Positions 1 through 64,000 of a stretch of 64,000 nucleotides of DNA are shown piece after piece. Numbering within the stretch: the first letter of the stretch is position 1; the number at the start of each line of letters is the position of its first letter. The position numbers were made by a program, and so were the translations under genes. The notes under the pieces were generated by a model. It was given only the letters and a program-made list of their open reading frames with translations, was not told where the DNA came from and searched no databases. This stretch comes from Candidatus Edwardsbacteria bacterium. Its GTDB lineage: Bacteria > Edwardsbacteria > AC1 > EtOH8. Location of the stretch: NCBI GenBank assembly GCA_020053305.1, contig JAGVNJ010000009.1, positions 10,426 to 74,425 on the forward strand, in the 5' to 3' direction.

Positions 1-127
1 TCCCAACCTGACGCTTTTCCCCATCCTGACCGGATACATCCTGTTCGGTCTGATGCGGCGAATCTATAAATCAAGCCACCTGGAAAAATTGAAGAACAAA
101 AGGAGAATAAAAATTGCTGACCGCTGA
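1..127 (+). CDS. 3' end of a membrane protein, possibly CDP-diacylglycerol--serine O-phosphatidyltransferase (partial)
   Basis: Frame 2 reads PNLTLFPILTGYILFGLMRRIYK...ADR* (TGA 125-127) and overlaps purS. The hydrophobic segment plus basic tail resembles PssA C-termini; identity is inference. Confidence 0.45.
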   Translation, partial: PNLTLFPILTGYILFGLMRRIYKSSHLEKLKNKRRIKIADR

Positions 128-365
128 AATCCACGTCACCCTGAAAGATCTGGTGCTGGATCCCCAGGGCACCACCCTCAAACGCTCCATGGAGACCATG
201 GGCTACCAGAATATCGAAGAGGTCCGGATGGGAAAATTCATCCAGGTGCGGTTCGACAGCGACGACCGGAAGGAAGTCGAGAAGAAGGTCGATGAGATGT
301 GCCGGCAGATACTTTCCAATCCGGTGATCGAGCAGTACAGCTATTCCCTGACGGAGGGCGAATGA
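114..365 (+). CDS. purS: Phosphoribosylformylglycinamidine synthase subunit PurS
   Basis: 83 aa with VLDPQG, VRMGK and LSNPVIE motifs; TTG start after AGGAG; ATGA overlap with purQ. Confidence 0.95.
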
Positions 366-1057
366 AATTTGCGGTGATAACCTTTCCCGGCTCCAATTGC
401 GACTACGACTGCTACCGGGCGGTGAAGGACCATCTTAAATGCCCGGTGGAATACATCTGGCACCGGGAGCATTCTCTGAATGACTGCGACTGCGTGATCC
501 TGCCCGGCGGCTTCTCCTACGGCGACTATCTTCGGACCGGGGCCATCGCCCGTTTTTCGCCCATCATGCGGCAGGTGATTGATTTTGCCGATAAGGGCGG
601 CCCGGTGATCGGCATCTGCAACGGCTTTCAGATCCTGCTGGAGAGCGGCCTGCTGCCGGGGGCCATGCTGGTCAACCGCAGCCTGCAGTTCATCTGCAAA
701 ACGGTTCATCTGAAGGCCGAGAACAATAAACTACCGTTTACCAATAAATTGACCAAAAACCAACTGATCAAGGTTCCCATCGCCCATAAGGAGGGCAATT
801 ACTATGCCGACCAGAAGACCGTCCGGGAGCTGGAGGAGAACGGCCGGGTGGTCTTCCGTTACTGCGATTCTTCGGGAAAGGCGGATGATACGGCAAATCC
901 CAACGGCTCGGTAAACAACATCGCCGGCATCACCAACCAGCAGGGCAACGTCCTGGGCATGATGCCCCATCCGGAGCGGGCCTTGGAGCAGCTGCTGGGC
1001 TCGTCCGACGGCGTCCTGATATTCGATTCCATCAAGAACTTCCTGGGAGCAAAATGA
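362..1057 (+). CDS. purQ: Phosphoribosylformylglycinamidine synthase glutaminase subunit PurQ
   Basis: [26 protein letters not shown] and GMMPHPER motifs; start re-called to ATG 362. Confidence 0.97.
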
Positions 1058-1058
1058 C

Positions 1059-1856
1059 ATGCTGAGCAAGCTGTACAAACAACCGGACGTCAACGCGATA
1101 ACCAATCTACTGACCAGGCTGGACCAGATACTGGCCGGCGATCCCGATAAAATGATCCGCCAACTGCGCCAACTGGCCAAGACGGTGGATCGCCTGGTGC
1201 CCTACCGTGACGGGCATATCATCCGGGTGACCTTCTACTCCCTGGCCATCGGTATGAGAATGGGCCTGCCCCAGGAGGACCTGCTGACCCTGGAGGTGGC
1301 GGCCCTGCTGCACGACTTCGGCAAGCTGGGGGTGGACGAGGCCACCCTGGAGAAGGAGGAGACGCTGAGTAGCGAGGAGCTGACAGAGATCCACCACCAT
1401 GCCGAGCGGGGTTATCATATCATCTCCGGCTTTTCCAAGCTGTGCTCGGTGGCCGATATCATCCGGGACCACCACGAGAAATACGACGGCAGCGGCTATC
1501 CCAACAAGAAGACCGGCCAAGATATCAGCCGTCTGGCCCGGATCATAGCGGTGGCCGACGCCTACGACGCCATGACCGCCGACCGGCCCTACCGCAAGGG
1601 GCTGCCCCGAAAGCAGGCCGAGGCCGAGCTGCTGATTCATTCCGGAACCCAGTTCGACCCTGAGGTGGTGGACTTCTTCGTCAATCATGTCCATGATAAA
1701 AAACCGGATTTCAAGATTTCACTGCTCAGCAAGACCTTCAAGATACCCCGCAAGAAGCCCCGGGTCAAGCCCCGGAACGGGCAAAAGGCCCATCCCAGGA
1801 AAGCCGCTGCCAACGGGGGCTCATCAAAATCGCAACCTTCAAACGTGAAAAAATAA
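1059..1856 (+). CDS. HD-GYP domain phosphodiesterase with a Lys/Arg-rich C-terminal tail
   Basis: [30 protein letters not shown] and GTQFDP motifs. Confidence 0.9.
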
Positions 1857-1857
1857 C

Positions 1858-4104
1858 ATGACCAAACATCAGGAACCCATCGTAGATATAAAATTAGCCC
1901 GGAGCTTCGGGATCAACCAAGAGGAGTTCGACAGCATCCAGCGGATAATGGGGCGGATGCCCAGCTATACCGAACTGGGCATCTTTTCGGTGCTGTGGTC
2001 CGAACACTGCTCCTATAAGAATTCCAAGCCGCTGCTGAAGCTGTTCCCCACCCGGGCGCCCCAGGTCCTGCAGGGGCCGGGCGAGAATGCCGGGATAGTG
2101 GACATCGGAGACGGACTGGGGATCGCCATGAAGGTGGAGAGCCACAATCATCCCTCGGCCATCGAGCCCTACCAGGGGGCGGCTACCGGCATCGGCGGCA
2201 TTTTGCGGGACATCTTCACCATGGGGGCCAGGCCTATCGCCCTGATGGACCCGCTTTACTTCGGGTCGCTGGAGGATGCCCATGTCCGGCACCTGTTCTC
2301 CGGGGTGGTCTCCGGCATCGCCGATTACGGCAACTGCGTGGGCATACCCACCGTGGGCGGCTCGGTGGTGTTCGACGAGTCCTATACCACCAACCCGCTG
2401 GTCAACGTGATGTGCCTGGGGTTGGTGGAGAACAAGAAGATCATGCGGGGCTTCGCCTCGGGCTCTGGCAACCTGGTGATAGCCGTGGGGGCCACCACCG
2501 GCCGGGACGGCATCCACGGGGCCACCTTCGCCTCGGAGGAGCTGTCCGAGGAATCCTCGGCCAAGCGTCCCTCGGTCCAGATAGGGGACCCCTTCACCAA
2601 GAAACTGCTGCTGGAGGCCACCCTGGAGTTGATCGAATCCGGCCTGGCGGTGGGCATCCAGGACATGGGGGCGGCCGGGCTGACCAGTTCTTCCATAGAG
2701 ATGGCCTCCCGGGCCGGTACCGGCCTGGAGATGGACATGTCTCAAGTGCCGCTCAGGGAAAAGGGGATGACTCCGTACGAGATCATGCTATCGGAATCCC
2801 AGGAGAGAATGGTGGTGGTGGCTCCCAAGGAAAATTACGAACAGATCAAAGCGATATTCGACAAATGGGAGCTTCATTGCTCGTCAATAGGGGTGGTCAC
2901 AGATGACGGCCATGTTCGAATAAAATGGGGCGAAGAGGTCTTTGCCGATATCCCGGTTAAAGCCCTGGTCGATGAGGCCCCAGTCTACGAAAGAGAAAGC
3001 CAGAAACCGGGTTATCTCGATAAGTTAAAGCAATTCATTCAAAATGACATCAAAGAACCAAAAGACCATAACCGTTCGCTTAATATTGTATTATCAGCTC
3101 CGACCATCGCCAGTAAACGCTGGGTATATCAGCAGTACGACCACCAGGTGCGGACCAACACCGCCGTTCTGCCGGGCTCCGATGCCGCCGTTCTGCGTAT
3201 TCGCGGCACCAACAAGGCTATCGGCATCACCACCGACTGCAACGGCCGGTACTGTTATTTGAATCCCTTCAACGGCGGAGCCATCGCAGTGGCCGAGGCC
3301 GCCCGCAATCTGGCCTGTTCCGGGGCCAAACCATTGGGTTTGACCGACTGTCTGAATTTCGGCAATCCCTACAAGCCCGAGGTCTTTTACCAGATGAAGC
3401 AGGCGGTGGAGGGTCTGGCCGAGGCCTGCAAGGTCCTGGAGGTGCCGGTGATCTCCGGCAATGTCAGCCTGTATAACGAGAGCCTGACCCACAGCGTCTA
3501 TCCCACGCCCCTGATAGGCATGGTGGGGCTGATCGAGGACCTTTCGCAAATCACCACCCAGTGGTTCAAGGAGCCCGGCGACGTTGTATTTCTGGCCGGC
3601 GATATCAAATCCCAGCCGGACATCGGGGGCTCGGAGTATCTTAAAGTGGTGCATGGCCAGGTGAACGGCGATGCCCCGGCCATAGACCTGAGTGCCGAAA
3701 AGAAACTGCATGATTTCGTCAGGGATGCCATCAAGGCCGGGCTGGTTCGCTCGGCCCATGACTGCTCGGAAGGCGGCCTGGCCGTGGCCCTGGCCGAGTG
3801 CTGTTTTACACCACCCCTTGATCCCCTCCTTAACAAGGAGGGGACAGGATTGGTTGCTGATCTGTCCGACCTGCCGGGAAGAAGCGATTTCAAGCTGTTT
3901 GCCGAGTTCCAGAGCCGGATAGTACTATCATGCAAGCCCTCTGATATTGAGAAGCTGGAAGGATTGGCCAAGAAGCAGGGCGTGGACATTATGAAATTAG
4001 GAACAGTAGGCGGCGACAGGCTGGTTATAAAGGATCTGATTGACCTACCGGTGGCCGAGGCCAGAAAGACCTGGGAAGAGGCCATACCGAATATTATGAA
4101 GTGA
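1858..4104 (+). CDS. purL: Phosphoribosylformylglycinamidine synthase subunit PurL
   Basis: [31 protein letters not shown] and SGNVSLYN motifs. Confidence 0.98.
3811..3848. repeat. Palindromic element in-frame inside purL
   Basis: TCCCCTCCTT-AAC-AAGGAGGGGA (3822-3844) is a perfect 10-bp stem and encodes [11 protein letters not shown]. Confidence 0.7.
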
Positions 4105-4222
4105 TCATACTTTTGTAAACGGGACATAGGACGCTGACGCCGTCGTCCATAGCCGTCTTATATTTTAGCATACTATGGCGCCGGACGATTGTCACAGATC
4201 TTACTGAGTTGTTTTTGTGCAG

Positions 4223-4266
4223 CGTCATCCTGAGCAAGGCAAACCTGCCTCGCAAGCCGAAGGATC
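4223..4266. repeat. Intergenic copy of the GTCATCCTGAG...GAAGGATC element family
   Basis: CGTCATCCTGAGCAAGGCAAACCTGCCTCGCAAGCCGAAGGATC; the reverse complement aligns with 9021-9063 and 18322-18361. Confidence 0.75.
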
Positions 4267-4292
4267 TGAACCATCGTTTAAACGGGCCACCC

Positions 4293-4321
4293 TTGACAAA
4301 CCCTCTATTCGGCCTTATATT
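4293..4321 (+). promoter_or_regulatory. Sigma70-type promoter of msrA
   Basis: TTGACA-17 bp-TATATT, then AAGGAGG RBS before ATG 4342. Confidence 0.75.
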
Positions 4322-4341
4322 GGCTAAAGGAGGGTTTTTAC

Positions 4342-4950
4342 ATGAACAAACAGATATATCTCAGCCTGCTGGCTTTTCTGCTGGGCTTTGCCGTGACCGC
4401 CAATACCCAGGGTCAAGATGCTAAAGGTAAGGGCGGGTTTCAAACCCGCCCCGGCAACTCCAAAATAAAGGAAATAAAAATGGAAACCGCCATATTTGCG
4501 GCCGGGTGTTTCTGGGGAGTGGAGTCCGACTTCCAGAAGCTCAAAGGAGTCGCCTCCACCGAGGTGGGCTACACCGGCGGCCACACCAAGGATCCCACCT
4601 ACCAGCAGGTGTGCACCGACACCACCGGCCACGCCGAGGCCGTCCGCATAACCTACGACCCGGCGGTCATCGGCTACGATGACCTGCTGAAGGTCTTCTG
4701 GGAGAATCACAATCCCACCACGCCCGACCGCCAGGGGCCGGACGTGGGCTCTCAATACCGCTCGGCCATTTTCTATACCACCCCGGAACAGCAGAAGGCG
4801 GCTATAAGCTCCAGGGAAAAGCTGGACAAGTCCCAAAAATATTCCAGACCGATAGTCACCGAAATCACCCCGGCCACGGATTTCTATCGGGCCGAGGAAT
4901 ACCACCAGCAGTATTACCAGAAGAAAGGCGGCGGCAGTTGTAAATTTTAA
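4342..4950 (+). CDS. msrA: Peptide methionine (S)-sulfoxide reductase with an N-terminal signal peptide
   Basis: GCFWG, TGHAE, QYRSAI and AEEYHQQY motifs; hydrophobic N-terminus with a strong RBS. Confidence 0.95.
4427..4451. repeat. REP-like palindrome in-frame inside the msrA linker
   Basis: GTAA-GGGCGGGTTT-C-AAACCCGCCC has perfect 10-bp arms and encodes KGGFQTRP. Confidence 0.75.
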
Positions 4951-4955
4951 TACCT

Positions 4956-5036
4956 CCCTCTCCTAATGCGTTAGGAGAGAGCCTGCACTGAGTAATGCCT
5001 GAATTTATGCCAGCCGAAGTGGGAAGGGGTGGGGTC
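4956..5036. repeat. CCCTCTCCTAA...TTAGGAGAG element interrupted by a 41-bp nested insert
   Basis: Matches 45385-45424 and 47883-47922 except for extra sequence at 4980-5020. Confidence 0.7.
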
Positions 5037-5081
5037 GATAGATGGCCCGCAGTGTATCTGCGGTATTCTGTCATACTTTCT

Positions 5082-5106
5082 GGATTCCAGCCTGCGCTGG
5101 AATGAC
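5082..5106. repeat. GGATTCC...GGAATGAC palindromic element
   Basis: ATTCCAGC-CTGC-GCTGGAAT stem; same family as 41937-41961 in the opposite orientation. Confidence 0.65.
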
Positions 5107-5133
5107 AAGATAAATTATTGGCAGGGGAGGGTC

Positions 5134-5162
5134 AGCCTGCAGTAATGCGGGCTTTTTATTTT
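5134..5162 (+). terminator. Rho-independent terminator downstream of msrA
   Basis: AGCCTGCA-GTAA-TGCGGGCT followed by TTTTATTTT. Confidence 0.75.
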
Positions 5163-5164
5163 CC

Positions 5165-5193
5165 TTGACTTAGTGCCGCCCAGAATATAAACT
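5165..5193 (+). promoter_or_regulatory. Sigma70-type promoter, probably leaderless
   Basis: TTGACT-17 bp-TAAACT, ending 6 nt before ATG 5200; no SD sequence. Confidence 0.6.
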
Positions 5194-5199
5194 ATTCCC

Positions 5200-6069
5200 A
5201 TGATCAAGGAGATAACAGCCAAGACCATGCTGTCGCATGTCCCGGGCCCCGACAGCTGGTTCGGCCTCAAATACAACCTGAACCTCTACCGGGGCTGCGC
5301 CCACGGCTGCATCTACTGCGATTCCCGCAGTTCCTGCTATCGGATAGAGAATTTCTCGGACATCCTGGTCAAGTTCAACGCCATCGAACTGCTTAAAAAA
5401 GAGCTGCCAGCCAAGCGGATCAAGGGAACCATCGGCACTGGCTCCATGAACGACCCCTATCAGCCGGTGGAGAAACAATTCCAACTGACCAAACAATCGT
5501 TGGAGTTGATGGACAAACATGGTTTTTCGGTGCACATCATCACCAAGAGCGATCTGGTGCTGAGGGATATCGATCTTTTGCTGGAGATATCAAAGACCTA
5601 CGCCGCGGTGACATTCACGGTCATCACAACAGATGATAAATTGGCCGGGATCATCGAGCCCGGGGCGCCGCCGCCGTCAAAAAGGCTTAAGGCCATCGAG
5701 GCCCTGAGCCGGGCCGGCATCTATACCGGCATCACCATGATGCCGCTGCTGCCGTTCATCACCGACACCGAAGAGAACGTCAAGGGCATCGTCCGACAGG
5801 CCAAGGACAGCGGGGCAAAATATATCATCCCGGTCTTCGGCATGTCTATTCGGACCGGACAGAGGGAATATTATTACCAAAAGCTTGAGGAGCATTTTCC
5901 TGGACTGAAGGGCCGATACGAAAAAAGCTACGGACTGCAATACCAATGCCCCTCGCCGGAGCATAAAAGACTGTCGGATATATTCACCGAAGAATGCCAA
6001 AGGCAGGGCATCAGGATAGGGATGGAATTCTTTACACCTGTAAAAAGTGTACAGCCCACACTGTTTTAA
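5200..6069 (+). CDS. Radical SAM protein, SplB-like/Rv2578c-like (putative DNA repair)
   Basis: NLYRGCAHGCIYCDSRS (CxxxCxxC), GSMNDPY, TKSDLVLRDID and EPGAP motifs. Confidence 0.88.
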   Translation: MIKEITAKTMLSHVPGPDSWFGLKYNLNLYRGCAHGCIYCDSRSSCYRIENFSDILVKFNAIELLKKELPAKRIKGTIGTGSMNDPYQPVEKQFQLTKQSLELMDKHGFSVHIITKSDLVLRDIDLLLEISKTYAAVTFTVITTDDKLAGIIEPGAPPPSKRLKAIEALSRAGIYTGITMMPLLPFITDTEENVKGIVRQAKDSGAKYIIPVFGMSIRTGQREYYYQKLEEHFPGLKGRYEKSYGLQYQCPSPEHKRLSDIFTEECQRQGIRIGMEFFTPVKSVQPTLF

Positions 6070-6078
6070 GAGGTCACT

Positions 6079-6858
6079 ATGAAGATAATCGATCTGGACA
6101 GCGCCAATCTGCCGTCATATTTCCTCTGTTTGGAGGATTGGTCGGAGGAGATCAAAGAGGCCGGGGACCATAAAGAAAAATGGTACGGCAAAATGAAGGA
6201 CCAGGGCCTGAGGGTCAAACTGGCGGTTGACGACAACGGGGTGGCCGGAGGCATGATCCAGTATCTGCCCATCGAGCGCTCGACGGCCGACGGCCAGGAC
6301 CTGTACTTCATCAATTGCATCTGGGTGCACGGATACAAGCAGGGACGCGGCAATTTTCAGAAGGCCGGAATGGGAGAGGCATTGCTGCAGGCAGCCGAGG
6401 AGGATGTCCGGTCCCTGGGGACCAAGGGGATCGCCGCCTGGGGGCTCATTCTCCCGTTCTGGATGAAAGCTTCGTGGTTCAAGAAGCACGGCTACAAAAA
6501 GGCCGACCGGGACGGCATCAGCCAGCTGGTCTGGAAGTCTTTTTCCCCTGATGCCCAAGCTCCCAAATGGATCAAGCAGAAGGCCAAGCCGCAAAAAACG
6601 CCCGGCGTGGTCACGATAACCTCGTTCATCAACGGCTGGTGCCCGGCTCAGAATCTGACCCACGAGAGGGCCAAACGGGCGGCTTTGGAATTCGGGGACA
6701 AGGTAGTTTTCAATACGGTGGATACCTTTGACCGTCAGAACTTCCTGCAGTGGGGCATATCCGACGCCCTGTTCATAGACGGCAAGCAGGTTAATACCGG
6801 CCCGCCGCCGTCTTACGAGAAGATCCGAAAGCTGATTGAAAACAAAGTGAAAAAATGA
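6079..6858 (+). CDS. GNAT (YoaP-like) acetyltransferase with a C-terminal thioredoxin-like domain
   Basis: INCIWV...QKAGMGEALL acetyl-CoA motif, WFKKHGY; C-terminal GWCP and LFIDGK...GPP. Confidence 0.8.
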   Translation: MKIIDLDSANLPSYFLCLEDWSEEIKEAGDHKEKWYGKMKDQGLRVKLAVDDNGVAGGMIQYLPIERSTADGQDLYFINCIWVHGYKQGRGNFQKAGMGEALLQAAEEDVRSLGTKGIAAWGLILPFWMKASWFKKHGYKKADRDGISQLVWKSFSPDAQAPKWIKQKAKPQKTPGVVTITSFINGWCPAQNLTHERAKRAALEFGDKVVFNTVDTFDRQNFLQWGISDALFIDGKQVNTGPPPSYEKIRKLIENKVKK

Positions 6859-6937
6859 ATTGAGATATATGATTTAATGAACTTAAAATACATTATCTGC
6901 CCGGAGCATCGGAAGCACCATAACAAATCCTCCGGAG

Positions 6938-6969
6938 AGAGGCCTTTCGCAAATCTGCGTAAGGCCTCT
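6938..6969. repeat. Inverted repeat (terminator or IS-end footprint)
   Basis: AGAGGCCTT-T-CGCA-AATC-TGCG-T-AAGGCCTCT. Confidence 0.6.
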
Positions 6970-7022
6970 GTTTCATGGGTTATCCGGGTCCAACCCCCGG
7001 TCAAAATATATAATAATTTTGA

Positions 7023-7052
7023 TTGACAAGGCCGATTTCGTTCTGATATGAT
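7023..7052 (+). promoter_or_regulatory. Promoter of the TlpA/envelope operon
   Basis: TTGACA-18 bp-TATGAT with extended -10 TG; GAGG RBS before ATG 7082. Confidence 0.65.
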
Positions 7053-7081
7053 TCAGGTTGATACTTAATAACAAGAGGAAT

Positions 7082-7630
7082 ATGAAACAGTTAAGGGTTT
7101 TATTGTTCATGGTTTTGGCGGCCGCGTCAGCCTCCGGGCTGATGGCGCAGGACTCAATAAAAGTGGGCAGCACGGCGCCGACTTTTTTCCTGCCGGCCCT
7201 GGACGGCTCCCGGTTCTTTCTCTCCGAGCAGATAGCCCCCAAGGGCCATAAGACGGTGCTGCTGAATTTTTACACCACCTGGTGCAAGCCCTGCCAGAAG
7301 GAGCTGCCCCTGCTGGACAGCCTGGTGAAAAGATATCCGTCCGATTCTTTGATCATGGTGCTGGTGGACGTGGGGGAGAAGAGGGACACCGTGCTCAAGT
7401 ATTTCGACTCCGCCAGATATAAATGCACCGTTTTGCTGGACCAGTTCAACACCGTGGCCGAAAAGTACGGCGTCAAGAGCTTTCCCACCCTGGTGGTGAT
7501 AGACGGCTCGGGAAAGGTCCGCTATATCGGGAACGGCTTCGACCAGAAGAAGGGGGTGGCCGAACTGGGCCAGGTGCTGGACAAGGTGATCTACCCCAAA
7601 AAAAGCAAATCTAAAAAAACCAAGAGGTGA
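7082..7630 (+). CDS. Exported TlpA/ResA-family thiol-disulfide oxidoreductase
   Basis: Signal peptide, APTF, LNFYTTWCKPC and FPTLVVID motifs. Confidence 0.9.
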   Translation: MKQLRVLLFMVLAAASASGLMAQDSIKVGSTAPTFFLPALDGSRFFLSEQIAPKGHKTVLLNFYTTWCKPCQKELPLLDSLVKRYPSDSLIMVLVDVGEKRDTVLKYFDSARYKCTVLLDQFNTVAEKYGVKSFPTLVVIDGSGKVRYIGNGFDQKKGVAELGQVLDKVIYPKKSKSKKTKR

Positions 7631-7633
7631 AGA

Positions 7634-8944
7634 ATGCCAAGATATAGATTGATCATCCCCGTTCTGCTGTTGTTGCTGCCGGCCCTGTCCCGGGGACAGG
7701 AGAAGACGGCGGTGGCGGTGCTGCAGTTCGAGCCCCGCAACATCAGCCAGGCCGAGGCGGTGATCCTGTCGGACCGCCTGCGGGCCGAACTGGTGAACAC
7801 CCGCCACTTCAACGTGCTGGAGCGGGAGCAGATGGACAAGATCCTGAGGGAGCAGAAATTCCAGCTGACCGGGGCCTGCAGCGACGCCTCCTGCCTGGTC
7901 CAGGTGGGGCAGCTGATGGCGGTATCCAAGATGATGGGCGGCACCATCTCCAAGATTGGCAACACCTACACCGTCCAGGCCCGGGTGATAGACGTGGAGA
8001 AGGGGGTCATCGAGACCGAGGTCTCCCAGGATTTCACCGGCACCATCGAGGACCTCCAGCAATGGGGCATGAAGAAGGTGGTCTGGAAGATGGTGCCCTC
8101 GGCCAGCCTGTTCGTAGCCTCCATTCCGGGCGACGCCGACATCTACTGGGACGCCCGGAAGGTGGGCCGGACCGATTTCAAGATAGAGAACGAGGCTTTG
8201 GGGGTCCACCGGATCGTCATCAAAAAGCCCGGCTACAAGGATTACGACGGCAGCGTGGACCTCAAGGAGGTGCGGGATTACGACATCAAGGTGCGGCTGA
8301 ATGTCATGGAGTATGCGGTCAATATTGACGGAACACCCCCGGGGGCCCAGGTGGTGATGAACGATACCGTCAAATTGGGACTCATGCCGTGCACCGCCAA
8401 GCTCCCCTTCGGAACATATAATTTCAAGATCAAGGCCAAGGGCTATCACCAGAACGCCGGGCTGCTGAACATAGACCGGGACCAGGATTACAGCCTGAAC
8501 CTCAACCTCAAGCGCAAGTCCCGGACCAAGGCCGCCATATCGTCGCTGTTCCTTCCCGGCAGCGGCCAGCGCTACTCCAACCGCCCGGTGATGGGCACCC
8601 TGTATCTGCTGGCCGGAATTGCCGGGCTGGGCTACAGCGGGTTTGCTATCGCCGCCCGGCAGGATGCCCTAAAAACCTGCCAAGACCGGGAGGATCAATA
8701 TCTATCGGCCGACAACGCGGTGGACGCCCAGACATGGTATCTGGACTGGCAGTCCAAATATGACGAGCTGACCGACCAGGACGATAAGATGAGGACCGCC
8801 ATCACCCTGGCCGCGGTGGCTTGGGGAGTGAATTTCCTGGATGCCATGGCATTTTTCCCGGGCAAACCCAGGGTCAAGGTCGCACCGGTGCCGGACAAGA
8901 CCGGGCAGATGAAGACCTCGGCCACCCTAACTTACAGTTGGTGA
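7634..8944 (+). CDS. Exported CsgG/HfaB-like plus PEGA-domain protein with C-terminal hydrophobic segments
   Basis: AVAVLQF...LEREQMDKILREQKFQ (CsgG-like); two SxPxxA...GxT PEGA repeats; SLFLPGSGQRY membrane motif. Confidence 0.75.
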   Translation: MPRYRLIIPVLLLLLPALSRGQEKTAVAVLQFEPRNISQAEAVILSDRLRAELVNTRHFNVLEREQMDKILREQKFQLTGACSDASCLVQVGQLMAVSKMMGGTISKIGNTYTVQARVIDVEKGVIETEVSQDFTGTIEDLQQWGMKKVVWKMVPSASLFVASIPGDADIYWDARKVGRTDFKIENEALGVHRIVIKKPGYKDYDGSVDLKEVRDYDIKVRLNVMEYAVNIDGTPPGAQVVMNDTVKLGLMPCTAKLPFGTYNFKIKAKGYHQNAGLLNIDRDQDYSLNLNLKRKSRTKAAISSLFLPGSGQRYSNRPVMGTLYLLAGIAGLGYSGFAIAARQDALKTCQDREDQYLSADNAVDAQTWYLDWQSKYDELTDQDDKMRTAITLAAVAWGVNFLDAMAFFPGKPRVKVAPVPDKTGQMKTSATLTYSW

Positions 8945-8945
8945 G

Positions 8946-9935
8946 GTGAAGATGATGAAAAAGATATTTAATAATAACGTCATTCTGAGGGATGCTTTCA
9001 ACAGGACCATCGAAGAATCTGATCCTTCGGCTTGCCGGGCATGGTGGGATTCTCAGGATGACGATAGGAATGATAAAAGGTTGCGAGCGGCTGGAGGCAT
9101 TATTATATCGGCCTTTGCCATTCTGTATCTGGCCCTGTCCGGGTGCAGCCGGCCGGTGGCGCCCAGCCACAGCAACCCCCATGATCCCGACAATCCCGAT
9201 TTCACCGGGCCGGCGGTGGAGATCATCTCCCCGGTCGAGGGGGCATCGATAGCTTCCGGCACCGCCACCATCCATCTGCACGGCTCCGGCCTGAACTATG
9301 AGTACTCCTACAAGCTGGACAACGCCCCGGATTGGCATACTCCGTGGTCCAACGATACCATTCTGACCATAACCAATCTCAGGGAAGGTCCGCATACCAT
9401 CCAAGCCATAGCCCGGGATAAGGGCGGCTATCTGGGTTTGCCGACCCCGGTGCGGAATTTCACGATCAACCAGTATGCCAACACCGTGCTGATGTATCCC
9501 CCGACCCAGACCATCGCCGTGGGGGACACCGCCGAGGTGTGGTGCGAGTTGGAGGATATGGCCACCCCGGTCTCGGCCGTCAGGCTGGTGATCTACATGA
9601 GCAATTATACGATGGCGGACACCCTTAGCGCCTGCGCCGACACCGGGTACCATTGGAGGAGCAACGGGGGATCGCCAATGGGGCCGTTCTTCAGCAATTA
9701 CAGCAACAATTATTATATGGACGTCAGCCTGGGGGTGGCCGGGGGAAGCCCGGCCGGGGTCAGCGGAACGGGGCGGATATTCAAGATCCAGGCCGCCGGG
9801 GTGTCGGTTGGCACAACGTATATGTATGTCAATAACATTTACGCCCGGGATACCTTGAACAATCCTATAACCGTGACCAACCCCTACAAGTACGCTTACA
9901 TATATGTCACTTCCGGCAAGGAGGGCGGGAAATGA
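8946..9935 (+). CDS. Lipoprotein with Ig-like and cohesin-like domains
   Basis: LALSGC lipobox followed by NPHDPDNP; YSYKLD...LREGPHT Ig module; VGDTAEV...GVSGTGRIFKIQ cohesin-like module; exact start uncertain. Confidence 0.7.
   Translation: MKMMKKIFNNNVILRDAFNRTIEESDPSACRAWWDSQDDDRNDKRLRAAGGIIISAFAILYLALSGCSRPVAPSHSNPHDPDNPDFTGPAVEIISPVEGASIASGTATIHLHGSGLNYEYSYKLDNAPDWHTPWSNDTILTITNLREGPHTIQAIARDKGGYLGLPTPVRNFTINQYANTVLMYPPTQTIAVGDTAEVWCELEDMATPVSAVRLVIYMSNYTMADTLSACADTGYHWRSNGGSPMGPFFSNYSNNYYMDVSLGVAGGSPAGVSGTGRIFKIQAAGVSVGTTYMYVNNIYARDTLNNPITVTNPYKYAYIYVTSGKEGGK
8978..9063. repeat. 86-bp bipartite palindromic element in-frame upstream of the lipoprotein signal
   Basis: Outer arms CGTCATTCTGAG / CTCAGGATGACG; inner arms CGAAGAATC / GATCCTTCG. 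Confidence 0.8.
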
Positions 9936-12900
9936 AGAAGTTTTTATTGATGACGCTGGCGCTGGCCGCTATCGGATCCGGACGAGCCCTATCACAAGAT
10001 GTGCCGTTTCTCTATTTCCCGCCGGCCGATACCGCCACCAACGACAGCTTCCCCAACTTCGACTGGTCCGACGTGGCCACCGCCACCCAGTATGAACTGC
10101 AGGTGGGGAAGGGGCACCGCTGGATCTTCGCCCCTTACTATTACGGCGACTTTCATACCTATAATGTATCCAAACCGTCCCAGCCGGAATTCGGAGGCAA
10201 CGCATACGGAGGCAACGCCTCGGATGTGGCCATCAAGGACAGCTTCGCCCTGATAGCCTCAAACACCGCGATTTACACCATCAACATCTCCGATCCCACC
10301 GCCCCCGAATACCGGGGCGGAACAGCAATAGGCACCAACGACCTTAACGGGATAGTCATCCGGGACACCCTGGCCTACTTGGCCGACTGGGGCTACGGAC
10401 TGCGCATCGCCAACGTCAAGAACCCCCTGACTCCGGTGCTGGTGGGCTCCTACGACAGCCCGGGCAGCCCTCGGGGCCTGGCATTGAGCGGCAATTACGT
10501 TTACCTGGCCGACGCCAACAGCGGCCTGCAGGTGATTGATGTTACCGACCCCGCCAATCCGGTATCGGCCGGCGGGCTGGACACCCCGGGCGACGCCTTC
10601 GCCGTGGCGGTGGCCGGGAATTACGCCTATGTGGCCGACAACACCAGCGGAATGAGGGTGATCAACATCTCCAATCCCGCCTCGCCGGTGGAGTCCGGCA
10701 GTTTCACCTCATCCGGCAACGTGATGGGGGTGACCGTCAAGGGAAGCCTGGCCTACCTGGCCGCCGGAGCGGACGGGCTCAGGATCGTCAACATCTCCAA
10801 TCCGGCCAGCCCCATTGAATTCGGCTATCACGATTCCTCCGGCCTCTCCAGCGATTACCGCAAGGTGGTGCTGGACGACAGCCTGGCCTATGTGGCCGAC
10901 TGGAACAACGGCCTGTTCATCATCAATGTGGCCGACCCCTATCATCCCCGGACCGTCAGCCGCTATAATTACCAATATTACAAGTCGCTGGCCCTGCTGG
11001 ATTCCTTCGCCCCGGTCAAGATCGACAGTCTGGTGGCCGCTTCGAACTGCGAGCCCGACACTTTCCTGGCCGACGGGGCCTACTACTGGCGGGCCAGGGC
11101 CGGAGCCGGGACCTGGGGCGGCTACAGCCCGCCCCGCCGCTACCTGATGGACACCCAGGCCCCGCCGGCTTGCTGGATAAACACCCCGTCCTACAACCAA
11201 CTGATCAACGACAAGACCCCGGCATTCTCCATCACCAAACAGTATAGCGAATACCGGTTCCAGCTTCAGATCGCGACCGACACCGCTTTTACGACGGTAA
11301 TCACAGACACCGTTTCCCTGACCGAAAACTTCGAACTGCAGACCCCGCTGCCCGACGGCTGGCTTTACTGCCGGGTTAGAGGAGGAGACCTGGCAGGCAA
11401 CTGGGCGGTATGGAGCAGCCGCCTGCCCATCAAACTGGACAGCCAGGCCCCGGGACAGCTGACCGCGGTCACCGCCAACGGGTCCAACCCCAGCCCCTGG
11501 ACCAAGAACAATTCCTTCTCCATAAACTTTACCGTACCGCCGGACAGTTCCGCAATCAACGGATATTTTTACAAGATCGGCTCGGCGCCCTCTTCCAATT
11601 ACGACACCACCGATTACGGAGTCAGCTTTTCCAAGCCCTTCAGCATTTCGGTCGGCAGCGACGGGGTGACGCCCTTTTATGTCTGGGCCCGGGACCAGGC
11701 CAACAACCTGGATTTCCAGAATGCCGGATCGGTCAGCCTGCGCTATGATCATATCCCCCCACAGGGGGCGACTGCCCGTTCCAACGAATTCAGCCGCGCC
11801 AATGGTTTCGCGATAACCTGGAGTGCCGGCAGCGATCAGGGGGGCTCGGGGTTGAACGGCAATCACTGGATAAAATACAAGGTCAATTCCGGAAGCTGGA
11901 CCGATCTGGACGTCAATTATGCCGGGACCTCATATAATTTCAACGGGGCCCAGGGCAACAAATATTACTTCGAGGTGGCGGCCTGGGATTCGGCCGGCAA
12001 CTCCGAGGCCTTTGCCTCGGTGGCCGAATGCAGCACCCTGGTGGACAACACCATCACCTGCCCCATCCTGGTATCGCCCTATAACGGGGCTGTCCGGGAC
12101 AGCTCTGCCACGGCCTTCCTGTGGCAGAGGGCCACGGCCCAGGCCGGGTCGCGCCTGCAGTGCTCGTATAATTCCACCTTCAGCGCATTGGTCAAGGACA
12201 CCCTGCTGGCGGCCGACAGCTCCGGCACCCTGGCCCTGAACGATTCTCTGTATTACTGGCGGGTCAGGGGCGAGAACGGCCCGACAGACACCAGCGGCTG
12301 GTCGCCGGCCCGCGCCCTGCGGATAGACACCCAGGCTCCGGAGGCCCCGTTTCTGGCCGAGCCGGCCAATGATACCCTTTGTAACGACAATACTCCGCTG
12401 TTCGTCTGGAAGAACGTGGCCGGGGCGGTCTGGTACCGCCTGGCGGTCAGCCCGGACAGCGCCTTCGCCGCCGTTATGGTCGACGAGGTAATTGATACCA
12501 CGGCTTACAACATTCAGGTTACCCTGCCCGACAGTCTATATTACTGGCGGGTCCGGGCCGGCGACGCCGCCGGCAACTGGTCGGCTCCGTCCGAAAAATG
12601 GAAATTCACCGTGGACACCAAGGCCCCGGCGGTGCCGGTGGCGGTGGCCCCGTCGGACAATGCCAACCTGACCACCAATCTGCCGCAATTCGTCTGGCGG
12701 AGCTCGGCCCAGGCCGTCCGATACCAGCTGCAGGTGGCCAATAACCCCTCTTTCTCGCCGCTGGAGACCGACACCGCACTGTCCGACACCTCGGTCGTCC
12801 CGGTCTGGGGGGTCAACGACGGGACCCACTACTGGCGGGTGCGCTGCCGTGACCTGGCCGGCAACTGGTCGGCCTACGGCAATTACCGGACACTAAACAT

Positions 12901-14170
12901 CAGCGGCTTGTTGCAGGTGGCCCTGATCACCCCGGGCACCGGCCAAGTATGGCCGGCCGGCCAGTCTATTTGGATCCAGTTCACCAAGCCCCTGTATACC
13001 GGCTACATCGACACCATCCACGTCAAGGTCCGGGGGAAACACACCTCCATCGTCAGGCAGAGCCTGACCTGGCAGGCGGCCAGCCGCACTTTGCTGATAT
13101 CGCCCGACAGTACTTTTGCCGCCAACGACACCATCACGGTGTTCCTGCACGGCACCTTAAGGGATTCGGCCAATGTCTCCACCCTGGACGGCAACTACAG
13201 CGGGACCGCCACCGGAGATTCCTCCGACAGCTACCAGATGACCTTCTACACCTCGTATTTCGGGGACTACGATGGCAACCGGCTGGTCAACGCCGCCGAT
13301 CTGGGGATGTTCGCCTGGGCCTGGTACCAGCCGGCCTATTACCGAATGTTCGAGGCCGGCCCCTTGAGCGGCAGCTGGCCGCACCAGCGGGTGTATGTGG
13401 GCGGCTCCACCCGGATCGACTTCGAGGACCTGAGCGGCTTCATCTACTCCTGGAACCGGGCCGACAATCCCAAATCAGCCAAATCCGGCGGTTATCAGGA
13501 AGGGCCGGTCAGCCTGGAGGCGGCGCCCGAGGGGAAATTGAAGCTGATCGCCAAGGTATCCCCGGAAATCGATTTTGCCTCGATGGATGCCGAGATCGAA
13601 TACGACCAGTCGCTACTGAATGTCAAATCCCTGGAGCCATCAGCTCTCTGGCAGGGGGGAGACAAGCCGCAGCTGTTCCTCAGCAAGCAGAGGGAGGGAC
13701 GGATCATCATCAGCGCCGCCAAATGGCAGGAGAGCCAGGAACTATCCGGCCAGCTGTTCACCATGACCTTCGATGGAAACCAGGCAGTCCAGACCCCGGT
13801 GACCCTTTATTACCGGCTGTACGACCGCCAGGGGGCCGAGATATTCAGCGGGAACACGGCCCTGTCGCTGAATGCCGGACCCGGAATCCCGGCCGGATTT
13901 TTCCTGGGCCGGGCCGCTCCCAACCCCACGAATCGGCCGATGACCATCAATTATCAGCTGCCCAGGCAGGCCCGGGTCAGGCTGGAGGTGTATAACATCG
14001 CCGGACAGCAGGTGGCCACCCTGGTGGATGCCGACCAGCCGGCCGGATATTACACCCAGACCTGGGACCTCAGGGACCGCGGCCGGAACCGGGTGGCCAA
14101 TGGCATCTATTTCTACAAGCTGTCGGCCGGGGAATACCAGAACGTCAGCAAGGTGGTGATAATCCGCTGA
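9932..14170 (+). CDS. Large secreted protein: LVIVD beta-propeller, Fn3/Ig repeats, SbsA-Ig, dockerin-like, cohesin-like and FlgD-Ig/T9SS-like C-terminal domain
   Basis: Repeated AYxAD..GL.II(N/D)(I/V)SNP; repeated YYWRVR modules; GDYDGNRLVNAADL and IDFEDL; PNP...VYNIAGQ...W...NGIYFY. Confidence 0.85.
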   Translation: MKKFLLMTLALAAIGSGRALSQDVPFLYFPPADTATNDSFPNFDWSDVATATQYELQVGKGHRWIFAPYYYGDFHTYNVSKPSQPEFGGNAYGGNASDVAIKDSFALIASNTAIYTINISDPTAPEYRGGTAIGTNDLNGIVIRDTLAYLADWGYGLRIANVKNPLTPVLVGSYDSPGSPRGLALSGNYVYLADANSGLQVIDVTDPANPVSAGGLDTPGDAFAVAVAGNYAYVADNTSGMRVINISNPASPVESGSFTSSGNVMGVTVKGSLAYLAAGADGLRIVNISNPASPIEFGYHDSSGLSSDYRKVVLDDSLAYVADWNNGLFIINVADPYHPRTVSRYNYQYYKSLALLDSFAPVKIDSLVAASNCEPDTFLADGAYYWRARAGAGTWGGYSPPRRYLMDTQAPPACWINTPSYNQLINDKTPAFSITKQYSEYRFQLQIATDTAFTTVITDTVSLTENFELQTPLPDGWLYCRVRGGDLAGNWAVWSSRLPIKLDSQAPGQLTAVTANGSNPSPWTKNNSFSINFTVPPDSSAINGYFYKIGSAPSSNYDTTDYGVSFSKPFSISVGSDGVTPFYVWARDQANNLDFQNAGSVSLRYDHIPPQGATARSNEFSRANGFAITWSAGSDQGGSGLNGNHWIKYKVNSGSWTDLDVNYAGTSYNFNGAQGNKYYFEVAAWDSAGNSEAFASVAECSTLVDNTITCPILVSPYNGAVRDSSATAFLWQRATAQAGSRLQCSYNSTFSALVKDTLLAADSSGTLALNDSLYYWRVRGENGPTDTSGWSPARALRIDTQAPEAPFLAEPANDTLCNDNTPLFVWKNVAGAVWYRLAVSPDSAFAAVMVDEVIDTTAYNIQVTLPDSLYYWRVRAGDAAGNWSAPSEKWKFTVDTKAPAVPVAVAPSDNANLTTNLPQFVWRSSAQAVRYQLQVANNPSFSPLETDTALSDTSVVPVWGVNDGTHYWRVRCRDLAGNWSAYGNYRTLNISGLLQVALITPGTGQVWPAGQSIWIQFTKPLYTGYIDTIHVKVRGKHTSIVRQSLTWQAASRTLLISPDSTFAANDTITVFLHGTLRDSANVSTLDGNYSGTATGDSSDSYQMTFYTSYFGDYDGNRLVNAADLGMFAWAWYQPAYYRMFEAGPLSGSWPHQRVYVGGSTRIDFEDLSGFIYSWNRADNPKSAKSGGYQEGPVSLEAAPEGKLKLIAKVSPEIDFASMDAEIEYDQSLLNVKSLEPSALWQGGDKPQLFLSKQREGRIIISAAKWQESQELSGQLFTMTFDGNQAVQTPVTLYYRLYDRQGAEIFSGNTALSLNAGPGIPAGFFLGRAAPNPTNRPMTINYQLPRQARVRLEVYNIAGQQVATLVDADQPAGYYTQTWDLRDRGRNRVANGIYFYKLSAGEYQNVSKVVIIR

Positions 14171-14235
14171 ACGGAGTGACATTCAGACGCAAATTGAAAT
14201 AATATTAAAACCAACACTAACACAGGAGCGCCATT

Positions 14236-14937
14236 ATGAAGAGAATCTCCCTGATGGTTTCGGCCATCATCCTTTTATCGCTTAACGCCTTTGCCCTGCC
14301 GGGGTTGGAGATCTCGGTCGGACCGTATGTCGGATTGTATAATCCGGCGCTGACCACCATCAACGAGCAGGTGCTGCTCTACGACCACCAGACGGCCTTC
14401 GGTTCGGCCGCCATCTTCGGCGGACAGATCAAGCTGGGCCTGCCTATGGGACTGGGCGGCGGGGTGGACCTGGGATACTGGTCAAATTCCAAGGAATGGA
14501 CCGAAGACAACCTGGATCAGCACGCCTACAAGGTAAAACTGATGCCGGTGGATTTCTTCGTGCAGTACTCCATGCCCATAGTCCCGATGGTGCTTAAGGG
14601 CAAGGCCGGCGTCTCGGTGGGCAATGTTTGGGCCGGACTGGACGCCAGCGAGGTCAGACCCAACCAATGGAACCATTACAGGAACTCCGAGGGAAGCGCC
14701 GCCACCTTCGGGATCTTCGGCGGGCTGGACTTGGCGGCCCTGCCCAAGTTCAATATCAGCGCCGAGATCGGATACAAGATGGGTGAGGTGGATCATTTGA
14801 TCATCAAGGAATGCCATGAGCCGGATCACGTCAATGATATTCTGGAGTATTATGATCATGATAGGGACCAGGTCCTGCCCCTGCCGCTGGAGATCAGCGG
14901 AATGAATGTTAAACTTATTGCAACCTACGTATTCTAA
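14236..14937 (+). CDS. Outer-membrane beta-barrel protein
   Basis: Signal peptide, alternating amphipathic strands, C-terminal YVF. Confidence 0.7.
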   Translation: MKRISLMVSAIILLSLNAFALPGLEISVGPYVGLYNPALTTINEQVLLYDHQTAFGSAAIFGGQIKLGLPMGLGGGVDLGYWSNSKEWTEDNLDQHAYKVKLMPVDFFVQYSMPIVPMVLKGKAGVSVGNVWAGLDASEVRPNQWNHYRNSEGSAATFGIFGGLDLAALPKFNISAEIGYKMGEVDHLIIKECHEPDHVNDILEYYDHDRDQVLPLPLEISGMNVKLIATYVF

Positions 14938-14954
14938 GGCAGTTAGATGCAATG

Positions 14955-14989
14955 CTAAAAGCCCGGTCTTTATAAGACCGGGCTTTTAG
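14955..14989. terminator. Bidirectional terminator
   Basis: CTAAAAGCCCGGTCTT-TAT-AAGACCGGGCTTTTAG between convergent genes. Confidence 0.85.
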
Positions 14990-15007
14990 GTTAATTAAAT
15001 ATTTAAT

Positions 15008-15847
15008 TTAACTAAATCTGGCAAATATACTGCACGGCATAGAGATATCATCATTGCTCAAATGAAGTTCCCCGCACTGGATCCGATCTGACGGCAGGAT
15101 ACCGGCCAGCATATTCTTGAGGGCCTGGGGCGAATGTCCGACGTTATAGGCATTGATAAGAAAAAACAATGGTTTGTCCGGCAATAACTTGGAGCAGATG
15201 GCCAAAAGTCTGGGCAGATCTCGGTCAAATTTGAAAGTTTTGCCTGAGGTATCACGGCCAAAGGCCGGTGGATCCATGATGATAGCATCATATTTAACAC
15301 CCCGCTTGGCCTCGCGTTCGGCGAACTTAAGGCAGTCATCCACGATCCAGCGGATAGGTTTGTCGGCCAGTTTGCTCAGTTCCTGGTTGCGTTTGGCCCA
15401 TTTCACCGCCGGCTGGGATGAATCCACGTGGCAGACGCCGGCCCCGGCTGCCGCCGCCGCCAGCGTGGCCGCCCCGGTATATGCGAACAGGTTGAGAATG
15501 CTTGGCTTACGTTGGCTTTTGGTGATAAGACCCGACATCCAGTCCCAGTTGACAGCCTGCTCCGGGAAGACCCCGGTATGCTTGTATGGCGTCAGCTTGA
15601 GCTCCAGGGTCAGATCTTGATGCCTGAAAAGCCAGGGCCGGGGAGGAGGCGAAACTTGCCGCCACTTGCCGGTCTCGATGAACACCGCCTGGGCTTTGGC
15701 CCATTGATCAGCCGGGAGTTTTTTATTCCATATGGCGCTTGGCTCGGGCCGGGATATAAGATAACCGGCAAAGCGTTCCAGTTTCCGGCCGTTGCCGGAA
15801 TCGATGAGGGAGTGGTCTTTAAGGCTATTTGGGTGGAGAATCTGCAT
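15008..15847 (-). CDS. Class I SAM-dependent methyltransferase (RlmI/RlmK-like)
   Basis: LIDSGNGRKLERF, HTGVFPEQ, LNLFAYTG and IMDPPAF motifs. Confidence 0.85.
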   Translation of the reverse strand: MQILHPNSLKDHSLIDSGNGRKLERFAGYLISRPEPSAIWNKKLPADQWAKAQAVFIETGKWRQVSPPPRPWLFRHQDLTLELKLTPYKHTGVFPEQAVNWDWMSGLITKSQRKPSILNLFAYTGAATLAAAAAGAGVCHVDSSQPAVKWAKRNQELSKLADKPIRWIVDDCLKFAEREAKRGVKYDAIIMDPPAFGRDTSGKTFKFDRDLPRLLAICSKLLPDKPLFFLINAYNVGHSPQALKNMLAGILPSDRIQCGELHLSNDDISMPCSIFARFS

Positions 15848-15956
15848 TTTAAACCCTTGCGTATTAAGTGATATTGATAGTTTACATAATATTTATTATG
15901 GGACATTACGTTGAAAGGTTTTAAAACTATTTAACTCCCAAAGAAGCATCACTCTA

Positions 15957-16358
15957 TTAAATTGGATTATTCCACCACCATATAAAAACTCCCATCAATA
16001 GCAAACATGCCGAAATGGTTACAGTATTAGCCCTCTGGTTATTTTTGTTTTTTTCATTTTCAATATCGGCTTTAGATTGCTTGGTGCTTTGCCATTTGTA
16101 AATGATTCCTTCGGGATCTACGCTAAAGTTTGTAAAATGGTTTGGTTGTATTATATCTACCCAAGTTAGAATCCTGCCACCTATGCCATCATCTTTTTCA
16201 ATGATATAATTACCCCATTGCTGGACAACTTCATTATAATGTTTCCCGACATATCCCTCACAGATTTCTCTCATCGTCGGTCCTTTTACTTTTGTTGTTG
16301 CGCAACCGACAATATTTAAATAGACAATGACTGATAGAGCAATTCTTAATATTTTCAT
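15957..16358 (-). CDS. AT-rich hypothetical lipoprotein with a C-terminal TM helix
   Basis: IVGC lipobox; visibly AT-richer than neighbouring genes; GAAAGGA RBS. Confidence 0.65.
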   Translation of the reverse strand: MKILRIALSVIVYLNIVGCATTKVKGPTMREICEGYVGKHYNEVVQQWGNYIIEKDDGIGGRILTWVDIIQPNHFTNFSVDPEGIIYKWQSTKQSKADIENEKNKNNQRANTVTISACLLLMGVFIWWWNNPI

Positions 16359-16384
16359 CTATCTATTTTCCTTTCATAAATAAA

Positions 16385-16406
16385 ATGCTGGTATTAATAC
16401 CAGCAT
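16385..16406 (-). terminator. Perfect 22-bp palindrome after leuS, probably a terminator
   Basis: ATGCTGGTATT/AATACCAGCAT followed by TTTATTT on the minus strand. Confidence 0.6.
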
Positions 16407-16421
16407 ATTATAACTCACCCT

Positions 16422-19085
16422 TTACCCTACAATATTCACCAGCTTCTTGGGCACCACCACTACTTTCTTTATATTCAGATCCACCAAATACTTTTTCACC
16501 TGTTCGCTGTTCAAGGCGATCTTCTTAAGCTCCTCGTCGCTGATATCGGCCGGGACAGTTATCCTGTCCCGTAGCTTGCCATTTATCTGGACCACCAAGG
16601 TGATCTCGTCATTGGCGGCTATCAGGAGATCGGATTTGGGCCATTGAGCCTTATAGGTGGTCCCTTTATGCCCCAGCATCTGCCACAGCTCCTCGGACAT
16701 ATGCGGGGTGAAGGGCGCCATCAGCAGGGTCAGGGTCTCTATTATCTCCGAAACCAGGCAGGGATAATCGGCTGCCGGCACATCATCCTTGACGGGAAAG
16801 GCCTCCTGGACCTCGTTGGTGAGCTCCATCAGCGCCGCCACCGAAGTGTTGAACTGGAAGCGTTCCATGTCGTCGGTGACCTTCTTGATGGTCTGGTGCA
16901 GTTTCCGCCTGACCGATCTGACTGCTAAGTGGTCTTCCTGTTCGATCTCAGCTGCCCAGTCAGCCTTATAGACCGGCTGATAGGTGGTTATCCAGCGCCA
17001 CACCCGGTTGACAAACCGGAAAGAGCCGTTGATCCCCTCCTCGGTCCACTGGATATCGTCCTCGAACGGCGCCATGAACATCTCGTAGACCCTCAAACTG
17101 TCGGCCCCGTATTTCTGGGCGATCTCGTCCGGGGTCACCACATTGCCCTTGGACTTGGACATTCTGGCCCAGCGCCATACGATCTGGTCTTCGGGAAAGG
17201 CCTCCCTCTCCTCGGGCTTCAAAACTATCCAATCGACCAGACGGGCCTCACCGCCATCGCTCTCCGCATTCTCATTGGCCCGGGGCTTGCGCCCCGGGGT
17301 GTAGGCCAGAAGCGATCCCTGGTTATGGAGGGTCAAAAAGGGCTCGGTGAAATTCAGGTATCCCTCATCAAACAGGACCTTGGTCCAGAATCGGGAATAC
17401 AACAGGTGCGACCTGATGTGTTCGGCCCCTCCGGCGTAGATATCCACCGGCAGCCAATAGCCCAGCTTCTGATGGTCGGCAAATATATCGTTATTATGCG
17501 GGTCGGCGAACCTCAGGAAATACCAGGAGGAACAGGCGTAGCCGCCCATGGTGTCGGTCTCCCGTTTGGCCGGGCCGCCGCATTTCGGGCAGTTGGTATT
17601 TACGAACTCCGGGATATTGGCCAGGGGCGATTCTCCGGTGCCCGACGGATGGTAATTATCCACGTTAGGAAGCAGCACCGGGAGCTGGTCTTCGGGAACC
17701 GGCACGATCCCGCACTTGGGGCAGTGGATCATTGGTATGGGCGCTCCCCAGTACCGCTGGCGGCTGATCAGCCAGTCCCGCAGACGGTAGTTGACCTTGC
17801 CCCGCCCTTTTTGGTTCTGCTCCAGCCATTTTATGAATTTGGAGATGGTCTCTTTTGAATTGGGCAGGCCGTCGAACTGCCCGGAATTTATCATAGACCC
17901 GCCGTCGGGGATGGCCTGGGTCATCTCCTCGGGGCCGGCCGGCCCTCCCTCCGACCGGAACACCATCCGAATGGGAATATTAAACTTGCGGGCGAACTCG
18001 AAATCCCGCTGGTCGTGGGCCGGGACGGCCATGATGGCCCCGGTGCCGTAGCCCATCATCACGTAGTCGGCGATCCAGATGGGGATCTTCTCGCCGTTGA
18101 CCGGATTTGTGGCATAACTGCCGGTGAAGACGCCGGTCTTGGTGCGCTCGGTGTTCAGCCGTTCGATCTCGGTCTCACTCTGGGTTTTCTTGATGTAGGC
18201 TTCGACCTCGGCTTTTTTCTCAGGCAGGGTCAGATCTTCCACCAGGTGATGCTCCGGCGCCAGCACCATGAAGGTGGCCCCGAACAGGGTGTCCGGCCGG
18301 GTGGTGAATACCTGAATTCTTGATCCATTCGCTTGTTGGGCAGGGCTGCCTTTCTCAGGACAAGATTCTGAATTTTGAATTTTGAATTCAACTTTTGCTC
18401 CCTCGCTTCGACCTATCCAGTCCCGCTGCATCTCCTTCATGCCCTCGGTCCAATGGAGCTTCTCCAGGTCATCCAGCAGCCGGTCGGCGTAGGCGGTGAT
18501 CTTAAAGAACCACTGGGGCATGGGGCGTTTTTCCACCGGATTGTCGCAGCGCCAGCAGCGGCCCTCCTTGACCTCCTCGTTGGCCAGCCCGGTCTTGCAT
18601 GACGGGCACCAGTTGATGGGCGCGGTGTCGCGGTAGGCCAGGCCCTTTTTATAGAGCAGCAGAAAGATCCACTGGGTCCAGCGGTAATATTCCGGCAGGC
18701 TGGAATCTATCTCCCGGGTCCAATCGTAACTGCATCCGGCCAGCTTGAGGGTCCGCTTGTAATTAGCGGCGTACTCCGGCACCATCTGCCGGGGGTTGCG
18801 TCCCTTCTTGATGGCCTCGTTCTCGGCCGGCTGGCCGAAGGCGTCCCAGCCCATGGGATGCAGCACATTGAATCCGGCCATGCTCTTGTAGCGGCAGAAG
18901 GCGTCCATCGGCACGTAGTTCTTGAGGTGACCCACATGGAGGCCCGACCCCGAGGGATAGGGGAACATCTCCAGGCAGTAGGTCTTGGGCCGGTCCGAAT
19001 CATCGTGGGCCTTGAAGGTCTTCTCCCTTTCCCAGGTCTCCTGCCACCTGGCCTCGATTTCTCTGAAATTATATTCTCTGGTCAT
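16422..19085 (-). CDS. leuS: Leucine--tRNA ligase
   Basis: MFPYPSG, HVGH (HIGH), FTTRPDT, GTGAIMAVPAHD, SRQRYWG and RMSKS (KMSKS variant) motifs. Confidence 0.98.
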   Translation of the reverse strand: MTREYNFREIEARWQETWEREKTFKAHDDSDRPKTYCLEMFPYPSGSGLHVGHLKNYVPMDAFCRYKSMAGFNVLHPMGWDAFGQPAENEAIKKGRNPRQMVPEYAANYKRTLKLAGCSYDWTREIDSSLPEYYRWTQWIFLLLYKKGLAYRDTAPINWCPSCKTGLANEEVKEGRCWRCDNPVEKRPMPQWFFKITAYADRLLDDLEKLHWTEGMKEMQRDWIGRSEGAKVEFKIQNSESCPEKGSPAQQANGSRIQVFTTRPDTLFGATFMVLAPEHHLVEDLTLPEKKAEVEAYIKKTQSETEIERLNTERTKTGVFTGSYATNPVNGEKIPIWIADYVMMGYGTGAIMAVPAHDQRDFEFARKFNIPIRMVFRSEGGPAGPEEMTQAIPDGGSMINSGQFDGLPNSKETISKFIKWLEQNQKGRGKVNYRLRDWLISRQRYWGAPIPMIHCPKCGIVPVPEDQLPVLLPNVDNYHPSGTGESPLANIPEFVNTNCPKCGGPAKRETDTMGGYACSSWYFLRFADPHNNDIFADHQKLGYWLPVDIYAGGAEHIRSHLLYSRFWTKVLFDEGYLNFTEPFLTLHNQGSLLAYTPGRKPRANENAESDGGEARLVDWIVLKPEEREAFPEDQIVWRWARMSKSKGNVVTPDEIAQKYGADSLRVYEMFMAPFEDDIQWTEEGINGSFRFVNRVWRWITTYQPVYKADWAAEIEQEDHLAVRSVRRKLHQTIKKVTDDMERFQFNTSVAALMELTNEVQEAFPVKDDVPAADYPCLVSEIIETLTLLMAPFTPHMSEELWQMLGHKGTTYKAQWPKSDLLIAANDEITLVVQINGKLRDRITVPADISDEELKKIALNSEQVKKYLVDLNIKKVVVVPKKLVNIVG
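18322..18388. repeat. Degenerate element copy plus TGAATTT heptamer tandem, in-frame in leuS
   Basis: GATCCATTCGCTTGTTGGGCAGGGCTGCCTTTCTCAGGAC aligns with the reverse complement of 4223-4266; about three TGAATTT units at 18369-18388; encodes KIQNSESCPEKGSPAQQANGS. Confidence 0.7.
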
Positions 19086-19172
19086 TTCGGTTAAATGATG
19101 CGTTTCGTTTATGTTAAAAGCCTTCAGATCATCAATACATTCTGAAGGCTTTTATAAATTATTAATAGGCCT

Positions 19173-20060
19173 TTATTTTCCGCCCAGCAGGTCGGTGGCG
19201 TTGATCAACTCATTGCCGCATTTCTCGCAGTACCAGTTGTCGGCCCGGTTGAAGGCTCCGCACTTGGGGCATTTTAGCTCTCCCTCATGGGACTCCGCGA
19301 CGGCGGCATCCTCAACTTTGGGCTCGAACGAAATATCTTCCTCTATCTGGATTGATTCGGGTATCGGGACTATGGGTTCGGCCGCCGGTTGCTCCTGGCC
19401 GAAATTAGAACCCAATATGCTGGCGAATTGCTTCTCCAGATCGTCCAATTCACTGCGCTGAACTTCCGGAGTGGGTTGAACCGCCGGCTTCGGAGCAGGT
19501 GGAGGTGTTGGGGTTGGTACCGGCGCTGGAGCCGGTGGTGGCGGCGCGGGTACCGGTTTGGAAGCAACAGCCTGGGGCGGCTTCGGCGTTGCCGGCGGCG
19601 GGGATGCCACTGGGGCAATTGGTTCAGCAGGCTTCCCGCCGATCAGCGCCTGGTAGTTATCTATCTTTTCCGTCAGTTCCTGGAGTTTGGTTACAATGGC
19701 CTCATTCTCACTATTGTGGGCTTCCGATTTCTGGGCATAGTCGGCATCCTCCACCTCACCGATGGCGGCCCTCAATTCCAGCTCCTCCATCTCGGTGCGG
19801 ATCTCCTTCTCCCGGGCCAGCAATCCGGCCTGCTCGGCCAAAGCGGAATCCAGCGCCTCCTGCATTCCGGCGCCCTTCTCCTCCAGCAGAACCTGCAGTT
19901 CCAGCAGCTTGGCCTCGTACTCCCCGCGCACCTTCTGGAAGATCTCCGGCTTGGTAGCGGCCTTCTTTTCGTCCAGCAGCCGAATCCGCTTGTTGAAGAC
20001 CTCAGTCAGGCGTTGAAGTTCCTCGATCGACTCGTTGCCAGTGATGTTCTCTACAGCCAT
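19173..20060 (-). CDS. Coiled-coil, Pro-rich linker and C-terminal zinc-ribbon protein
   Basis: Heptad-rich N-terminal half, PAPPPPAP linker, CPKC...CEKC. Confidence 0.8.
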   Translation of the reverse strand: MAVENITGNESIEELQRLTEVFNKRIRLLDEKKAATKPEIFQKVRGEYEAKLLELQVLLEEKGAGMQEALDSALAEQAGLLAREKEIRTEMEELELRAAIGEVEDADYAQKSEAHNSENEAIVTKLQELTEKIDNYQALIGGKPAEPIAPVASPPPATPKPPQAVASKPVPAPPPPAPAPVPTPTPPPAPKPAVQPTPEVQRSELDDLEKQFASILGSNFGQEQPAAEPIVPIPESIQIEEDISFEPKVEDAAVAESHEGELKCPKCGAFNRADNWYCEKCGNELINATDLLGGK

Positions 20061-20076
20061 TATTATTTCCTTAAGT

Positions 20077-21072
20077 TTAGGAAGATAATTTATAGATCAG
20101 TTTTTGCACCAGTGTTCGGGGCTCTCCCCGTCCGGATTTCAGGGCATATTCGGTCCGGTAAATCTGGTCCATGGCCCACAGATACTGCTGCGGGGTCCTG
20201 TTCCGCGAGGCGGGGATCATCTGGTTCACGTAATATTCATGGCTCTGGATGCTGTATCCGATCTGCCGGGGGGATACGCCGCGGGCGGTCAGGAGGAATA
20301 CCTTCCAGTATTTTTCCAGCTGGTAATAAATGGCGCTCACCAGCCTGACCGGATCCTCCCCGGAGGACAGCAGTTTTTCATAAAGTGCCAGGGATCTGTC
20401 CCGTTCCCCGGTGCAGATGGCGCCGGCCAGTTCGTAGCTCTCTACTTCGAAAGACGACCCGGCCAGTGACTTTATGTCGGTTTCGGTTATTTCGGACCGG
20501 TTTTGGCCGAAGGTATATATCTCGAACTTCTCTATTTCCCTGTCCAGTATGCCCAGATTATTACCGGATATTTCAACCAGCATCTGGGCTCCGGCCGGGG
20601 CGATTTTTAATCCCCGGGCGGAGGCTTTGGTCATCACCCATTTTACGGTCTCGGTCTCCTTCAGCTGGTTGAAGACCAGGGTGGGTATCTTCTCGGCCAA
20701 CCCCTTGTAAAAGGCTGTCTTCTTGTCCAGATTGACTGAGCACAAAATCAAACAGACATCCCGGCTGGGATAATCCAGATGTTCCAAAATCAGCTTCCGG
20801 CTCTTGACCGAGAGGGCTTCAATCTCCTTGACCACTATGACGCGCTGCTCGGCAAACATTCCCAGGCTCTGGGTGCGCTGAATGATGTTGATCCCGTCCT
20901 GCTCGGTGGCCGAGATGCGCTCCAATCCCTGCGAAACCTGGGATTCCCCAAGGAAAGCCAGGGCCAACCGGCCTATGGCCTGATCTTTAAGATACTCCTC
21001 TTCCCCTGGGAAAAAATACGCCCCAGCTATCTTTTTTGCCGCGATCTGACGTTCTAAGTCGTTAAATGTCAT
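20077..21072 (-). CDS. holA: DNA polymerase III delta subunit
   Basis: YFFPGEEEYL, GMFAEQRVIVV and EIEKF motifs; 331 aa. Confidence 0.9.
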   Translation of the reverse strand: MTFNDLERQIAAKKIAGAYFFPGEEEYLKDQAIGRLALAFLGESQVSQGLERISATEQDGINIIQRTQSLGMFAEQRVIVVKEIEALSVKSRKLILEHLDYPSRDVCLILCSVNLDKKTAFYKGLAEKIPTLVFNQLKETETVKWVMTKASARGLKIAPAGAQMLVEISGNNLGILDREIEKFEIYTFGQNRSEITETDIKSLAGSSFEVESYELAGAICTGERDRSLALYEKLLSSGEDPVRLVSAIYYQLEKYWKVFLLTARGVSPRQIGYSIQSHEYYVNQMIPASRNRTPQQYLWAMDQIYRTEYALKSGRGEPRTLVQKLIYKLSS

Positions 21073-21083
21073 CTTAACTGTAT

Positions 21084-21112
21084 AGTTTACTAACTAAATA
21101 AGGATTTGTCAA
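21084..21112 (-). promoter_or_regulatory. Promoter of holA (very short leader)
   Basis: TTGACA-17 bp-TAAACT, ending 11 nt before the ATG. Confidence 0.65.
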
Positions 21113-21143
21113 CAAAATTCTTAAAACGAAATATTTGGCTAAA

Positions 21144-21177
21144 ATAAAGCCGGGCCTGTTAAATGGCCCGGCTTTAT
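21144..21177 (-). terminator. Terminator after the secreted Ig protein
   Basis: ATAAAGCCGGGCC...GGCCCGGCTTTAT stem; T-rich on the minus side. Confidence 0.8.
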
Positions 21178-21187
21178 AAGGCGAGGT

Positions 21188-23812
21188 TTAACGGAGAATT
21201 GTCATCCTTTTGGTCAATGTTTTGTCCATGGTCCTGAGCTGGTAGATGTAGACGCCCGACGCCAGTTTGGCCCCGTTGCGATCGGTTCCGTTCCATTTGA
21301 TCGTATGGTATCCGGCATCCAGTTTGCCATCGGCCAAAGTGTTGACTTTCTGGCCCAGCACGTTGAACACCTCCAGGCTAACCTGGGCTGATGCCGGCAG
21401 GCTGAACCTGATGGTGGTCCCGGTTGTCAGGGGGTTGGGGGCGGCGGGATTTAACTGCAGAAGGTAGCCTTTGTTTTCAGGCTTTCCCTCCACCCCGCTG
21501 GGAATACTGGTAAAGCTGACCACGGTATCCGGCAGGAAGGCCAAGCTGTTGCCGGCCAGGTCGATACCCGAGGTGATTATAACGGACATAATCGTGCTGT
21601 AGGGGTATGGATTCTGCGGAACCAGTGTAAAGGTATCACCGGCTGCATTCCAGCTGACAGTGAAGTCATGAACAGGATCGGTATACCCGTCAAGCGAATC
21701 AGTGTTCATTGGTTCGGAAAAGGCGATGACGATAGTATCGTTGAGCCCAACGTCAATCGCACCCCAGGCCGGGGAGATGCCTGTGATGTACGGAGCGATG
21801 GCGTCACCTACTGTGGTAGTGAACATTATACTATCCGGCAACACTAGCAATGGGTTTCCGGCCAGATCCGTCAAAGAAGTAAGCCTGATGACATATGAGG
21901 TGTTTGCCGTCATCGGATCATGGATCAGGAATAATGTATCCATTGTCGCGTTCCAGGCCGGCTCTTCGTTGGGGCTGGGTGTCATGCTGCCAGCCAGGGA
22001 TAAAGTATCCATCGGCTCGGAGAAGGCAATGTAGATTGCTGCATCCAAGGCCACCTCCGTGGCGCCGTTGGCCGGCGAGGTGGAAACAATATATGGAGCG
22101 GTAATGTCACCGGCACTATATATGGCATCCTGGTCCTTGCCCATGGTGAATTCCGAAAAGTCGGTAACGTTGGCTATCTCTATGACGCCGCCGTCGGCGA
22201 TGCCCCAGGGAGTCCGCACCGAAATTTCCGGAAACGTCCAGGCACTGCCCCCGTATTTCCCGACCACCATGGTCCCCTCGTCGGTGGCCTCGGTGAACCC
22301 GGTATTGAAATCGCCCGGCAGGTAGGCGAATTCGATTCTACAGGAATCGAAGGCTGCCGGCATGGTGGGGTGCTGGCCGATCACCCAGGTCCGCTGCATG
22401 GTGTTTTCGGGAATGCTCACATCCGGGTGGGTTGTTTGGGCGGCGAGAGCGCCTACCCCACCGGCCGTGGTCACGTTCAGGAAATTGATGGTGGCCGGGG
22501 AGTATCCGTTGGCGGATCCGACGTGATAGATCAGGCTGGGATTTCCCGTGGGAACATAGATACCCAGCATTCCGTCGACATAACCGGTGGTCCTGCCGGG
22601 CTGGCCGCCGTATGATGCCAGCAAGTAGCTTCCCGCAGTGACAATGCCGTCTCCAAATATTACCGAACCAAAACAGTTCAGGTCCCCGTCCAGGATGACC
22701 CCGGTCGAATTATTGAAGGTGACGTCGTTTACCGAAGAATCCGCCGACGGGATCTCGTAGCCGGTGGTCAGCGCCAAACCGGCCGGATTGGGGCCGTATT
22801 CTAGATTCACCCAGCCCTCGAACACAGGGGCGGTTGTCAGGGCGCCGGTATAGCGGCGGATGTGCCTGCCGTTAGCGATGGTCAGCCCGGATGAGTTATT
22901 GTAGTCCCCCCAACCCACATAGAGGGTTCCGTTGATCCTGACCGGGAATCCAAAAGCTGTGCCGGCTGGGTTATTGGTGTACAGATTGTCGAATTTCATG
23001 GTATCAGTGCTGGTGTAGGTGATGTCTCCGTTAACGATGACCATCTCATCACCGGTGGTGGCCGCGTCGGCGATCAGTGTATCGCCCAATACTAGATTGC
23101 CAGACACCTGAAGCAAAGATGTTACGCCGTTGGCGACAGAAATATTGAAATTACTGCCGGCTGGCATGACCACAGTTCCGTTGATATAAAAACTACCCCC
23201 CACGGCAGAGGAGCCTGTGCTACTAGTACTGAATGAAAAATACGCCGAACCGACGAACGAAAGTGTGTCCCCGTCGTTCACCTGGTAGGTGACATTTGAA
23301 AAGCCGTTGGAGTATAGTGCGGCGCCGGTATAGTGAAGTTCCAGATTTCGGTCGAAAGTTATGGTAATGCCATTCGCACCGGCGCGAAGCCGATCCACCT
23401 GGTAGGTTCCGCTGCCTGTAAACGTGACAGAATTAATGCATTGGAAACCTATGTCATCGGAAGAACCGCCGATAACACCGTCATTCCGGATAGAATCGCC
23501 GTAAACCCATAGGTAGCGGTTGGTGGTGGTGCTATTGCAGTAATACAGGGCGCCTGATTCCACAATCAGGTTCTTACAGGAATCCGGACTGACTGCAAAT
23601 ACTATGGTATGCCCATTGCGGATCAGAACATTATTGGTCGGTCCCGGGGCCCTGAGCGGTGTTGACCAGGTTCCGCCGTCCCATGTCTCCCAAGTGGCAA
23701 GGGTACGCCAGTTACCGCTGGCCACCGATCGGTAGTCACCGATGGTTTGAGCGTTTGCTAAACCGGAAAATAGCAAAACCAATGCCAGCAAAAACAGACT
23801 TGTTTTTTTCAT
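21188..23812 (-). CDS. Secreted protein with a beta-rich passenger, two SbsA-type Ig domains and an FlgD-Ig/T9SS-like C-terminal domain
   Basis: Signal peptide; GDYRS..SGNW; two DxxAPY..P...IxIAFSEPM modules; PNP...VFNVLGQ...WNG...SGVYIY. Confidence 0.85.
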   Translation of the reverse strand: MKKTSLFLLALVLLFSGLANAQTIGDYRSVASGNWRTLATWETWDGGTWSTPLRAPGPTNNVLIRNGHTIVFAVSPDSCKNLIVESGALYYCNSTTTNRYLWVYGDSIRNDGVIGGSSDDIGFQCINSVTFTGSGTYQVDRLRAGANGITITFDRNLELHYTGAALYSNGFSNVTYQVNDGDTLSFVGSAYFSFSTSSTGSSAVGGSFYINGTVVMPAGSNFNISVANGVTSLLQVSGNLVLGDTLIADAATTGDEMVIVNGDITYTSTDTMKFDNLYTNNPAGTAFGFPVRINGTLYVGWGDYNNSSGLTIANGRHIRRYTGALTTAPVFEGWVNLEYGPNPAGLALTTGYEIPSADSSVNDVTFNNSTGVILDGDLNCFGSVIFGDGIVTAGSYLLASYGGQPGRTTGYVDGMLGIYVPTGNPSLIYHVGSANGYSPATINFLNVTTAGGVGALAAQTTHPDVSIPENTMQRTWVIGQHPTMPAAFDSCRIEFAYLPGDFNTGFTEATDEGTMVVGKYGGSAWTFPEISVRTPWGIADGGVIEIANVTDFSEFTMGKDQDAIYSAGDITAPYIVSTSPANGATEVALDAAIYIAFSEPMDTLSLAGSMTPSPNEEPAWNATMDTLFLIHDPMTANTSYVIRLTSLTDLAGNPLLVLPDSIMFTTTVGDAIAPYITGISPAWGAIDVGLNDTIVIAFSEPMNTDSLDGYTDPVHDFTVSWNAAGDTFTLVPQNPYPYSTIMSVIITSGIDLAGNSLAFLPDTVVSFTSIPSGVEGKPENKGYLLQLNPAAPNPLTTGTTIRFSLPASAQVSLEVFNVLGQKVNTLADGKLDAGYHTIKWNGTDRNGAKLASGVYIYQLRTMDKTLTKRMTILR

Positions 23813-23864
23813 GGCTCCTCCATTTATTTGTTAAGGTAAGTGTTATTTAAAGCTACTATCATGT

Positions 23865-23892
23865 ATTTTAACACAATAGAGCAGATTGTCAA
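23865..23892 (-). promoter_or_regulatory. Promoter of the secreted Ig protein
   Basis: TTGACA-16 bp-TAAAAT with extended -10 TG; GGAGGAG RBS. Confidence 0.6.
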
Positions 23893-23930
23893 TCAGATTT
23901 TAATGTTATTTTTGGGGCGTAACCTGGTGT

Positions 23931-25916
23931 CTACTTGATCTCAGTTGAAATGCCCTTCGGCCCTCCGGGCAGAAACATAGACATCCTCCGCAGATTCTCC
24001 AGGGCCACCGGGTTGCCAGGCTCCAGCAGAAGAGCGCGCTTAAATGCATCGCTGGCCTCCTCCACCCGGTTCAGACCGGCATAGGTACCGCCTAGGGCCA
24101 GGTACAAGGCGGCCTTGTTCCGTTCGTACCTCAAGGCCTGGAGGAAATAATCCAAAGCCTGGTCGAACAGCAGGTTCTGGGCCAGATACACCCCCCTCTG
24201 GTACAACATTTGGGGCATCATCCGGTAAAGCATTTTATCCCGAAATGACAGCCCCAGGGTATCCATATTAAGCAATTGCCCGGAGAACATAAAATCATCC
24301 GGCACCCGTTCGATCATGCCCGGGAGCTTAAGCCGGTACAGCAGGCCTTCGGGGATCCGTTGATGATCGGGGGCTATCCCGGCGTAATCACCTATCGGCT
24401 TGTTCTGAGTAAGATACGGAGGGTTGTCGTAATAGTTGGTAAGCAGCAGGGCGTTTATCATGGCGATGAATTCCTGCTGGATGGCGTGATGGTCATAGGG
24501 TTGGCTGTGTTCAAAAGGATACAGTTGGGTTTTAAAGGTCTCTATCCTTTCCCGGCAGGATAGGTATAATTCCGGATAGCGTCTTTCCAGATAATCAAGG
24601 TACCAGCTCCTTCGCAGGAGCTCCTTGTCGATCAATATGACATCCGGGCGGAGACGGTCCTCCTGCATCAAGTAAAGACAGGGCGAGTAGATATCCCAAT
24701 TATCGACCAGGATCACAGCATTGGGAGCCGCCGATTCCAGGACATTGCCGGCGATGGCATAGGCCAGCCGGTTCCGGCTGTTGTCATGGGCCCTGAAATT
24801 CAGCGCCATAGGCAGGATAAAAAGCGCCAGCGCCGCGCCTGCGAAGATGTTCCCCAGCCCTCCCTGCTTTGATCTCAACCACCGGTGGAGCCAACCGAGC
24901 CCAAAGGCCATGAAAATAAAGGAAACTAAAAAAGCCGGCAGAAAATAAGCCTCGATATCCGGTATGCTGTAATTGATGCCGTAAAACACCGTTAAACCGA
25001 AGATTGTCAGCAGGGACCAAAAAAGGGTTTTGCTTTTTTTGAATACGACATATATTCCGGGGAGTATCAGCCACCAAAGATATATACTTGGATTGTTCAG
25101 CCATAGCTTCGCGAAATTCCCGAGGTTAGCCAGCAATTCTCCCAACGATTGATTGAACATCCACACCTGGTATTGCTTACCGCTGACATGCCAAAAGAAC
25201 CTCTCCCAGTTGCTGGGGTTGCCCCAATTTAACAACGGCGCCAGATTTGACCGGATGGGCAGGAATAAATAAATTGACAGACCAAAAATAAAAAATAAAA
25301 TCCCCCCCCATAATATTCTTAACTTTGATCTGTCTGGTTTAATAGCCGTCATCATCAACAATCCGGGGATCAGCCACAGCAGGCTTAGGTGATTGCCCAG
25401 GCCCAGCCCGGTAAGGAAAGACCCCAACATTAAATATCTGCCCTCCCGGGAGTTATGGTATCGGACGGCCAGCCACAACAGGATCATAGCCAGCAGAGCG
25501 GTCAGGGCATAGACCTCCAGAAAAGCCGCCTGCTGCCAGATCACGGGCGAAAAGGCATATACCAGCGATGATGAAAATGCGACCTCTTCCTGAATCTCCA
25601 ATTCCGTTATTATCCGGTACAACCAGCTGGCGGAAAGGGCCATCAACAAAGATGACAGCAGGTTCAGTTTCCAGGCCAGCTCCCCGAAGGGAATAAGGAA
25701 CACCCATAACCTGCCGACCAGGGTATATAATGGATATCCGGTGGGATGGGCTATGCCCAGTGACTGGCAGACCAGCGATAGTTCCCCGGAATCTATCGGG
25801 CCGATGGTGGGGGCCATGGTTTTCAGATAGACCAGAAAGGAGATAAAAAAAACGAGCCCTGGTCCCCAAATCGGGCCGATGCTCGCTGCGATAAGTTTTT
25901 TCACTCTGATGATCAT
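23931..25916 (-). CDS. DUF2723 / TMEM260-like GT-C glycosyltransferase with C-terminal TPRs
   Basis: DSGEL...LGIAHPTGYPLY, EVYAL, NH, YLFLPIRS...NWGNP motifs; multiple TM helices; TPR tail. Confidence 0.85.
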   Translation of the reverse strand: MIIRVKKLIAASIGPIWGPGLVFFISFLVYLKTMAPTIGPIDSGELSLVCQSLGIAHPTGYPLYTLVGRLWVFLIPFGELAWKLNLLSSLLMALSASWLYRIITELEIQEEVAFSSSLVYAFSPVIWQQAAFLEVYALTALLAMILLWLAVRYHNSREGRYLMLGSFLTGLGLGNHLSLLWLIPGLLMMTAIKPDRSKLRILWGGILFFIFGLSIYLFLPIRSNLAPLLNWGNPSNWERFFWHVSGKQYQVWMFNQSLGELLANLGNFAKLWLNNPSIYLWWLILPGIYVVFKKSKTLFWSLLTIFGLTVFYGINYSIPDIEAYFLPAFLVSFIFMAFGLGWLHRWLRSKQGGLGNIFAGAALALFILPMALNFRAHDNSRNRLAYAIAGNVLESAAPNAVILVDNWDIYSPCLYLMQEDRLRPDVILIDKELLRRSWYLDYLERRYPELYLSCRERIETFKTQLYPFEHSQPYDHHAIQQEFIAMINALLLTNYYDNPPYLTQNKPIGDYAGIAPDHQRIPEGLLYRLKLPGMIERVPDDFMFSGQLLNMDTLGLSFRDKMLYRMMPQMLYQRGVYLAQNLLFDQALDYFLQALRYERNKAALYLALGGTYAGLNRVEEASDAFKRALLLEPGNPVALENLRRMSMFLPGGPKGISTEIK

Positions 25917-25952
25917 TGAAAATCGTTAATATTGATGCCTGCCGGTACCAAG

Positions 25953-26029
25953 TGGTGCGCCCGGCCCGATTTGAACGGGCAACCCCCAGCTTCGGAGGCT
26001 GGTGCTCTATCCAGTTGAGCTACGAGCGC
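25953..26029 (-). tRNA. tRNA-Arg (anticodon CCG)
   Basis: GCGCTCGTAGCTCAACTGGATAGAGC ACCAGC CTCCGAA GCTGG...GTTCAAATC...GGGCGCACCA folds as a cloverleaf with encoded CCA. Confidence 0.97.
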
Positions 26030-26077
26030 ATTGCCGACAATTATAACTTTTATCGGGAAAAAAATCAAGCAGATAAA

Positions 26078-27466
26078 CTACAATTCCAGCTTTTGCTCGA
26101 GGTCGGGCACCAGAACTTCGCGCCCCGCTTCTTTAAAAGCCTGGGCTAAACTCTGGCTTTGGGCCTCCTCACCATGGATCAGGAGGATCTTGCCCGCCCC
26201 GTCCTTCATGTTGTCGGCAAAATTAATCAGATCGTTACGGTCGGCGTGGGCGGAAAAACCGTTCAGCACCTTTATCTCGGCCCTGACATCCTGCTCTTCG
26301 CCGAATATTTTTACTGACGGGGACTTGTCCACCAGCCGCTTTCCCAAAGTGCCCTGGGCCTGGAAACCCACTATCAAAACCATATTCCGAGAGTCCCCCA
26401 GGGAATTCCTCAGATGATGCAACACCCGCCCTCCTTCGCACATGCCGGAGGCGGAGATGATGATGCAGGGGGTGTTGGAGTGGTTGAGTTTTTTCGAATC
26501 CTCCGACGTCATGACGTAGGTCAGACGGCCAAAACCAAAAGGATCATGATGATTTTCTATCTGTATCCGCGTTTCTTTATCGAAACATTCGGGATGCATC
26601 TTGAATATATTGGTTACGTTTATTGACAGGGGGCTGTCCACGTAAATGGGTACGGCCGGCAGCTTCTCCGCCTCAAACATGCCGTGCAGTTCATAGACGA
26701 TCTCCTGGGTGCGCCCCACCGAAAAGGCCGGGATGATAAGCTTGCCTTTGCGGTTATGTACCTGCTTGACGATCTCCTGAAGTTTCCGGCTGGTCTCCTC
26801 GATGGGGCCGTGAATCCTGTCTCCGTAAGTACTTTCCATCAAAAGATAGTCGGCTCCGGCGGGTTGATAGGGATCGCGGATGATAGGAAGGTGGTCACGG
26901 CCCAGGTCCCCGGTAAAAAAGAACTTTTTGCTTCGGCCGTTCTCGGTAAGCTCCAGATCCACCATGGCTGAGCCCAGGATATGACCGGCATCGTGAAATA
27001 CAGCCTTTACCCCTGGCAGGGGATTGAAAACCCGCTCATATGACAGGCTGACAAAATAGTCCAGCGCCCTTTCGGCGTCGTCCATGGTATACAAAGGTTC
27101 TTTCAGCGGCAGTCCTTTGGCCGCCATTTTTTTGTTGACAAATTTTATATCGCTCTCCTGGATATGGGCCGAATCCCGGAGCATCAAGCCCAGCAGATCC
27201 CTGGTGGCCGAAGTCATATAGATGTCGCCCTTGAAGCCGTTCTTTACCAGGGTTGGAATATTCCCGCTGTGGTCCAGGTGGGCGTGGGACAGGATCATGG
27301 CATCAATGCCGGCAGGATCAAAAGGAAAATTTTTATTGAGATTGTCGCTCTCCTCCCTCCTCCCCTGATGGATCCCGCATTCCAAAAGCAGTTTTTTGCC
27401 CCCCACTTCTATCAGGTGCATGGACCCGGTAACCTTCTTGGCTGCTCCGTGAAAAGTGATGTTCAT
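26078..27466 (-). CDS. MBL-fold beta-CASP ribonuclease
   Basis: VTGS, SHAHLDHSG, AGHILGS, MESTYG, PAFSVGR, FSAHAD and HGE motifs. Confidence 0.93.
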   Translation of the reverse strand: MNITFHGAAKKVTGSMHLIEVGGKKLLLECGIHQGRREESDNLNKNFPFDPAGIDAMILSHAHLDHSGNIPTLVKNGFKGDIYMTSATRDLLGLMLRDSAHIQESDIKFVNKKMAAKGLPLKEPLYTMDDAERALDYFVSLSYERVFNPLPGVKAVFHDAGHILGSAMVDLELTENGRSKKFFFTGDLGRDHLPIIRDPYQPAGADYLLMESTYGDRIHGPIEETSRKLQEIVKQVHNRKGKLIIPAFSVGRTQEIVYELHGMFEAEKLPAVPIYVDSPLSINVTNIFKMHPECFDKETRIQIENHHDPFGFGRLTYVMTSEDSKKLNHSNTPCIIISASGMCEGGRVLHHLRNSLGDSRNMVLIVGFQAQGTLGKRLVDKSPSVKIFGEEQDVRAEIKVLNGFSAHADRNDLINFADNMKDGAGKILLIHGEEAQSQSLAQAFKEAGREVLVPDLEQKLEL

Positions 27467-27882
27467 TTTTGTTTGGCGGCTGTTGTGAATTTCCAAATAG
27501 GGCTAATTGTCTCAGCTCCGTGATTGTCTTGCGCTTTAATTTTCCAGCAATATAAAGTTCCGTTTTCAAGATTGTTATACATTATACTTGTAGTTTCAAC
27601 AATAGATGCCGAATCGATATTCAGGTTATTGCTGTTCGGCCATAAATAAATATGATATGTAAGAATATCGTCACTATTAGGGTCGGAGCATGTCCAATTG
27701 AAAACAATGTAATTCATCATACCGATAGCATTGTCTGCCGGATAAGGGTTTTTGGGAACATTCGGAGGATAATTTTGACTCACAGGGTTTGGTATGACTC
27801 CAGTCGGCGATTCATCTGTAGAGCAACCCAACTCCAAAGCCATTAGCAAAAGGCATACTGAAAATAAATTAAGTACCTTCAT
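27463..27882 (-). CDS. AT-rich lipoprotein with a single Fn3-like module
   Basis: LELGC lipobox; PNVPKNPYP..FNW..SDP..YCWKIKA..WKFTT; its stop overlaps the RNase start (ATGA). Confidence 0.7.
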   Translation of the reverse strand: MKVLNLFSVCLLLMALELGCSTDESPTGVIPNPVSQNYPPNVPKNPYPADNAIGMMNYIVFNWTCSDPNSDDILTYHIYLWPNSNNLNIDSASIVETTSIMYNNLENGTLYCWKIKAQDNHGAETISPIWKFTTAAKQK

Positions 27883-27992
27883 ATTTCAATTCCTTAAAAT
27901 AATGTTTATTTTTTAAAGTGCATTTTTATAAACCAAAACTCAACGGGCTATAAGGAAAAACTGGCGAAACATATAATGTTAACACAATACAT

Positions 27993-28415
27993 TAAAAGGC
28001 CCCCGTTGTCAAGACAAAAAATGGGGTTATGCTTGTTACAGTTTAGGCTGCCATTAGGGTTGATTGCTTAAGGTCGTTGTAAACTGCCTCCGGGGTTTGC
28101 TAACCAAGGAACTGGTGGGGACGCCGTTGGTTGTGGAACACAAAGTAATTGCTGATGGACTGCCGGGCTATCGGGACCGAGGCATACTTGCGGAGATAGA
28201 CTTCCTCGTATTTAAGGGAACGTCATAATTTTTCGGCAAAACTGTTGTCCAATGTCCGAACCAGGCCATCCCTGTTGATCTTGAGGTTGTGCTCTTTCAA
28301 AATGTCGGTAAACTCGATTGAGGTAAACTGACAGCCCTGGTCGGTGTTGAACATATCCGGGGGGCCATACTGTAAAAGCCCTGGGCAAGTCGTTTAGACA
28401 GAAGCCGCTATCATA
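27993..28415 (-). mobile_element. IS3-family transposase remnant (rve C-terminus) with a probable right inverted repeat
   Basis: Minus strand reads PDMFNTDQGCQFTS..F..IL...DN.FAEKL*RSLKYEEVYL...HNQRRPHQFLG*QTP with two premature stops; TGTCTTGACAACGGGGGCC end motif. Confidence 0.85.
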
Positions 28416-28439
28416 TGTTTTATATATGATATTTGCCTC

Positions 28440-28952
28440 TTACAGCAGACTGAGTTCTCCCCGCTCCAGACGCAGCAGCCTTTCTTTCCATCCCACTCCG
28501 GCCGAAAACCCTCCGGTGGAAAAATCCTGCATGATCACCCGGTGGCAGGGAATAATGACCGGCAGGGGATTCAGGCCCAGCGCGCGGCCCACCGCTTTGA
28601 AGGCCTTGGGATGGTGGATCTGGTCGGCCAGCCACTTGTATGACCGCACCTGGCCGTAGGGTATCTGGCGGACCTTGTTCCATACTTCGCGCTCAAAGGG
28701 AGTGATTCCTCTTAAGTCCAGGGGGTAGCTAAAATCAATCGGGATCCCGGAAAAATACCCGGCTAGGTCAACGTAAATATCTTCGAACCTGCCGGGGTTT
28801 TGGCTGAACTGGCATTGATGTCTGGTTTCCAGTTCTTTGAAATGAGACTCAAGATCATGTTCCCCCAGAATCACAGAGAACAATCCGGCATCGGTGGAGG
28901 AAACAAAGACCATTCCCAGCGTCAGATCATATTGACAGTAATGTATTATCAT
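28440..28952 (-). CDS. ogt: Methylated-DNA--protein-cysteine methyltransferase
   Basis: IPYG..SY, AVG and NP...IIPCHRV active-site motifs. Confidence 0.93.
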   Translation of the reverse strand: MIIHYCQYDLTLGMVFVSSTDAGLFSVILGEHDLESHFKELETRHQCQFSQNPGRFEDIYVDLAGYFSGIPIDFSYPLDLRGITPFEREVWNKVRQIPYGQVRSYKWLADQIHHPKAFKAVGRALGLNPLPVIIPCHRVIMQDFSTGGFSAGVGWKERLLRLERGELSLL

Positions 28953-30740
28953 CTATTCCTTTTCCAATTCCTGCAGTATCCTGGAGGCCATTGTTGCTCC
29001 GACAATCTCAGCCAGATCCTCCCGGCTGGCCGAGGAGATGCGTTTTACCGAGCCGAATTTTCTCAGCAGTCTGCCGGAGATGCCGGGGCCTACTCCCTTG
29101 ATGGATACCAATCTGGTATTGCCGGTGCGCTTGGCCCGGAGCGCATGATGGTATCTCTGGGCGAAACGATGTGCTTCATCCCGCAGTCGTTGCATCAAAT
29201 GCAGGCCGGAGGAGTTCCGGGGAAGGCTGACAACGCTTCCGTCCTCAAGAAACAATTCTTCCATCCTTTTGGCCAGGCCGGCCATGGGGATATTATAGCC
29301 TTTTTCCCGCTTCGATTGCAAGGCGGAGTTAAGCTGGGGCAATCCACCGTCCACCAGGATCAGATCGGGCATATCCATTTTGGCTTCCCTAACATGATCC
29401 AGGTAACGCCCCACGGTCTCTTTGATCATTGCGGTATCATTGGTCCCCTCGGTTCCGATCTTGAAATGCCGGTATCCCGCTTTATAGGGCCTGGCGTCCT
29501 TGAAGCAGACCGCCGAACCCACGCTGTCGGTCCCCGAGATGTTGGAGATGTCGAAAGCCGTCACCAGCCGGGGAAGTTTGTCCAGGCCCAGAGCCTGTTG
29601 AACCTCTATCAGGGGTTTGGCGGTTTTAGCATTCAATCTCTCCCTTCCCGCCACCAGCTCATCCATCTTGCTGGCAAGTTGCTTGTGGGCGAAGGATAGG
29701 AGTTTCTTTTCAACATTGTTAGACGGCAGTTTAAGCGAGACCCCAGTGCCCTTGAAATTAAGCAGCACCTCTTCCAGCAGATTGCTGCCTTCGGGCAGGA
29801 TTTCCAAAATTATATTATCGGGGATGGTCAGGGAGATCAAATAATGCTGGGAGATGAACGACGACAACAGTTCGGGATCCCCGGATCCCAGGGGATCTTC
29901 TATGGCCCGGTCATACCTGGCCACCAGTCTCCCGCCCCGGAAAGAAAGCACTATGAAGACAATTTGTTTTTTCAGCCTGGCCAAAGCAATGAAGTCGGCG
30001 CACATCTCCCCCTTGAAAATTATTTTCTGCCCGGCTGTTACCCGTTCCAGGTTCTGCAGCTGATCCCTCCAGTGGGCCGCCTGCTCAAAATCTAGCTGTT
30101 TGGAGGCAGCGTCACGCAATACTTCAAGCTCATGCACCAGCTCCCGGTTTCGCCCGGAGATGTACTTCACTATGGTATCTATCATCGTTCGGTATTCTTC
30201 GGGACTGATCTTGCCCTGGCAGGGAGCCAGACAGCGCCCTATCTGATGATTGAGACAGGGGCGGGAAGGTTTTTTGGCGGGGAGCTGCTGCCGGCAGGTT
30301 CGGACGGGAAATATCTGTTTGACCAAAGCCAGGGTATGCTTCAGGGCGGTGTTGTCGGTGTACGGCCCGAAAAGTCGAGAGCCGTCTTGGTTCAAGTTGC
30401 GGGTGGAGAATATTCTGGGGTACGGCTCGTTGGTAATCTTTATCCAGGGGAATTTCTTGTCATCCTTCAAAAGAATGTTGTACCGGGGCTGTCGTTTCTT
30501 CACCAGTTCAGCCTCAAGGATCAGGGCCTCCGGTTCGGAATCGGTGACGATATACTCGATGTCGACCGTACTGGAGGTCAGCTTTTTCTCCTTGACGTCG
30601 CCGGTGCTGCGAAAATGCCCCAGCACCCGGTCCCGTATATTCTTGGCCTTGCCGATGTAGATGTCCCTTCCGGCCGAGTCCTTGAAGATATAGATCCCCG
30701 GCAGTTCCGGGAGAGTGTTTATATTATCCCGAGGTTTCAT
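28953..30740 (-). CDS. uvrC: Excinuclease ABC subunit C
   Basis: GIY-YIG (PGIY..YIGKA), PRYN, FGPY, FDISN, LVDGG, RDEAHRFA and HhH motifs. Confidence 0.97.
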   Translation of the reverse strand: MKPRDNINTLPELPGIYIFKDSAGRDIYIGKAKNIRDRVLGHFRSTGDVKEKKLTSSTVDIEYIVTDSEPEALILEAELVKKRQPRYNILLKDDKKFPWIKITNEPYPRIFSTRNLNQDGSRLFGPYTDNTALKHTLALVKQIFPVRTCRQQLPAKKPSRPCLNHQIGRCLAPCQGKISPEEYRTMIDTIVKYISGRNRELVHELEVLRDAASKQLDFEQAAHWRDQLQNLERVTAGQKIIFKGEMCADFIALARLKKQIVFIVLSFRGGRLVARYDRAIEDPLGSGDPELLSSFISQHYLISLTIPDNIILEILPEGSNLLEEVLLNFKGTGVSLKLPSNNVEKKLLSFAHKQLASKMDELVAGRERLNAKTAKPLIEVQQALGLDKLPRLVTAFDISNISGTDSVGSAVCFKDARPYKAGYRHFKIGTEGTNDTAMIKETVGRYLDHVREAKMDMPDLILVDGGLPQLNSALQSKREKGYNIPMAGLAKRMEELFLEDGSVVSLPRNSSGLHLMQRLRDEAHRFAQRYHHALRAKRTGNTRLVSIKGVGPGISGRLLRKFGSVKRISSASREDLAEIVGATMASRILQELEKE

Positions 30741-30746
30741 AAATTA

Positions 30747-31415
30747 CTAAACGGGTTGAATGCATTGGATGGAATTGTTCCGGGGGGAATTGACCAGGCG
30801 GGCCACCTGATGGCAATCCATGGTCTCCGGGGGATACGGTCGGAGCAGGACCCCCATGGCTTTTTCGTCGAAAACATCGTTGTCCAACCAGAGATGGTAA
30901 TCCTTCCGGGCGATTATGGCCGGCATCCGGTCATGCACCGGCTGCATCAGGGAGTTGGCCGCTGTGGTGATGATGGTGCAGCTGTCAAGCGCCCCTCCGT
31001 CGGGGCCGCGCCATGATTCGAACAGTCCGGCCAGGCCCATGGGGACGGGATCCTTTAGGTGGAAATAATAGGGAACCTTCTGCCCGCCCCGGCCGCCCCA
31101 CTCATAAAAACCGTCGGCTATGACCAGGCAGCGCTTTCTCTGAAAAGGCTTTTTAAAGCTGGGCTTCCCGCTCAGGGTCTCAGCCCGGGCGTTGATCATT
31201 TTGTACCCGGTCTTCTCATCCTTGGCCCAGGGCGGGATCAGGCCCCAGCGGAATGCCTTGACGGTCAGCCGGTCTCTTTTGACCACTGCCGCCACAGCGT
31301 TCCCCGGAGCAATATTATAACTGGGCTCCAGCAGAAAAGAGATATCGTTCAAGCCGATATCGAATTCCAGCGCTATCTCCTCCCCGCTGCTTTTCCTGAC
31401 GAACCTGCCGCACAT
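30747..31415 (-). CDS. SOS response-associated peptidase (SRAP/HMCES, YedK-like)
   Basis: N-terminal MCGRF; YNIAP, WGLIP, INARAE, GFYEW and HDRMP motifs. Confidence 0.95.
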   Translation of the reverse strand: MCGRFVRKSSGEEIALEFDIGLNDISFLLEPSYNIAPGNAVAAVVKRDRLTVKAFRWGLIPPWAKDEKTGYKMINARAETLSGKPSFKKPFQRKRCLVIADGFYEWGGRGGQKVPYYFHLKDPVPMGLAGLFESWRGPDGGALDSCTIITTAANSLMQPVHDRMPAIIARKDYHLWLDNDVFDEKAMGVLLRPYPPETMDCHQVARLVNSPRNNSIQCIQPV

Positions 31416-31419
31416 GATG

Positions 31420-32871
31420 TCACCCCGGCTCGCGTATTGACATCACTTCACCCTTGCTGAGGAAGCAGTTGCGGAGCGAATTGTCCGTCAGATGCTTGAG
31501 TATCTCATCAAGCAGTTGCCTGGCAATTTCCCGTTGCTCCCCGGCCCTGCCCGGTTCTCCCAGAGCCGTAAATATTTGATGCCCCAGGGAATGGACCTGC
31601 AGGGCGAATGACTTGTGTACAATCTCCGACAGCTCCGTCTTCAGGGTTATATATTCCTCCCGGGCCTCCGGCCACCTCCCCTGCCGCGCCAGGGCCCGCA
31701 TCTTACCGTAAAGCAACAGGCATCGATCGTTTTTTCTCAATGCCCGGCCGTCACGGCACAAGTACCTGTCGATTAATTCAACGGCCTCGCCCGGCGGCCG
31801 AAGACATGACAACACCCGTAGACGGACCAGCTCCAGGCGGGCCGACAGTTCCGTTTCCTCAATCTCCCGACCTATCTCCAAAGCGAGATCCAGATGCCTC
31901 TCCGCATCTCCGGGACAATCCATCAGAGAATAACAATGGGCCAAATAGCCGTTGGTGACGGCCTCGGTCGGCCGGTCATTGACCTCCCGGACAGCAGCGA
32001 TTGACGCCCGGAGGTGTTCGATCCCTTTATGATAATCGGCCAGGTCAACGTACATTTGCCCCATCATTTCATTCCCCAGCCCTACACTGATAAGGTCTTC
32101 CGCCTCTCTGCCCAGCTCCAAGCATCGGCGCGCCAAGGCAAAGGCTCGGTCGTAATCGCCCTGGTGCCAGTACATTTCCGAAACGTTCCCCGATACCACC
32201 GCACTGCCAAGCTTGTACCCGGCGCGATCGTAATGCTTGACGGCCGAGGCGTAGGCCTGAATGGTTTCCGCTGTCCGGTTCTGGCCCCTCAGGCAGATTC
32301 CCAGATTGTTGTAGGCGTCTCCCAGGATGTCGACCGAATTGAATCTCTCGTAGACTGTTATAGCCTGCCGCAGCAGGCTCTCGGCAGGCTGAAGCTGGTT
32401 GCCGTACACCAGGGTCAGACCCTTGTCCAGCCAGATGCCGGCCCGGGCCAGATCGCTGTCGGCATGCTTTTCTGCCTCCTGATAATACTGCAGGGCCTGG
32501 CGGGTCAGAGTCTTTTCGCGAGCTATCAAAGCCCGCCATTCGTAAGCCTGACGGATTATATTTTTATCGGTGTCAGCCTCGATCACTTCCAATAGCCTGT
32601 CGGCCAGTTCCTCGGCCTTATTCAGATCGCCGATAACGCTGAAATGCCTTACCTGCATTATTAAAAAATCGATTTGGTGATCGTTCCGGTCAATCCGCAG
32701 AAGCAGTTTCCCCAGGGTTTCAAGCAGTTCCCGTTCCTGCACCCGCTCCGCCAGCAGATTTATTATGTTCAACTTCTGGCTGTAAAGGTACCAGAGCTTC
32801 TCCATCCACTGCGCGGCTGTGATTTCCCCGTCTGACGCATATTTATAATTTTGCTTAGCCATAAATTTCAA
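31420..32871 (-). CDS. Stand-alone MalT-like TPR protein
   Basis: Repeats such as AYNNLGICL..A...Y..A and GNVSEMY..GDY..A; start could be 32862. Confidence 0.75.
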   Translation of the reverse strand: MKFMAKQNYKYASDGEITAAQWMEKLWYLYSQKLNIINLLAERVQERELLETLGKLLLRIDRNDHQIDFLIMQVRHFSVIGDLNKAEELADRLLEVIEADTDKNIIRQAYEWRALIAREKTLTRQALQYYQEAEKHADSDLARAGIWLDKGLTLVYGNQLQPAESLLRQAITVYERFNSVDILGDAYNNLGICLRGQNRTAETIQAYASAVKHYDRAGYKLGSAVVSGNVSEMYWHQGDYDRAFALARRCLELGREAEDLISVGLGNEMMGQMYVDLADYHKGIEHLRASIAAVREVNDRPTEAVTNGYLAHCYSLMDCPGDAERHLDLALEIGREIEETELSARLELVRLRVLSCLRPPGEAVELIDRYLCRDGRALRKNDRCLLLYGKMRALARQGRWPEAREEYITLKTELSEIVHKSFALQVHSLGHQIFTALGEPGRAGEQREIARQLLDEILKHLTDNSLRNCFLSKGEVMSIREPG

Positions 32872-33506
32872 CGGTACAGCTTCCCCCGATACTTAATTTC
32901 CTCAATATACATCACTTCGCAGGAGCCGTCCCCGGCGTCCTCCCGGCTCAGGGATGAGTTCCACCAGAAATTGCTCTCTCCTTTAACGGCATCCACATAG
33001 ACCAGAAAACCGTAGGCTTCGATAGTGTCCCAGGCCGAGATGTTCCGCAGGGCCGCCCGGAGGTTATCGTTGGCCGGGATGGCGTGGACGTTAGCCGAAT
33101 AACGGGCAATGAAGGTATTGTCAAAGGGGAATTCCTCGTCATAACGCCAGTAATACCAGCGGTTGCTTTGCGACCAGCGCACTTTTTTATACAAGCCGGT
33201 GGTGGTCATCTTGCCCCAGGCCACCGCCAGGTCGCAGGGGGCTATGGTCGAGTTCCAATCCGAGCCGTAATTTTTTCTGCTCAACACCAAGCCTTTTAAA
33301 ATATATTCGGCCTTTGGTTTTATAGTTATGTCGTAGTCATTGGCCGAAATTTTGATCGGGTTCTGATCCTCCAGTGGCAGCTGCACCGGATCGTCCCGAA
33401 TATCGATCGTTTCGCTGTCGACGGTCCCTTCCGGCGGAGTCCCGCAGGATTGCAGCAATATCAGGCAAAATATGATCATCAGGATAACCGTGGCGTTTCG
33501 GGACAT
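32868..33506 (-). CDS. Hypothetical lipoprotein
   Basis: LLQSC lipobox; DLAVAWG, SQSNRWY, SANVHAIP and SSLSREDAGDGSCE look like conserved motifs. Confidence 0.8.
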   Translation of the reverse strand: MSRNATVILMIIFCLILLQSCGTPPEGTVDSETIDIRDDPVQLPLEDQNPIKISANDYDITIKPKAEYILKGLVLSRKNYGSDWNSTIAPCDLAVAWGKMTTTGLYKKVRWSQSNRWYYWRYDEEFPFDNTFIARYSANVHAIPANDNLRAALRNISAWDTIEAYGFLVYVDAVKGESNFWWNSSLSREDAGDGSCEVMYIEEIKYRGKLYR

Positions 33507-33532
33507 ATTTTTATCGCTCCTTTTTTAGATTC

Positions 33533-34801
33533 TCAGGCTTTGGCCACCGGCAGGTCGGCCCAGCTGGTGGTGTACCTGGGTGACAGCTTCAGCTGGCGCA
33601 TTTTCCATGGCTTGTCCACCCCCTGGGCAGCATAGAACACCGTGTTGCGACCCTGCGAAAGATTGATCTTATCAACCGCCTGCATGATGGCCTGTTTTTG
33701 CCGATGCTTTTTTTGATCGCTTTCCAGGTCCAGCTGCACCTGGCTGTCTGGCACCAGCCCGCTGAGCATGACCCCGGCCCGTTTGTAATTGTAGCCCGTT
33801 TTGAAGATTTTCTCCAGAGCCCGGCCGGCATATTTTATCAGCACGGGGGTGTGGCCGGTGGCGGTGGGCAATCCGACGGTCACGAAATTCCGGTATTGCG
33901 ATTCATCGCGAAAACTGCTGGTTTCGATAAAGACATGCACGAAGGCTGCCGCCGACCGCTGCCTCCTGACCTTTTCGGCAGAGGCCGCAGTGAACTCCGC
34001 CACTGCCTGGCTTAACTGGGTCCTGTCCCTGATGAGCTGGCCGAAGGACCTCGAAGTAAGAACGGCTTTCTTGGGTCTGGCAAAATGTTCCAGCCGGATG
34101 CAAGTCGTCCCCCGCAGCTCGGTGACGGTCCGCAATCCCGTCACGGTCATATTCTTTTTTATCCAGGCGTCGGGCCTGGTGGCCAGCTGCAATGCGTTAT
34201 GGATGCCGTGCCGGTTGAGAAGTTTGGCGTACCGGAACCCCACCCCCCAGATATCCCCGACCTCCAGCTGCTCCAGGTAATCATCCACAGCAGGGTTCAG
34301 GGACAGATCCAGAATGCCGTCGCATTCGGGGATTCTCTTGGCGAACCTGTTGGCGGCCTTGGCCAGGGTCTTGGTCAAGCCCAGACCGATCGACACCGGT
34401 ATCCCGGTCCATTTACGGACGGTGCGGCGGATCTCCCGGGCGCAGCTTTCCAGGTCGCCTGTCGTGCCGGACAGGGTCAGGAAGGCCTCGTCTATGGAAT
34501 ATATCTCCATCTGGGGTGAGAACTGTTTCAGGGTCTCCATCACCCGGTTGGACATATCGCCGTACAAGGTGAAATTGGCAGAAAAAACCTGGATGTTGTG
34601 CCGATCGATCAAGTCCTGCTGTTCAAAAAAAGGCTCGCCCATCCTGATGCCGGCGGCCTTGGCCTCGTTGGAGCGGGCGATGATGCAGCCGTCGTTATTG
34701 GAGAGCACCACCACCGGGAGCTTGGCCAGCCGGGGATCGAAGACCCTCTCGCAGGAGGCATAGAAATTGTTGCAGTCCACCAGGGCAAAGACCGTATCCA
34801 T
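33533..34801 (-). CDS. umuC: Y-family DNA polymerase V subunit UmuC
   Basis: LVDCNNFYASCE, LSNNDGC, YSIDE, SRSFG and C-terminal SPRYTT motifs. Confidence 0.96.
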   Translation of the reverse strand: MDTVFALVDCNNFYASCERVFDPRLAKLPVVVLSNNDGCIIARSNEAKAAGIRMGEPFFEQQDLIDRHNIQVFSANFTLYGDMSNRVMETLKQFSPQMEIYSIDEAFLTLSGTTGDLESCAREIRRTVRKWTGIPVSIGLGLTKTLAKAANRFAKRIPECDGILDLSLNPAVDDYLEQLEVGDIWGVGFRYAKLLNRHGIHNALQLATRPDAWIKKNMTVTGLRTVTELRGTTCIRLEHFARPKKAVLTSRSFGQLIRDRTQLSQAVAEFTAASAEKVRRQRSAAAFVHVFIETSSFRDESQYRNFVTVGLPTATGHTPVLIKYAGRALEKIFKTGYNYKRAGVMLSGLVPDSQVQLDLESDQKKHRQKQAIMQAVDKINLSQGRNTVFYAAQGVDKPWKMRQLKLSPRYTTSWADLPVAKA

Positions 34802-34808
34802 AAAGAAC

Positions 34809-35270
34809 CTACACCGAATGGATCACGTGTATCACCACCCCCCAGATGTCGAAATCCATCTCCGGGGTGACCTCCAGGTCCCGATATTCCGGGTTCTCGG
34901 CGGCCAGAAAGGTCCGGTCCTTTTTTCGGCGCAGGCGTTTGACCGTCAGCTCTCCGTTGACCGCCGCCACCACGATCTTCCTGTCGATCGGCTCCAGGGA
35001 CCGGTCCACTATCAAGACATCTCCGGAATGAATGCCCGCCTGGATCATGGAATTACCCTGGACCCTGACGAAAAATGTGGCCGCCGGATGCCGGATCAGG
35101 TGTTCGTTAAGGTCCAGCTTCTTGTCCAGAAAATCATCGGCCGGCGAGGGAAACCCTGCAGCGATGCTGGCCAGGTAGAGCGGCAATTTCAGCTTTCCCC
35201 CGGCCTGGAAACCGCATATTTTCATTTCCGAAGGGGATTGTTTGTTTTTTATCTTCATTATCTTTAACAT
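34809..35270 (-). CDS. umuD: UmuD (S24 autoprotease)
   Basis: AAGFPSPA cleavage site, GNSM Ser, VKRL Lys; no HTH; start uncertain (35225, 35258 or 35270). Confidence 0.93.
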   Translation of the reverse strand: MLKIMKIKNKQSPSEMKICGFQAGGKLKLPLYLASIAAGFPSPADDFLDKKLDLNEHLIRHPAATFFVRVQGNSMIQAGIHSGDVLIVDRSLEPIDRKIVVAAVNGELTVKRLRRKKDRTFLAAENPEYRDLEVTPEMDFDIWGVVIHVIHSV

Positions 35271-35382
35271 ATTGTAAATTCGCTGGATCAATTGAAATAT
35301 ATCATTTATACCGTTGGCTTTCAAGAGAAATTGTCCTCAAGGCATGATATATTATTTTGACCAGGAAATGATCAAGTTATTA

Positions 35383-35412
35383 TTGATAAATCCATGGGTT
35401 TTATGTTATATT
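35383..35412 (+). promoter_or_regulatory. Promoter of the tldD-pyr operon
   Basis: TTGATA-18 bp-TATATT with extended -10 TG. Confidence 0.5.
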
Positions 35413-35442
35413 TACTGACAAAGAGAATATTTCGGAGAAGGT

Positions 35443-36882
35443 ATGAAGTCATTCGCCAAAAAAGTGATCGCCGCCCTGCCCTCTGGGGGAATAGAGTACG
35501 CCGATGTCCGGGTGCTGCGATCCCGGCAGCAGAACGTATCCACCAAGAACGGTACGGTGGAATCGGCCACCAATTCATCCGAGCAGGGTTTCGGCCTTCG
35601 GGTGCTGATCAACGGGTCCTGGGGCTTCGCCTCCAGCTCCAAGCTGGAGACATCGGAGATAGCCAAGGTGGTCAGGCTGGCCGTGGAGATAGCCAGGGCC
35701 TCCGCCCTGTCGCCCGGCGAGCCGGTGGTGTTGTCCGGCTTGAAAAAGCAGACCGGGAGCTATAAAACAAAAATCCAGAAGGACCCCTTTAAAATACCCT
35801 TGGAGCAGAAGATCTCCCTGCTGCTGGAGGCCGATGCGATCATGCGCCGGAACCCGGATATAAAAGTAGCCCGGGGCAGCCTGTGGTTCTTCCATGAGGA
35901 CAAGGTGTTCGCCTCCACCGAGGGCAGCCTGCTGTCCCAGGAGATCACCGAATCCGGCGGAGAGATCAGCGCCCTGGCGGTGGACGGCCCGGAGGTTCAG
36001 ATTCGGACCTACCCCAATATGGGCGGGGATACCGGCCAGGCCGGATATGAATTCATCGAAAAGCTGGAGCTGGCAGAAAACGCCGAGATGATATCCCGCC
36101 AAGCTTCCCTGCTCCTCAAGGCTCCTCCTTGCCCGGCCAAGAAAAGCACCATCATAATAGCCACCAACCAGCTGGCCCTGCAGGTGCATGAGTCGATCGG
36201 CCATCCCATAGAGTTGGACCGGGTCTACGGCACCGAGGCGGCCTATGCCGGCACCAGCTTCCTGACCACCGATAAACTGAATACCCTCAAGTACGGGGCG
36301 GACATCGTCAACGTCAACGCCGATGCCACGGTGCCCGGGGGGCTGGGGACCTTCGGCTGGGATGACGAAGGGGTGCCGGCCCAGAAGGTGCCTATAATAA
36401 AGAACGGCCTTTTTGCCGGCTATCTGAGCTCCCGGGAAACGGCAGCCCAGCTGGGCCTGTTATCGGGCGGCGCCATGCGGGCCGACGGCTGGAACCGGAT
36501 CCCCCTGATCCGGATGACCAATATCAACCTGGAGCCCGGCAGCTGGGATTATCAGGATCTGATAGCCGACACCGCTGACGGGGTCCTGTTCGACACCACC
36601 AAGACCTGGAGCATAGACGACAAACGGCTTAATTTCCAGTTCACCACCGAGATCGCCTGGCAGATCAAGGGCGGCCGGCTTACCGATCAGGCCTACAAGA
36701 ACCCGACCTATACCGGCATGACCCCAGAATTTTGGAATTCCTGCGATGCTGTCTGCAACCGCAGATCCTGGCACCTCTGGGGCATTCCCAACTGCGGCAA
36801 GGGCCAGCCGGGGCAGACCGCTCACGTCGGGCATGGCGTCTCCCCGGCCAGGTTCCGCAACGTCCGGATAGGAGTTTCCTGA
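35443..36882 (+). CDS. tldD: TldD/PmbA-family metalloprotease (TldD type)
   Basis: HESIGH.ELDR, DDEG, PLIRMTN and CGKGQP motifs. Confidence 0.92.
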   Translation: MKSFAKKVIAALPSGGIEYADVRVLRSRQQNVSTKNGTVESATNSSEQGFGLRVLINGSWGFASSSKLETSEIAKVVRLAVEIARASALSPGEPVVLSGLKKQTGSYKTKIQKDPFKIPLEQKISLLLEADAIMRRNPDIKVARGSLWFFHEDKVFASTEGSLLSQEITESGGEISALAVDGPEVQIRTYPNMGGDTGQAGYEFIEKLELAENAEMISRQASLLLKAPPCPAKKSTIIIATNQLALQVHESIGHPIELDRVYGTEAAYAGTSFLTTDKLNTLKYGADIVNVNADATVPGGLGTFGWDDEGVPAQKVPIIKNGLFAGYLSSRETAAQLGLLSGGAMRADGWNRIPLIRMTNINLEPGSWDYQDLIADTADGVLFDTTKTWSIDDKRLNFQFTTEIAWQIKGGRLTDQAYKNPTYTGMTPEFWNSCDAVCNRRSWHLWGIPNCGKGQPGQTAHVGHGVSPARFRNVRIGVS

Positions 36883-36890
36883 TCCCCAAT

Positions 36891-38453
36891 ATGTCAAACA
36901 AGAGATACATAAAACTTCTAACCCAAACAGCCGGCTATGCTCTGATGCTGGCTTTGCTGGCCGGGACATTGGGCTGCGCCTATTTCAACACCTATTACAA
37001 TGCCCAAAAACTATACAAACCGGCCAGCCGAAAGCACCAACATTTCCCAGACACCACTGCCGCCACCAGCACGGAAAAAGAGGGCCTGAAAAAAGCCATC
37101 GACAAATATGCCGATGTGGCCCTGAAATATCCCAACAGCCGCTGGGTCCTTCCCAGCCTGTATAATATGGGCAATGCCTATTACCTGAGAGGTGAGTACG
37201 ACAAGGCGGCCCGCAAGTACCAGGAGATACGGCAATACTACCCGGAAAGCAAATATTCGGTCTGGTCTCAACTGAACAGCGCCCTTATCTTCTATAACCT
37301 GAAGCAATGGGACAAGGCCTTATGGGAATTGTCCCAGATAAAGACCGACGACAAAAGCATCAATCAAAGGACGGCTTACCTGGAGGCCCTGATACTGCAG
37401 ACCGTCCCCGATTACCCCAAAGCGATCATCTCCTGGGAGCGCTTCCTGTATAATCACTATAAAAGCGATCTGGCGATCGAGGCGCGGTATAATTACGCCC
37501 GGTGCCTGTTCTTCCTGAAAGAATTCACCAACTCCATCCGGGAGCTGGAGACAATTCTGGATTCCAGAATTAAAAGGAACTTCCGCTATCAGGTCACCAT
37601 GCTGCTGGGCCAGGCCTACCAGGGCAACGGCAGACATTCCGCGGCCCTGCCGTTGTACCAACGTTTATTGAAACGGGAGTCCGACAAGGGCCGGATATCG
37701 GCCATAGAACTGGAGATATTGAACTGTCAAACCCCGGGGATCACGGCCGATAGTGCGGTCGGACTGTACTACAGCCTGGCCCAGAAATATCCCAAGACCG
37801 CCATATCCTCCGAGGCCTTGTTCAAGATCGGGCAACTCTATGAAGCCGGACAGGAGTTGGACAGCGCGTTGGTTTACTACAACAAAGCTCGAAACGAAAA
37901 CCCGGCCGCCCATATCCGCGAGGCCGCGCTAAAGAAAAGCGCCGATATCTCTTTGCTGCTGGCATACCGCCAGCAATCCGATCAGCAGGCGGCGGAACAA
38001 AGCGCCAAATTGCAGTTTCTGATGGCCGAGCACTATCTATTCGGCCTAAATAAACCTGACTCCGCCCTGGCCGCCTATACCCGGGTGGCTACAGGTTCCG
38101 GCGATCAGCTGCTGGCCCCCAAGGCCTGGTATGCAGCGGCCTGGACAGCGCGAAAGTACTTGTCGGACACATTAAAATCGGACAGCCTGCTGGCTGTATT
38201 AATAGAAAAATACCCCCGGACCAGATATGCCAACGGCGCCAGACTGATGATGAACCAGCCGATCGACACCACCGTCAGCGACATTGAGCCGGAGATCGAG
38301 ATGAATGTCAAGCCTCTGGAACAGAAAAAAGATGCCCCTCCGGCGCCGCCCGATACCGCCCAGACACTCCCGCCCGACATCGATGTCAAGGATACCCCTC
38401 CCACCCCTCTGATACCGGGGCCAAATATGAACCGTGAGCTGAATCCCAATTAA
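36891..38453 (+). CDS. TPR lipoprotein (BamD or PorW/SprE-like)
   Basis: TLGC lipobox then AYFNTYYNA; YP-S type TPRs; Pro-rich tail; start re-called. Confidence 0.8.
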   Translation: MSNKRYIKLLTQTAGYALMLALLAGTLGCAYFNTYYNAQKLYKPASRKHQHFPDTTAATSTEKEGLKKAIDKYADVALKYPNSRWVLPSLYNMGNAYYLRGEYDKAARKYQEIRQYYPESKYSVWSQLNSALIFYNLKQWDKALWELSQIKTDDKSINQRTAYLEALILQTVPDYPKAIISWERFLYNHYKSDLAIEARYNYARCLFFLKEFTNSIRELETILDSRIKRNFRYQVTMLLGQAYQGNGRHSAALPLYQRLLKRESDKGRISAIELEILNCQTPGITADSAVGLYYSLAQKYPKTAISSEALFKIGQLYEAGQELDSALVYYNKARNENPAAHIREAALKKSADISLLLAYRQQSDQQAAEQSAKLQFLMAEHYLFGLNKPDSALAAYTRVATGSGDQLLAPKAWYAAAWTARKYLSDTLKSDSLLAVLIEKYPRTRYANGARLMMNQPIDTTVSDIEPEIEMNVKPLEQKKDAPPAPPDTAQTLPPDIDVKDTPPTPLIPGPNMNRELNPN

Positions 38454-39230
38454 ATGAAACAATATCATTCAATACAGATCGCTTCGAACGCCCGGGTTAG
38501 CGATAAGGCATATACCCTGTCCTTTAAAATTCCCGGGCTGGCCAAGAGCGCCGATCCCGGGCAATTCGTACATATCCGGCTTAGCCCCGGGTCGAATCAT
38601 CCCCTGCTTCGCCGCCCTTTCAGCATCAACGACATCCGGGGGGATAAGGTAGAAATCCTCTACGAGGTCAAGGGTTCCGGCACCGAGCTGCTCTCCCAAA
38701 TATCGCCCAAAGACACCCTGGATGTCATCGGGCCGCTGGGAAAGGGTTTTGACATCGATCTCCGCAAACGGTATCATCTACTGGTGGCCGGGGGCATGGG
38801 GATCGCTCCGATGGGCTTTCTGGGCCGCCGGCTGAAAAGCCTGAAACTAAAACATGAATTGCTTTACGGATGCCGGTCCTCCTCCGAACTGATACCATCC
38901 GATATCAAAATATGCAGCATATCCAGCGATGATGGGAGCTGCGGAAAAAAAGGCCTGGTCACCTCCCTGCTGCCGGACAAACTGGAGAGCTGTCAGAACC
39001 CGGTGGTCTATGCCTGCGGCCCCTGGCCGATGCTCAAGGCGGTGGCCCGGATCTGTCAGAATAAAAACATCCCCTGCCAGGTTTCGCTGGAATCCTTCAT
39101 GGCCTGCGGGGTGGGGGCCTGCCAGGGCTGTGTGGTCAGGAGCAGCGACGGCAGCTATATTTCGGTCTGCGATAAAGGGCCGGTGTTTGACAGTCGGCTG
39201 ATCGACTGGGACCAGGATTGCGTCGTATGA
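38454..39230 (+). CDS. pyrK: Dihydroorotate dehydrogenase electron-transfer subunit
   Basis: PGQF, RRPFSI, GPLG, GGMGIAP, ACGP and MACGVGACQGC motifs. Confidence 0.95.
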   Translation: MKQYHSIQIASNARVSDKAYTLSFKIPGLAKSADPGQFVHIRLSPGSNHPLLRRPFSINDIRGDKVEILYEVKGSGTELLSQISPKDTLDVIGPLGKGFDIDLRKRYHLLVAGGMGIAPMGFLGRRLKSLKLKHELLYGCRSSSELIPSDIKICSISSDDGSCGKKGLVTSLLPDKLESCQNPVVYACGPWPMLKAVARICQNKNIPCQVSLESFMACGVGACQGCVVRSSDGSYISVCDKGPVFDSRLIDWDQDCVV

Positions 39231-40153
39231 AGAAATTGAAAAAAATAGACCTGCGGGTCAGCCTGGCCGGATTGAAGCTTAAAAATCCCGTCATCGCCGC
39301 CTCCGGCACCTTCGGCTACGGCACCGAATACACCGGCCTGGCGGAGCCCGGCGATTTCGGCGCGGTGATCACCAAGACCATCACCCTGGCTCCCCGGCCC
39401 GGCAACCGGCCGCCCCGGATCTGCGAGACCGCCAGCGGGATGCTCAACTCCATCGGCCTGGCCAATGTGGGATTCGAGGCCTTTAAAAACGACAAGCTGC
39501 CCCGCCTGGTCGAAAAAAAGGCCGTGATCATCGCCAACATCGCCGGCAACACCATCGAAGAGTATGTCGAGCTGGCGAAAAAGATCAATAAAATATCCCA
39601 CATCCCGGCTCTGGAACTGAACATCTCCTGCCCCAACGTCAAGCAGGGCGGGATCGCCTTCGGGACCGACCCGTCCAGCGCCGCGGCCCTCACCAAGGCG
39701 GTCCGTAAGGTCTACAAAAAGACCCTGATCGTCAAGCTCAGCCCCAACGTCAGCGACATCGCCGCCATCGCCCGGGCGGTGGAGAAAGCCGGGGCCGATG
39801 CCCTGTCGTTGATAAACACCCTCTATGGCATGGCGGTGGATATAAAAAAACGCCGCCCGGTGCTGGGCAACATTACCGGGGGCCTCTCCGGACCGGCCAT
39901 CAAACCGGTGGCCCTGTATAATCTCTACAAGGCCTACCATTCGGTGAAGATCCCCCTGATCGGCCTGGGGGGCATCATGGATCATAGGGATGCCCTGGAG
40001 TTTCTGATCACCGGAGCCGTGGCGGTGCAGATAGGGACCGCCAATTTCGTCAACCCGTCGGCGGCCAAGGATATTCTCTCGGGTCTGGCCGGATACTGCC
40101 GGGAAAATAATATTACAAAGATAACCAAACTTACCGGAATCTTAAAATGTTAA
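39227..40153 (+). CDS. pyrD: Dihydroorotate dehydrogenase, family 1B
   Basis: ASGTFG, NSIGLAN, LNISCPN, KLSPN and GGLSG motifs. Confidence 0.97.
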   Translation: MKKLKKIDLRVSLAGLKLKNPVIAASGTFGYGTEYTGLAEPGDFGAVITKTITLAPRPGNRPPRICETASGMLNSIGLANVGFEAFKNDKLPRLVEKKAVIIANIAGNTIEEYVELAKKINKISHIPALELNISCPNVKQGGIAFGTDPSSAAALTKAVRKVYKKTLIVKLSPNVSDIAAIARAVEKAGADALSLINTLYGMAVDIKKRRPVLGNITGGLSGPAIKPVALYNLYKAYHSVKIPLIGLGGIMDHRDALEFLITGAVAVQIGTANFVNPSAAKDILSGLAGYCRENNITKITKLTGILKC

Positions 40154-40608
40154 ATTTTGATCGTCAGAAAATAATATTTATATTTTTAACCCTCCTGCTG
40201 GGCTGCGCCCCGGCCCCCATCTACCGCGGGGGGCCGGCCAGGGAGACGACGGCTGCTTCCCCGAAAAACGAGACCGTCAAAATAAATGACAGCCCGCCCG
40301 CCGAATGGCCCCTGACCACCGTCACCGGAATCGCCAGCTATTACGGGAAGGAATTTCATGGCCGGAAGACCGCCAACGGCGAGACCTTCGACATGAACGC
40401 CATGACCGCCGCCCACCGCACCCTGCCCTTCGGCACCACGGTCCGGGTCACCAACCTAGCCAATGACAAAATTGTCACCGTCCGGATCAACGACCGGGGG
40501 CCCTTCATCAAGGGGCGGATCATAGACCTGTCCTACGGGGCCGCCAAATCCATAGACCTGCTGTCCATCGGGCAGGTCAGACTGGAAGTGTTAAAATATC
40601 CCCAATAA
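40147..40608 (+). CDS. rlpA: Septal lytic transglycosylase RlpA-family lipoprotein
   Basis: LLGC lipobox; GIASYYG, TAAHRTLP, NDRGPF and IIDLS motifs. Confidence 0.93.
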   Translation: MLNFDRQKIIFIFLTLLLGCAPAPIYRGGPARETTAASPKNETVKINDSPPAEWPLTTVTGIASYYGKEFHGRKTANGETFDMNAMTAAHRTLPFGTTVRVTNLANDKIVTVRINDRGPFIKGRIIDLSYGAAKSIDLLSIGQVRLEVLKYPQ

Positions 40609-40622
40609 ACGAAAGGATTTTG

Positions 40623-41357
40623 ATGAGCATTTTATCGCGTGACCGCCTGATCGTGGCCCTGGACGTTCCGGATCTGAAGAAAGCAAAGGAATTGCTGAAT
40701 CGGTTGGGCCCCTCGGTGAATTTTTACAAGGTGGGCAATCAGTTGTTCACCTCCTGCGGCCCAGAAATTATCGAGTTGATAAAGAATAGGGGGCACAAGG
40801 TTTTTCTGGATTTGAAATACCACGATATCCCCAACATTGTAGCCAAAGCCTCCCAGGCGGCCTACGAACTGGGGGTGGACATGTTCAACATGCATGCCAT
40901 GGGCGGGTTCTCCATGATGGAGACGGCGGCTACCACTGTTACCAATTCCGCCTCCAGCGGCCAGAGACCCAAGCCCGTGATGCTGGGGGTGACGGTCCTG
41001 ACCAGCATGGACGAGGCCACCTTCCAGGATGTGCTGGGCACCCCCGGACGGTCCATAGACGAGCAGGTGCTGCACCTGGCCCGCCTGAGCAAGAGCGCCG
41101 GGCTGGACGGGGTGGTGGCCTCCCCTCACGAGATAGCGATGCTCCGCCAGGAGCTGGGAAACGACTTCGTGATACTGACCCCCGGCATCCGGCCGGCCGA
41201 CAGCTCCAGCGACGACCAGAAGCGATTCCTGACCCCGGGCCAGGCCATCAAGACCGGGGCCGACTATCTGGTGGTGGGCCGGCCAATCACCGCGGCCAAG
41301 GATCCGGCCGAAGCCGCCACAAAGATAACCAAGGAGATTGAAGATGCCCTCAAATGA
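40623..41357 (+). CDS. pyrF: Orotidine-5'-phosphate decarboxylase
   Basis: IVALD, DLKYHDIPN, VTVLTS, TPGIR and VVGRPI motifs. Confidence 0.97.
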   Translation: MSILSRDRLIVALDVPDLKKAKELLNRLGPSVNFYKVGNQLFTSCGPEIIELIKNRGHKVFLDLKYHDIPNIVAKASQAAYELGVDMFNMHAMGGFSMMETAATTVTNSASSGQRPKPVMLGVTVLTSMDEATFQDVLGTPGRSIDEQVLHLARLSKSAGLDGVVASPHEIAMLRQELGNDFVILTPGIRPADSSSDDQKRFLTPGQAIKTGADYLVVGRPITAAKDPAEAATKITKEIEDALK

Positions 41358-41922
41358 AGATATCAAACAGATCCTGATAAAAAATGAGGTGCTTCTGGAC
41401 GGTCACTTTTTGCTTACCTCGGGGAGGCACAGCCGGTTCTATTTCGAGAAATTCCGGGTCCTCCAGCAGCCGTCCGACGCCGCCCTGTTCTGCCAAAACA
41501 TAGCCGAACATTTCCAGGGGACGGATATCGACACCGTGGCCGGGCCGACCACCGGCGGGATTATCATCGCCTTCGAGGTGGCCCGGGAGATGGGCAAAAA
41601 GGCCGTCTATGCCGAGCGGACCTCAGAGGGCCGGGGATTTTTAAGGGGCATGTCCTTGGCCAAGGGGGAAAAGGTGCTGGTGGTGGACGATGTGATGACC
41701 ACCGGAGGTTCGGTGCTGGAGACCATCGAGGCGGTGAAGAGGGCCGGGGCGGAATTGAAAGGCGTGGCGGTGTTCATAGACCGCAGCGCCGAGAAGCCGG
41801 ATTTCGGGGCCCCCTTCTTCTCGTTGTATCACGAGAAGGTGGAGACCTTCGATTCCGAAAATTGTCCATTATGCAAAGAAGGAATACCGCTGGCCAAGCA
41901 CGGCAGCAGCTCCAAGAAATAG
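41344..41922 (+). CDS. pyrE: Orotate phosphoribosyltransferase
   Basis: GHFLLTSGRHS and VVDDVMTTGGS motifs. Confidence 0.96.
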   Translation: MPSNEDIKQILIKNEVLLDGHFLLTSGRHSRFYFEKFRVLQQPSDAALFCQNIAEHFQGTDIDTVAGPTTGGIIIAFEVAREMGKKAVYAERTSEGRGFLRGMSLAKGEKVLVVDDVMTTGGSVLETIEAVKRAGAELKGVAVFIDRSAEKPDFGAPFFSLYHEKVETFDSENCPLCKEGIPLAKHGSSSKK

Positions 41923-41936
41923 CAGATCCTTGTCTA

Positions 41937-41961
41937 TCATTCCCGGCTAGACCGGGAATCC
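41937..41961. repeat. TCATTCCCGG...CCGGGAATCC palindromic element
   Basis: ATTCCCGG-CTAGA-CCGGGAAT; same family as 5082-5106. Confidence 0.65.
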
Positions 41962-41975
41962 CTGGAAAAATAATT

Positions 41976-42001
41976 AAGCCCCTTCTTACGAAGGGGCTTT
42001 T
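41976..42001. terminator. Bidirectional terminator between pyrE and the SBP-TonB gene
   Basis: AAGCCCCTTC-TTAC-GAAGGGGCTTTT. Confidence 0.85.
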
Positions 42002-42015
42002 AAAAAATCTCTATG

Positions 42016-44175
42016 TTATTTCATGAACGGATAGGGAATGGTGATATAGGTTTCGGACGGCTTGCCGTTCTTGGTGCCGGGTTTGAACACCGCTTTGTAA
42101 GCAGCCTCCGCAGCAGCCTCGTCGCAGCCGTAGCCGATGCCCTTAATCACTTCGGCGTTCTTGACCTTGCCGTCGGTGCCCACCAGTATCTTTACAAACA
42201 CCCGGCCGGTGATCCCGGCTTTGCGGGCGGATTCCGGATAATACGGAGAAACTATTTTCAGCGCTTCCGGCTCGGTAGGCATGATCTCCGGCTCCTTGGG
42301 TTCCTCAACCGCAGGCGTGGCTGCCGCCGGAGTCGGGGTAGCCTCGGCCACCAGCAAGTCCTGGGGGTTCACTGCGGCCGGCTTGGGCGGGGCTGGCGGC
42401 GCTGTTGTGACCGCCCTGGGAGCAGGCTGTTCGGTTCTGGTGGCTATGGGCTGGGGCTTGGTTGCTTCTGCGGTTGTCGGTTTTTGCGGCTGCCCTCTTT
42501 CCGGGGTTACGGCCTCCACCGGCTGGGATGGCGGAGGCGGGGTCACTGCGGCCGATGAAGCGGAGGCCATGGCCTCTCCCCTTCTTTCGGCGGCCGGGAT
42601 CCACCACTCGTCCAGCGAAGCCATCGGCCCGCGGGCGTCCTGGACCGGACCCTTGACCCCCTTGTAGATGATGGTGACCACGTCCGGGACGTAGAGATAG
42701 GTGGCCGGCATCTCGGTGTTGACCACCTGTTGGAATTTTACCCAGATATCCTTGGCCTTGCGGCGGCTCAAAGTGGCCAGCCCCTTGTCGATCAGGCTGT
42801 CCACCGAGGGATTGGAATACTTGAGGATAAAATTATAGATGCCCTTCTCCGGTGTGGAATGCCACACCGCCGTGGGATCGACCTTGAAATCGTTCTTCCA
42901 TGAGAACAGCATGGCGTCGTACTGTCCGCTTCTCAGGCGCTGGATGAAGGTCCTGGCATCCACCACCGCCAGGTTGACCTTGACCCCGACGCCCTTCAAC
43001 TGCTCCCTGATCAGGACCGCGGTGGCCTCCTGCACCGGCTGCCCCTGGGCCAGCAGCAGATTCAACTCCAGCACCTGCTTGGGACCCTTGGCCAGGTAGC
43101 CTTCGCGGTTCTTGTCCTTCCATCCCAGTTCGGCCAGCAGGGCTTTGGCCTGATCGGGATCATATGGCTGAGGTTTCATATTCTGATCATAGGCCCAGCT
43201 GGTGGGCAGGAACGGCCCGTTGGCCGGCTTGCCCTTGCCCATCAGAACGTCGTTGATCAACGCGATCTGGTCGATGCTCAGGGCGAAGGCCTTGCGCAGA
43301 CTTACGTCGGAGAACAGCTGGCTGTTCAAATTCCAGCCGATGAAGGTGAAATTTCGTCCGGGATATTCGATGGAGGTCAGGTTGGGATCGCCCTGTACCT
43401 TGAGGGCATACTGGGGCGACAGGTCGTTGGTCATATCCACCGAGCCGCTCTGCAGGGCGTTCATCAGGCTGGTCTCGTCGCCGAAGAATTTGAATACGAT
43501 CCGGTCCAGGGCCGGCTTGCCCTTGTAGAAGTCCGGGTTGGCGGCCAGCACCAGGCGGTCCCCCCGCACCCATTCCTCCACCCTATACGGTCCGTCGCTG
43601 ACCGGATTGGCGTCGAAGTCGGCGGAATTGGCGGCGCTCAGCTTCTCCAGGATATGCTTGGGCAGGACCATGATCCCGGTGTCGAACAGTTCGTCGGAGT
43701 AAACCCGGTTGAAGACGAACTTCACCGCCAGGGGCCCCACCACCTCGACCTTCTCCACGAACTGCAGGCCGCCCGCCCGGGCGTATTTTATCTGGGGATC
43801 GCGCATCATGTCGAAGGAGAACTTGACATCCTCGGCGGTCACCGGCTGCCCGTCGCTCCACTTGGCGTTCTTACGCAGGACATAGGTGACCTCCTTGAAA
43901 TCCTCCGAGAACTTCCAGGAGCGGGCCAGCCCGGCCACGATGTTCATGCCCTGGTCGAAACGGTGCAGGCTCATGAATAGTTTTTCATGGATATCGGTGG
44001 AGGCGGTGAATGACAGCCGCAACGGGTTCAAGGAGGCCGGCTCGTTCATGGTGCCGATGGTCAGCGTCCCTCCGGATTCGCTGTCCGGATACTTTTCGCT
44101 CTTGGAACATCCGGACAGCACCAGAAAGAATCCGGCGATCACTAAAAATAATCCACGAAAAACCCATGATCTCAT
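42016..44175 (-). CDS. Lipoprotein fusing an OppA/DppA-type (family 5) solute-binding domain, a Pro/Ala linker and a TonB C-terminal domain
   Basis: LSGC lipobox; LNP, LARSW, KWSDGQPVTAEDVKFS, GPY and YDPDQAKALL motifs; C-terminal YPESARKAGITGRV.V..LVGTDG.V...GCDEAA..FKPG..NG. Confidence 0.9.
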   Translation of the reverse strand: MRSWVFRGLFLVIAGFFLVLSGCSKSEKYPDSESGGTLTIGTMNEPASLNPLRLSFTASTDIHEKLFMSLHRFDQGMNIVAGLARSWKFSEDFKEVTYVLRKNAKWSDGQPVTAEDVKFSFDMMRDPQIKYARAGGLQFVEKVEVVGPLAVKFVFNRVYSDELFDTGIMVLPKHILEKLSAANSADFDANPVSDGPYRVEEWVRGDRLVLAANPDFYKGKPALDRIVFKFFGDETSLMNALQSGSVDMTNDLSPQYALKVQGDPNLTSIEYPGRNFTFIGWNLNSQLFSDVSLRKAFALSIDQIALINDVLMGKGKPANGPFLPTSWAYDQNMKPQPYDPDQAKALLAELGWKDKNREGYLAKGPKQVLELNLLLAQGQPVQEATAVLIREQLKGVGVKVNLAVVDARTFIQRLRSGQYDAMLFSWKNDFKVDPTAVWHSTPEKGIYNFILKYSNPSVDSLIDKGLATLSRRKAKDIWVKFQQVVNTEMPATYLYVPDVVTIIYKGVKGPVQDARGPMASLDEWWIPAAERRGEAMASASSAAVTPPPPSQPVEAVTPERGQPQKPTTAEATKPQPIATRTEQPAPRAVTTAPPAPPKPAAVNPQDLLVAEATPTPAAATPAVEEPKEPEIMPTEPEALKIVSPYYPESARKAGITGRVFVKILVGTDGKVKNAEVIKGIGYGCDEAAAEAAYKAVFKPGTKNGKPSETYITIPYPFMK

Positions 44176-44230
44176 GGTTCGCTCCTTTTATTAACGTTCG
44201 ATTGGATGCCTATTTGCCTGCAATATGTAT

Positions 44231-44259
44231 AAATTATAATAAGTTAAGCGATTTGTCAA
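44231..44259 (-). promoter_or_regulatory. Promoter of the SBP-TonB gene
   Basis: TTGACA (44259-44254) with a TATAAT/TAATTT -10 at 15-17 bp; AAAGGAG RBS. Confidence 0.55.
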
Positions 44260-44317
44260 GTAAAATTTGTTGATTTGTCAATATTTCTGTAGTATAGTAT
44301 CTTTTCGGGAGGATTTT

Positions 44318-45352
44318 ATGAAGCACCGCCTCATTCTACAGATACTATTGGTGATGATTTTATCCGCAAATATTTTACGGGGAGCCGGCGACAATATGCC
44401 CAAAGCAACCATCTGCGATCTGCATTGCGATACCGCCATCAACCTGGCCGACGGTAAAGGGACCGGCGGAGCCGCGAAAAAAAGCCGGGTAACCTCGGAA
44501 AAACTAAAAGCCGGCGGGGTCGGCCTGCAGGTCTACGCCTGCTGGGTTTCTCCCAAATACCGCCATCGCAAGGCCTGGGACCGGACCCGGCAGTTGATCG
44601 CCGCCGTTAAAAAAGAGATATCGGATCATCCGGATGAAATGATGCTTGTCAGCGATAAAAAGAGCTGGCGGGAATGCCGTAAAAGTAAACGGATCGGGGT
44701 GATGCTGGCCGTGGAGGGTGGTCATGTGCTGGACGGGGATATCTCCCGGCTGGACTCCCTCCATGCCCAGGGGGTGAGAATATTGACCCTCACCTGGAAC
44801 AACTCCAACCAGTTTGCCACTTCGGCCTACAGCGCGCATAAGACCGGGATAGACAAGGGTCTCACGCCGTTGGGACGCAAACTCATTGCCCGGGCTGATA
44901 AAATGGGCATGCATATCGACCTCTCCCATTCCTCGGAGAAGACCTTCCGGGATGTGGTAAAGACCAGCCGGCTGCCTCCCCTGCTGTCCCATTCCTGCGT
45001 AAATTTTCTCAACGGGCATTTCAGGAACGCCTCGGACAAGCAGATCAAGGCGGTGGCCGATAAAAAGGGATTGATCGGCATCAATTTCTGTCCGGGCTTT
45101 TTAGGAGACAGGCATAAGCCGGTCTCCATCGAAAGCGTGGCCGACCAGTTCGAGTATATCAAGGAGCTGGCCGGAACCGATATCCTGGCCATCGGCTCGG
45201 ATTTCGACGGAATAAGGGAAACACCCGAAGGCTTGGACGGCCCGGACAAACTGCCTGATCTGCTGAATATGCTTAAATCCAGGGATTTCAGCCAAAAGGA
45301 ATTGGACGACATCGGCCTGAACAATACCTTGAGGTTCTTTGGCTGGCAGTGA
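44318..45352 (+). CDS. Membrane dipeptidase (peptidase M19) with an N-terminal signal
   Basis: DLHCD, VEG, LTWN, DLSH, SHS and GSDFDG motifs; GGGAGG RBS. Confidence 0.9.
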   Translation: MKHRLILQILLVMILSANILRGAGDNMPKATICDLHCDTAINLADGKGTGGAAKKSRVTSEKLKAGGVGLQVYACWVSPKYRHRKAWDRTRQLIAAVKKEISDHPDEMMLVSDKKSWRECRKSKRIGVMLAVEGGHVLDGDISRLDSLHAQGVRILTLTWNNSNQFATSAYSAHKTGIDKGLTPLGRKLIARADKMGMHIDLSHSSEKTFRDVVKTSRLPPLLSHSCVNFLNGHFRNASDKQIKAVADKKGLIGINFCPGFLGDRHKPVSIESVADQFEYIKELAGTDILAIGSDFDGIRETPEGLDGPDKLPDLLNMLKSRDFSQKELDDIGLNNTLRFFGWQ

Positions 45353-45361
45353 TGGGTCTTT

Positions 45362-45424
45362 GACCTCTCCCTGCCTATCGGCTTCCCTCTCCTAAAGCAT
45401 TAGGAGAGGGGCAGGGGTGAGGTC
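45362..45424. repeat. GACCTC...CCCTCTCCTAAAGCATTAGGAGAGGG...GAGGTC palindromic element
   Basis: Nested stems; the 26-bp core 45385-45410 is identical to 47883-47908. Confidence 0.85.
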
Positions 45425-45447
45425 CTCTGGTCAGAATTAACTCTTTA

Positions 45448-45477
45448 AAAAAGCCCGGATAAATATCCGGGCTTTTT
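45448..45477. terminator. Bidirectional terminator between the dipeptidase and mlaF
   Basis: AAAAAGCCCGGATA-AA-TATCCGGGCTTTTT. Confidence 0.88.
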
Positions 45478-46205
45478 CAGTCGGCCTCGCCTTTGATGAA
45501 CCGCTGGACCCTCTCGTCCGGCGATCTTTTTATCCCCTCCGGGGTTCCGCAGAAGATGATCCTCCCCTGGTGCAGCATGGCGATCCGGTCGGCGATCTTG
45601 GAAGCGCTGACCATGTCGTGGGTGACGGCGATGGAGGTCAGCGACATTTTATTGCGCAGGGCAATTATCAGGTCGTTGATCTTGTCGGCCATGATGGGAT
45701 CCAGCCCGGTGGTGGGCTCGTCGTAAAGAATGTATTCCGGGTCCATGGCGATGGCCCGGGCCAGCCCCACCCGCTTCTTCATCCCGCCGGAAAGCTCGGC
45801 CGGCATTAATCCTCCGGTGCCCGACATCCCCACCATCTCCAGCTTTTTATTAACGATATCGGAAATCTGTTCCGGTGAATACTCCGAATGCTCCTTAAGC
45901 CCCAAGCCTACGTTCTCGGCCACGGTAAGTGAATCGAACAGGGCCGCCCCCTGGAACAGCATGCCCAGCCGCTTCCGCAGGGCAAACAGTTCATTTTTTT
46001 TGATATGGGACAGCTCGGCGCCGTCAATCCTGATGGACCCCCGGTCCGGCTGCATCAGCCCGATGATATGGCGCAGCAGGACGCTCTTGCCGCAGCCCGA
46101 CCCGCCGATGATAACCATGGTCTCCCCGGTGTTGATGCTTAGGTCCACCCCGGCCAGCACCTGCTTGGAGTTGAAGGATTTGTATAGGTTGGAGATCTCG
46201 ATCAT
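45477..46205 (-). CDS. mlaF: MlaF/Mkl-type ABC ATPase
   Basis: GGSGCGKS, LFQGAALFDSL, LSGGMKKRVGLARA and YDEPTTGLDP motifs. Confidence 0.92.
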   Translation of the reverse strand: MIEISNLYKSFNSKQVLAGVDLSINTGETMVIIGGSGCGKSVLLRHIIGLMQPDRGSIRIDGAELSHIKKNELFALRKRLGMLFQGAALFDSLTVAENVGLGLKEHSEYSPEQISDIVNKKLEMVGMSGTGGLMPAELSGGMKKRVGLARAIAMDPEYILYDEPTTGLDPIMADKINDLIIALRNKMSLTSIAVTHDMVSASKIADRIAMLHQGRIIFCGTPEGIKRSPDERVQRFIKGEAD

Positions 46206-46215
46206 GATAACTCAA

Positions 46216-46995
46216 TTATTTCTGCCATAATATTTTGCTTCGCACACATTCAATAAAATCGCATTTAGTATAAAAATCAGACAAATCGCCCGATGTTTCC
46301 AGCAATACATATTTTAATCTTAGATTATTGACAACCCTTCTTATCGCCATCATCATTTGTTTCCCAAAACCCTTACCACGAAAGGTTTCATCTATTTCGA
46401 CATCAAACAATCTGGCGTAGCCGTCGAGTTCGGCGATGTATACCGAACCGATCATATCGCTGCCTAACTTGAACCAATAAGGTTTAAAGACATTAATGAA
46501 GGATGTTTGTAAAGGTTTAAGTTTAGAATACCATTCTTCTTGATAGTAATCTCTGTTCTTCAGCCTGGAGTGGTACCAATCAAAATATTCGGCAATAGAG
46601 GGCCTGTATAATTTGGCCTCTGTCGAGATGTCTTGGCTCTCGGCTTGCATAAAGATGGCATCGCTAAAAACAAGTCTTTTCTTACTAAAATGATCAACCC
46701 ACGTGATATCAATTTTCATTCCAGAGCCAATGTCATAACGGTTCGGAAGGTCCAGTTTATTATTCCGGTGAATATCTTTAATCTGGTTAAGGACAATCTC
46801 CATTCCGCTTATAGAATTGGCGGTTACATTGATCGCCCGGTTGAAGTCACCGCTCCATGGGACAAAGGGATTTCTGACATGGATAAAACTATCATGTCTT
46901 TCCGGGATACCGCCATAGGCTTTTGTAAGTTCAACTTCTGATTCTATTGACAATTTTGCCCAATCCGGGTATATGAGAGTATTGCTATTTAACAT
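46216..46995 (-). CDS. AT-rich GNAT-family acetyltransferase
   Basis: Start re-called to ATG 46995 (TAATG overlap with the mlaE stop); VEIDETFRGKGFGK and FYTKCDF motifs. Confidence 0.8.
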   Translation of the reverse strand: MLNSNTLIYPDWAKLSIESEVELTKAYGGIPERHDSFIHVRNPFVPWSGDFNRAINVTANSISGMEIVLNQIKDIHRNNKLDLPNRYDIGSGMKIDITWVDHFSKKRLVFSDAIFMQAESQDISTEAKLYRPSIAEYFDWYHSRLKNRDYYQEEWYSKLKPLQTSFINVFKPYWFKLGSDMIGSVYIAELDGYARLFDVEIDETFRGKGFGKQMMMAIRRVVNNLRLKYVLLETSGDLSDFYTKCDFIECVRSKILWQK

Positions 46996-47795
46996 TATCT
47001 GAATATCCAGGCCGAGATAATGTAATCGAATATCAGTATCAGCACCGCCGAGGTGACCACCGAATTGGTAGTGGCCTTGCCCACCCCCTCGGCCCCGCCC
47101 TCGGTGGCCGAACCGTGGAAACACCCCGAGGTGGCGATGATGATCCCGAAGAACACCGATTTGACGATCCCGCCCACCAGGTCCCGGGTGTGAAAATGGA
47201 ACCGCAGGCCGTCCAGATACATCTGGCTGGAGATGCCCACCGAAAGCACCGCCACCAGCCAGCCGCCCACCAGGGCCACAAAGTTGGCGAACACCGTCAG
47301 CACCGGGGCCATCACCGCCCCGGCCACGAAGCGCGGCATGTACAGATAGGCCACCGGGTCGATGGCCATGGTCTCCAGGGCGTCTATCTGCTCTGTTACC
47401 TTCATGGTGCCCAGCTCGGCGGCGATCCCAGCCCCCACCCGGCCGGCCACCACCAGGGCGGTCAGCACCGGGCCCAGCTCCATCAGCACCGCCCGGGAGA
47501 TCCCGGCCCCCAGCCAGATGGGCGGCACCAGCCCCTGCATCTGATAGGCGGCCTGCACCCCGGCCACCATCCCGGTGAACACCGCCGAGAACAGCACCAC
47601 CGGCAGGGAACTCACCCCGAAGAACATCATCTGGGTGATCACCTGGGAATAATTTCTGAAGAAATGCCTCAGGGACAGGGATATCTTTCCCAACAGGATG
47701 AAAGCCGCTCCCCATTCCTGAAAAAGGTCGATGGTCGAGCGGCCGATGTTATCGAAAACACTTCGTTGGGAAAGGATGTTCAGTTTGAAAGGCAT
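46995..47795 (-). CDS. mlaE: MlaE-family ABC permease
   Basis: ELGPVLTALVVAGRVG, AELGTMKVTEQIDALE and GGAEGVG.ATT motifs. Confidence 0.95.
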   Translation of the reverse strand: MPFKLNILSQRSVFDNIGRSTIDLFQEWGAAFILLGKISLSLRHFFRNYSQVITQMMFFGVSSLPVVLFSAVFTGMVAGVQAAYQMQGLVPPIWLGAGISRAVLMELGPVLTALVVAGRVGAGIAAELGTMKVTEQIDALETMAIDPVAYLYMPRFVAGAVMAPVLTVFANFVALVGGWLVAVLSVGISSQMYLDGLRFHFHTRDLVGGIVKSVFFGIIIATSGCFHGSATEGGAEGVGKATTNSVVTSAVLILIFDYIISAWIFR

Positions 47796-47869
47796 GTCCT
47801 TAAAATATATTTAGTTCAAGAAAGGCCTTATAGGTTATAGAAAATTACTTCCCCGCTTTCTCTTATAAC

Positions 47870-47922
47870 ACCTCTCCCCCGCCCCTCTCCTAAAGCATTA
47901 GGAGAGGGAGATGGGTGAGGTC
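47870..47922. repeat. Second copy of the CCCTCTCCTAAAGCATTAGGAGAGGG element
   Basis: ACCTC...GAGGT outer arms; core identical to the 45385 copy and in the same orientation. Confidence 0.85.
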
Positions 47923-47929
47923 GGAAGTT

Positions 47930-48170
47930 TTAGGGAACGGCAAACTAACGCAATTAATAATAATATGTATCCAACCCGCTGTCTTATTATCACTAAGACT
48001 ATTACACCAGCAACGCCGACCGTAACCGTCCCCTAAGACCCAGCTTAACCTGTAAATTCTTACAGGCTAAGTTAAGTGGACCAGGCGTCCAAATAGGGTC
48101 CGGGGGCACAGTGCGAATAACTCGGGTAACAGTATAAAAACGATCCCTGCTTCGCAGTGTGTGCCCTTTT
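47930..48170 (-). ncRNA. Candidate structured non-coding RNA (~240 nt), possibly an orphan IS110-family non-coding end
   Basis: Four adjacent stems (48104-48166, 48078-48101, 48038-48077, 47930-48036); most mismatches resolve as G-U on the minus strand. Confidence 0.55.
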
Positions 48171-48239
48171 CATTAAAGTATTGTTGTTTATATAAGCGAT
48201 TTTTCAACTGTTAAGCCCTGTGACCCCGGCGGGTCTTTC

Positions 48240-48265
48240 GCCCTTTCTGCCCGGACAGAAAGGGC
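48240..48265 (-). terminator. Hairpin immediately after dnaB
   Basis: GCCCTTTCTG-N6-CAGAAAGGGC; no U-tract. Confidence 0.45.
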
Positions 48266-48273
48266 AGAGAAAT

Positions 48274-49662
48274 CTAGAACTGCTCGGTCCTCTGCTCCTG
48301 GGTCTGGTTCTCGAACCGGGTATATTCCTTGAGGAAGGTCAGGTTGAACTTCCCGGTGGGCCCGTTCCTCTGTTTGGCAATTATCAGCTCGGCAGTGTCG
48401 GCGTCCATCTGCTCGGACTGGCTCCACTCCTCCTTGTCCCGATAAACCCCCTTCTGGCGGTGCAGGAACAGCACCACATCGGCGTCCTGCTCGATGGCCC
48501 CCGATTCCCTCAAGTCGGACAATATGGGGCGCGAGTCCTGTCCCCGCTGTTCGGAGATACGGGAGAGCTGGGACAGGGCCATCACCGGAACATTAAGCTC
48601 CTTGGCCAGGGCCTTGAGTGAGCGGGAGATCTCGGAGATCTCCTGCTGGCGGTTCTCGGAGCGGTAGCTGGAACCCCGCATCAGCTGGAGGTAGTCCACG
48701 ATGATCAGCCCCAGGTCCACCTCGGACTTCAGCCGCCGGGCCTTGGCCCGGATCTCCAGGGGGCTGGAGCTGGAGCTCTCGTCTATGTAGATCGGGGCCT
48801 CGTGCAGCAGGCCGGCGGCCGACACCAGCTTGGAAAAATCCTGCTGGGAGAGATAGCCGCTGCGCACCTTGTGGCCCGGCACCCGGGCCTCGGAGCACAG
48901 CAGGCGGATGACCAGCTGTTCCTTGGACATCTCCAGGCTGAATACCGCCACCGGGATCTTGTTGACGATGGCCGCCTGCTGGGCGATGTTCAGGGCGAAG
49001 GCGGTCTTTCCCACCGAGGGACGGGCACCGACGATGATCAGATCCCCCTTCTGCATGCCGGAGGTCATCTCGTCCAGGTCGGCAAAACCGGTCTCCACCC
49101 CGGTGATGTGCCGCTTCTCCTTGTACATCTTCTCCACCATCTCGAAGCTGTCCTTGATGAAGGAGCCCAGCGGCATCAGATGCTTGCGGAGGCGCTTTTC
49201 CTTGATGGAGAATATCAGCTGTTCGGCGCGATCCAGCAGTTCCTCGGCGGTCTCGCTGGCCTCGTAGCAGGAGGAGACGATCTGGGTGGCGGAGTTGATC
49301 AGCCGGCGCATGACCGCCTTCTCCAGCACGATCCGGGCGTAATAATCTACATTGGCCGCGGTGGCCACGCTCTCCACCAGCCGGGTGAGGTACACCGGGC
49401 CTCCGGCGTCGTCCAGCCACTTGAGGCGCCGCAGTTCGTCGGCCACCGTCACCAGGTCGGCCGGCTGGTTCTTCTCGTAGAGGTTGATGATGGCCCGGAA
49501 TATCTTGCGGTGGGCCGAGGAATACAAATTCTCCTCGTCGCTGATGATCTCCACCGCCCGGGATACCGCTTCCGGGGACAACAGCATCGAGCCCAGCACC
49601 GCCATCTCGGCGTCCTGCGACTGGGGCGGCAGTCTTTCTATCATGTTATTGCTGTCGGCCAT
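48274..49662 (-). CDS. dnaB: Replicative DNA helicase
   Basis: PPQS..AE, ARPSVGKT, FSLEM, VDYLQLM, SQLSR, DLRESGAIEQDAD and KQRNGP motifs. Confidence 0.98.
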   Translation of the reverse strand: MADSNNMIERLPPQSQDAEMAVLGSMLLSPEAVSRAVEIISDEENLYSSAHRKIFRAIINLYEKNQPADLVTVADELRRLKWLDDAGGPVYLTRLVESVATAANVDYYARIVLEKAVMRRLINSATQIVSSCYEASETAEELLDRAEQLIFSIKEKRLRKHLMPLGSFIKDSFEMVEKMYKEKRHITGVETGFADLDEMTSGMQKGDLIIVGARPSVGKTAFALNIAQQAAIVNKIPVAVFSLEMSKEQLVIRLLCSEARVPGHKVRSGYLSQQDFSKLVSAAGLLHEAPIYIDESSSSSPLEIRAKARRLKSEVDLGLIIVDYLQLMRGSSYRSENRQQEISEISRSLKALAKELNVPVMALSQLSRISEQRGQDSRPILSDLRESGAIEQDADVVLFLHRQKGVYRDKEEWSQSEQMDADTAELIIAKQRNGPTGKFNLTFLKEYTRFENQTQEQRTEQF

Positions 49663-50332
49663 CGGACCTTTCCTGATCGTATATCTTTCTTACCAATTGG
49701 ACGTCCTCCCAGGTCTGCCTCTTCCAGGCCGGGTTCCGCAGCAGGGCCGCCGGATGAAAGGTGGGCACCAGTTTTATATTGTGATAGTAGTAAATCTGGC
49801 CCCGCATCTTTGAGATCGGGGTGGCGTTCTTCAGCAGGGTCTGGGCGGCGAAGGTTCCCAGGGCGCAGATCACCTTGGGTTTTATCAGTTCCAGCTGCCT
49901 GATCAGATAGGGCTCGCACAGTTCTATCTCCCGGGGTTCCGGATTGCGATTGCCCGGCGGCCGGCACTTGAGGATGTTGCAGATATACACCTGGGAGCGG
50001 TCCAGCTTGATGGCCTCGATGATCTTGGTCAGCAGCTGCCCGGCGGCGCCCACAAAGGGCTTTCCCTGCAGGTCCTCATCATGGCCCGGGGCTTCGCCCA
50101 CGAAGACCATATCGGCTTTGGGGTCACCGTCGCCGAACACGAAGTTGGTGCGGGTCTTGGACAGCGGGCATTTGGCGCAGCCGGATATCTGTTTTTGGAA
50201 TTTCGCCAATGCCCCGGAATGGCCGGAGCCGGAGAGCGCCGGTTTTTTGCTCAGCACCAGTTCGCTGACGCCCTGCTCCTGCTCCTGAAGAAGATATTTC
50301 CTGAGCCGGCTGATGGCCGCGGTTGATGTCAT
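49646..50332 (-). CDS. Uracil-DNA glycosylase family 4 ([4Fe-4S])
   Basis: CAKC, VGEAPG, PFVG, NILKCRPPGNR and HPAALLR motifs. Confidence 0.95.
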   Translation of the reverse strand: MTSTAAISRLRKYLLQEQEQGVSELVLSKKPALSGSGHSGALAKFQKQISGCAKCPLSKTRTNFVFGDGDPKADMVFVGEAPGHDEDLQGKPFVGAAGQLLTKIIEAIKLDRSQVYICNILKCRPPGNRNPEPREIELCEPYLIRQLELIKPKVICALGTFAAQTLLKNATPISKMRGQIYYYHNIKLVPTFHPAALLRNPAWKRQTWEDVQLVRKIYDQERSDGRQQ

Positions 50333-51525
50333 CTATCGGCTCCTATCAATTTGATGGCCCGATCCAGGATCAGGTCCGCCAGCTTGGATTTGGGCATCTG
50401 GGGGAATTTGGCGGTCTTCCCTTTTTTGTCGATGATCACGGCCTGGATGTTATCGCTGGACAGCGTTTTTGCCGGGTTGGCCACGATCAGGTCCAGGTTT
50501 TTGGTGATGAGTTTTCCCCTGGCATTGGCTATCAGGTTGTCCGTCTCCAGGGCGAAACCCACCAGCACTGTTCCCGGTTTTCTTCTGACTGAGGCCAGGT
50601 GGATTATATCGGGGTTCTTTTTAAGGGTCAGAGTTATATCGCGGTCGTTTTTCTTTTTGATCTTGCCCGAAGAGATATTTTTTGGAGCGTAGTCCGCCAC
50701 CGCCGCGGCCATGATCAGAGCCCGATTATGCGGCAGTTCCTTAAGCACCGCCTGGCTCATCTGGGCGGCGGTGCTGACCTGGATATGCTTGAGCACCGCC
50801 GGCGCCGGCTCATCAACCGTCCCGGTGATCAAGGTCACCCTGGCTCCCCGGCGGGCGGCCTGTTCGGCCAGGGCCAGGCCCATTCTGCCTGATGAGCGGT
50901 TGGAGATGAATCTCACCGGATCCCATGGCTCCTCGGTCCGCCCGGCGGTGATGATCAGCGGGATGTCCCGGTAATCATCCTTCCAGCCCAGCAGGGAAAG
51001 AATTTCATTCTCGATCTTCTCCACCGGGGCCAGGCGGCCGCTGCCCTCCGCCCCGCAGGCCAGCCTACCGGTTTCCGGCTCCACCACCCGCCAGCCGTTA
51101 TCGGTAAGCCGTTTTACGTTCTGCCGGACGATCGGATTCTCCCACATATTGACATTCATGGCCGGGGCCAACAGCACCGGGGCCTTGACGGCCAGGGCCA
51201 CCGTGCTCAGCAGATCGTCAGCGATTCCGGCGGCTGCCTTTCCGATGAAGTTGGCCGAGGCCGGCACTATCGCCAGCACATCGGCCAGCTGGGCCAGGGA
51301 GATATGCTCGATATTCTGCGGCTTGGAATCCGGGAAAAGTTCCAGGGCCACCGGATTGCCCGACAGGGCTTCAAACGAGGCCGGTCCCACCAATTGGCAG
51401 GCATTGGCGGTCATGATCACCGTCACCCGGCAACCCTTCTTTCTTAGGCGGCTGACCAGGTCCAGGGCCTTGTAGGCGGCGATGCTGCCGGTCACTCCCA
51501 ACACTATGTTGGGAGCTTTAGTCAT
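50329..51525 (-). CDS. coaBC: Phosphopantothenoylcysteine decarboxylase/ligase
   Basis: GVTGSIAAYK, APAMN, DPVRFISNRSSGRMG, AAVADY and GFALET motifs. Confidence 0.97.
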   Translation of the reverse strand: MTKAPNIVLGVTGSIAAYKALDLVSRLRKKGCRVTVIMTANACQLVGPASFEALSGNPVALELFPDSKPQNIEHISLAQLADVLAIVPASANFIGKAAAGIADDLLSTVALAVKAPVLLAPAMNVNMWENPIVRQNVKRLTDNGWRVVEPETGRLACGAEGSGRLAPVEKIENEILSLLGWKDDYRDIPLIITAGRTEEPWDPVRFISNRSSGRMGLALAEQAARRGARVTLITGTVDEPAPAVLKHIQVSTAAQMSQAVLKELPHNRALIMAAAVADYAPKNISSGKIKKKNDRDITLTLKKNPDIIHLASVRRKPGTVLVGFALETDNLIANARGKLITKNLDLIVANPAKTLSSDNIQAVIIDKKGKTAKFPQMPKSKLADLILDRAIKLIGADR

Positions 51526-51712
51526 GGCTGTGGAATTCCACCTTGTGGTCCCTAAGCCGCTCCAGGGCCAGCGAGATGGGCTTTAAGGCCATGTCCATCC
51601 GGCCCAGCCTCCGTTTGTCATTAAGTCGCCGGGCCTCCTTGGCGGCCACCAGGACCGCCATGTATTTGTTCTCCATGCCCTCGCTCAGCTCTTCGATGGG
51701 GATGAATGCCAT
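51518..51712 (-). CDS. rpoZ: RNA polymerase omega subunit
   Basis: NKYMAVLVAAKEARRL and KPISLAL motifs; lies between gmk and coaBC. Confidence 0.92.
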   Translation of the reverse strand: MAFIPIEELSEGMENKYMAVLVAAKEARRLNDKRRLGRMDMALKPISLALERLRDHKVEFHSHD

Positions 51713-51735
51713 TGTAGATCTCCTTGAAATATTTT

Positions 51736-52350
51736 TTATATTATTTTTATGATCTCGTCCTTGTTGTAGCGGGAAAGGCGGCGGCGCTCGGCCTGGATGA
51801 TGGCCACCACCGCATCAATGGCCTGGTTAAGGTCGTCGTTGACCAGCCAGTAATCGAAATCCCCGATCTGCTCCATCTCCAGCCGGGCCTTGTTCAGCCG
51901 TTTGCTGATCACCTCGTCGCTGTCGGTGGCCCGGCTCATCAGCCTCTGCTTCAGGGCCTCGATGGAAGGCGGGATCACGAAGATGCTGATCGCCTGGGGA
52001 TAGGTCTTCTTGACCGACCGGGCTCCCACGGTATCGATGTCCATGATCACGTCCCGCCCCTGCTCCAGCTGGCCGGAGATGTCCTTGCGGGGGGTGCCGT
52101 AATAATTGTCGTGGACCATGGCCCACTCCACTAAGGCGTCGCTCTCCAGCATCTTCTCGAAATCGGCCGCCGACACGAAGTGGTAGTCCTGCCCGTGTTT
52201 CTCGTTGGGCCGGGGCGGCCGGGAGGTCACCGATATGGAGTAGACGATCTCGGGGTGCCTCTCCACCACTTTGCGGCACAGGCTGGTCTTGCCCGCCCCG
52301 GAGGGGGCGGAGAGTATTATGGGAAAACCCTGGCGTGATAAATTATGCAT
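51736..52350 (-). CDS. gmk: Guanylate kinase
   Basis: APSGAGKT, SRPPR..E..G.DYHF, YYGT and NDD motifs. Confidence 0.97.
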   Translation of the reverse strand: MHNLSRQGFPIILSAPSGAGKTSLCRKVVERHPEIVYSISVTSRPPRPNEKHGQDYHFVSAADFEKMLESDALVEWAMVHDNYYGTPRKDISGQLEQGRDVIMDIDTVGARSVKKTYPQAISIFVIPPSIEALKQRLMSRATDSDEVISKRLNKARLEMEQIGDFDYWLVNDDLNQAIDAVVAIIQAERRRLSRYNKDEIIKII

Positions 52351-52368
52351 AACTATCCGTCATTAATT

Positions 52369-53892
52369 TCAGATCGATACCCTGATCCCGGCGTTGAGGG
52401 CGATGGTCTCCCAGGGCTTGAAGTCCTCCACCTTCTCCAGGTTGGAAGTGCTCAGGATGCCGTTGGCCAGGTTTATCCGGGAGCCCAACATCAGCTCGCC
52501 CTTGGGGAAGGGAATGCCCAAGCCGGCGCCCAGGATCACCATGGGGGCCGAACTGTAAAGCTTGTCATCCTCCAGTGCCAGGTATTGCCAGCGGCTGGCC
52601 AGCCCCAATCTTAAGCTGGTTCGTTTGATGGACAGCGAGGTGCCCAGCGAGGCGTAGGCGTTGCCGATCATGGGCCATTCCCCGGTCATCATGTCCATGC
52701 CGCCGTTTACCCCCACCCGCAGACCCCACAGTTTTAGACCCAGCGAAGCCTTCAAACTGGTCACCCCGGGAAGTTCGATCTCGCCGGTGTCGGTGTCGGT
52801 CTTTCTGGTGTATTCCACCCCACCCAGGTTGAGCTTGACGTCGCCGGTGAAGGTCTGGGTCAGGGTATCGTACTGCAGGTTGTTAACGCTGATGCTGTCC
52901 AGAACCGGCTGCCCGTGGGGCAGCCCGGAGTTGTTGAAGTAATATCCGGATAGCTTGTAGGGCATCCCCAATTCCAGGGACATCCCCAGCTTGACGATGG
53001 GCAGTTCCATGTTTCCGCCCAGCACCAGGCTGTACTGGGTTCCTTTGAGATCGCTGGAGAACTTGCTGTAGAATATAGAATCCCCAAACGGGGCGTAGAC
53101 ATCCACCGTGTCAAAATAGACACTTGGCCCGCCGGAACTTGCCGAATCCGCCAAAACTCCCCTAAGGCTGTCCAAACTTCCGGCAAGTTTGAGACTGGTA
53201 TTGGCGATGGCCTCTATCCTGGTCACCTTGACGCCCATCCCCATGTTGAATGGACCGTACTTGGTGCCGGCGCCCACGAAGATCGGCTGGTTGGAGATTC
53301 TGGCCTGGCCGCTTCCCTTCAACCGGACGTTGGTGATGGCCGAAACATTGAAGGTCACCGGTATTTCCAGACTGTCGGGGAGGGTTCCGTTGGCGTCGCT
53401 AGCCAGGGTATAATCATAAGCATAATTGAACTTCTGGGAGATGTCCAGGTCGGCCTTATCCAAACCGACCTCCACCGCAAAGCTCCGCTGGTAGGCGATG
53501 CCCACCCCGAAGGGCCCCATCTTTCCGGCCACCCCGGCGTAATCCAGCCCGCCCTGGTCGGTTAGGGTCAGGTAGGTGGGGATCTTCAGTTCCCCGGTAA
53601 CCTCGGTGCTGTCCATCAGCTTGATGTCCGTGTTCATGCTGGCGTCCTTGGACAGGCTGCCGGCCACGGTGACATCCATGATCCCGGTCAGCCCCAGCCC
53701 GCCGGGGTTGTTCATCATGCCCACGCTGCCGTGGGCCAGATTGAGGTCCAGAAAGCCCAGGTCCAGAAAATAAAGATTGAGCTCCGGGGTGGACATGGCG
53801 ATATGGGCCTCCATCTGGGTGGAGAGCGTCTGGGCCGACAGCCCGCCGACCAGCGCCAGACACAGGGTTATTGATAAGGCGATTTTTTTCAT
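52369..53892 (-). CDS. Hypothetical outer-membrane beta-barrel protein (FadL/TraF-like)
   Basis: Signal peptide, NPGGL motif near the N-terminus, amphipathic strands, terminal LNAGIRVSI. Confidence 0.6.
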   Translation of the reverse strand: MKKIALSITLCLALVGGLSAQTLSTQMEAHIAMSTPELNLYFLDLGFLDLNLAHGSVGMMNNPGGLGLTGIMDVTVAGSLSKDASMNTDIKLMDSTEVTGELKIPTYLTLTDQGGLDYAGVAGKMGPFGVGIAYQRSFAVEVGLDKADLDISQKFNYAYDYTLASDANGTLPDSLEIPVTFNVSAITNVRLKGSGQARISNQPIFVGAGTKYGPFNMGMGVKVTRIEAIANTSLKLAGSLDSLRGVLADSASSGGPSVYFDTVDVYAPFGDSIFYSKFSSDLKGTQYSLVLGGNMELPIVKLGMSLELGMPYKLSGYYFNNSGLPHGQPVLDSISVNNLQYDTLTQTFTGDVKLNLGGVEYTRKTDTDTGEIELPGVTSLKASLGLKLWGLRVGVNGGMDMMTGEWPMIGNAYASLGTSLSIKRTSLRLGLASRWQYLALEDDKLYSSAPMVILGAGLGIPFPKGELMLGSRINLANGILSTSNLEKVEDFKPWETIALNAGIRVSI

Positions 53893-53912
53893 GGTGCAAT
53901 CCTTCCGTAATA

Positions 53913-54788
53913 TTATTCTACGTTCTGGGACTGTTCCCTCATTTTCTCCAGGTTCTCCTTTATCCGGACCACCAGCTGGGATATCCTGTCGTCGTTGGCC
54001 TTGGAGCCGATGGTGTTGGCCTCGCGGTTGATCTCCTGCAGCAGGAAGTCCAGCCGCCGGCCCACCGGCTGGGCGGTGTCCAGGTATCCCTCAAAGGCCT
54101 TTATATGGCTGGCAAAGCGGACGCATTCCTCGCTGATGTCGCACTTGTCGGCGTAGGCCGCCGCCTCCTGCATCAGCCGCTGGGGGTCCAGGGTGGTTCC
54201 CTGGGAGATCTTTTTAAGGCGCTGGGTGAACTTGTCGCGGAACTGCCGGATCCTCAAAGGGGCCGACTTTTCGATGGCGGCGATGCTCTTGTTCAGTTCG
54301 GCGATGTTCTTCCGAAGATCGGCCGACAGAACCGAGCCCTCGCGGGTCCTCATCCGGTCGAAATCGTCCAGGGCCTTCTTCAGGCAGTCCTGCAGACCGG
54401 ACCAGGCCTTGCCTTGTGACAGCGGGGCCTGGCGGCTCTTGAAGATCTCGGAGAAATGATAGATGTCCTCCAGTTCCACCGGGTCCTTGATGCGGTAACG
54501 CTTGCGCAGGGTGTTCAACAGCTTGTGAAAATGATCGGCGCTACGGAGGTCTATCTCCGGCAGTTCCGGCGCCTCGCCGCCGTTATAGGTGACATTCAGG
54601 CTGACCGAGCCACGGGCGATGCGCTTCTGCAGGAGTTTTTTGACCTCCGGCTCCAGGCTGGCAAAGGCCCGGGGCAGCCGGATGCCGAAGTCGGTGAAGC
54701 GGTTGTTCACCGAGCGTATTTCCATGGACAGGCGGGAACCGTTGAGGGTGGACTCCGCCCGGCCGTATCCGGTCATGCTTTTTATCAT
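53913..54788 (-). CDS. yicC: YicC/YloC-family endoribonuclease
   Basis: MIKSMTGYG, SVNNRF, GRRLDFLLQEINREANTIGSK and REQSQNVE motifs. Confidence 0.95.
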   Translation of the reverse strand: MIKSMTGYGRAESTLNGSRLSMEIRSVNNRFTDFGIRLPRAFASLEPEVKKLLQKRIARGSVSLNVTYNGGEAPELPEIDLRSADHFHKLLNTLRKRYRIKDPVELEDIYHFSEIFKSRQAPLSQGKAWSGLQDCLKKALDDFDRMRTREGSVLSADLRKNIAELNKSIAAIEKSAPLRIRQFRDKFTQRLKKISQGTTLDPQRLMQEAAAYADKCDISEECVRFASHIKAFEGYLDTAQPVGRRLDFLLQEINREANTIGSKANDDRISQLVVRIKENLEKMREQSQNVE

Positions 54789-54809
54789 AAAACCCCAATC
54801 TAAAGTCTT

Positions 54810-54837
54810 ATTATAGCACAAATTAGGGTGATGTCAA
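54810..54837 (-). promoter_or_regulatory. Consensus promoter of the yicC-gmk-rpoZ-coaBC-udg-dnaB operon
   Basis: TTGACA-16 bp-TATAAT with extended -10 TG. Confidence 0.8.
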
Positions 54838-54883
54838 CGGAAAATAAAAGACGGCCGATTTAAGGCCGCTACCGGAGGTACTG

Positions 54884-54949
54884 GTTCTTAACCCAGCCTT
54901 TCCTCCTTCGCTTAAATTACGGCGGACAAGTAAGGGCTGGGTTAAGAAC
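54884..54949. repeat. CTTAACCCAGCC...GGCTGGGTTAAG palindrome split by a ~30-bp insert
   Basis: Arms 54884-54901 and 54931-54949 match the uninterrupted copy at 57255-57284. Confidence 0.8.
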
Positions 54950-54964
54950 ACGCTTCAGGGCACG

Positions 54965-55082
54965 TCTCTGTGGCAAAAGCCTGTCATTCCTGTTCCCCGT
55001 TTTCACGAGGACATGTTTCACGGGAAAGGCAGGGACAACAGATTTAAAATCCCTCTGTGCTTTTGTGCGTTTTGTGGCAAAA
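54965..55082. repeat. Cluster of degenerate palindromic and short tandem elements
   Basis: GTCATTCC...GGCAGGGA; TTCACG twice; TGTGGCAAAA twice; TTTGTG repeats. Confidence 0.5.
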
Positions 55083-55087
55083 CCCCC

Positions 55088-55654
55088 TCACTCCCCGATC
55101 TCGATATCCATTATGGCCGGGGGTATCCGGGGAAAGGTCGAGCCAGTATAGTTTTCTCTGGCCTTGCTAACCGTCATTTTTAATTCCAGGGAAACAACCT
55201 TTGTAATCTCCTCCCCTTTGATAAGTCCGTCCTGGTCGCTATCCGCTATGATGAACCATTGACCGGAAGACAGGGACATGGCACTGTCGCACATCGGTTT
55301 ATAGCTGATCCCGAATTCCGCTGTTTTATACCCGGCCGGCAGGGCCGGCCGGCGGTTGACATACAGAACGCTGTCCTTCACATCGCGATATATCGAGATG
55401 GTGTCGCCGTTCCTGGAAACCAGCAGCATTCTTGCTGAATCCCCCTCCAGCCAGCCGAAGGAATCTGATACCTTCTGGTTCAGCCCGTTCAGCGCCTGCT
55501 CGGTCTGCATATATAGCTCGTGCCGGATCTGATTCTTGGCAAAAGCCCTGAGCGTCGGAATCAGCACCCCGAAGATCGCCGCCATCACTATGCCGAATAT
55601 GGTCAAGGCAATCACCATCTCCAGAAGCGACCAGCCGGAATGACCTTTTCGCAT
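55088..55654 (-). CDS. Type IV prepilin/pseudopilin (PilW/PulJ-like)
   Basis: G|WSLLEMVIALTIFGIV class III signal with Glu at +5. Confidence 0.8.
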   Translation of the reverse strand: MRKGHSGWSLLEMVIALTIFGIVMAAIFGVLIPTLRAFAKNQIRHELYMQTEQALNGLNQKVSDSFGWLEGDSARMLLVSRNGDTISIYRDVKDSVLYVNRRPALPAGYKTAEFGISYKPMCDSAMSLSSGQWFIIADSDQDGLIKGEEITKVVSLELKMTVSKARENYTGSTFPRIPPAIMDIEIGE

Positions 55655-55656
55655 GT

Positions 55657-56280
55657 TCAATCCTTCTTGATAATGAAACCGCTGTCGTTGATGTACAGCC
55701 CATAGGGCTCATCTGCGGGATACTGAAAGGCGGCGATCCCGTAGGCAGCGTCAATCAGCCTTGTCCGCTGTCCGTATTTGAGCAGGCTTCTCCACAACCC
55801 GCGATGGGAAGCATCGATCAAGTATCTGCCAGGCTTGAGCGTGCAGGTGTCGGATTCGTAACGCCCCGAGAACCGGTCGATCTTGTAATAGGCCCCGGCC
55901 CCCAGCCACCTCAGCAGCGGGTTCCAGCGGACGATGTATCCCTCGATCATCCACTGGTCGCCGTTCAATTGGAAATCGAACCTCCGGTCTGACTTAAGGT
56001 CGGCAAACTCCAGGACCAGACCCCGGCCCTCCTGCCGGGCGATGACGGTGCCGATCCGCTGGTCGTGCAGGTAGCGGTTGAGGGTCTGAACGAACAACGA
56101 CAGGAAAATGAAGGCCGCCGAAAGTATTGCCAGCACCGCCGAATTCAACAGCAGGTTGAAAGCCCGGCTGGGCCCGGCCTTTCGCTTGGCCAAGCGGCTG
56201 ACCAAGTAGATGAATACCAGCAGGGCGATCAGTCCGATTGTCAGGCCGATCAATCCGGTGGAAACGGCGAACTTGTCCAT
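55657..56280 (-). CDS. Hypothetical membrane protein
   Basis: Two N-terminal TM helices; GDQW, W and IDAAYG motifs. Confidence 0.75.
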   Translation of the reverse strand: MDKFAVSTGLIGLTIGLIALLVFIYLVSRLAKRKAGPSRAFNLLLNSAVLAILSAAFIFLSLFVQTLNRYLHDQRIGTVIARQEGRGLVLEFADLKSDRRFDFQLNGDQWMIEGYIVRWNPLLRWLGAGAYYKIDRFSGRYESDTCTLKPGRYLIDASHRGLWRSLLKYGQRTRLIDAAYGIAAFQYPADEPYGLYINDSGFIIKKD

Positions 56281-56281
56281 C

Positions 56282-57355
56282 TCATCTCCTTCTAATCATA
56301 TATATTATCAGCAGGGCCACCAGTCCCAGGCAGGCTGCCAAAGCGCCCAGGACGGTGTATTCCTTGGATGGGTATACATCGAACCTGCCTGACGGCATTT
56401 TGCCCATTTCCAAGCTATCAAACGGGATGCGGTTTATCGGTTGATTATATTTATCTTTGTTTTGCAGATAATCGGCAAAATGATCGAACCTAGGCCTGCT
56501 TTCATAGCCGATCAGCACATCATCATGCCGGATGGGGCTGCGACCGGAGATTTTAAAATAAAGTCCGCCCTGTCCGTCCTGACGAAATACTTCCCGGGGG
56601 TAGACCCCGTAAACCTGCGATGCTTTAAGCCCGCCTTTGAGGTTGATCTGCAGTTCGGTCTCCTGCAGCGGGCCGTCCCAGGCCCGGGCCTGCTCCAGCA
56701 GGAATCCCAGGAAGAACGAGCGGCGGACATTGCCGCCCCGGGACAGCTGGGCCGGGCCGGTCCTGAGCGCATAGGATATCCTTATAGTATCACGACTATG
56801 GGGCGGGATATCCATAATCCATCCATACCATTGGCTGACCGAATCGCGGTATGATTCGGGCAGGGAAAGATATATCTCGCTGGTTCGGAGATCGGGGTTG
56901 ATATTTTTTACCGCCAGCTCCCGCCCTTGCCAGGATATTTTCAGGTCGAATAGAGAATCCATTTTGACGACGGAGACCTCATGGTGGAAAAAACTTCCGC
57001 TTTTGGGGAGGCCCAAAGATAGTGTAATATTATTTTGACTGCGGTTTCCCAGAATGATCTCTGCGTTGACCACCGCCAGCCCGGGATAGAGGTCAACCAG
57101 TATTGCCTGCCTTTCCATGGAGGCCAGACCGTATCTGATGTCGTTCCGGGCCGGGACAGGAACAATGTTCCGGCCTATCCCCGCTCCCTGCAAAACCGGA
57201 GCGATGGCCCGCAAAGACCCGGCTGACAGGACCAGCAATGCTATAACACAGGTCCTTAACCCAGCCCTTAAGGGCTGGGTTAAGTAAACCCGTCGCATAC
57301 AGTCAAGGCCATTCATGGCCTTAGGTTTATCATAATTTGCTTTCATCTTTATCAA
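56282..57355 (-). CDS. Exported hypothetical protein with a C-terminal TM anchor (DUF4424-like)
   Basis: Signal-like segment; M..Q.I.VDL, I.ISY and W.GP motifs; C-terminal TM plus RRR; start uncertain. Confidence 0.65.
   Translation of the reverse strand: MIKMKANYDKPKAMNGLDCMRRVYLTQPLRAGLRTCVIALLVLSAGSLRAIAPVLQGAGIGRNIVPVPARNDIRYGLASMERQAILVDLYPGLAVVNAEIILGNRSQNNITLSLGLPKSGSFFHHEVSVVKMDSLFDLKISWQGRELAVKNINPDLRTSEIYLSLPESYRDSVSQWYGWIMDIPPHSRDTIRISYALRTGPAQLSRGGNVRRSFFLGFLLEQARAWDGPLQETELQINLKGGLKASQVYGVYPREVFRQDGQGGLYFKISGRSPIRHDDVLIGYESRPRFDHFADYLQNKDKYNQPINRIPFDSLEMGKMPSGRFDVYPSKEYTVLGALAACLGLVALLIIYMIRRR
57255..57284. repeat. Perfect 30-bp palindrome in-frame in the CDS N-terminus
   Basis: CTTAACCCAGCCCTT/AAGGGCTGGGTTAAG; encodes LTQPLRAGLR. 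Confidence 0.85.
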
Positions 57356-57369
57356 AGGGTAGCCTTAGC

Positions 57370-59505
57370 TCAGGCCTGCCAGAAGCGGTCTTCGAAATCC
57401 CGGCCCGGCACCTTGATGGCCAGGGGCGGGCCGTCGGGATGCTTCTCCAGTTCGTTGCCGCCCTCCTCCAGGGTTATCAGCAGGCTGAGGGTTTCTCCGG
57501 CCTTGGCCCCGGCCAGCTCAAAGGGCATCTTCATCTCCACGATCCGGTCGGCCGCCATCAGGCAGCCCTCCGGGCCCTGCTGCTCCTTTAAGCGGAAGAT
57601 CATGGTTCTGCGAACCGGGCTGAGCAGCTCAATTTTCAATTGGGCATTTCCCAGCGACCCCAGGGATGACCCGGGCGAAGGATCCAGCCGCAGGTAAAAA
57701 TTTCCGGCGTCGAATCCGAAGTGGACCGATTGAAAAAAACTCTGGCTGCGGCGCATGGCCCCGCCGTTGAGGTGGACATCGTAAATGCCGCTGCCCGACC
57801 ACTCGTAGAACTCGGTGATCCGGCCGTCGATGACCGGGGTTATGAAGGCGATGGGCTGGGACACCAGCTGGCGGTCCGCCCTCTCTTTGGCGATCGGCCG
57901 GAACAGCCGCTCCGGCGTCTCCATCTCCAGCAGTTTATACACCGCCCGGAGATGCCCCCGGAAAAGTTCGTCAAACTCGGCCAGGTTCTCGCTGGAGAAA
58001 TTTCCGCCGTACCACCAGCACCAGTCGCTGCCCTCGGCGGTGTAGATCTCCTCCATTACCCGGCGGTGTCTCTCGGTATCGCCCTCCAGGAATTGTTTTT
58101 TCTGCTGGACGGCCTGCCGGGCTTTGAGCAACTGCTCCCAGGCGTCGTTGTCCTCCTCGGCTCCGATCCATATCCGGAAATCGCTGTTTATCCAGGAGCC
58201 GGGAAACAGTTTTGTCAGGCTGGGCAGATCCTGCTGTTCGTCCAGATACTGACTGAAGGTGCAGCACCTCAGCTTTTGGCTGGATGACAGGCGGCCGTAT
58301 AGCTGGTTAAGGAATTCATGGCCGTCATCCGGAAAGAATTCCCAGACATTCTCGCCATCCAATATTATCGGGGCGATATGTTTTGCGGCCTCGGCCCCCA
58401 GTTTATCGGCCGAGTGTTCCAGCCGGCCCACCAGATCGCCTGCCGCCTGGGCCGGGTCCCAGTTGTAATAGTCAAAACCCAGCTTGTCGGAGATGACCCG
58501 GTCCCGAAAGAACAGACTGCAGTCGCCCAGACGATAAGGGCGATATAGAATCTCAGGATGGGCCGGCTCGTGCCCCTGGCGGAGATGCCGGCCAAGGGAT
58601 CTTTCCAGGATGCCCTCGTCGCTGGCCAGCCAGCGGACCCCGGCCTGTTCCATCAGCTCCACCGTCTCCCGGCTGACGCTGCCCTCGGAGGGCCACATCC
58701 CGGCCGGCCTCCGGTCGAAGATTCTCTCCATGTAATCCAGCCCCTGGGTGATCTGGGCCAGGGCATCCTCCGGAAAGACGAAGGCCGGAGGCAGGGTGGC
58801 TCCCGGCATTGATTCCCGGGCGATATTGCTGTCGCACAGCAACGGCAGGATGGGATGATAATAGGGGGTGGTCGATATCTCCATCTGTCCAGAATCCCAA
58901 GCCTTTTTATACAGGGGGACGATCGAGGCCAAAATGGCCTGCTGGCTGTCCCACAACAGCCCTTTGTCCTCTTCGGTAAAGTTGCTGCCTTTGGCTTTCA
59001 GCCGGGCCAACCGAGGGTCCTTTTGGAAATGGATCGGATCGGTCCAGCAAAGGTTGAACCAGACCTGCAGATCGCGGATATCCTGGACGGTGAACCGTTT
59101 GGCAATATCGGCCAGCTCCCCGGGCTTCGGGTTACGGCCCCGCTTGCCCAGCAGTTCGCGGTACCGGGGATGGACCTCCACCATGTTGGCCCAGTGGGCC
59201 ATGAAAAAATCCCGCAGCACGAAGAGCTTCTCCTCGTTGCTTAGGTCGGCGGCCGCCTTTTTACTGACCTCCAGATGCAGATCGCTGCAATTCCCCGTGA
59301 CATAATCCTGCAACTGTTCCAGCAATACCGGCACCAGATTGAAGGTCAGCTTTATATCAGGATACTGTTGGACAACGGAGGCCATGTCATAATAATCCTT
59401 CAGGGCATGCAATCTTACCCATGGTAGGCGAAAAACCCTGTTATCCGGCTCCCGGTAACAGGGTTGGTGCATGTGCCACAGAATTGCGACGTTTAGGGCA
59501 GGCAT
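57370..59505 (-). CDS. Glycoside hydrolase family 57 (amylopullulanase-like)
   Basis: WHMHQP, HPILPLL, WPSEG, LDGEN and AEGSDWCWW motifs; start re-called. Confidence 0.92.
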   Translation of the reverse strand: MPALNVAILWHMHQPCYREPDNRVFRLPWVRLHALKDYYDMASVVQQYPDIKLTFNLVPVLLEQLQDYVTGNCSDLHLEVSKKAAADLSNEEKLFVLRDFFMAHWANMVEVHPRYRELLGKRGRNPKPGELADIAKRFTVQDIRDLQVWFNLCWTDPIHFQKDPRLARLKAKGSNFTEEDKGLLWDSQQAILASIVPLYKKAWDSGQMEISTTPYYHPILPLLCDSNIARESMPGATLPPAFVFPEDALAQITQGLDYMERIFDRRPAGMWPSEGSVSRETVELMEQAGVRWLASDEGILERSLGRHLRQGHEPAHPEILYRPYRLGDCSLFFRDRVISDKLGFDYYNWDPAQAAGDLVGRLEHSADKLGAEAAKHIAPIILDGENVWEFFPDDGHEFLNQLYGRLSSSQKLRCCTFSQYLDEQQDLPSLTKLFPGSWINSDFRIWIGAEEDNDAWEQLLKARQAVQQKKQFLEGDTERHRRVMEEIYTAEGSDWCWWYGGNFSSENLAEFDELFRGHLRAVYKLLEMETPERLFRPIAKERADRQLVSQPIAFITPVIDGRITEFYEWSGSGIYDVHLNGGAMRRSQSFFQSVHFGFDAGNFYLRLDPSPGSSLGSLGNAQLKIELLSPVRRTMIFRLKEQQGPEGCLMAADRIVEMKMPFELAGAKAGETLSLLITLEEGGNELEKHPDGPPLAIKVPGRDFEDRFWQA

Positions 59506-59515
59506 GGCTTCTTTC

Positions 59516-60190
59516 TCATTCCGTCGGCGGAAGCATGGCCAGGGCCGACTTGGCCTTTTGGGCGTTCTGGTCGTCGGGATATTTGCCGAGGATCCCCTGA
59601 TAGGTCTCGCGGGCTTTGGCAATATTTCCCGCCGCCCGATAGCATCGGCCGGCTGCCAGCATGGCGTTAAGCGAAATATAGCTCTGTTTGGGATAACGCA
59701 GAGGGATCTGCAGGTACTCGTCGCCGGCTTTATTGAAATCGCCCGACTGCTCGTAACAGGCGGCCACCCCGCCGATGGCGGCCGACATCAGCAGATAGCT
59801 CTTGGGCTTGGCATTGACCGCCCGCTGGTAGTTTTTAAGGGCCTCATCCTGGTTGCGCATCTGAAAGTTCAGGTTGCCCAGGTTCACCATGGCCTCCTTG
59901 GCCGATTCGGTGCTGCCGAAGCGCTTGATGATGTCCTCGTAACCCTGGCGGGACTGCTGGGCGTCGCCGCTGAACAGGGCGGCATGGGCCGACCCCAGCA
60001 GCAGATTGGCCTGCCTTTCGTTCTTGGTCCGGTTCTGGGCCACGAAGAACAGCCCGATCACTATGATCAGGGCCCCCACCAGGACGGCCAGGATCTCGGT
60101 GCCGTAGCGCCGGAACAGATTGATGGTCTTGGCCATATCTTCGGCGAACTCATCGTGTTTTAACCGGTGCTTGCTGATATTATGCGACAC
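59516..60190 (-). CDS. YfgM-like membrane-anchored TPR protein
   Basis: LKHDEF N-terminus, a single TM helix, then TPRs. Confidence 0.8.
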   Translation of the reverse strand: MSHNISKHRLKHDEFAEDMAKTINLFRRYGTEILAVLVGALIIVIGLFFVAQNRTKNERQANLLLGSAHAALFSGDAQQSRQGYEDIIKRFGSTESAKEAMVNLGNLNFQMRNQDEALKNYQRAVNAKPKSYLLMSAAIGGVAACYEQSGDFNKAGDEYLQIPLRYPKQSYISLNAMLAAGRCYRAAGNIAKARETYQGILGKYPDDQNAQKAKSALAMLPPTE

Positions 60191-60281
60191 TTTAAGAAAT
60201 CTCCTTAATGTTCATGACTGTTTTATTCCGTCAGATGACAATTATATATGAATTGACCGGGGACTGTCAAGCCGAATAAGC

Positions 60282-61361
60282 CTATCGTATCCTCTGGCCG
60301 TCAGACTCCCTGAAGAGATGGGCTTCGGAAGATTTGAAATCAAGGTTGATAAAACTGTTCTGCTCCAGTTTGATATTGCCGAAGGTCCGGGCTATGACCT
60401 TGTACCCGTCCGGAGAAGTGGTATAGATCAGCGACTCCCCGCCCAACTGCTCCACCAGGTCCACCGTCGTCCTCAACCCCTGGCCTTCCCCGGCCAGGGA
60501 GATGTTCTCCGGCCTGATGCCCAGCAAAACCGGGGTTCCGTTCTCGGCCCCGGCGGAAACATGCGGCAGCTCCTTCTCGATCTGCTTGTTTTTAAAGGAA
60601 AACCGGCCTGCGGCGGCTGTCAGATTTCCCGGGATCAGGTTTATCCCAGGAGTGCCGATGAAATTGGCCACGAACAGATTGGCCGGGTCGTTGTAGATGG
60701 CCAGGGGCTCGCCCACCTGATGCAGCAGGCCGTCCTTGATGACTGCTATCCGGTCGCCCAGGGTCATGGCCTCGGTCCGGTCGTGGGTGACGTAGATGGC
60801 GGTGGTGTTCAATTGCTGTTGGAGCCTTTTCAGTTCGGCCCGGGTCTGGGTCCTGAGCTGGGCATCCAGATTGGAAAGCGGCTCGTCGAACAAAAAGACC
60901 TTGGGCGATTTGACGATGGCCCGGGCCAGAGCCACCCTCTGCCGCTGGCCTCCGGAAAGGGCCTTGGGTTTGCGGTCCAGGTATTTTTCCATATCCAGCA
61001 TCTCGGCGGTCCGGGCCACCCTGTCCTTGATCAGGGCCTTGTCCATTTTGGCCATCTTAAGCCCGAAGGCGATGTTATCGAACACCGTCATATGGGGGTA
61101 CAGGGCGTAGTTCTGAAAGACCATGGCCACGTTGCGGTCCTTGGGAGCGACATCGTTGACGATATTGTTGTCGATGTAAACGTTGCCCTCGGTGATCTCC
61201 TCCAGCCCGGCGATCATCCTTAGGATGGTGGTCTTGCCGCAACCGGATGGGCCCACCAGAACCAGAAATTCCCCGTTCTTAATTTTCAGATTCACCCGAC
61301 TCACCGCTGTGACCTTTTTGTCATATACCTTGGTCAGATTTTCAAGCAATACTTCAGCCAT
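60282..61361 (-). CDS. MalK/MsmX-type sugar ABC ATPase
   Basis: GPSGCGKT, VFQNYALYPH, LSGGQRQR and DEPLSNLD motifs; TOBE tail. Confidence 0.95.
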   Translation of the reverse strand: MAEVLLENLTKVYDKKVTAVSRVNLKIKNGEFLVLVGPSGCGKTTILRMIAGLEEITEGNVYIDNNIVNDVAPKDRNVAMVFQNYALYPHMTVFDNIAFGLKMAKMDKALIKDRVARTAEMLDMEKYLDRKPKALSGGQRQRVALARAIVKSPKVFLFDEPLSNLDAQLRTQTRAELKRLQQQLNTTAIYVTHDRTEAMTLGDRIAVIKDGLLHQVGEPLAIYNDPANLFVANFIGTPGINLIPGNLTAAAGRFSFKNKQIEKELPHVSAGAENGTPVLLGIRPENISLAGEGQGLRTTVDLVEQLGGESLIYTTSPDGYKVIARTFGNIKLEQNSFINLDFKSSEAHLFRESDGQRIR

Positions 61362-61381
61362 ATCCCCTGTCCTGTTATTTA

Positions 61382-62869
61382 TTAACCGTTTGCTTTAACG
61401 CTCAAAATGTCCAAATAGAAATTGTTCTTATGGGTCACGTCCATGGTGCAGCTGCATTTAAAGTTGATGAAATCCTCATTCTTCTGGCTGGCTATAAGAT
61501 ATTTCAGCCAATAGCGGTCACCTGGCTGGCTGTATTTGGGCAAAAGTAAATTCTCAAACTCACAGACCGGCGGCTGGTTGGCCGGGCCGTACGGCGCCCG
61601 CAAAAGCATCTCCGGCAGGATCGGAGTGATTTGATCCAGCCGGGCAAGTCTATGATCTGTTTTCTCCGACGGTTTCGATCTTAGGATCAGGTTTTGATTT
61701 TTAATTCCATATTTTCTCAGGGCCTCGATCAGCTCCTTCTCCCGGCCCTCGATGACCGTGAATCCGGCGGCCGGCTTATGGCCGCCATGCTGGAGGAAAA
61801 ATCCTTTCAGTTCGTTAAGCAGGGCCACAAAATCGAACGGCTCGAACCCCCGGCACTCCCCGGCGGTCAGGCCGTTCTTGCGGCCCAGGATGATCGCCGG
61901 ATGCCCGGTCCGGTCCCTGACCCCGCCGACCACCGGTCCCACTAAGCTCCAGGGCATTTGCTCATCGGCCAGCACTTTAAGAGGATTGGGATCGGCCAGG
62001 GCCGTTTCTGTCTTGGCCGCCACCTGGTCCTCCATTCGGTTCAGCCAAAGCTGTTCGTCCGAATAAAGCTCCTTCCAACGCTGGTGGTCGAAATCACCCT
62101 GCAGCAGTTCCAGTGTCTCATGGCGGAACCCTTGGGAAATGCCCGAGGATAGCAGGCCCACATAGGTCTGGGAGATTATCCTGGGCGACAGGCCCTGATC
62201 GCTGGATATCCCCAACAGGTCGTTCAACTGACCGATGACCTGGTTGTTCTCGATAAAATCCAGCCCAGCCCTGGCGATGTGCCAGTTCTCACCGGTCATC
62301 GGCACCCGGTCGGTGATGGTGGCCAATGCCGCCCAGGCTGTACGGTGGGGATATTCATTCAGCCAACCTTCCGACGGTTCCCCGTCCATCGCGGCCGCCA
62401 GGTAAAGGGCCACCCCGGCCCCGGCCAGGTCCGGACTGGGCCGAAGATCCTCCGGGATCTTGGGGTTGAGCAGGCAGACAGCCTTCGGCAGCCGGGGAGG
62501 AAGTTCGTGGTGGTCGGTGATGATAAGTTCCAGCCCTTTTGATGCGGCATATTCCGCCTCGTCAAGGCTGGAGATTCCGGAGTCCACGGTTATCAAAAGC
62601 GACACCCCTTTAGCCAGCAGCTGATCTATCACCTCACGATCCAGGCCGTAATGCGTGACCGACTTGGGGGGTATATAATAAATCGCCTTTGCTTTGTCCC
62701 TCAGGGCATCCAGCATGATGGCGGTGCTGGCAATGCCGTCAATGTCGTCATGGCCCCAAACGGCGACGAGCCGATTCTCCCGACAGGCCCGGTTTATGAT
62801 CTCCGCCGCTTTTTGCAGTGAAGCCCACCCGGCGGGGTTCATCGGTTTAGGAGCGTCAGAACCCGGCAT
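61382..62869 (-). CDS. Divergent RecJ-like DHH/DHHA1 phosphoesterase
   Basis: HDDIDG, HYGL, TVDSG, TDHH, NP, GAGVA, GGHKPAAG and PYG motifs. Confidence 0.8.
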   Translation of the reverse strand: MPGSDAPKPMNPAGWASLQKAAEIINRACRENRLVAVWGHDDIDGIASTAIMLDALRDKAKAIYYIPPKSVTHYGLDREVIDQLLAKGVSLLITVDSGISSLDEAEYAASKGLELIITDHHELPPRLPKAVCLLNPKIPEDLRPSPDLAGAGVALYLAAAMDGEPSEGWLNEYPHRTAWAALATITDRVPMTGENWHIARAGLDFIENNQVIGQLNDLLGISSDQGLSPRIISQTYVGLLSSGISQGFRHETLELLQGDFDHQRWKELYSDEQLWLNRMEDQVAAKTETALADPNPLKVLADEQMPWSLVGPVVGGVRDRTGHPAIILGRKNGLTAGECRGFEPFDFVALLNELKGFFLQHGGHKPAAGFTVIEGREKELIEALRKYGIKNQNLILRSKPSEKTDHRLARLDQITPILPEMLLRAPYGPANQPPVCEFENLLLPKYSQPGDRYWLKYLIASQKNEDFINFKCSCTMDVTHKNNFYLDILSVKANG

Positions 62870-62870
62870 G

Positions 62871-63755
62871 CTAGAAGTTGATCCCCATGGTCATGGCCTG
62901 GATGTTGCCCAGATCGCCGTAGGACCGGTAACCGTAGGCCACGCTGAGATCCCGGCGCCCCAGCTTGTTTATCTCGATCCCAAACCCCAAGGGAGAGCGG
63001 TCGGTCAGCTCGGGTACTTTTTCATATCCTATTTTCAGGTTCAGGCTGGGCAGCGGTGCGAGCTCCAGGGAAAGCGAGGGATAGCCGCCCTGCTCTTTCC
63101 TGATATTATATTGCGCCGAGCCGCTGATCTTGCCGTCAAGATATGTCGCTCCTGCTCCGGCCATATATGCCGTGTTCTGGGGATAACGGATATCATTGTT
63201 CCTGGGATGATCCGGCCCCAGGTCCTTGACCATCAGGCTGCCGGTGATCAGGCCCCTTTTATAACTCAGGGCGATATCCGAACTCCAGCCCCAGTCGTAG
63301 CGGTCCGGCAGGTTCAGCCGGGAGGATTTCAAGGTCAGGCCCAGCCCCCAGGCATCGGCCAGCACCAGGCCGTAGCCCAGCCCCAGGTTGGCGGCCTGCG
63401 ACTGGACGGTTCCCATAGGCCGGCCGTCCTCCGAATACCCGGCCAGGGTTCCCAGCGACCAGTAGCCCAGGCTCAGGGAGACCGTGCCGTACCTTCTGAC
63501 CGGGAGCACGGCGCTGGCCGAGCCCCCGTATACCTCCTGCCACCATTGGATCCCCGAGGCCGCCAGCGTCCGGTATTTGATGAAGCCCAGGGCTGAGGGG
63601 TTCTGCATCAGCCCCTGGGGTTCCCGGGATTGCAGGAAACATCCCTCGCCGAACACCACCTGTTCCGCAGTGGTAGGCAGGTCCCAGTAAAGTAATTGGG
63701 CCTGGGCTGTATGGGCCAGCACCATGGCCCATACTATTATAATAAATCTTTTCAT
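62871..63755 (-). CDS. PorV/PorQ-like outer-membrane beta-barrel
   Basis: Signal peptide, NPSALG, amphipathic strands, YGDLGN and terminal F. Confidence 0.7.
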   Translation of the reverse strand: MKRFIIIVWAMVLAHTAQAQLLYWDLPTTAEQVVFGEGCFLQSREPQGLMQNPSALGFIKYRTLAASGIQWWQEVYGGSASAVLPVRRYGTVSLSLGYWSLGTLAGYSEDGRPMGTVQSQAANLGLGYGLVLADAWGLGLTLKSSRLNLPDRYDWGWSSDIALSYKRGLITGSLMVKDLGPDHPRNNDIRYPQNTAYMAGAGATYLDGKISGSAQYNIRKEQGGYPSLSLELAPLPSLNLKIGYEKVPELTDRSPLGFGIEINKLGRRDLSVAYGYRSYGDLGNIQAMTMGINF

Positions 63756-64000
63756 CGTGACACCATCGTTTTCCCCAGGGAGGTCCTGGTTTCGGTTGCG
63801 GATCTCTGTTCCAGCCGGATAAAGTAAACGCCGTTCATTACCTGGCGGCCCCGGGCATCCTTTCCGTCCCAGCCGATCGGCTGATCGGGCTGGCTGCCGG
63901 TTATCTCTTTTATCTTCTGCCCGGACAGGTCGTAGATAACAGCTTTGACCGATATTGCGCCGGGCAGGGGGGTGAAAACGATGCGGGCAAAATTCTTTAT
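63752..64000 (-). CDS. C-terminus of an FlgD-Ig/T9SS-like-domain protein (partial)
   Basis: Reads ...IYDLSGQKIK...WDGKDARGRQVMNGVYFIRL...*; ATGA overlap with the PorV-like gene. Confidence 0.85.
   Translation of the reverse strand: MKNFARIVFTPLPGAISVKAVIYDLSGQKIKEITGSQPDQPIGWDGKDARGRQVMNGVYFIRLEQRSATETRTSLGKTMVSR

What the first reader, a model, noticed from the sequence alone, without database searches (positions are those of the whole stretch)
18322..18388. Same element family in-frame in the leuS editing-domain region
Seen: GATCCATTCGCTTGTTGGGCAGGGCTGCCTTTCTCAGGA aligns closely with GATCCTTCGGCTTGCGAGGCAGGTTTGCCTTGCTCAGGA (reverse complement of 4223-4266). It adjoins TGAATTT tandems and lies just before the conserved FTTRPDT motif. 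With purL, msrA, 8946 and 56282, five CDS in 64 kb carry in-frame palindromes from four families. Inference: an RPE-like repeat-to-peptide process operates genome-wide in this lineage, even in essential genes.
Basis: partly seen in the sequence, partly recalled or inferred. Interest (0 to 1): 0.7.

Follow-up and report, generated by a model that had tools for sequence, protein, structure and literature searches.

The report
Hairpin repeat translated inside leuS
A short hairpin-type DNA repeat that is scattered through this bacterium's genome has recently landed in frame inside the essential leucyl-tRNA synthetase gene, where it adds a floppy 14-residue surface loop; this kind of event is already known from Rickettsia and other bacteria.

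Summary
Window 18319-18364 is a 46-nt block inside leuS (16422-19085, minus strand). It belongs to a lineage-wide repeat family, consensus CGTCATYCTGAG-N~22-CGAAGRATCT, with 43 copies in this genome. It is read in frame as S241-R256, a net gain of 14 residues at the tip of the first beta-hairpin of the editing domain. AlphaFold2 gives this stretch as the only segment with pLDDT under 50.

The gain is recent. All four same-genus species lack it, and so do the other 9 LeuS sequences of the 90% cluster that cover the site.

A species of another genus (G016) has the same degenerate copy at the same site, 54 of 55 nt identical. Its three nearest relatives lack it, so I favour transfer of a short allele patch.

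The class is known: CGTC-tagged REPs, which include Rickettsia RPE-4/6 (Di Nocera 2013), and the hairpins that flank Ssn GIY-YIG single-strand nucleases (Chenal 2025). The likely partner enzyme is an Ssn-like GIY-YIG gene, not a RAYT. Three of 11 such genes here lie within 100 nt of family copies (1 of 20,000 permutations).

"Genome-wide repeat-to-peptide" is only partly true: I could confirm 2 translated sites among 38 loci of this family. This scan has reported the same phenomenon before in other genomes.

The parts
16422..19085 (-). leuS (leucyl-tRNA synthetase), 887 aa, intact
   Evidence: ORF. It matches T. thermophilus LeuRS 1h3n over residues 4-886 at E 5e-263. The AlphaFold2 model has mean pLDDT 88.8.
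18319..18364 (-). 46-nt inserted block, a degenerate copy of the hairpin repeat. It encodes S241-R256 and takes the place of 4 nt of the relatives' sequence, a net +42 nt.
   Evidence: DNA alignment with G001-G004, which lack it, and G016, which has it. Together with the 9 nt that follow, 54 of 55 nt are identical to G016. Residues 241-252 are the only segment with pLDDT under 50. There is a 14-residue gap against 1h3n at the hairpin tip.
18328..18360 (+). Core of the block, as matched by the family HMM (HMM orientation is GATYCTTCG...CTCAGRATGACG)
   Evidence: nhmmer hit at C55:28753-28785, 12.0-12.7 bits.
18365..18389 (-). Heptamer tandem array, (R)AATTCA x3.6, which encodes the first strand of the beta-hairpin (EFKIQNSE). 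This is the target region, not part of the element.
   Evidence: Relatives have 5 heptamers running straight through, and G014 has 5 perfect GAATTCA units.
18310..18318 (-). Remainder of the heptamer array after the insert (AATTCAGGT; it starts the IQVF strand)
   Evidence: These 9 nt are identical in G000 and G016. G016's nearest relatives G012, G009 and G015 read AATTGAAGT there.
4223..4267 (+). Single intergenic copy of the family, between purL and the next gene; the CGTCAT tag is on the + strand
   Evidence: nhmmer E 2e-10 to 4e-8. It is conserved at the orthologous place in G004.
8978..9063 (+). Inverted dimer of the family (left unit 8978-9020, right unit 9021-9063), lying in frame in the N-terminal region of a lipoprotein precursor that starts at the ATG at 8952
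   Evidence: nhmmer hits. The ORF is open from a conserved GAGGTGAAG-ATG in G000, G001 and G003, and G003 has no alternative start between the dimer and the signal peptide. The dimer folds as one long hairpin, -14.5 kcal/mol, z -2.0.

Best explanation
What it is. The segment is a degenerate, probably immobile copy of a lineage-specific hairpin repeat. The repeat belongs to the CGTC-tagged / Ssn-related class, with unit consensus CGTCATYCTGAG - about 22 variable nt - CGAAGRATCT. The copy was inserted into the heptamer-repeat DNA that encodes the tip of the first beta-hairpin of the LeuRS editing (CP1) domain. Only an in-frame, stop-free version could survive in an essential gene. It is now translated as a 16-residue disordered surface loop (SCPEKGSPAQQANGSR) between two intact beta-strands, so the enzyme fold is unaffected.

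Shown:
- family membership;
- the in-frame position;
- absence from all close relatives, so the gain is recent;
- the predicted loop.

Inferred:
(a) The family is propagated, or at least acted on, by small Ssn-type GIY-YIG single-strand DNA nucleases. Their genes sit between inverted copies of it. The gene-less inverted dimers look like such cassettes without the ORF.
(b) The leuS copy has lost the CGTC tag (it reads CTTGTCC) and has an extra T in the 3' arm, so it is probably no longer a nuclease substrate.
(c) The nearly identical copy in genus g6 (G016) arrived by recombination of a short leuS patch from a g1-like donor, not by a second insertion.
For: Family and significance:
- Strict pattern: 19 copies in G000, and 1-44 copies in all 16 of the 16 other genomes of family f1. 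The reversed-pattern control gives 0 in all 41 genomes searched. Only 4 of 24 genomes outside f1 have 1-2 copies.
- HMM: 43-45 copies at E<=0.01.
- leuS copy: 30 of 39 identity to the 4228-4266 copy, next best in the window 24; 1 of 20,000 shuffles reaches its HMM score.
- The Y and R positions covary: CG 7, TA 11, TG 1, CA 0.

Recent insertion:
- Of 16 f1 genomes whose leuS covers the site, 2 have the insert (G000, G016), 13 have the 17-residue spacing, and 1 (G011) has a tandem duplication.
- In the 90% identity cluster of this LeuS, 10 of 15 members cover the site and only this protein has the insert.
- 0 of 120 LeuS hits from the 5.8-billion-protein search carry it.

Structure:
- The only segment with pLDDT under 50 is 241-252, between strands 226-236 and 256-261.
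- There is a 14-residue gap against 1h3n at the hairpin turn.
- The spacing between the two motifs ranges from 17 to 59 residues across 120 LeuS, so the tip tolerates inserts.

Nuclease link:
- Each of the 11 small GIY-YIG genes has a GTCAT...//...ATGAC hairpin, a tRNA fragment or another palindrome in at least one flank. Eight have them on both sides. C18 and C37 have them on one side only.
- 3 of the 11 lie within 100 nt of this family, against 1 of 20,000 permutations.
- The same layout is seen in relatives. In G003:C4 copies at 32808-32846 and 33135-33174 flank the gene at 32903-33118. In G007:C267 a copy at 2505-2544 lies beside the gene at 2612-2818.
- Chenal 2025 shows that such nucleases cut ssDNA just upstream of their hairpin.

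Patch transfer:
- The inserts are 54 of 55 nt identical, while the genes are 70% identical.
- Both copies share the same departures from the family consensus.
- No other copy within 3 mismatches of the 27-nt core exists in any of the 17 family genomes.
- In the leuS tree without the hairpin, G016 is sister to G012 (support 0.957) inside (G009, G015), and G000 is sister to G002 (0.998).
- The 11 nt after the insert in G016 are G000-like (11 of 11) and unlike G012 (7 of 11).
Against: - Genome-wide the HMM hit is weak: E 0.22-0.73, and 46-58 hits rank above it.
- The copy lacks the CGTC tag that defines the class.
- Single units do not fold better than shuffled sequence as ssDNA (z -0.5 to +1.3). 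The case for a hairpin therefore rests on the Y/R covariation and on the dimer.
- None of the 43 family copies fits the published SRM search pattern.
- Only 3 of the 11 GIY-YIG genes carry this particular family. No nuclease activity or mobility has been shown for it.
- Against patch transfer: sliding-window identity shows no extended G000-like tract around the insert in G016, so the transferred patch would have to be about 60-100 nt. G014, in G016's own genus, also has AGAATTCAGGT, so the flank argument is not conclusive.
Confidence: 0.8

Rival explanations
1. Two independent, site-specific insertions. The element, or its nuclease, targets the heptamer array or hairpin-tip DNA of leuS. G000 and G016 would each have acquired it from an unsampled master copy, for example on a plasmid or phage that was not binned.
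For: - The upstream flanks differ right up to the element boundary, and no extended recombination tract is seen.
- The same LeuS hairpin tip carries other hairpin repeats in unrelated metagenomic lineages. Of 58 LeuS loci with the region found, 14 have 20 or more residues between the motifs. In 4 of those 14 the extra DNA folds better than every control window of the same gene. One of them, L180, holds a canonical SRM-pattern unit inside a GTCAT...ATGAC dimer.
- purL shows two different hairpins at one site within the genus.
Against: - Both copies share the same degenerate features: lost CGTC tag, extra T, same 3' junction. An active master would be expected to have these intact.
- No second copy within 3 mismatches exists in any of the 17 family genomes.
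- In the species-representative collection the exact 21-mer occurs otherwise only in a locus with the coordinates of G016's leuS contig and in one chance hit.
- Recurrent hits at this tip can also be explained by tolerance: the spacing ranges from 17 to 59 residues.
Confidence: 0.25
2. The loop is unrelated to the repeat family. It would be an ordinary lineage-specific insertion, arising by slippage or of unknown origin, and its likeness to the repeat is chance.
For: The genome-wide E-value is 0.22-0.73. The tag is absent. The single unit has no significant fold. This hairpin tip varies in length across bacteria.
Against: - 30 of 39 identity to the 4228-4266 copy, against a next best of 24 in the window.
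- 1 of 20,000 shuffles reaches the HMM score.
- The boundaries of the insert, defined independently by comparison with relatives, coincide with the unit's two conserved ends, CCTGAG and CGAA(T)GGATC.
- Close variants of both halves occur among the copies in relatives, e.g. G013:C23:19220 and G004:C4:541224.
Confidence: 0.06
3. An old insertion in the common ancestor of genera g1 and g6, kept in G000 and G016 and deleted precisely everywhere else.
For: The direct repeats flanking the block (AGAAT...AGAAT in G000) could promote precise deletion.
Against: - It needs at least six independent precise losses on the leuS tree.
- The insert differs at 1 of 55 nt, while the genes differ at 30% of nt.
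- The other 9 LeuS sequences of the 90% cluster that cover the site lack it.
Confidence: 0.04

Closest known systems
NTS / Ssn-related motifs (SRM) and SsnA GIY-YIG single-strand DNA nucleases (Chenal et al., Nat Commun 2025, PMC11893778; abstract and sections 6, 7, 8, 10, 12 and 17 read)
   Same: - The unit has the oriented CGTCAT head, a stem that starts ATYC and ends GRAT, and a C(T) tail.
- Copies occur as singles and as inverted dimers.
- Inverted copies bracket small single-domain GIY-YIG genes of about 80-115 aa, the hairpin-gene-hairpin layout that the paper describes.
[quoted passage not shown] Intragenic copies are also rare here.
   Different: - The unit is about 46 nt, with a 5-bp outer stem and a variable interior of about 28 nt. 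NTS is a 28-nt simple hairpin.
- 0 of 43 copies fit the paper's degenerate SRM pattern, although another family in this genome does (49 hits against 14 in the control).
- Membership of the local GIY-YIG genes in cd10448 could not be tested. They match Pfam GIY-YIG and the PDB UPF0213 proteins 1ywl and 1zg2.
- No cleavage data exist for this family.
CGTC-tagged REPs (Di Nocera, De Gregorio & Rocco, BMC Genomics 2013, PMC3733652; passages and Additional file 3 searched)
   Same: - CGTC tag at one end, and mostly head-to-head dimers.
- Intragenic in-frame units encoding up to 20-30 aa, including units in aminoacyl-tRNA synthetase genes (glycyl-tRNA synthetase beta in two species).
- No RAYT association.
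- The paper gives the same caution that N-terminal cases may be annotation artefacts.
   Different: - The paper's table gives stems of 8-9 bp and loops of 4-5 nt. This family does not fit that.
- leuS is not in their list (0 occurrences of 'leucyl' or 'leuS').
- The phylum here (Candidatus Edwardsbacteria, by the names) is outside the 5 phyla they report.
Rickettsia palindromic elements (RPE; Ogata et al. 2000, as summarised in the MITE review PMC10969869; passages read)
   Same: Palindromic repeats inserted in frame into unrelated housekeeping genes and translated as extra peptide segments that are compatible with the fold.
   Different: - RPEs are about 100-150 bp and encode a conserved peptide. 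According to the review they sit in ORFs at unusually high frequency (44 insertions in R. conorii).
- Here the unit is 46 nt. I could confirm 2 translated sites for this family in a 2.6-Mb genome.
REP / REPIN elements with RAYT (Y1 HUH) transposases
   Same: Short hairpin repeats, inverted doublets, and a dedicated small enzyme gene flanked by the repeats.
   Different: - There is no GTAG tag.
- No family copy lies within 2.9 kb of any of the 5 Y1_Tnp matches in G000.
- Searches covered the flanks of four of them. No family copy and no family-type inverted repeat was found there, and two have their own GTAG-type palindromes.

Membership tests
CGTC-tagged REP (Di Nocera 2013) | CGTC tetranucleotide at one end of the unit | tested here: met
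   17 of 20 strict G000 copies end ...ATGACG, which is CGTCAT on the other strand; 2 have ATGACA and 1 has ATGATG (alignment). The leuS copy itself does NOT have it: it reads CTTGTCC.
CGTC-tagged REP (Di Nocera 2013) | Stem of 8-9 bp with a loop of 4-5 nt (their Table 1, seen) | tested here: not met
   The outer stem is ATYCT/AGRAT, 5 bp, supported by covariation (CG 7, TA 11, TG 1, CA 0). The interior is about 28 nt. Single units fold no better than shuffles.
Ssn-related motif (SRM; Chenal 2025) | Fits the published degenerate search sequence HGTCWYN(0-2)YYVSBRHN(0-5)WNVSBRGN(0-2)RNCYNB (section 17) | tested here: not met
   0 of 43 family copies overlap a match, and the leuS region has no match. 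Genome-wide there are 49 matches against 14 in the reversed control, all from another family.
Ssn-related motif (SRM; Chenal 2025) | Copies flank small single-domain GIY-YIG (ssnA-like) genes on one or both sides | tested here: met
   3 of 11 small GIY-YIG genes of G000 have a copy within 100 nt (C77 and C36:48791 on both sides, C18 on one side). 1 of 20,000 permutations reaches 3. There are further cases at G003:C4 and G007:C267.
Ssn-related motif (SRM; Chenal 2025) | The cognate nuclease binds the hairpin as ssDNA and cuts a few nt upstream | not testable with these tools
   A biochemical assay is needed.
Ssn nuclease family (cd10448) | The local GIY-YIG proteins belong to the cd10448 clade | not testable with these tools
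   No CDD library is held. Pfam PF01541 hits at 1e-16. NCBIfam gives no family above its cut-off. The best PDB hits are the UPF0213 proteins 1ywl and 1zg2, at E 7e-4 and 5e-3.
REP/REPIN with RAYT | GTAG tag, and a RAYT gene flanked by the repeats | tested here: not met
   5 PF01797 matches. The nearest family copy to any of them is 2.9 kb away. Searches covered the flanks of four of them (C57 was not examined) and found no family copy there. Two have their own GTAG-type palindromes.
RPE-like in-frame intragenic repeat (the behaviour, not a sequence family) | A multi-copy palindromic element present in frame in a conserved gene and absent from orthologues | tested here: met
   2 of 16 family genomes carry it in leuS, and 1 of 10 members of the 90% cluster that cover the site.
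MITE | Terminal inverted repeats plus a target-site duplication | tested here: inconclusive
   The unit ends are weakly inverted (ATYCT/AGRAT). In leuS the block replaces 4 nt and is flanked by AGAAT...AGAAT, but these belong to the heptamer array, so a duplication cannot be called. The one site tested for an empty orthologue (8978-9063 against G001) holds a different hairpin rather than a clean empty site.

The most novel reading that the evidence does not exclude
The gene-less hairpin insert behaves like a homing element. An Ssn-type nuclease would cut single-stranded leuS DNA, taken up by transformation or exposed at the replication fork, just upstream of the hairpin. This would create an end that is joined by microhomology inside the heptamer array, while the conserved TTRPDT-coding flank provides the homologous anchor. 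In this way the insert-bearing patch would spread between genera at one fixed site of an essential gene. The same LeuRS hairpin tip, which in several lineages is encoded by tandem heptamers with 6-bp palindromes, would then be a preferred landing pad across phyla and not merely a tolerant loop.
Probability: 0.12. Interest if true: 0.7.

Novelty: new member of a known kind. Interest (0 to 1): 0.4.

Why it matters
This is a dated, clean example of a selfish hairpin repeat becoming protein sequence in an essential enzyme. The filled allele has empty alleles at over 90% protein identity beside it, and a structural model shows why the insert is tolerated. It extends the 2025 Ssn/SRM story to Candidatus Edwardsbacteria and to a repeat architecture that the published search pattern misses, so surveys based on that pattern will undercount such families.

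Two observations are the parts worth following up. First, the same degenerate copy sits at the same leuS site in two genera. Second, unrelated hairpin families occupy the same LeuRS hairpin tip in other phyla. Together they suggest either targeted insertion or exchange of very short allele patches between species. Both bear on how these repeats spread, which is still unknown.

For annotation, the result warns that short low-complexity loops in aminoacyl-tRNA synthetases may be repeat-derived.

Tried and rejected
- **RAYT/IS200 as mobiliser.** Five Y1_Tnp matches, and no family copy within 2.9 kb of any. Four had their flanks examined and none is flanked by the family.
- **Rfam at gathering threshold over the window.** Only a tRNA was found.
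- **Exact 21-mer of the insert.** In metagenome contigs, 0 hits. In genome contigs, 2 hits: L032, which has the same contig coordinates as the G016 leuS locus L039, and L031, a chance match whose similarity ends at the 21-mer.
- **Protein search restricted to residues 222-272.** 181 hits, 120 listed, none with the insert.
- **Public runs.** The best share of words was 0.22, so no near-identical holder was found and nothing can be said about habitat or polymorphism.
- **ssDNA folding of single units.** Not better than shuffles.
- **NCBIfam naming of the GIY-YIG genes.** Nothing above the cut-off.
- **My first reading of the 8946 ORF.** I took it for an over-extended ORF whose true start is a TTG after the dimer. 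I rejected this.
- **Clean empty site for the 8978-9063 dimer in G001.** G001 has a different, shorter hairpin there.
- **Literature.** A full-text search for six core strings of these repeats returned only unrelated primers and constructs. A search on GIY-YIG plus palindromic, repeat, intergenic and mobile returned organelle papers. The two relevant papers came from this scan's earlier notes, and I then read them myself.
- **Automatic classification of the GIY-YIG flanks.** It was too crude; I rely on the printed flanks.
Full report
**What is there**

leuS lies on the minus strand at 16422-19085 and encodes 887 aa. Between the GRSEG motif and the TTRPDT motif of the editing domain it reads AKVEFKIQNSE-SCPEKGSPAQQANGSR-IQVF, 31 residues. 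T. thermophilus LeuRS (1h3n) aligns over residues 4-886 at E 5e-263, with a single 14-residue gap exactly at the turn of this beta-hairpin.

It matches the reverse complement of 4228-4266 at 30 of 39 positions. The next best of all 39-mers of the window, on both strands, is 24.

**The repeat family**

A strict pattern, GATYCTTCG-N15-30-CTCAGRATGA, finds 19 copies in this genome. It finds 1-44 copies in every one of the 16 other genomes of the same taxonomic family. The reversed-pattern control gives none in any of the 41 genomes searched, and only 4 of 24 genomes outside the family have 1-2 copies.

An HMM built from 20 copies, without leuS, finds 43-45 copies at E<=0.01. They form 37 loci: 31 singles and 6 inverted dimers. 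Read on the other strand, the unit is CGTCATYCTGAG, about 22 variable nt, then CGAAGRATCT. The Y and R positions covary (CG 7, TA 11, TG 1, CA 0), which indicates a short closing stem. Single units do not fold better than shuffles as ssDNA; the dimer does (z -2.0).

The leuS copy scores 12.5-12.7 bits. Genome-wide this is weak (E 0.22-0.73, rank 47-59). For a segment defined beforehand it is strong: 1 of 20,000 shuffles reaches it, and so do 16 of 20,000 random genomic 60-mers, whose 10 printed examples all lie on true copies. No Rfam family matches.

**It is a recent insertion**

In 16 genomes of the family whose leuS covers the site, 13 have the 17-residue spacing. This is also the commonest value in the two wider samples (24 of 120 LeuS hits; 32 of 58 loci). 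One genome (G011) has a 20-aa tandem duplication, and two (G000, G016) have the insert. All four same-genus species lack it, at 86-94% protein identity and 83-90% nt identity.

At the DNA level a 46-nt block (18319-18364) replaces 4 nt of the relatives' sequence, a net +42 nt. In the 90% identity cluster of this LeuS, 10 of 15 members cover the site, and only this protein has the insert. Six full-length members are 873 aa, which is 887 minus 14. None of 120 LeuS hits from the large protein collection has it.

**Structure**

An AlphaFold2 model built from a 77-sequence alignment has mean pLDDT 88.8 and pTM 0.84. Its only segment with pLDDT under 50 is residues 241-252, inside the insert (241-256), between strands 226-236 and 256-261. 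The spacing between the two motifs ranges from 17 to 59 residues among 120 LeuS from many phyla. The tip is therefore naturally tolerant of inserts. That the loop is harmless to aminoacylation and editing is inferred, not shown.

**The target DNA is itself odd**

In the whole family the hairpin is encoded by about five tandem heptamers. G014 has five perfect GAATTCA units. Other species have AAATTTG or AAATTCG versions that are homogenised within each gene. The insert sits inside this array.

Arrays of (RAATTCN)n occur at several loci in 14 of the 16 other family genomes and in G000 itself. The control gives 0 in these genomes, and only 2 of 24 genomes outside the family have any. In G000 one such array also sits at the N-terminus of another CDS.

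**Which enzyme?**

The five Y1 transposase (PF01797) matches have no family copy within 2.9 kb. Four had their flanks examined, and none is flanked by the family. Two have their own GTAG-type palindromes.

The 11 small GIY-YIG genes of the genome look different. Each has hairpin units with GTCAT... and/or ...ATGAC termini, a tRNA fragment or another palindrome in at least one flank, and eight have them on both sides. Three carry this family (C77, C36:48791, C18), against 1 of 20,000 permutations that reach three. Others carry NTS-like or GTCATTGCGAG-type units. Three sit inside tRNA genes with duplicated 3' parts.

In the C77 cassette the left unit ends about 10 nt before the start codon, and the right unit begins at the stop codon. 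A gene-less dimer such as 8978-9063 therefore looks like the cassette without its ORF. The same layouts recur in 28 GIY-YIG loci from the relatives.

**Comparison with what is known**

Earlier notes of this scan pointed me to two papers, which I then read.

- Chenal et al. 2025 (PMC11893778) show that small GIY-YIG proteins (Ssn, cd10448) bind hairpin repeats with a CGTCAT head (NTS/SRM) as ssDNA and cut a few nt upstream. The repeats flank the ssn genes, and NTS are rarely inside genes.
- Di Nocera et al. 2013 (PMC3733652) defined CGTC-tagged REPs and placed Rickettsia RPE-4/6 among them. They found no dedicated transposase and listed in-frame intragenic units, including units in glycyl-tRNA synthetase but not in leuS.

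The present family shares the tag, the orientation, the dimers and the gene association. However, 0 of 43 copies fit the published SRM pattern, and the stem and loop sizes differ from the 2013 table. I therefore file it as a new member, with an extended architecture, of a known kind. It works like an SRM, but strict pattern membership was tested and not met.

**The second genus**

G016 (another genus; its leuS is 70% nt identical) has the same block at the same place and in the same frame. 54 of 55 nt are identical, including the degenerate tag (CTTGTCC where the consensus has CGTCATCC) and an extra T in the 3' arm. No other copy within 3 mismatches of the 27-nt core exists in any of the 17 family genomes.

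In a leuS tree built without the hairpin, G016 is sister to G012 (support 0.957) inside (G009, G015), all of which lack the insert. G000 is sister to G002 (0.998). In G000 the flanks are native. In G016 the 11 nt after the block match G000 (11 of 11) rather than G012 (7 of 11).

I therefore favour transfer of a short patch from a g1-like allele into the G016 lineage, at roughly even odds. Independent targeted insertion comes next. Retention of an ancient insert is unlikely. Three points count against a simple transfer:
- no extended tract of raised identity is seen around the insert;
- G014 shares the same 11 nt;
- neither assembly could be checked against reads.

**How general?**

For this family I could confirm two translated sites in the genome: leuS, and the dimer in the N-terminal region of the lipoprotein ORF that starts at 8952. 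Sixteen other open frames of 100 aa or more contain a copy. Thirteen of them have no Pfam domain. In the three that have one, the copy lies upstream of the domain.

Other families also contribute. purL has an in-frame hairpin at 3823-3843, and two different hairpins occupy that site within the genus.

In an independent sample of 80 metagenomic LeuS loci, the region was found in 58, and 14 of those have 20 or more residues between the motifs. In 4 of the 14 the extra DNA folds better than every control window of the same gene. Three of the four are hairpin-repeat inserts, and one of these contains a canonical SRM-pattern unit. The fourth is a palindromic heptamer array. The LeuRS hairpin tip is thus hit repeatedly by such repeats in unrelated bacteria.

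**Verdict**

The phenomenon is known, and this scan has met it before in other genomes. The points worth following up are the shared degenerate copy in two genera and the recurrent use of one protein loop.

Noticed in passing
window 18310-18389; loci L002-L015: In the whole bacterial family the LeuRS beta-hairpin between GRSEG and TTRPDT is encoded by about five tandem heptamers. G014 has five perfect GAATTCA units, and other species have AAATTTG or AAATTCG versions homogenised within the gene. Because the DNA period is 21 nt, the two strands of the protein hairpin have nearly the same sequence (EFKIQ NS EFKIQ). This looks like concerted evolution of a 7-nt repeat inside an essential CDS. An unrelated metagenomic LeuS (L157) encodes the same hairpin with (SAAGCTT)x5.
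   Followed up: partly
G000:C6:4817-4842, C10:63380-63405, C35:22363-22389, C35:29478-29504, C77:26572-26590: (RAATTCN)n heptamer arrays occur at several loci per genome in 14 of the 16 other genomes of the family and in G000 itself. The reversed control gives 0 in these genomes, and only 2 of 24 genomes outside the family have any. The array at C6 is in frame at the N-terminus of a CDS (MNKVKIQNSEFRILLKGGRVIDP), the same peptide as in LeuS.
   Followed up: partly
window 3810-3846 (palindrome at 3823-3843), inside purL 1858-4104: An in-frame hairpin of a different, multi-copy family (CCCCTCCTTAACAAGGAGGGG) encodes [15 protein letters not shown]002 and G004 share it. G001 and G003 carry a different hairpin (CCTCTCYCCCGATGGGCGAGGGGGG) at the same site. 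Dozens of short matches to it turn up in the relatives' genomes.
   Followed up: partly
G000:C51:21167-21376, C36:24432-24635, C11:7636-7848; L086, L088, L096, L100, L072, L087: A second subgroup of small GIY-YIG genes sits inside tRNA genes or directly after them. A duplicated 3' part of the tRNA lies on the other side, as expected for an element that integrates into tRNA genes.
   Followed up: no
L180:~900-1080, L114:~1160-1330, L158:~1170-1300: Other hairpin repeats occupy the same LeuRS hairpin tip in unrelated metagenomic bacteria. L180 has a GTCATTCCCGCG...GGGAATGAC dimer, one unit of which fits the published SRM pattern. L114 has a GTCATTGCGAG-type dimer. L158 has a CCCCCTCT...AGAGGGGG hairpin. 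Each folds better than every control window of its own gene.
   Followed up: partly
L018 (G011:C138), also protein P0009: The leuS of G011 has a perfect 60-nt (20-aa) tandem duplication of the hairpin plus TTRP (TVEFRILNSELRIQVFTTRP twice). It may be real or an assembly artefact of a contig end.
   Followed up: no
window 57255-57284 and 54884-54949: A perfect 30-nt palindrome (CTTAACCCAGCCCTT/AAGGGCTGGGTTAAG) lies in the probable signal-peptide n-region of ORF 56282-57355 (MRRVYLTQPLRAGLRTCVIALLVLSAG). A related imperfect pair lies at 54884-54949 between genes. Whether it is translated was not tested against relatives.
   Followed up: partly
L034 (G000:C64) and L035 (G000:C55:85489-88833): Two Y1 transposase genes are flanked by their own inverted palindromes containing GTAG/CTAC, i.e. 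classical RAYT-REP pairs, which belong to families other than the one studied here.
   Followed up: no
window 4956-4995, 45385-45424, 47883-47922: There is another palindromic repeat family (CCCTCTCCTAA-N-TTAGGAGAGGG) with three copies in the window and many short matches in the relatives (query positions 1455-1495).
   Followed up: no

Follow-up and report, generated by a model that had tools for sequence, protein, structure and literature searches.

The gene at 42016-44175 (minus strand) encodes a lipoprotein in which a complete family-5 solute-binding domain is joined, through a long proline-rich linker, to a TonB C-terminal (TonB_C) domain. It lies within the 64,000-nt stretch of Candidatus Edwardsbacteria DNA that we analyzed, here called the window. 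The fusion occurs in single copy in nearly every genome of the window's phylum and belongs to an old family spanning two uncultured phyla, and a cognate ABC importer is missing from the window's genome and from most carriers. The reading that fits best, to which we give somewhat less than an even chance, is that the protein would act as a motor-less, lipid-anchored periplasmic receptor docked through TonB_C on the TonB boxes of outer-membrane TonB-dependent transporters (TBDTs).

A single ORF with an ATG start, 719 codons, and a stop occupies exactly 42016-44175 on the minus strand. The earlier note had described one ORF with a lipobox, a family-5 binding domain, a linker of ∼100 residues, and a TonB_C domain, flanked by its own promoter and terminator and devoid of a TonB transmembrane helix. 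The ORF list, Pfam, and alignment confirmed the anatomy, which is given below with the flanking features.

42016..44175, minus strand: whole gene, a lipoprotein with SBP_bac_5, linker, and TonB_C (ORF list, translation, Pfam, orthologs in two phyla)
44107..44175, minus strand: signal peptide and lipobox L-S-G-C, residues 1-23, with C23 predicted to be lipidated (sequence, alignment)
42586..44088, minus strand: family-5 (cluster C) solute-binding domain, residues ∼30-530 (Pfam, AF2, Foldseek, PDB sequence search)
42271..42585, minus strand: Pro/Ala/Thr-rich linker, residues 531-635, mostly disordered (composition, pLDDT)
42343..42369, minus strand: conserved short helix N-P-Q-D-L-L-V-A-E within the linker, residues 603-611 (alignments, AF2)
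42019..42270, minus strand: TonB C-terminal domain, residues 636-719, with Y646-P647 and the lone invariant C684 (Pfam, AF2, Foldseek)
41976..41999, minus strand: terminator-like hairpin and T-run (consensus scan; pattern match)
44236..44264, minus strand: sigma-70-like −35/−10 pair, lying between the fusion gene and the divergent M19 gene (consensus scan; pattern match)
44318..45352, plus strand: Peptidase_M19 dipeptidase, the divergent neighbor, with a hydrophobic, signal-like N-terminus (Pfam E 2.8e-85)

The −35/−10 pair at 44264-44236 (minus strand) matches the sigma-70 consensus at 9 of 12 positions, a promoter type that may not be the lineage's own. The hairpin at 41999-41976 (minus strand), 17 nt past the stop, has a 10-bp stem with six G-C pairs and is followed by a T-run, again a consensus match. 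The claimed promoter and terminator were thus both matched by candidates, by consensus scan alone.

By eye rather than by predictor, the protein starts with a hydrophobic signal segment that closes with the lipobox. All 24 aligned family members have C23, and a cysteine is kept at this position in all 32 fusion rows of both phyla. No other hydrophobic helix was found in the 719-residue protein; because the signal peptide is the only one, the fusion lacks a TonB-type membrane anchor, as had been claimed. Lnt and LolA are both encoded in the genome, and since LolA is present, the lipid anchor could be in either membrane. The linker (105 residues; 23% Pro, 20% Ala, 12% Thr) is predicted by AlphaFold2 (AF2) to be disordered, with pLDDT below 50 at residues 534-599 and 614-631. 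It is the most variable part of the protein (dN/dS 0.17-0.39), and a stretch of it is replaced in a relative's contig. Within it, residues 603-611 form a conserved island in alignments A1 and A2; the full-length AF2 model places a helix at 604-611 (block pLDDT 70), and a similar acidic, Leu-rich stretch occurs in second-phylum members.

The C-terminal domain is recognized by Pfam TonB_C at residues 643-717 (E 1.8e-19, 70.4 bits against a cut-off of 24.6) and by NCBIfam tonB_Cterm (TIGR01352; 48.9 bits against 27.1), and AF2 models it with pLDDT of ∼90. The best Foldseek match of this model was 6i97_D (E 5.6e-6, TM 0.81, rmsd 1.8 Å), and 9dc4_T, 2gsk_B, and 2grx_C were further transporter-bound matches; in these leading matches the TonB domain is bound to FoxA, TbpA, BtuB, or FhuA. 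Eight TonB entries were retrieved at E ≤ 0.001, whereas TolA entries appeared only at E above 0.29. Judged from its model, the domain is TonB-type, not TolA-type; identity as the TolA of a Tol-Pal system was rejected on these E values and on gene context, the genome's TolQ/TolA-like/TolB cluster being on contig C52. The Y-P motif (Y646-P647) is retained. With the C-domains of the genome's two real TonBs the domain shares 29% identity, and C684, a lone cysteine invariant across the aligned fusions, stands where those proteins have the Leu of an L-D-E-A-A motif.

Of 19 genomes of the window's phylum, 18 have an ortholog; 15 of these matches span residue 18 or earlier to at least residue 717. A second phylum (that of genome G019) was sampled with 151 genomes, of which 60 have the gene, in one copy each; 57 of these 60 matches extend to residue 713 or further. 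This answers the question of taxonomic spread raised in the earlier note, which had regarded the protein as the best candidate for an undescribed system in the window. The protein is not an isolated oddity; full-text literature searches found no paper on an SBP_bac_5 plus TonB_C architecture, so the claim that the architecture is undescribed stands. A literature search on TA06, Edwardsbacteria, and peptide returned nothing relevant. The two-domain architecture is precomputed for 31 of 120 listed homolog clusters, the other 89 being plain and without TonB_C, and since it recurs both in these clusters and across two phyla, it is not due to chance. In a tree built from the SBP-domain columns, 32 fusions lie on one side of a branch with 100% SH-aLRT support and 28 plain SBPs on the other, and the fusions split by phylum. 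The tree omits near-duplicates or fragments (P0002, P0005, P0011, P0012, P0014, P0016, P0018, P0020, P0022, P0025, P0026, P0030, P0031) and four loci whose ORF the motif filter missed (L039, L151, L158, L159). A related-locus search of genome contigs kept 80 loci, four of them full-length fusion loci; closer relatives came from the genome search. An Atlas query with the homologue P0009 returned plain SBP_bac_5 clusters of at least 50 members and no two-domain cluster, an absence that shows nothing. All 24 sequencing runs listed with the gene have a share of at most 0.08, and no RNA run is listed.

Within genera, the SBP domain has a dN/dS of 0.07-0.10 and TonB_C one of 0.11-0.14 (four comparisons). 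Both domains are under purifying selection, and TonB_C is therefore in use. The earlier note had allowed that an assembly or frameshift artefact might have joined two genes, and had singled out 42250-42620 for a check against reads. Contigs of relatives from two other runs bridge TonB_C, linker, and SBP domain across this junction (X4 record 16, 42160-42683; X5 record 24, 42017-43077); the four runs examined contain relatives rather than the window's strain. We consider an artefact to have practically no chance of being the explanation: the reading frame is the same in the 15 end-to-end orthologs and in the 57 second-phylum matches that reach the C-terminus, selection acts on both domains, the junction is bridged, and nothing was found in its favor.

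The binding domain is complete and confidently modeled, with the bilobed fold of solved family members. Pfam SBP_bac_5 (PF00496) covers residues 79-443 (E 5.1e-94, 315.8 bits against a cut-off of 32.4), and the AF2 model is confident over residues 30-530. The oligopeptide binder AppA is the closest solved relative, being the best PDB match by sequence (1xoc, E 2e-67) and matching in fold with a Foldseek E of 4.4e-46. NikZ (4oet; TM 0.90, target-normalized), NikA, YntA, and heme-binding protein A are also among the top sequence and fold matches, and the NikZ and heme-binding relatives score nearly as high as AppA. We assign no ligand class, because all NCBIfam equivalog scores lie far below their cut-offs (Opp4A, the best, 223.9 against 650 bits; NikA, 152.8 against 393; DppA, 136.3 against 1005; OppA, 115 against 947). 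D429, in the motif W-K-N-D, aligns with Asp408 of DppA and Asp432 of GbpA (HMMER; 5f1q and 3m8u), and in those proteins this Asp is described as pairing in a salt bridge with the ligand's amino terminus (PMC3295651). All 18 rows of the window's phylum have D429, against 2 of 14 second-phylum rows, the other 12 carrying a replacement. At the level of sequence, its retention throughout the window's phylum argues for genuine small-ligand binding, and the ligand there would most likely be a peptide, or else some other compound bearing a free amino group. A peptide ligand may not hold for the family as a whole, given the frequent loss of D429 in the second phylum and the near-equal standing of the NikZ and heme-binding relatives.

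These same observations feed an alternative that we rate as rather unlikely, in which the protein docks as proposed above and its ligand is a metal chelate, heme, or a corrinoid-like compound, as for NikA, NikZ, or HbpA. Such cargo would match what small TBDTs classically carry, and the TBDT adjacent to the fusion in one second-phylum genome (G024) most resembles the BtuB and heme-receptor families, below their cut-offs. The alternative sits poorly with the invariance of D429 in the window's phylum, with AppA as best match by both sequence and fold, and with the peptidases that recur as neighbors; the equivalog scores favor no class. Family-5 domains also occur in other settings in this genome, which encodes a 1117-residue MCPsignal plus SBP_bac_5 protein and in which two SBP genes lie immediately upstream of genes for a histidine kinase and response regulators.

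A binding domain of this kind would ordinarily serve an ABC importer, and the fusion might accordingly be an OppA-, DppA-, or NikA-type protein with an extra C-domain and a permease encoded elsewhere. The full-length, well-folded domain is compatible with this. In the window's genome, which is 99.05% complete, oligo_HPY, the signature of OppD/F, has no match, and all seven BPD_transp_1 permeases belong to Pst (two pairs), Ugp-like, or Tup systems, with none of Opp/Dpp type; the only BPD_transp_1 genes on the window's contig lie beyond the window. No OPT, POT (PTR2), or CstA carrier was found in the genome either. Eighteen of the phylum's 19 genomes lack the signature, including all 15 of high quality, as do all four distant carriers; the exception in the phylum, G018, has OppD/F-type ATPases. 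The signature is also absent from 48 of the 60 second-phylum carriers, and in the remaining 12, which likewise speak for the ordinary role, the genes are on another contig or, in G033, 19 kb away, and never within 10 kb of the fusion. With the Opp/Dpp-type permease and ATPase missing, the fusion is not an ordinary ABC-import binding protein, and that explanation is close to refuted for the window's genome. The direct hand-off proposed in the earlier note therefore needs change, as no Opp/Dpp/Nik importer stands behind it in this genome or in most of those just listed.

Peptidase genes recur beside the fusion, and transporter genes adjoin it rarely. The M19 dipeptidase is the divergent neighbor in five of eight loci examined in the window's phylum, from three genera, which makes it a possible, not proven, functional partner. 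Two scanned second-phylum loci have an M42-M42-M23 peptidase run directly upstream of the fusion, and two more share the same ORF layout. M42 aminopeptidases are usually cytoplasmic, which weakens this hint, and synteny shared by close kin is not independent evidence. The second-phylum set comprised 16 fetched loci, 10 of them scanned with Pfam; L152, L153, L156, L157, L159, and L162 were judged by ORF layout alone and L149 by Plug coordinates. In some of these loci the fusion has a neighboring response regulator and kinase, or a neighboring Hpt protein. Apparently conserved ORFs of 250 residues on the downstream side of the fusion (G011, G015, G018) were rejected as shadow ORFs antisense to pyrF.

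The earlier note's observation that no oppBCDF, exbBD, or TBDT gene lies nearby held up in a Pfam scan, which found no opp, exbBD, or TBDT gene among the window's ORFs (43 ORFs outside 38-48 kb plus the local genes). The genome's Plug, MotA_ExbB, and other TonB_C matches are all on other contigs. Neither a TBDT nor exbBD flanks the fusion in any of the eight loci of the window's phylum, and MotA_ExbB was not found next to it in these or in the 10 scanned second-phylum loci. In G024 the fusion has a BtuB/heme-like TBDT as its divergent neighbor, 347 nt away, and in G031 a Plug gene adjoins it; these two genomes are close kin on the tree and, among the 16 second-phylum loci, the only ones with an adjacent TBDT or exbBD gene. 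In G169, such a gene lies 2 kb away. TBDTs occur in all 19 genomes of the window's phylum and in all 151 of the second phylum, so that their presence or absence is of no use as a correlate of the fusion. The window's genome has three, in each of which a TonB-box-like motif precedes the plug (G-I-V-V-T-A-T-R, G-I-T-V-T-A-E-R, and G-I-T-I-T-A-T-R). One is 1007 residues long, and one large TBDT bears a weak resemblance to SusC/RagA (64.5 bits, where the cut-off is 368); no gene like SusD was found beside them. The genome's two MotA_ExbB genes are on contigs C29 and C52, beside other TonB_C genes, and its real TonBs (270 and 273 residues) have an N-terminal hydrophobic segment without a lipobox.

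In E. coli, TonB can contact the binding protein FhuD. The contact with BtuF on which the earlier note also drew is borne out by the report, citing James et al. 2009, that purified BtuF and TonB interact (PMC9853854). The same source describes TonB without its membrane helix as binding BtuB and sufficing to release cobalamin in native membranes. The docked receptor that we tentatively prefer, which retains the tether idea of the earlier note, would capture a small ligand with its family-5 domain, and the flexible Pro-rich arm of ∼105 residues would carry TonB_C to the TonB boxes of outer-membrane TBDTs. This would place the binding domain where cargo leaves the transporter on the periplasmic side, in a covalent version of the E. 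coli BtuF-TonB contact. In the window's lineage, the receptor would not feed an Opp/Dpp-type ABC importer; the captured ligand would more probably pass to periplasmic or membrane peptidases, for example the neighboring M19 dipeptidase, and the products would enter by other carriers. A motor-less TonB_C on TonB boxes should compete with real TonB, and the docking model does not explain how this cost is avoided.

Peptidoglycan binding has been described for TonB_C. Docking on TonB boxes is not the only conceivable role of the domain, since many other non-TonB architectures carry it. A query with the C-terminal 124 residues retrieved 47,259 representatives at E ≤ 1e-3, with two to seven tandem TonB_C copies in the top matches; these tandem-copy proteins swamped the search, and the closest TonB_C donors are not resolvable from it. 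Among 30 long matches scanned, we found 21 Peptidase_M56+TonB_C, two TPR+TonB_C, one FG-GAP+TonB_C, and six with TonB_C alone, and no binding-protein domain in any of them. In the window's genome, four of seven TonB_C proteins lack a TonB-type N-terminus and ExbBD context: the fusion, two PEGA+TonB_C proteins with signal-like N-termini, and a 245-residue protein with a lipobox. This modularity, together with the lack of a TBDT neighbor in the fusion's own phylum, would suit a minority possibility in which TonB_C is a general anchoring module that holds peptidoglycan, another outer-membrane protein, or another TonB_C, with no specific TBDT. The binding domain so held would then store ligand locally, act as a chaperone, or belong to an envelope tether; C684 could be disulfide-bonded to a partner, and chaperone-like activity of OppA has been discussed (PMC7442780, PMC9967938). 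Against a pure anchor, the best structural matches are transporter-bound TonB domains and not TolA, the Y-P motif and a TonB_C profile above curated cut-offs are kept, and the ligand-contact Asp is retained throughout the window's phylum.

The fusion might instead be, in line with the second suggestion of the earlier note, a ligand-gated regulator or TonB mimic whose TonB_C competes with or substitutes for real TonB according to ligand loading, throttling the transporter when the periplasm is full or triggering substrate release without the ExbBD motor. Sensing uses of family-5 domains in the same genome and the signaling genes beside some second-phylum fusions are consistent with this, and the predicted linker helix could mediate an intramolecular switch. 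We nonetheless give it a low probability: Pfam found no signaling output domain in the protein, and no regulator is among the conserved neighbors in the window's own phylum. Slimmer still, and argued from analogy with the in vitro action of helix-less TonB on BtuB, is the prospect of a motor-free transport step in which TonB_C would engage the TonB box and unload the TBDT and the attached binding domain would capture the cargo, a one-way ratchet driven by binding energy. Such a ratchet would replace the chain from TBDT through free binding protein to ABC importer in small-genome phyla and would feed periplasmic peptidases, with C684 and the linker helix as switching contacts.

How cargo leaves the barrel of a TonB-dependent transporter and how it reaches a periplasmic binding protein are open questions, and the role of the reported E. 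coli contact between TonB and a binding protein is unsettled. Kept in single copy under purifying selection in two phyla, in genomes that mostly lack the ABC importer, the fusion is a natural 'Rosetta stone' for that proposed contact and points to an undescribed link between outer-membrane transporters and periplasmic nutrient capture. Because the mature protein is soluble apart from its lipid anchor, ligand and TonB-box binding are directly measurable. Family-5 binding proteins can act outside ABC import, as the chemoreceptor fusion and the placement before a histidine kinase in the same genome illustrate. Should docking be wrong, the family would still mark an unknown role of TonB_C, a domain found in tens of thousands of uncharacterized multidomain proteins.

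Several known systems resemble the fusion in part. As in TonB of the TonB-ExbB-ExbD system, a Pro-rich arm precedes a TonB_C domain that scores above the Pfam and NCBIfam cut-offs and folds most like transporter-bound TonB domains, and the N-terminus is membrane-attached. Unlike TonB, the fusion begins with a cleavable lipoprotein signal in place of a transmembrane helix for ExbBD coupling, has no exbBD nearby, carries a 500-residue binding domain between anchor and arm, and has a C-domain that has diverged from the genome's real TonBs to 29% identity, with the invariant Cys for Leu in L-D-E-A-A. With the cluster C (family-5) proteins AppA, OppA, DppA, NikA/NikZ, and GbpA, it shares a full, confidently folded domain (AppA best), a lipoprotein signal such as many of them have, and, in the window's phylum, the amino-terminus Asp. 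It differs from them in the missing permease and ATPase of the window's genome and most carriers, in equivalog scores below cut-offs, and in the added TonB_C, which the 89 plain homolog clusters listed lack.

Other multidomain TonB_C proteins (Peptidase_M56+TonB_C, CarboxypepD_reg+TonB_C, and tandem TonB_C) likewise join TonB_C to another module; the M56 proteins are polytopic membrane proteins, whereas the fusion is a lipoprotein, and the 30 scanned proteins had no binding domain. In Bacteroides thetaiotaomicron, TonB1, 7, 8, 9, 10, and 11 are described as TonB_C proteins with extra domains and as functionally uncharacterized (PMC10350073). RagAB, which imports oligopeptides (bioRxiv 10.1101/755678), and SusCD also pair a ligand-binding lipoprotein with a TBDT, but RagB and SusD, as TPR-type lids, close the barrel from its outer face, whereas the periplasmic-type SBP of the fusion would sit on its inner face. 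In the TonB-BtuF scaffold, and in that of FhuD, the binding proteins are of Peripla_BP_2 type, free in the periplasm, and feed BtuCD or FhuBC; in the fusion the link is covalent, the binding domain is of family 5, and no ABC importer follows. What the fusion would share with these scaffolds is the bringing together of a binding protein and a TonB C-terminal region beneath a TBDT.

The earlier note, made from the sequence alone, had described a lipobox, a family-5 binding domain, a Pro/Ala/Thr linker and a TonB C-terminal domain within one ORF, and both this composition and the position of the ORF were borne out.

Features of the fusion gene and its product.
42016-44175 (-): fusion gene, single ORF with an ATG start, 719 aa
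Residues 79-443: SBP_bac_5 domain, Pfam E 5.1e-94, far over the curated cut-off
Residues 643-717: TonB_C domain, Pfam E 1.8e-19, far over the curated cut-off

The NCBIfam tonB_Cterm model likewise passes its own cut-off. A hydrophobic N-terminal signal segment ends in L-S-G-C, the lipobox cysteine of which (C23) is shared by all 24 aligned members, and residues 531-635 form a linker of 23% Pro, 20% Ala and 12% Thr. An AlphaFold2 model built from the family alignment (mean pLDDT 78.3) is confident over the binding domain (about 30-530) and the C-terminal domain; the linker is disordered (pLDDT <50 at 534-599 and 614-631) apart from a lone, conserved short helix at 604-611. The promoter and terminator that had been ascribed to the gene were recovered as a sigma-70-like match and a strong terminator-like hairpin on its flanks, both as pattern matches only. 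As had been claimed for the vicinity, no TonB-dependent transporter (TBDT), exbBD or opp gene lies within the 64-kb window.

Both Pfam domains occur together in 31 of the 120 homolog clusters listed. These clusters are 35-100% identical, mostly 677-725 aa long, annotated at source as "TonB family protein" or "peptide/nickel transport system substrate-binding protein," and drawn from records titled candidate division TA06 and Candidatus Edwardsbacteria. Fusion orthologs were found in 18 of 19 genomes of the window's phylum (E 3e-185 or better), 15 of them spanning residue <=18 to residue >=717; the matches in G010, G016 and G001 are partial or broken at contig ends, and G004 (66% complete) has a plain binding protein only, with no fusion match. 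In the second phylum, one copy is present in 60 of 151 sampled genomes (E <= 1e-80), with 57 of the 60 matches extending to residue 713 or further. Four full-length matches, at 34-37% identity, come from MAGs titled WOR-3, Cloacimonadota and Stahlbacteria; one of these MAGs (G019) defines the second phylum. The spread of the architecture, a check proposed in the earlier note, thus covers two phyla.

Continuity across the domain junction, also proposed as a check, was confirmed by relatives' contigs from two other sequencing runs: record 16 of run X4 spans 42160-42683 and joins TonB_C, linker and binding domain, and record 24 of run X5 spans 42017-43077 likewise, with one stretch within the linker replaced. 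In four within-genus comparisons (dS 0.33-0.90), the binding domain had a dN/dS of 0.07-0.10 and TonB_C one of 0.11-0.14; that of the linker was 0.17-0.39. Orthologs in two phyla, bridging contigs and low dN/dS rule out an assembly or frameshift artefact, to which we assign a negligible probability. In an unrooted tree, computed by a quick search from binding-domain columns only, a branch with 100% SH-aLRT support separates all 32 fusions from the 28 nearest plain binding proteins, and the two phyla lie clearly apart inside the fusion group. These data fit a fusion that arose once, long ago, and was then inherited.

The ATPases and permeases with which the binding protein of an Opp/Dpp-type importer would work are mostly missing. 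The window's own genome (G000, 99.05% complete) has five family-5 binding-protein genes, none with a permease gene beside it, and no match to oligo_HPY, the signature of OppD/F-type ATPases. Its seven BPD_transp_1 permeases comprise two PstC/PstA pairs, a Ugp-like pair and TupB, and no OPT, PTR2/POT or CstA was found. Across the phylum, 18 of 19 genomes lack oligo_HPY, all 15 high-quality ones among them, as do all four distant fusion carriers, for which completeness figures are not given.

OppD/F signature in the sampled genomes of the second phylum.
Fusion present (60 genomes): signature present in 12, absent from 48
Fusion absent (91 genomes): signature present in 5, absent from 86

In the 12 genomes holding both, the Opp genes are on a different contig or, in G033, 19 kb from the fusion. 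Because the signature is mostly missing and never close to the fusion, the protein is as a rule not the binding partner of an ABC importer; we regard that role as highly improbable. The earlier note's direct hand-off fared only in part: docking is retained below, but G000 encodes no Opp-type importer to receive the ligand.

The other binding-protein genes of G000 comprise one fused to an MCP domain, two that immediately precede histidine-kinase and response-regulator genes, and a solitary one. The first (contig C2, L018:8983-12336, -) encodes 1117 aa, with an MCP signalling domain (127-275) and a family-5 binding domain (663-1034), another use of this domain outside ABC import; frames of ~1120-1180 aa matching the binding domain are present in numerous genomes of this phylum, among them G002, G003, G006, G008, G009 and G011-G015. 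The tandem pair (contig C9, L020:8340-16177, +; 494 and 491 aa) precedes genes for a HAMP-HisKA-HATPase kinase, a response regulator and an RR-PAS-GGDEF-HD protein, and looks like a sensing module dependent on its binding proteins.

The nearest solved relative of the fusion's binding domain is the Bacillus subtilis oligopeptide binder AppA, both in sequence (1xoc, E 2e-67) and in fold (E 4.4e-46), followed by NikZ, NikA, DppA, GbpA and OppA. No ligand is assignable by homology, since the binding domain reaches no NCBIfam equivalog cut-off. Residue D429, in the motif W-K-N-D, aligns to the Asp of DppA W-T-G-D and GbpA W-S-G-D; PMC3295651 describes DppA Asp408 and GbpA Asp432 as salt-bridge partners of the ligand amino terminus. 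D429 is retained in 18 of 18 rows of the window's phylum versus only 2 of 14 from the second phylum, and the ligand class may therefore, judging from the alignment, differ between the clades; the second-phylum fusion may bind something other than a peptide. The same docking with a metal-chelate or heme ligand, a reading that the NikZ and NikA matches and a BtuB/heme-like neighbor in G024 (below) speak for and that the AppA match and the D429 of the window's phylum speak against, is unlikely.

For fold comparison, we modeled residues 596-719 separately. The best matches are TonB C-terminal domains, led by FoxA-bound TonB (6i97_D, E 5.6e-6, TM 0.81, rmsd 1.8 A) and followed by TonB with TbpA, free TonB domains, TonB with BtuB and TonB with FhuA; TolA domain III matched only weakly (E >0.29). 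At E <= 1e-3, 47,259 representative proteins match the C-terminal region, the top ones with two to seven tandem TonB_C domains. Thirty long matches were scanned (Peptidase_M56+TonB_C, 21; TPR+TonB_C, two; FG-GAP+TonB_C, one; TonB_C alone, six), none with a binding-protein domain. Combination of TonB_C with other modules is common. Among public representatives P0122-P0270, many are metagenomic proteins of 195-2103 aa with two to seven tandem TonB_C domains, often after Peptidase_M56; P0179, of this tandem type, has an additional partial Plug match, and 25 of the 149 carry a Gly-Cys-Asp/Glu-Ala variant of the fusion's helix motif. G000 encodes three more small TonB_C proteins that lack a TonB-type N-terminus, on contigs C1, C5 and C28 (L025:5247-5864, -; L026:7811-8431, -; L027:12662-13399, -): two, of ~205 aa and with signal-like N-termini, combine PEGA and TonB_C, and the third, of 245 aa, has the lipobox S-I-S-C.

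Three TBDTs are present in G000, all with a TonB-box-like motif ahead of the plug. One (645 aa) is BtuB/heme-like and adjoins a FecCD-type ABC system and TonB; the others (908 and 1007 aa) have CarboxypepD_reg N-termini, and one is weakly SusC/RagA-like. A PEGA-domain protein (L022:4943-6220) adjoins one of the large TBDTs. G000 also carries a single ExbB-ExbD-ExbD-TonB cluster and a single Tol-like one. Every genome searched in both phyla encodes TBDTs, so their presence or absence provides no test of a link to the fusion.

Neighborhoods were compared at eight loci of the window's phylum and 16 of the second. At five of the eight, across three genera, the divergent neighbor encodes a Peptidase_M19 dipeptidase whose N-terminus is hydrophobic and signal-like. 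An M42-M42-M23 peptidase run lies directly 5' of the fusion, on the same strand, at two scanned second-phylum loci, with an identical ORF layout at two more. In G024, a BtuB/heme-like TBDT is divergently adjacent at 347 nt; a Plug gene adjoins the fusion in its close relative G031, and a CarboxypepD_reg TBDT lies 2 kb away in G169. Such adjacencies are recurring but weak hints at partners. Conserved gene order among kin does not count as independent evidence. Unrelated genes make up the other neighborhoods (cell-envelope sugar genes, MscS, a response regulator with kinase, an Hpt protein). The 10-mer GATTTGTCAA occurs at 44250-44259 and 44272-44281 (+), 22 nt apart, between the divergent fusion and M19 genes, and again at 21103-21112 (three in the window versus 0.2 expected; 0 of 100 shuffles reach three), and may be an operator common to both genes.

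Elsewhere in the window, a 259-aa ORF without a Pfam match (46216-46995, -) lies between the genes for an MlaF-like ATPase and an MlaE-like permease, in an island of low GC (0.39-0.46 versus about 0.55-0.60 around it). The corresponding gap in G005 holds a 496-aa AAA_21 protein, and the site looks like a spot of variable insertion within an mla-like operon. A cluster at 30747-35324 (-) looks SOS-related: it encodes a LexA-like peptidase of type S24, a polymerase of the ImpB/UmuC type, one TPR and one SRAP protein, then UvrC and a methylguanine methyltransferase. At 7634-14170 (+), genes for a PEGA-domain protein (436 aa), a 329-aa ORF without a family match and a 1412-aa LVIVD-repeat/Big_13 protein in series may form a cell-surface module.

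The best-supported reading, which we hold tentatively, is a motor-less, lipid-anchored periplasmic receptor docked on the TonB boxes of TBDTs. The predicted docking of its TonB-type domain would keep the receptor, uncoupled from the motor, on these boxes and so station the binding domain at the inner mouth of the transporter. Captured ligand would then pass to periplasmic peptidases, the simplest continuation given that the lineage lacks an Opp-type importer. According to PMC9853854, purified BtuF and TonB interact, and a TonB devoid of the membrane helix both binds BtuB and suffices for cobalamin release in native outer membranes. A motor-less TonB_C should compete with real TonB, which is a problem for docking. 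A ligand-gated TonB mimic or regulator is an improbable role. Since LolA is present in G000, the anchor may lie in either membrane. That the protein is a general envelope anchor or sink is somewhat less improbable than the mimic, though still doubtful.

The fusion belongs to two domain families, SBP_bac_5 and TonB_C. The earlier note's claim that their combination is undescribed held, with no description found in the full-text literature searched, a body that leaves most subscription journals outside its coverage. Without an importer, and with scores under the cut-offs, the protein is not an Opp/Dpp/Nik binding protein; without a membrane helix or a link to ExbBD, it is not a TonB. The two classical TonBs of G000 have N-terminal membrane segments, unlike the fusion, and C-domains 29% identical to its own, and they carry Leu at the position of C684, the sole Cys of the mature fusion protein, which is invariant across every family member in both phyla.
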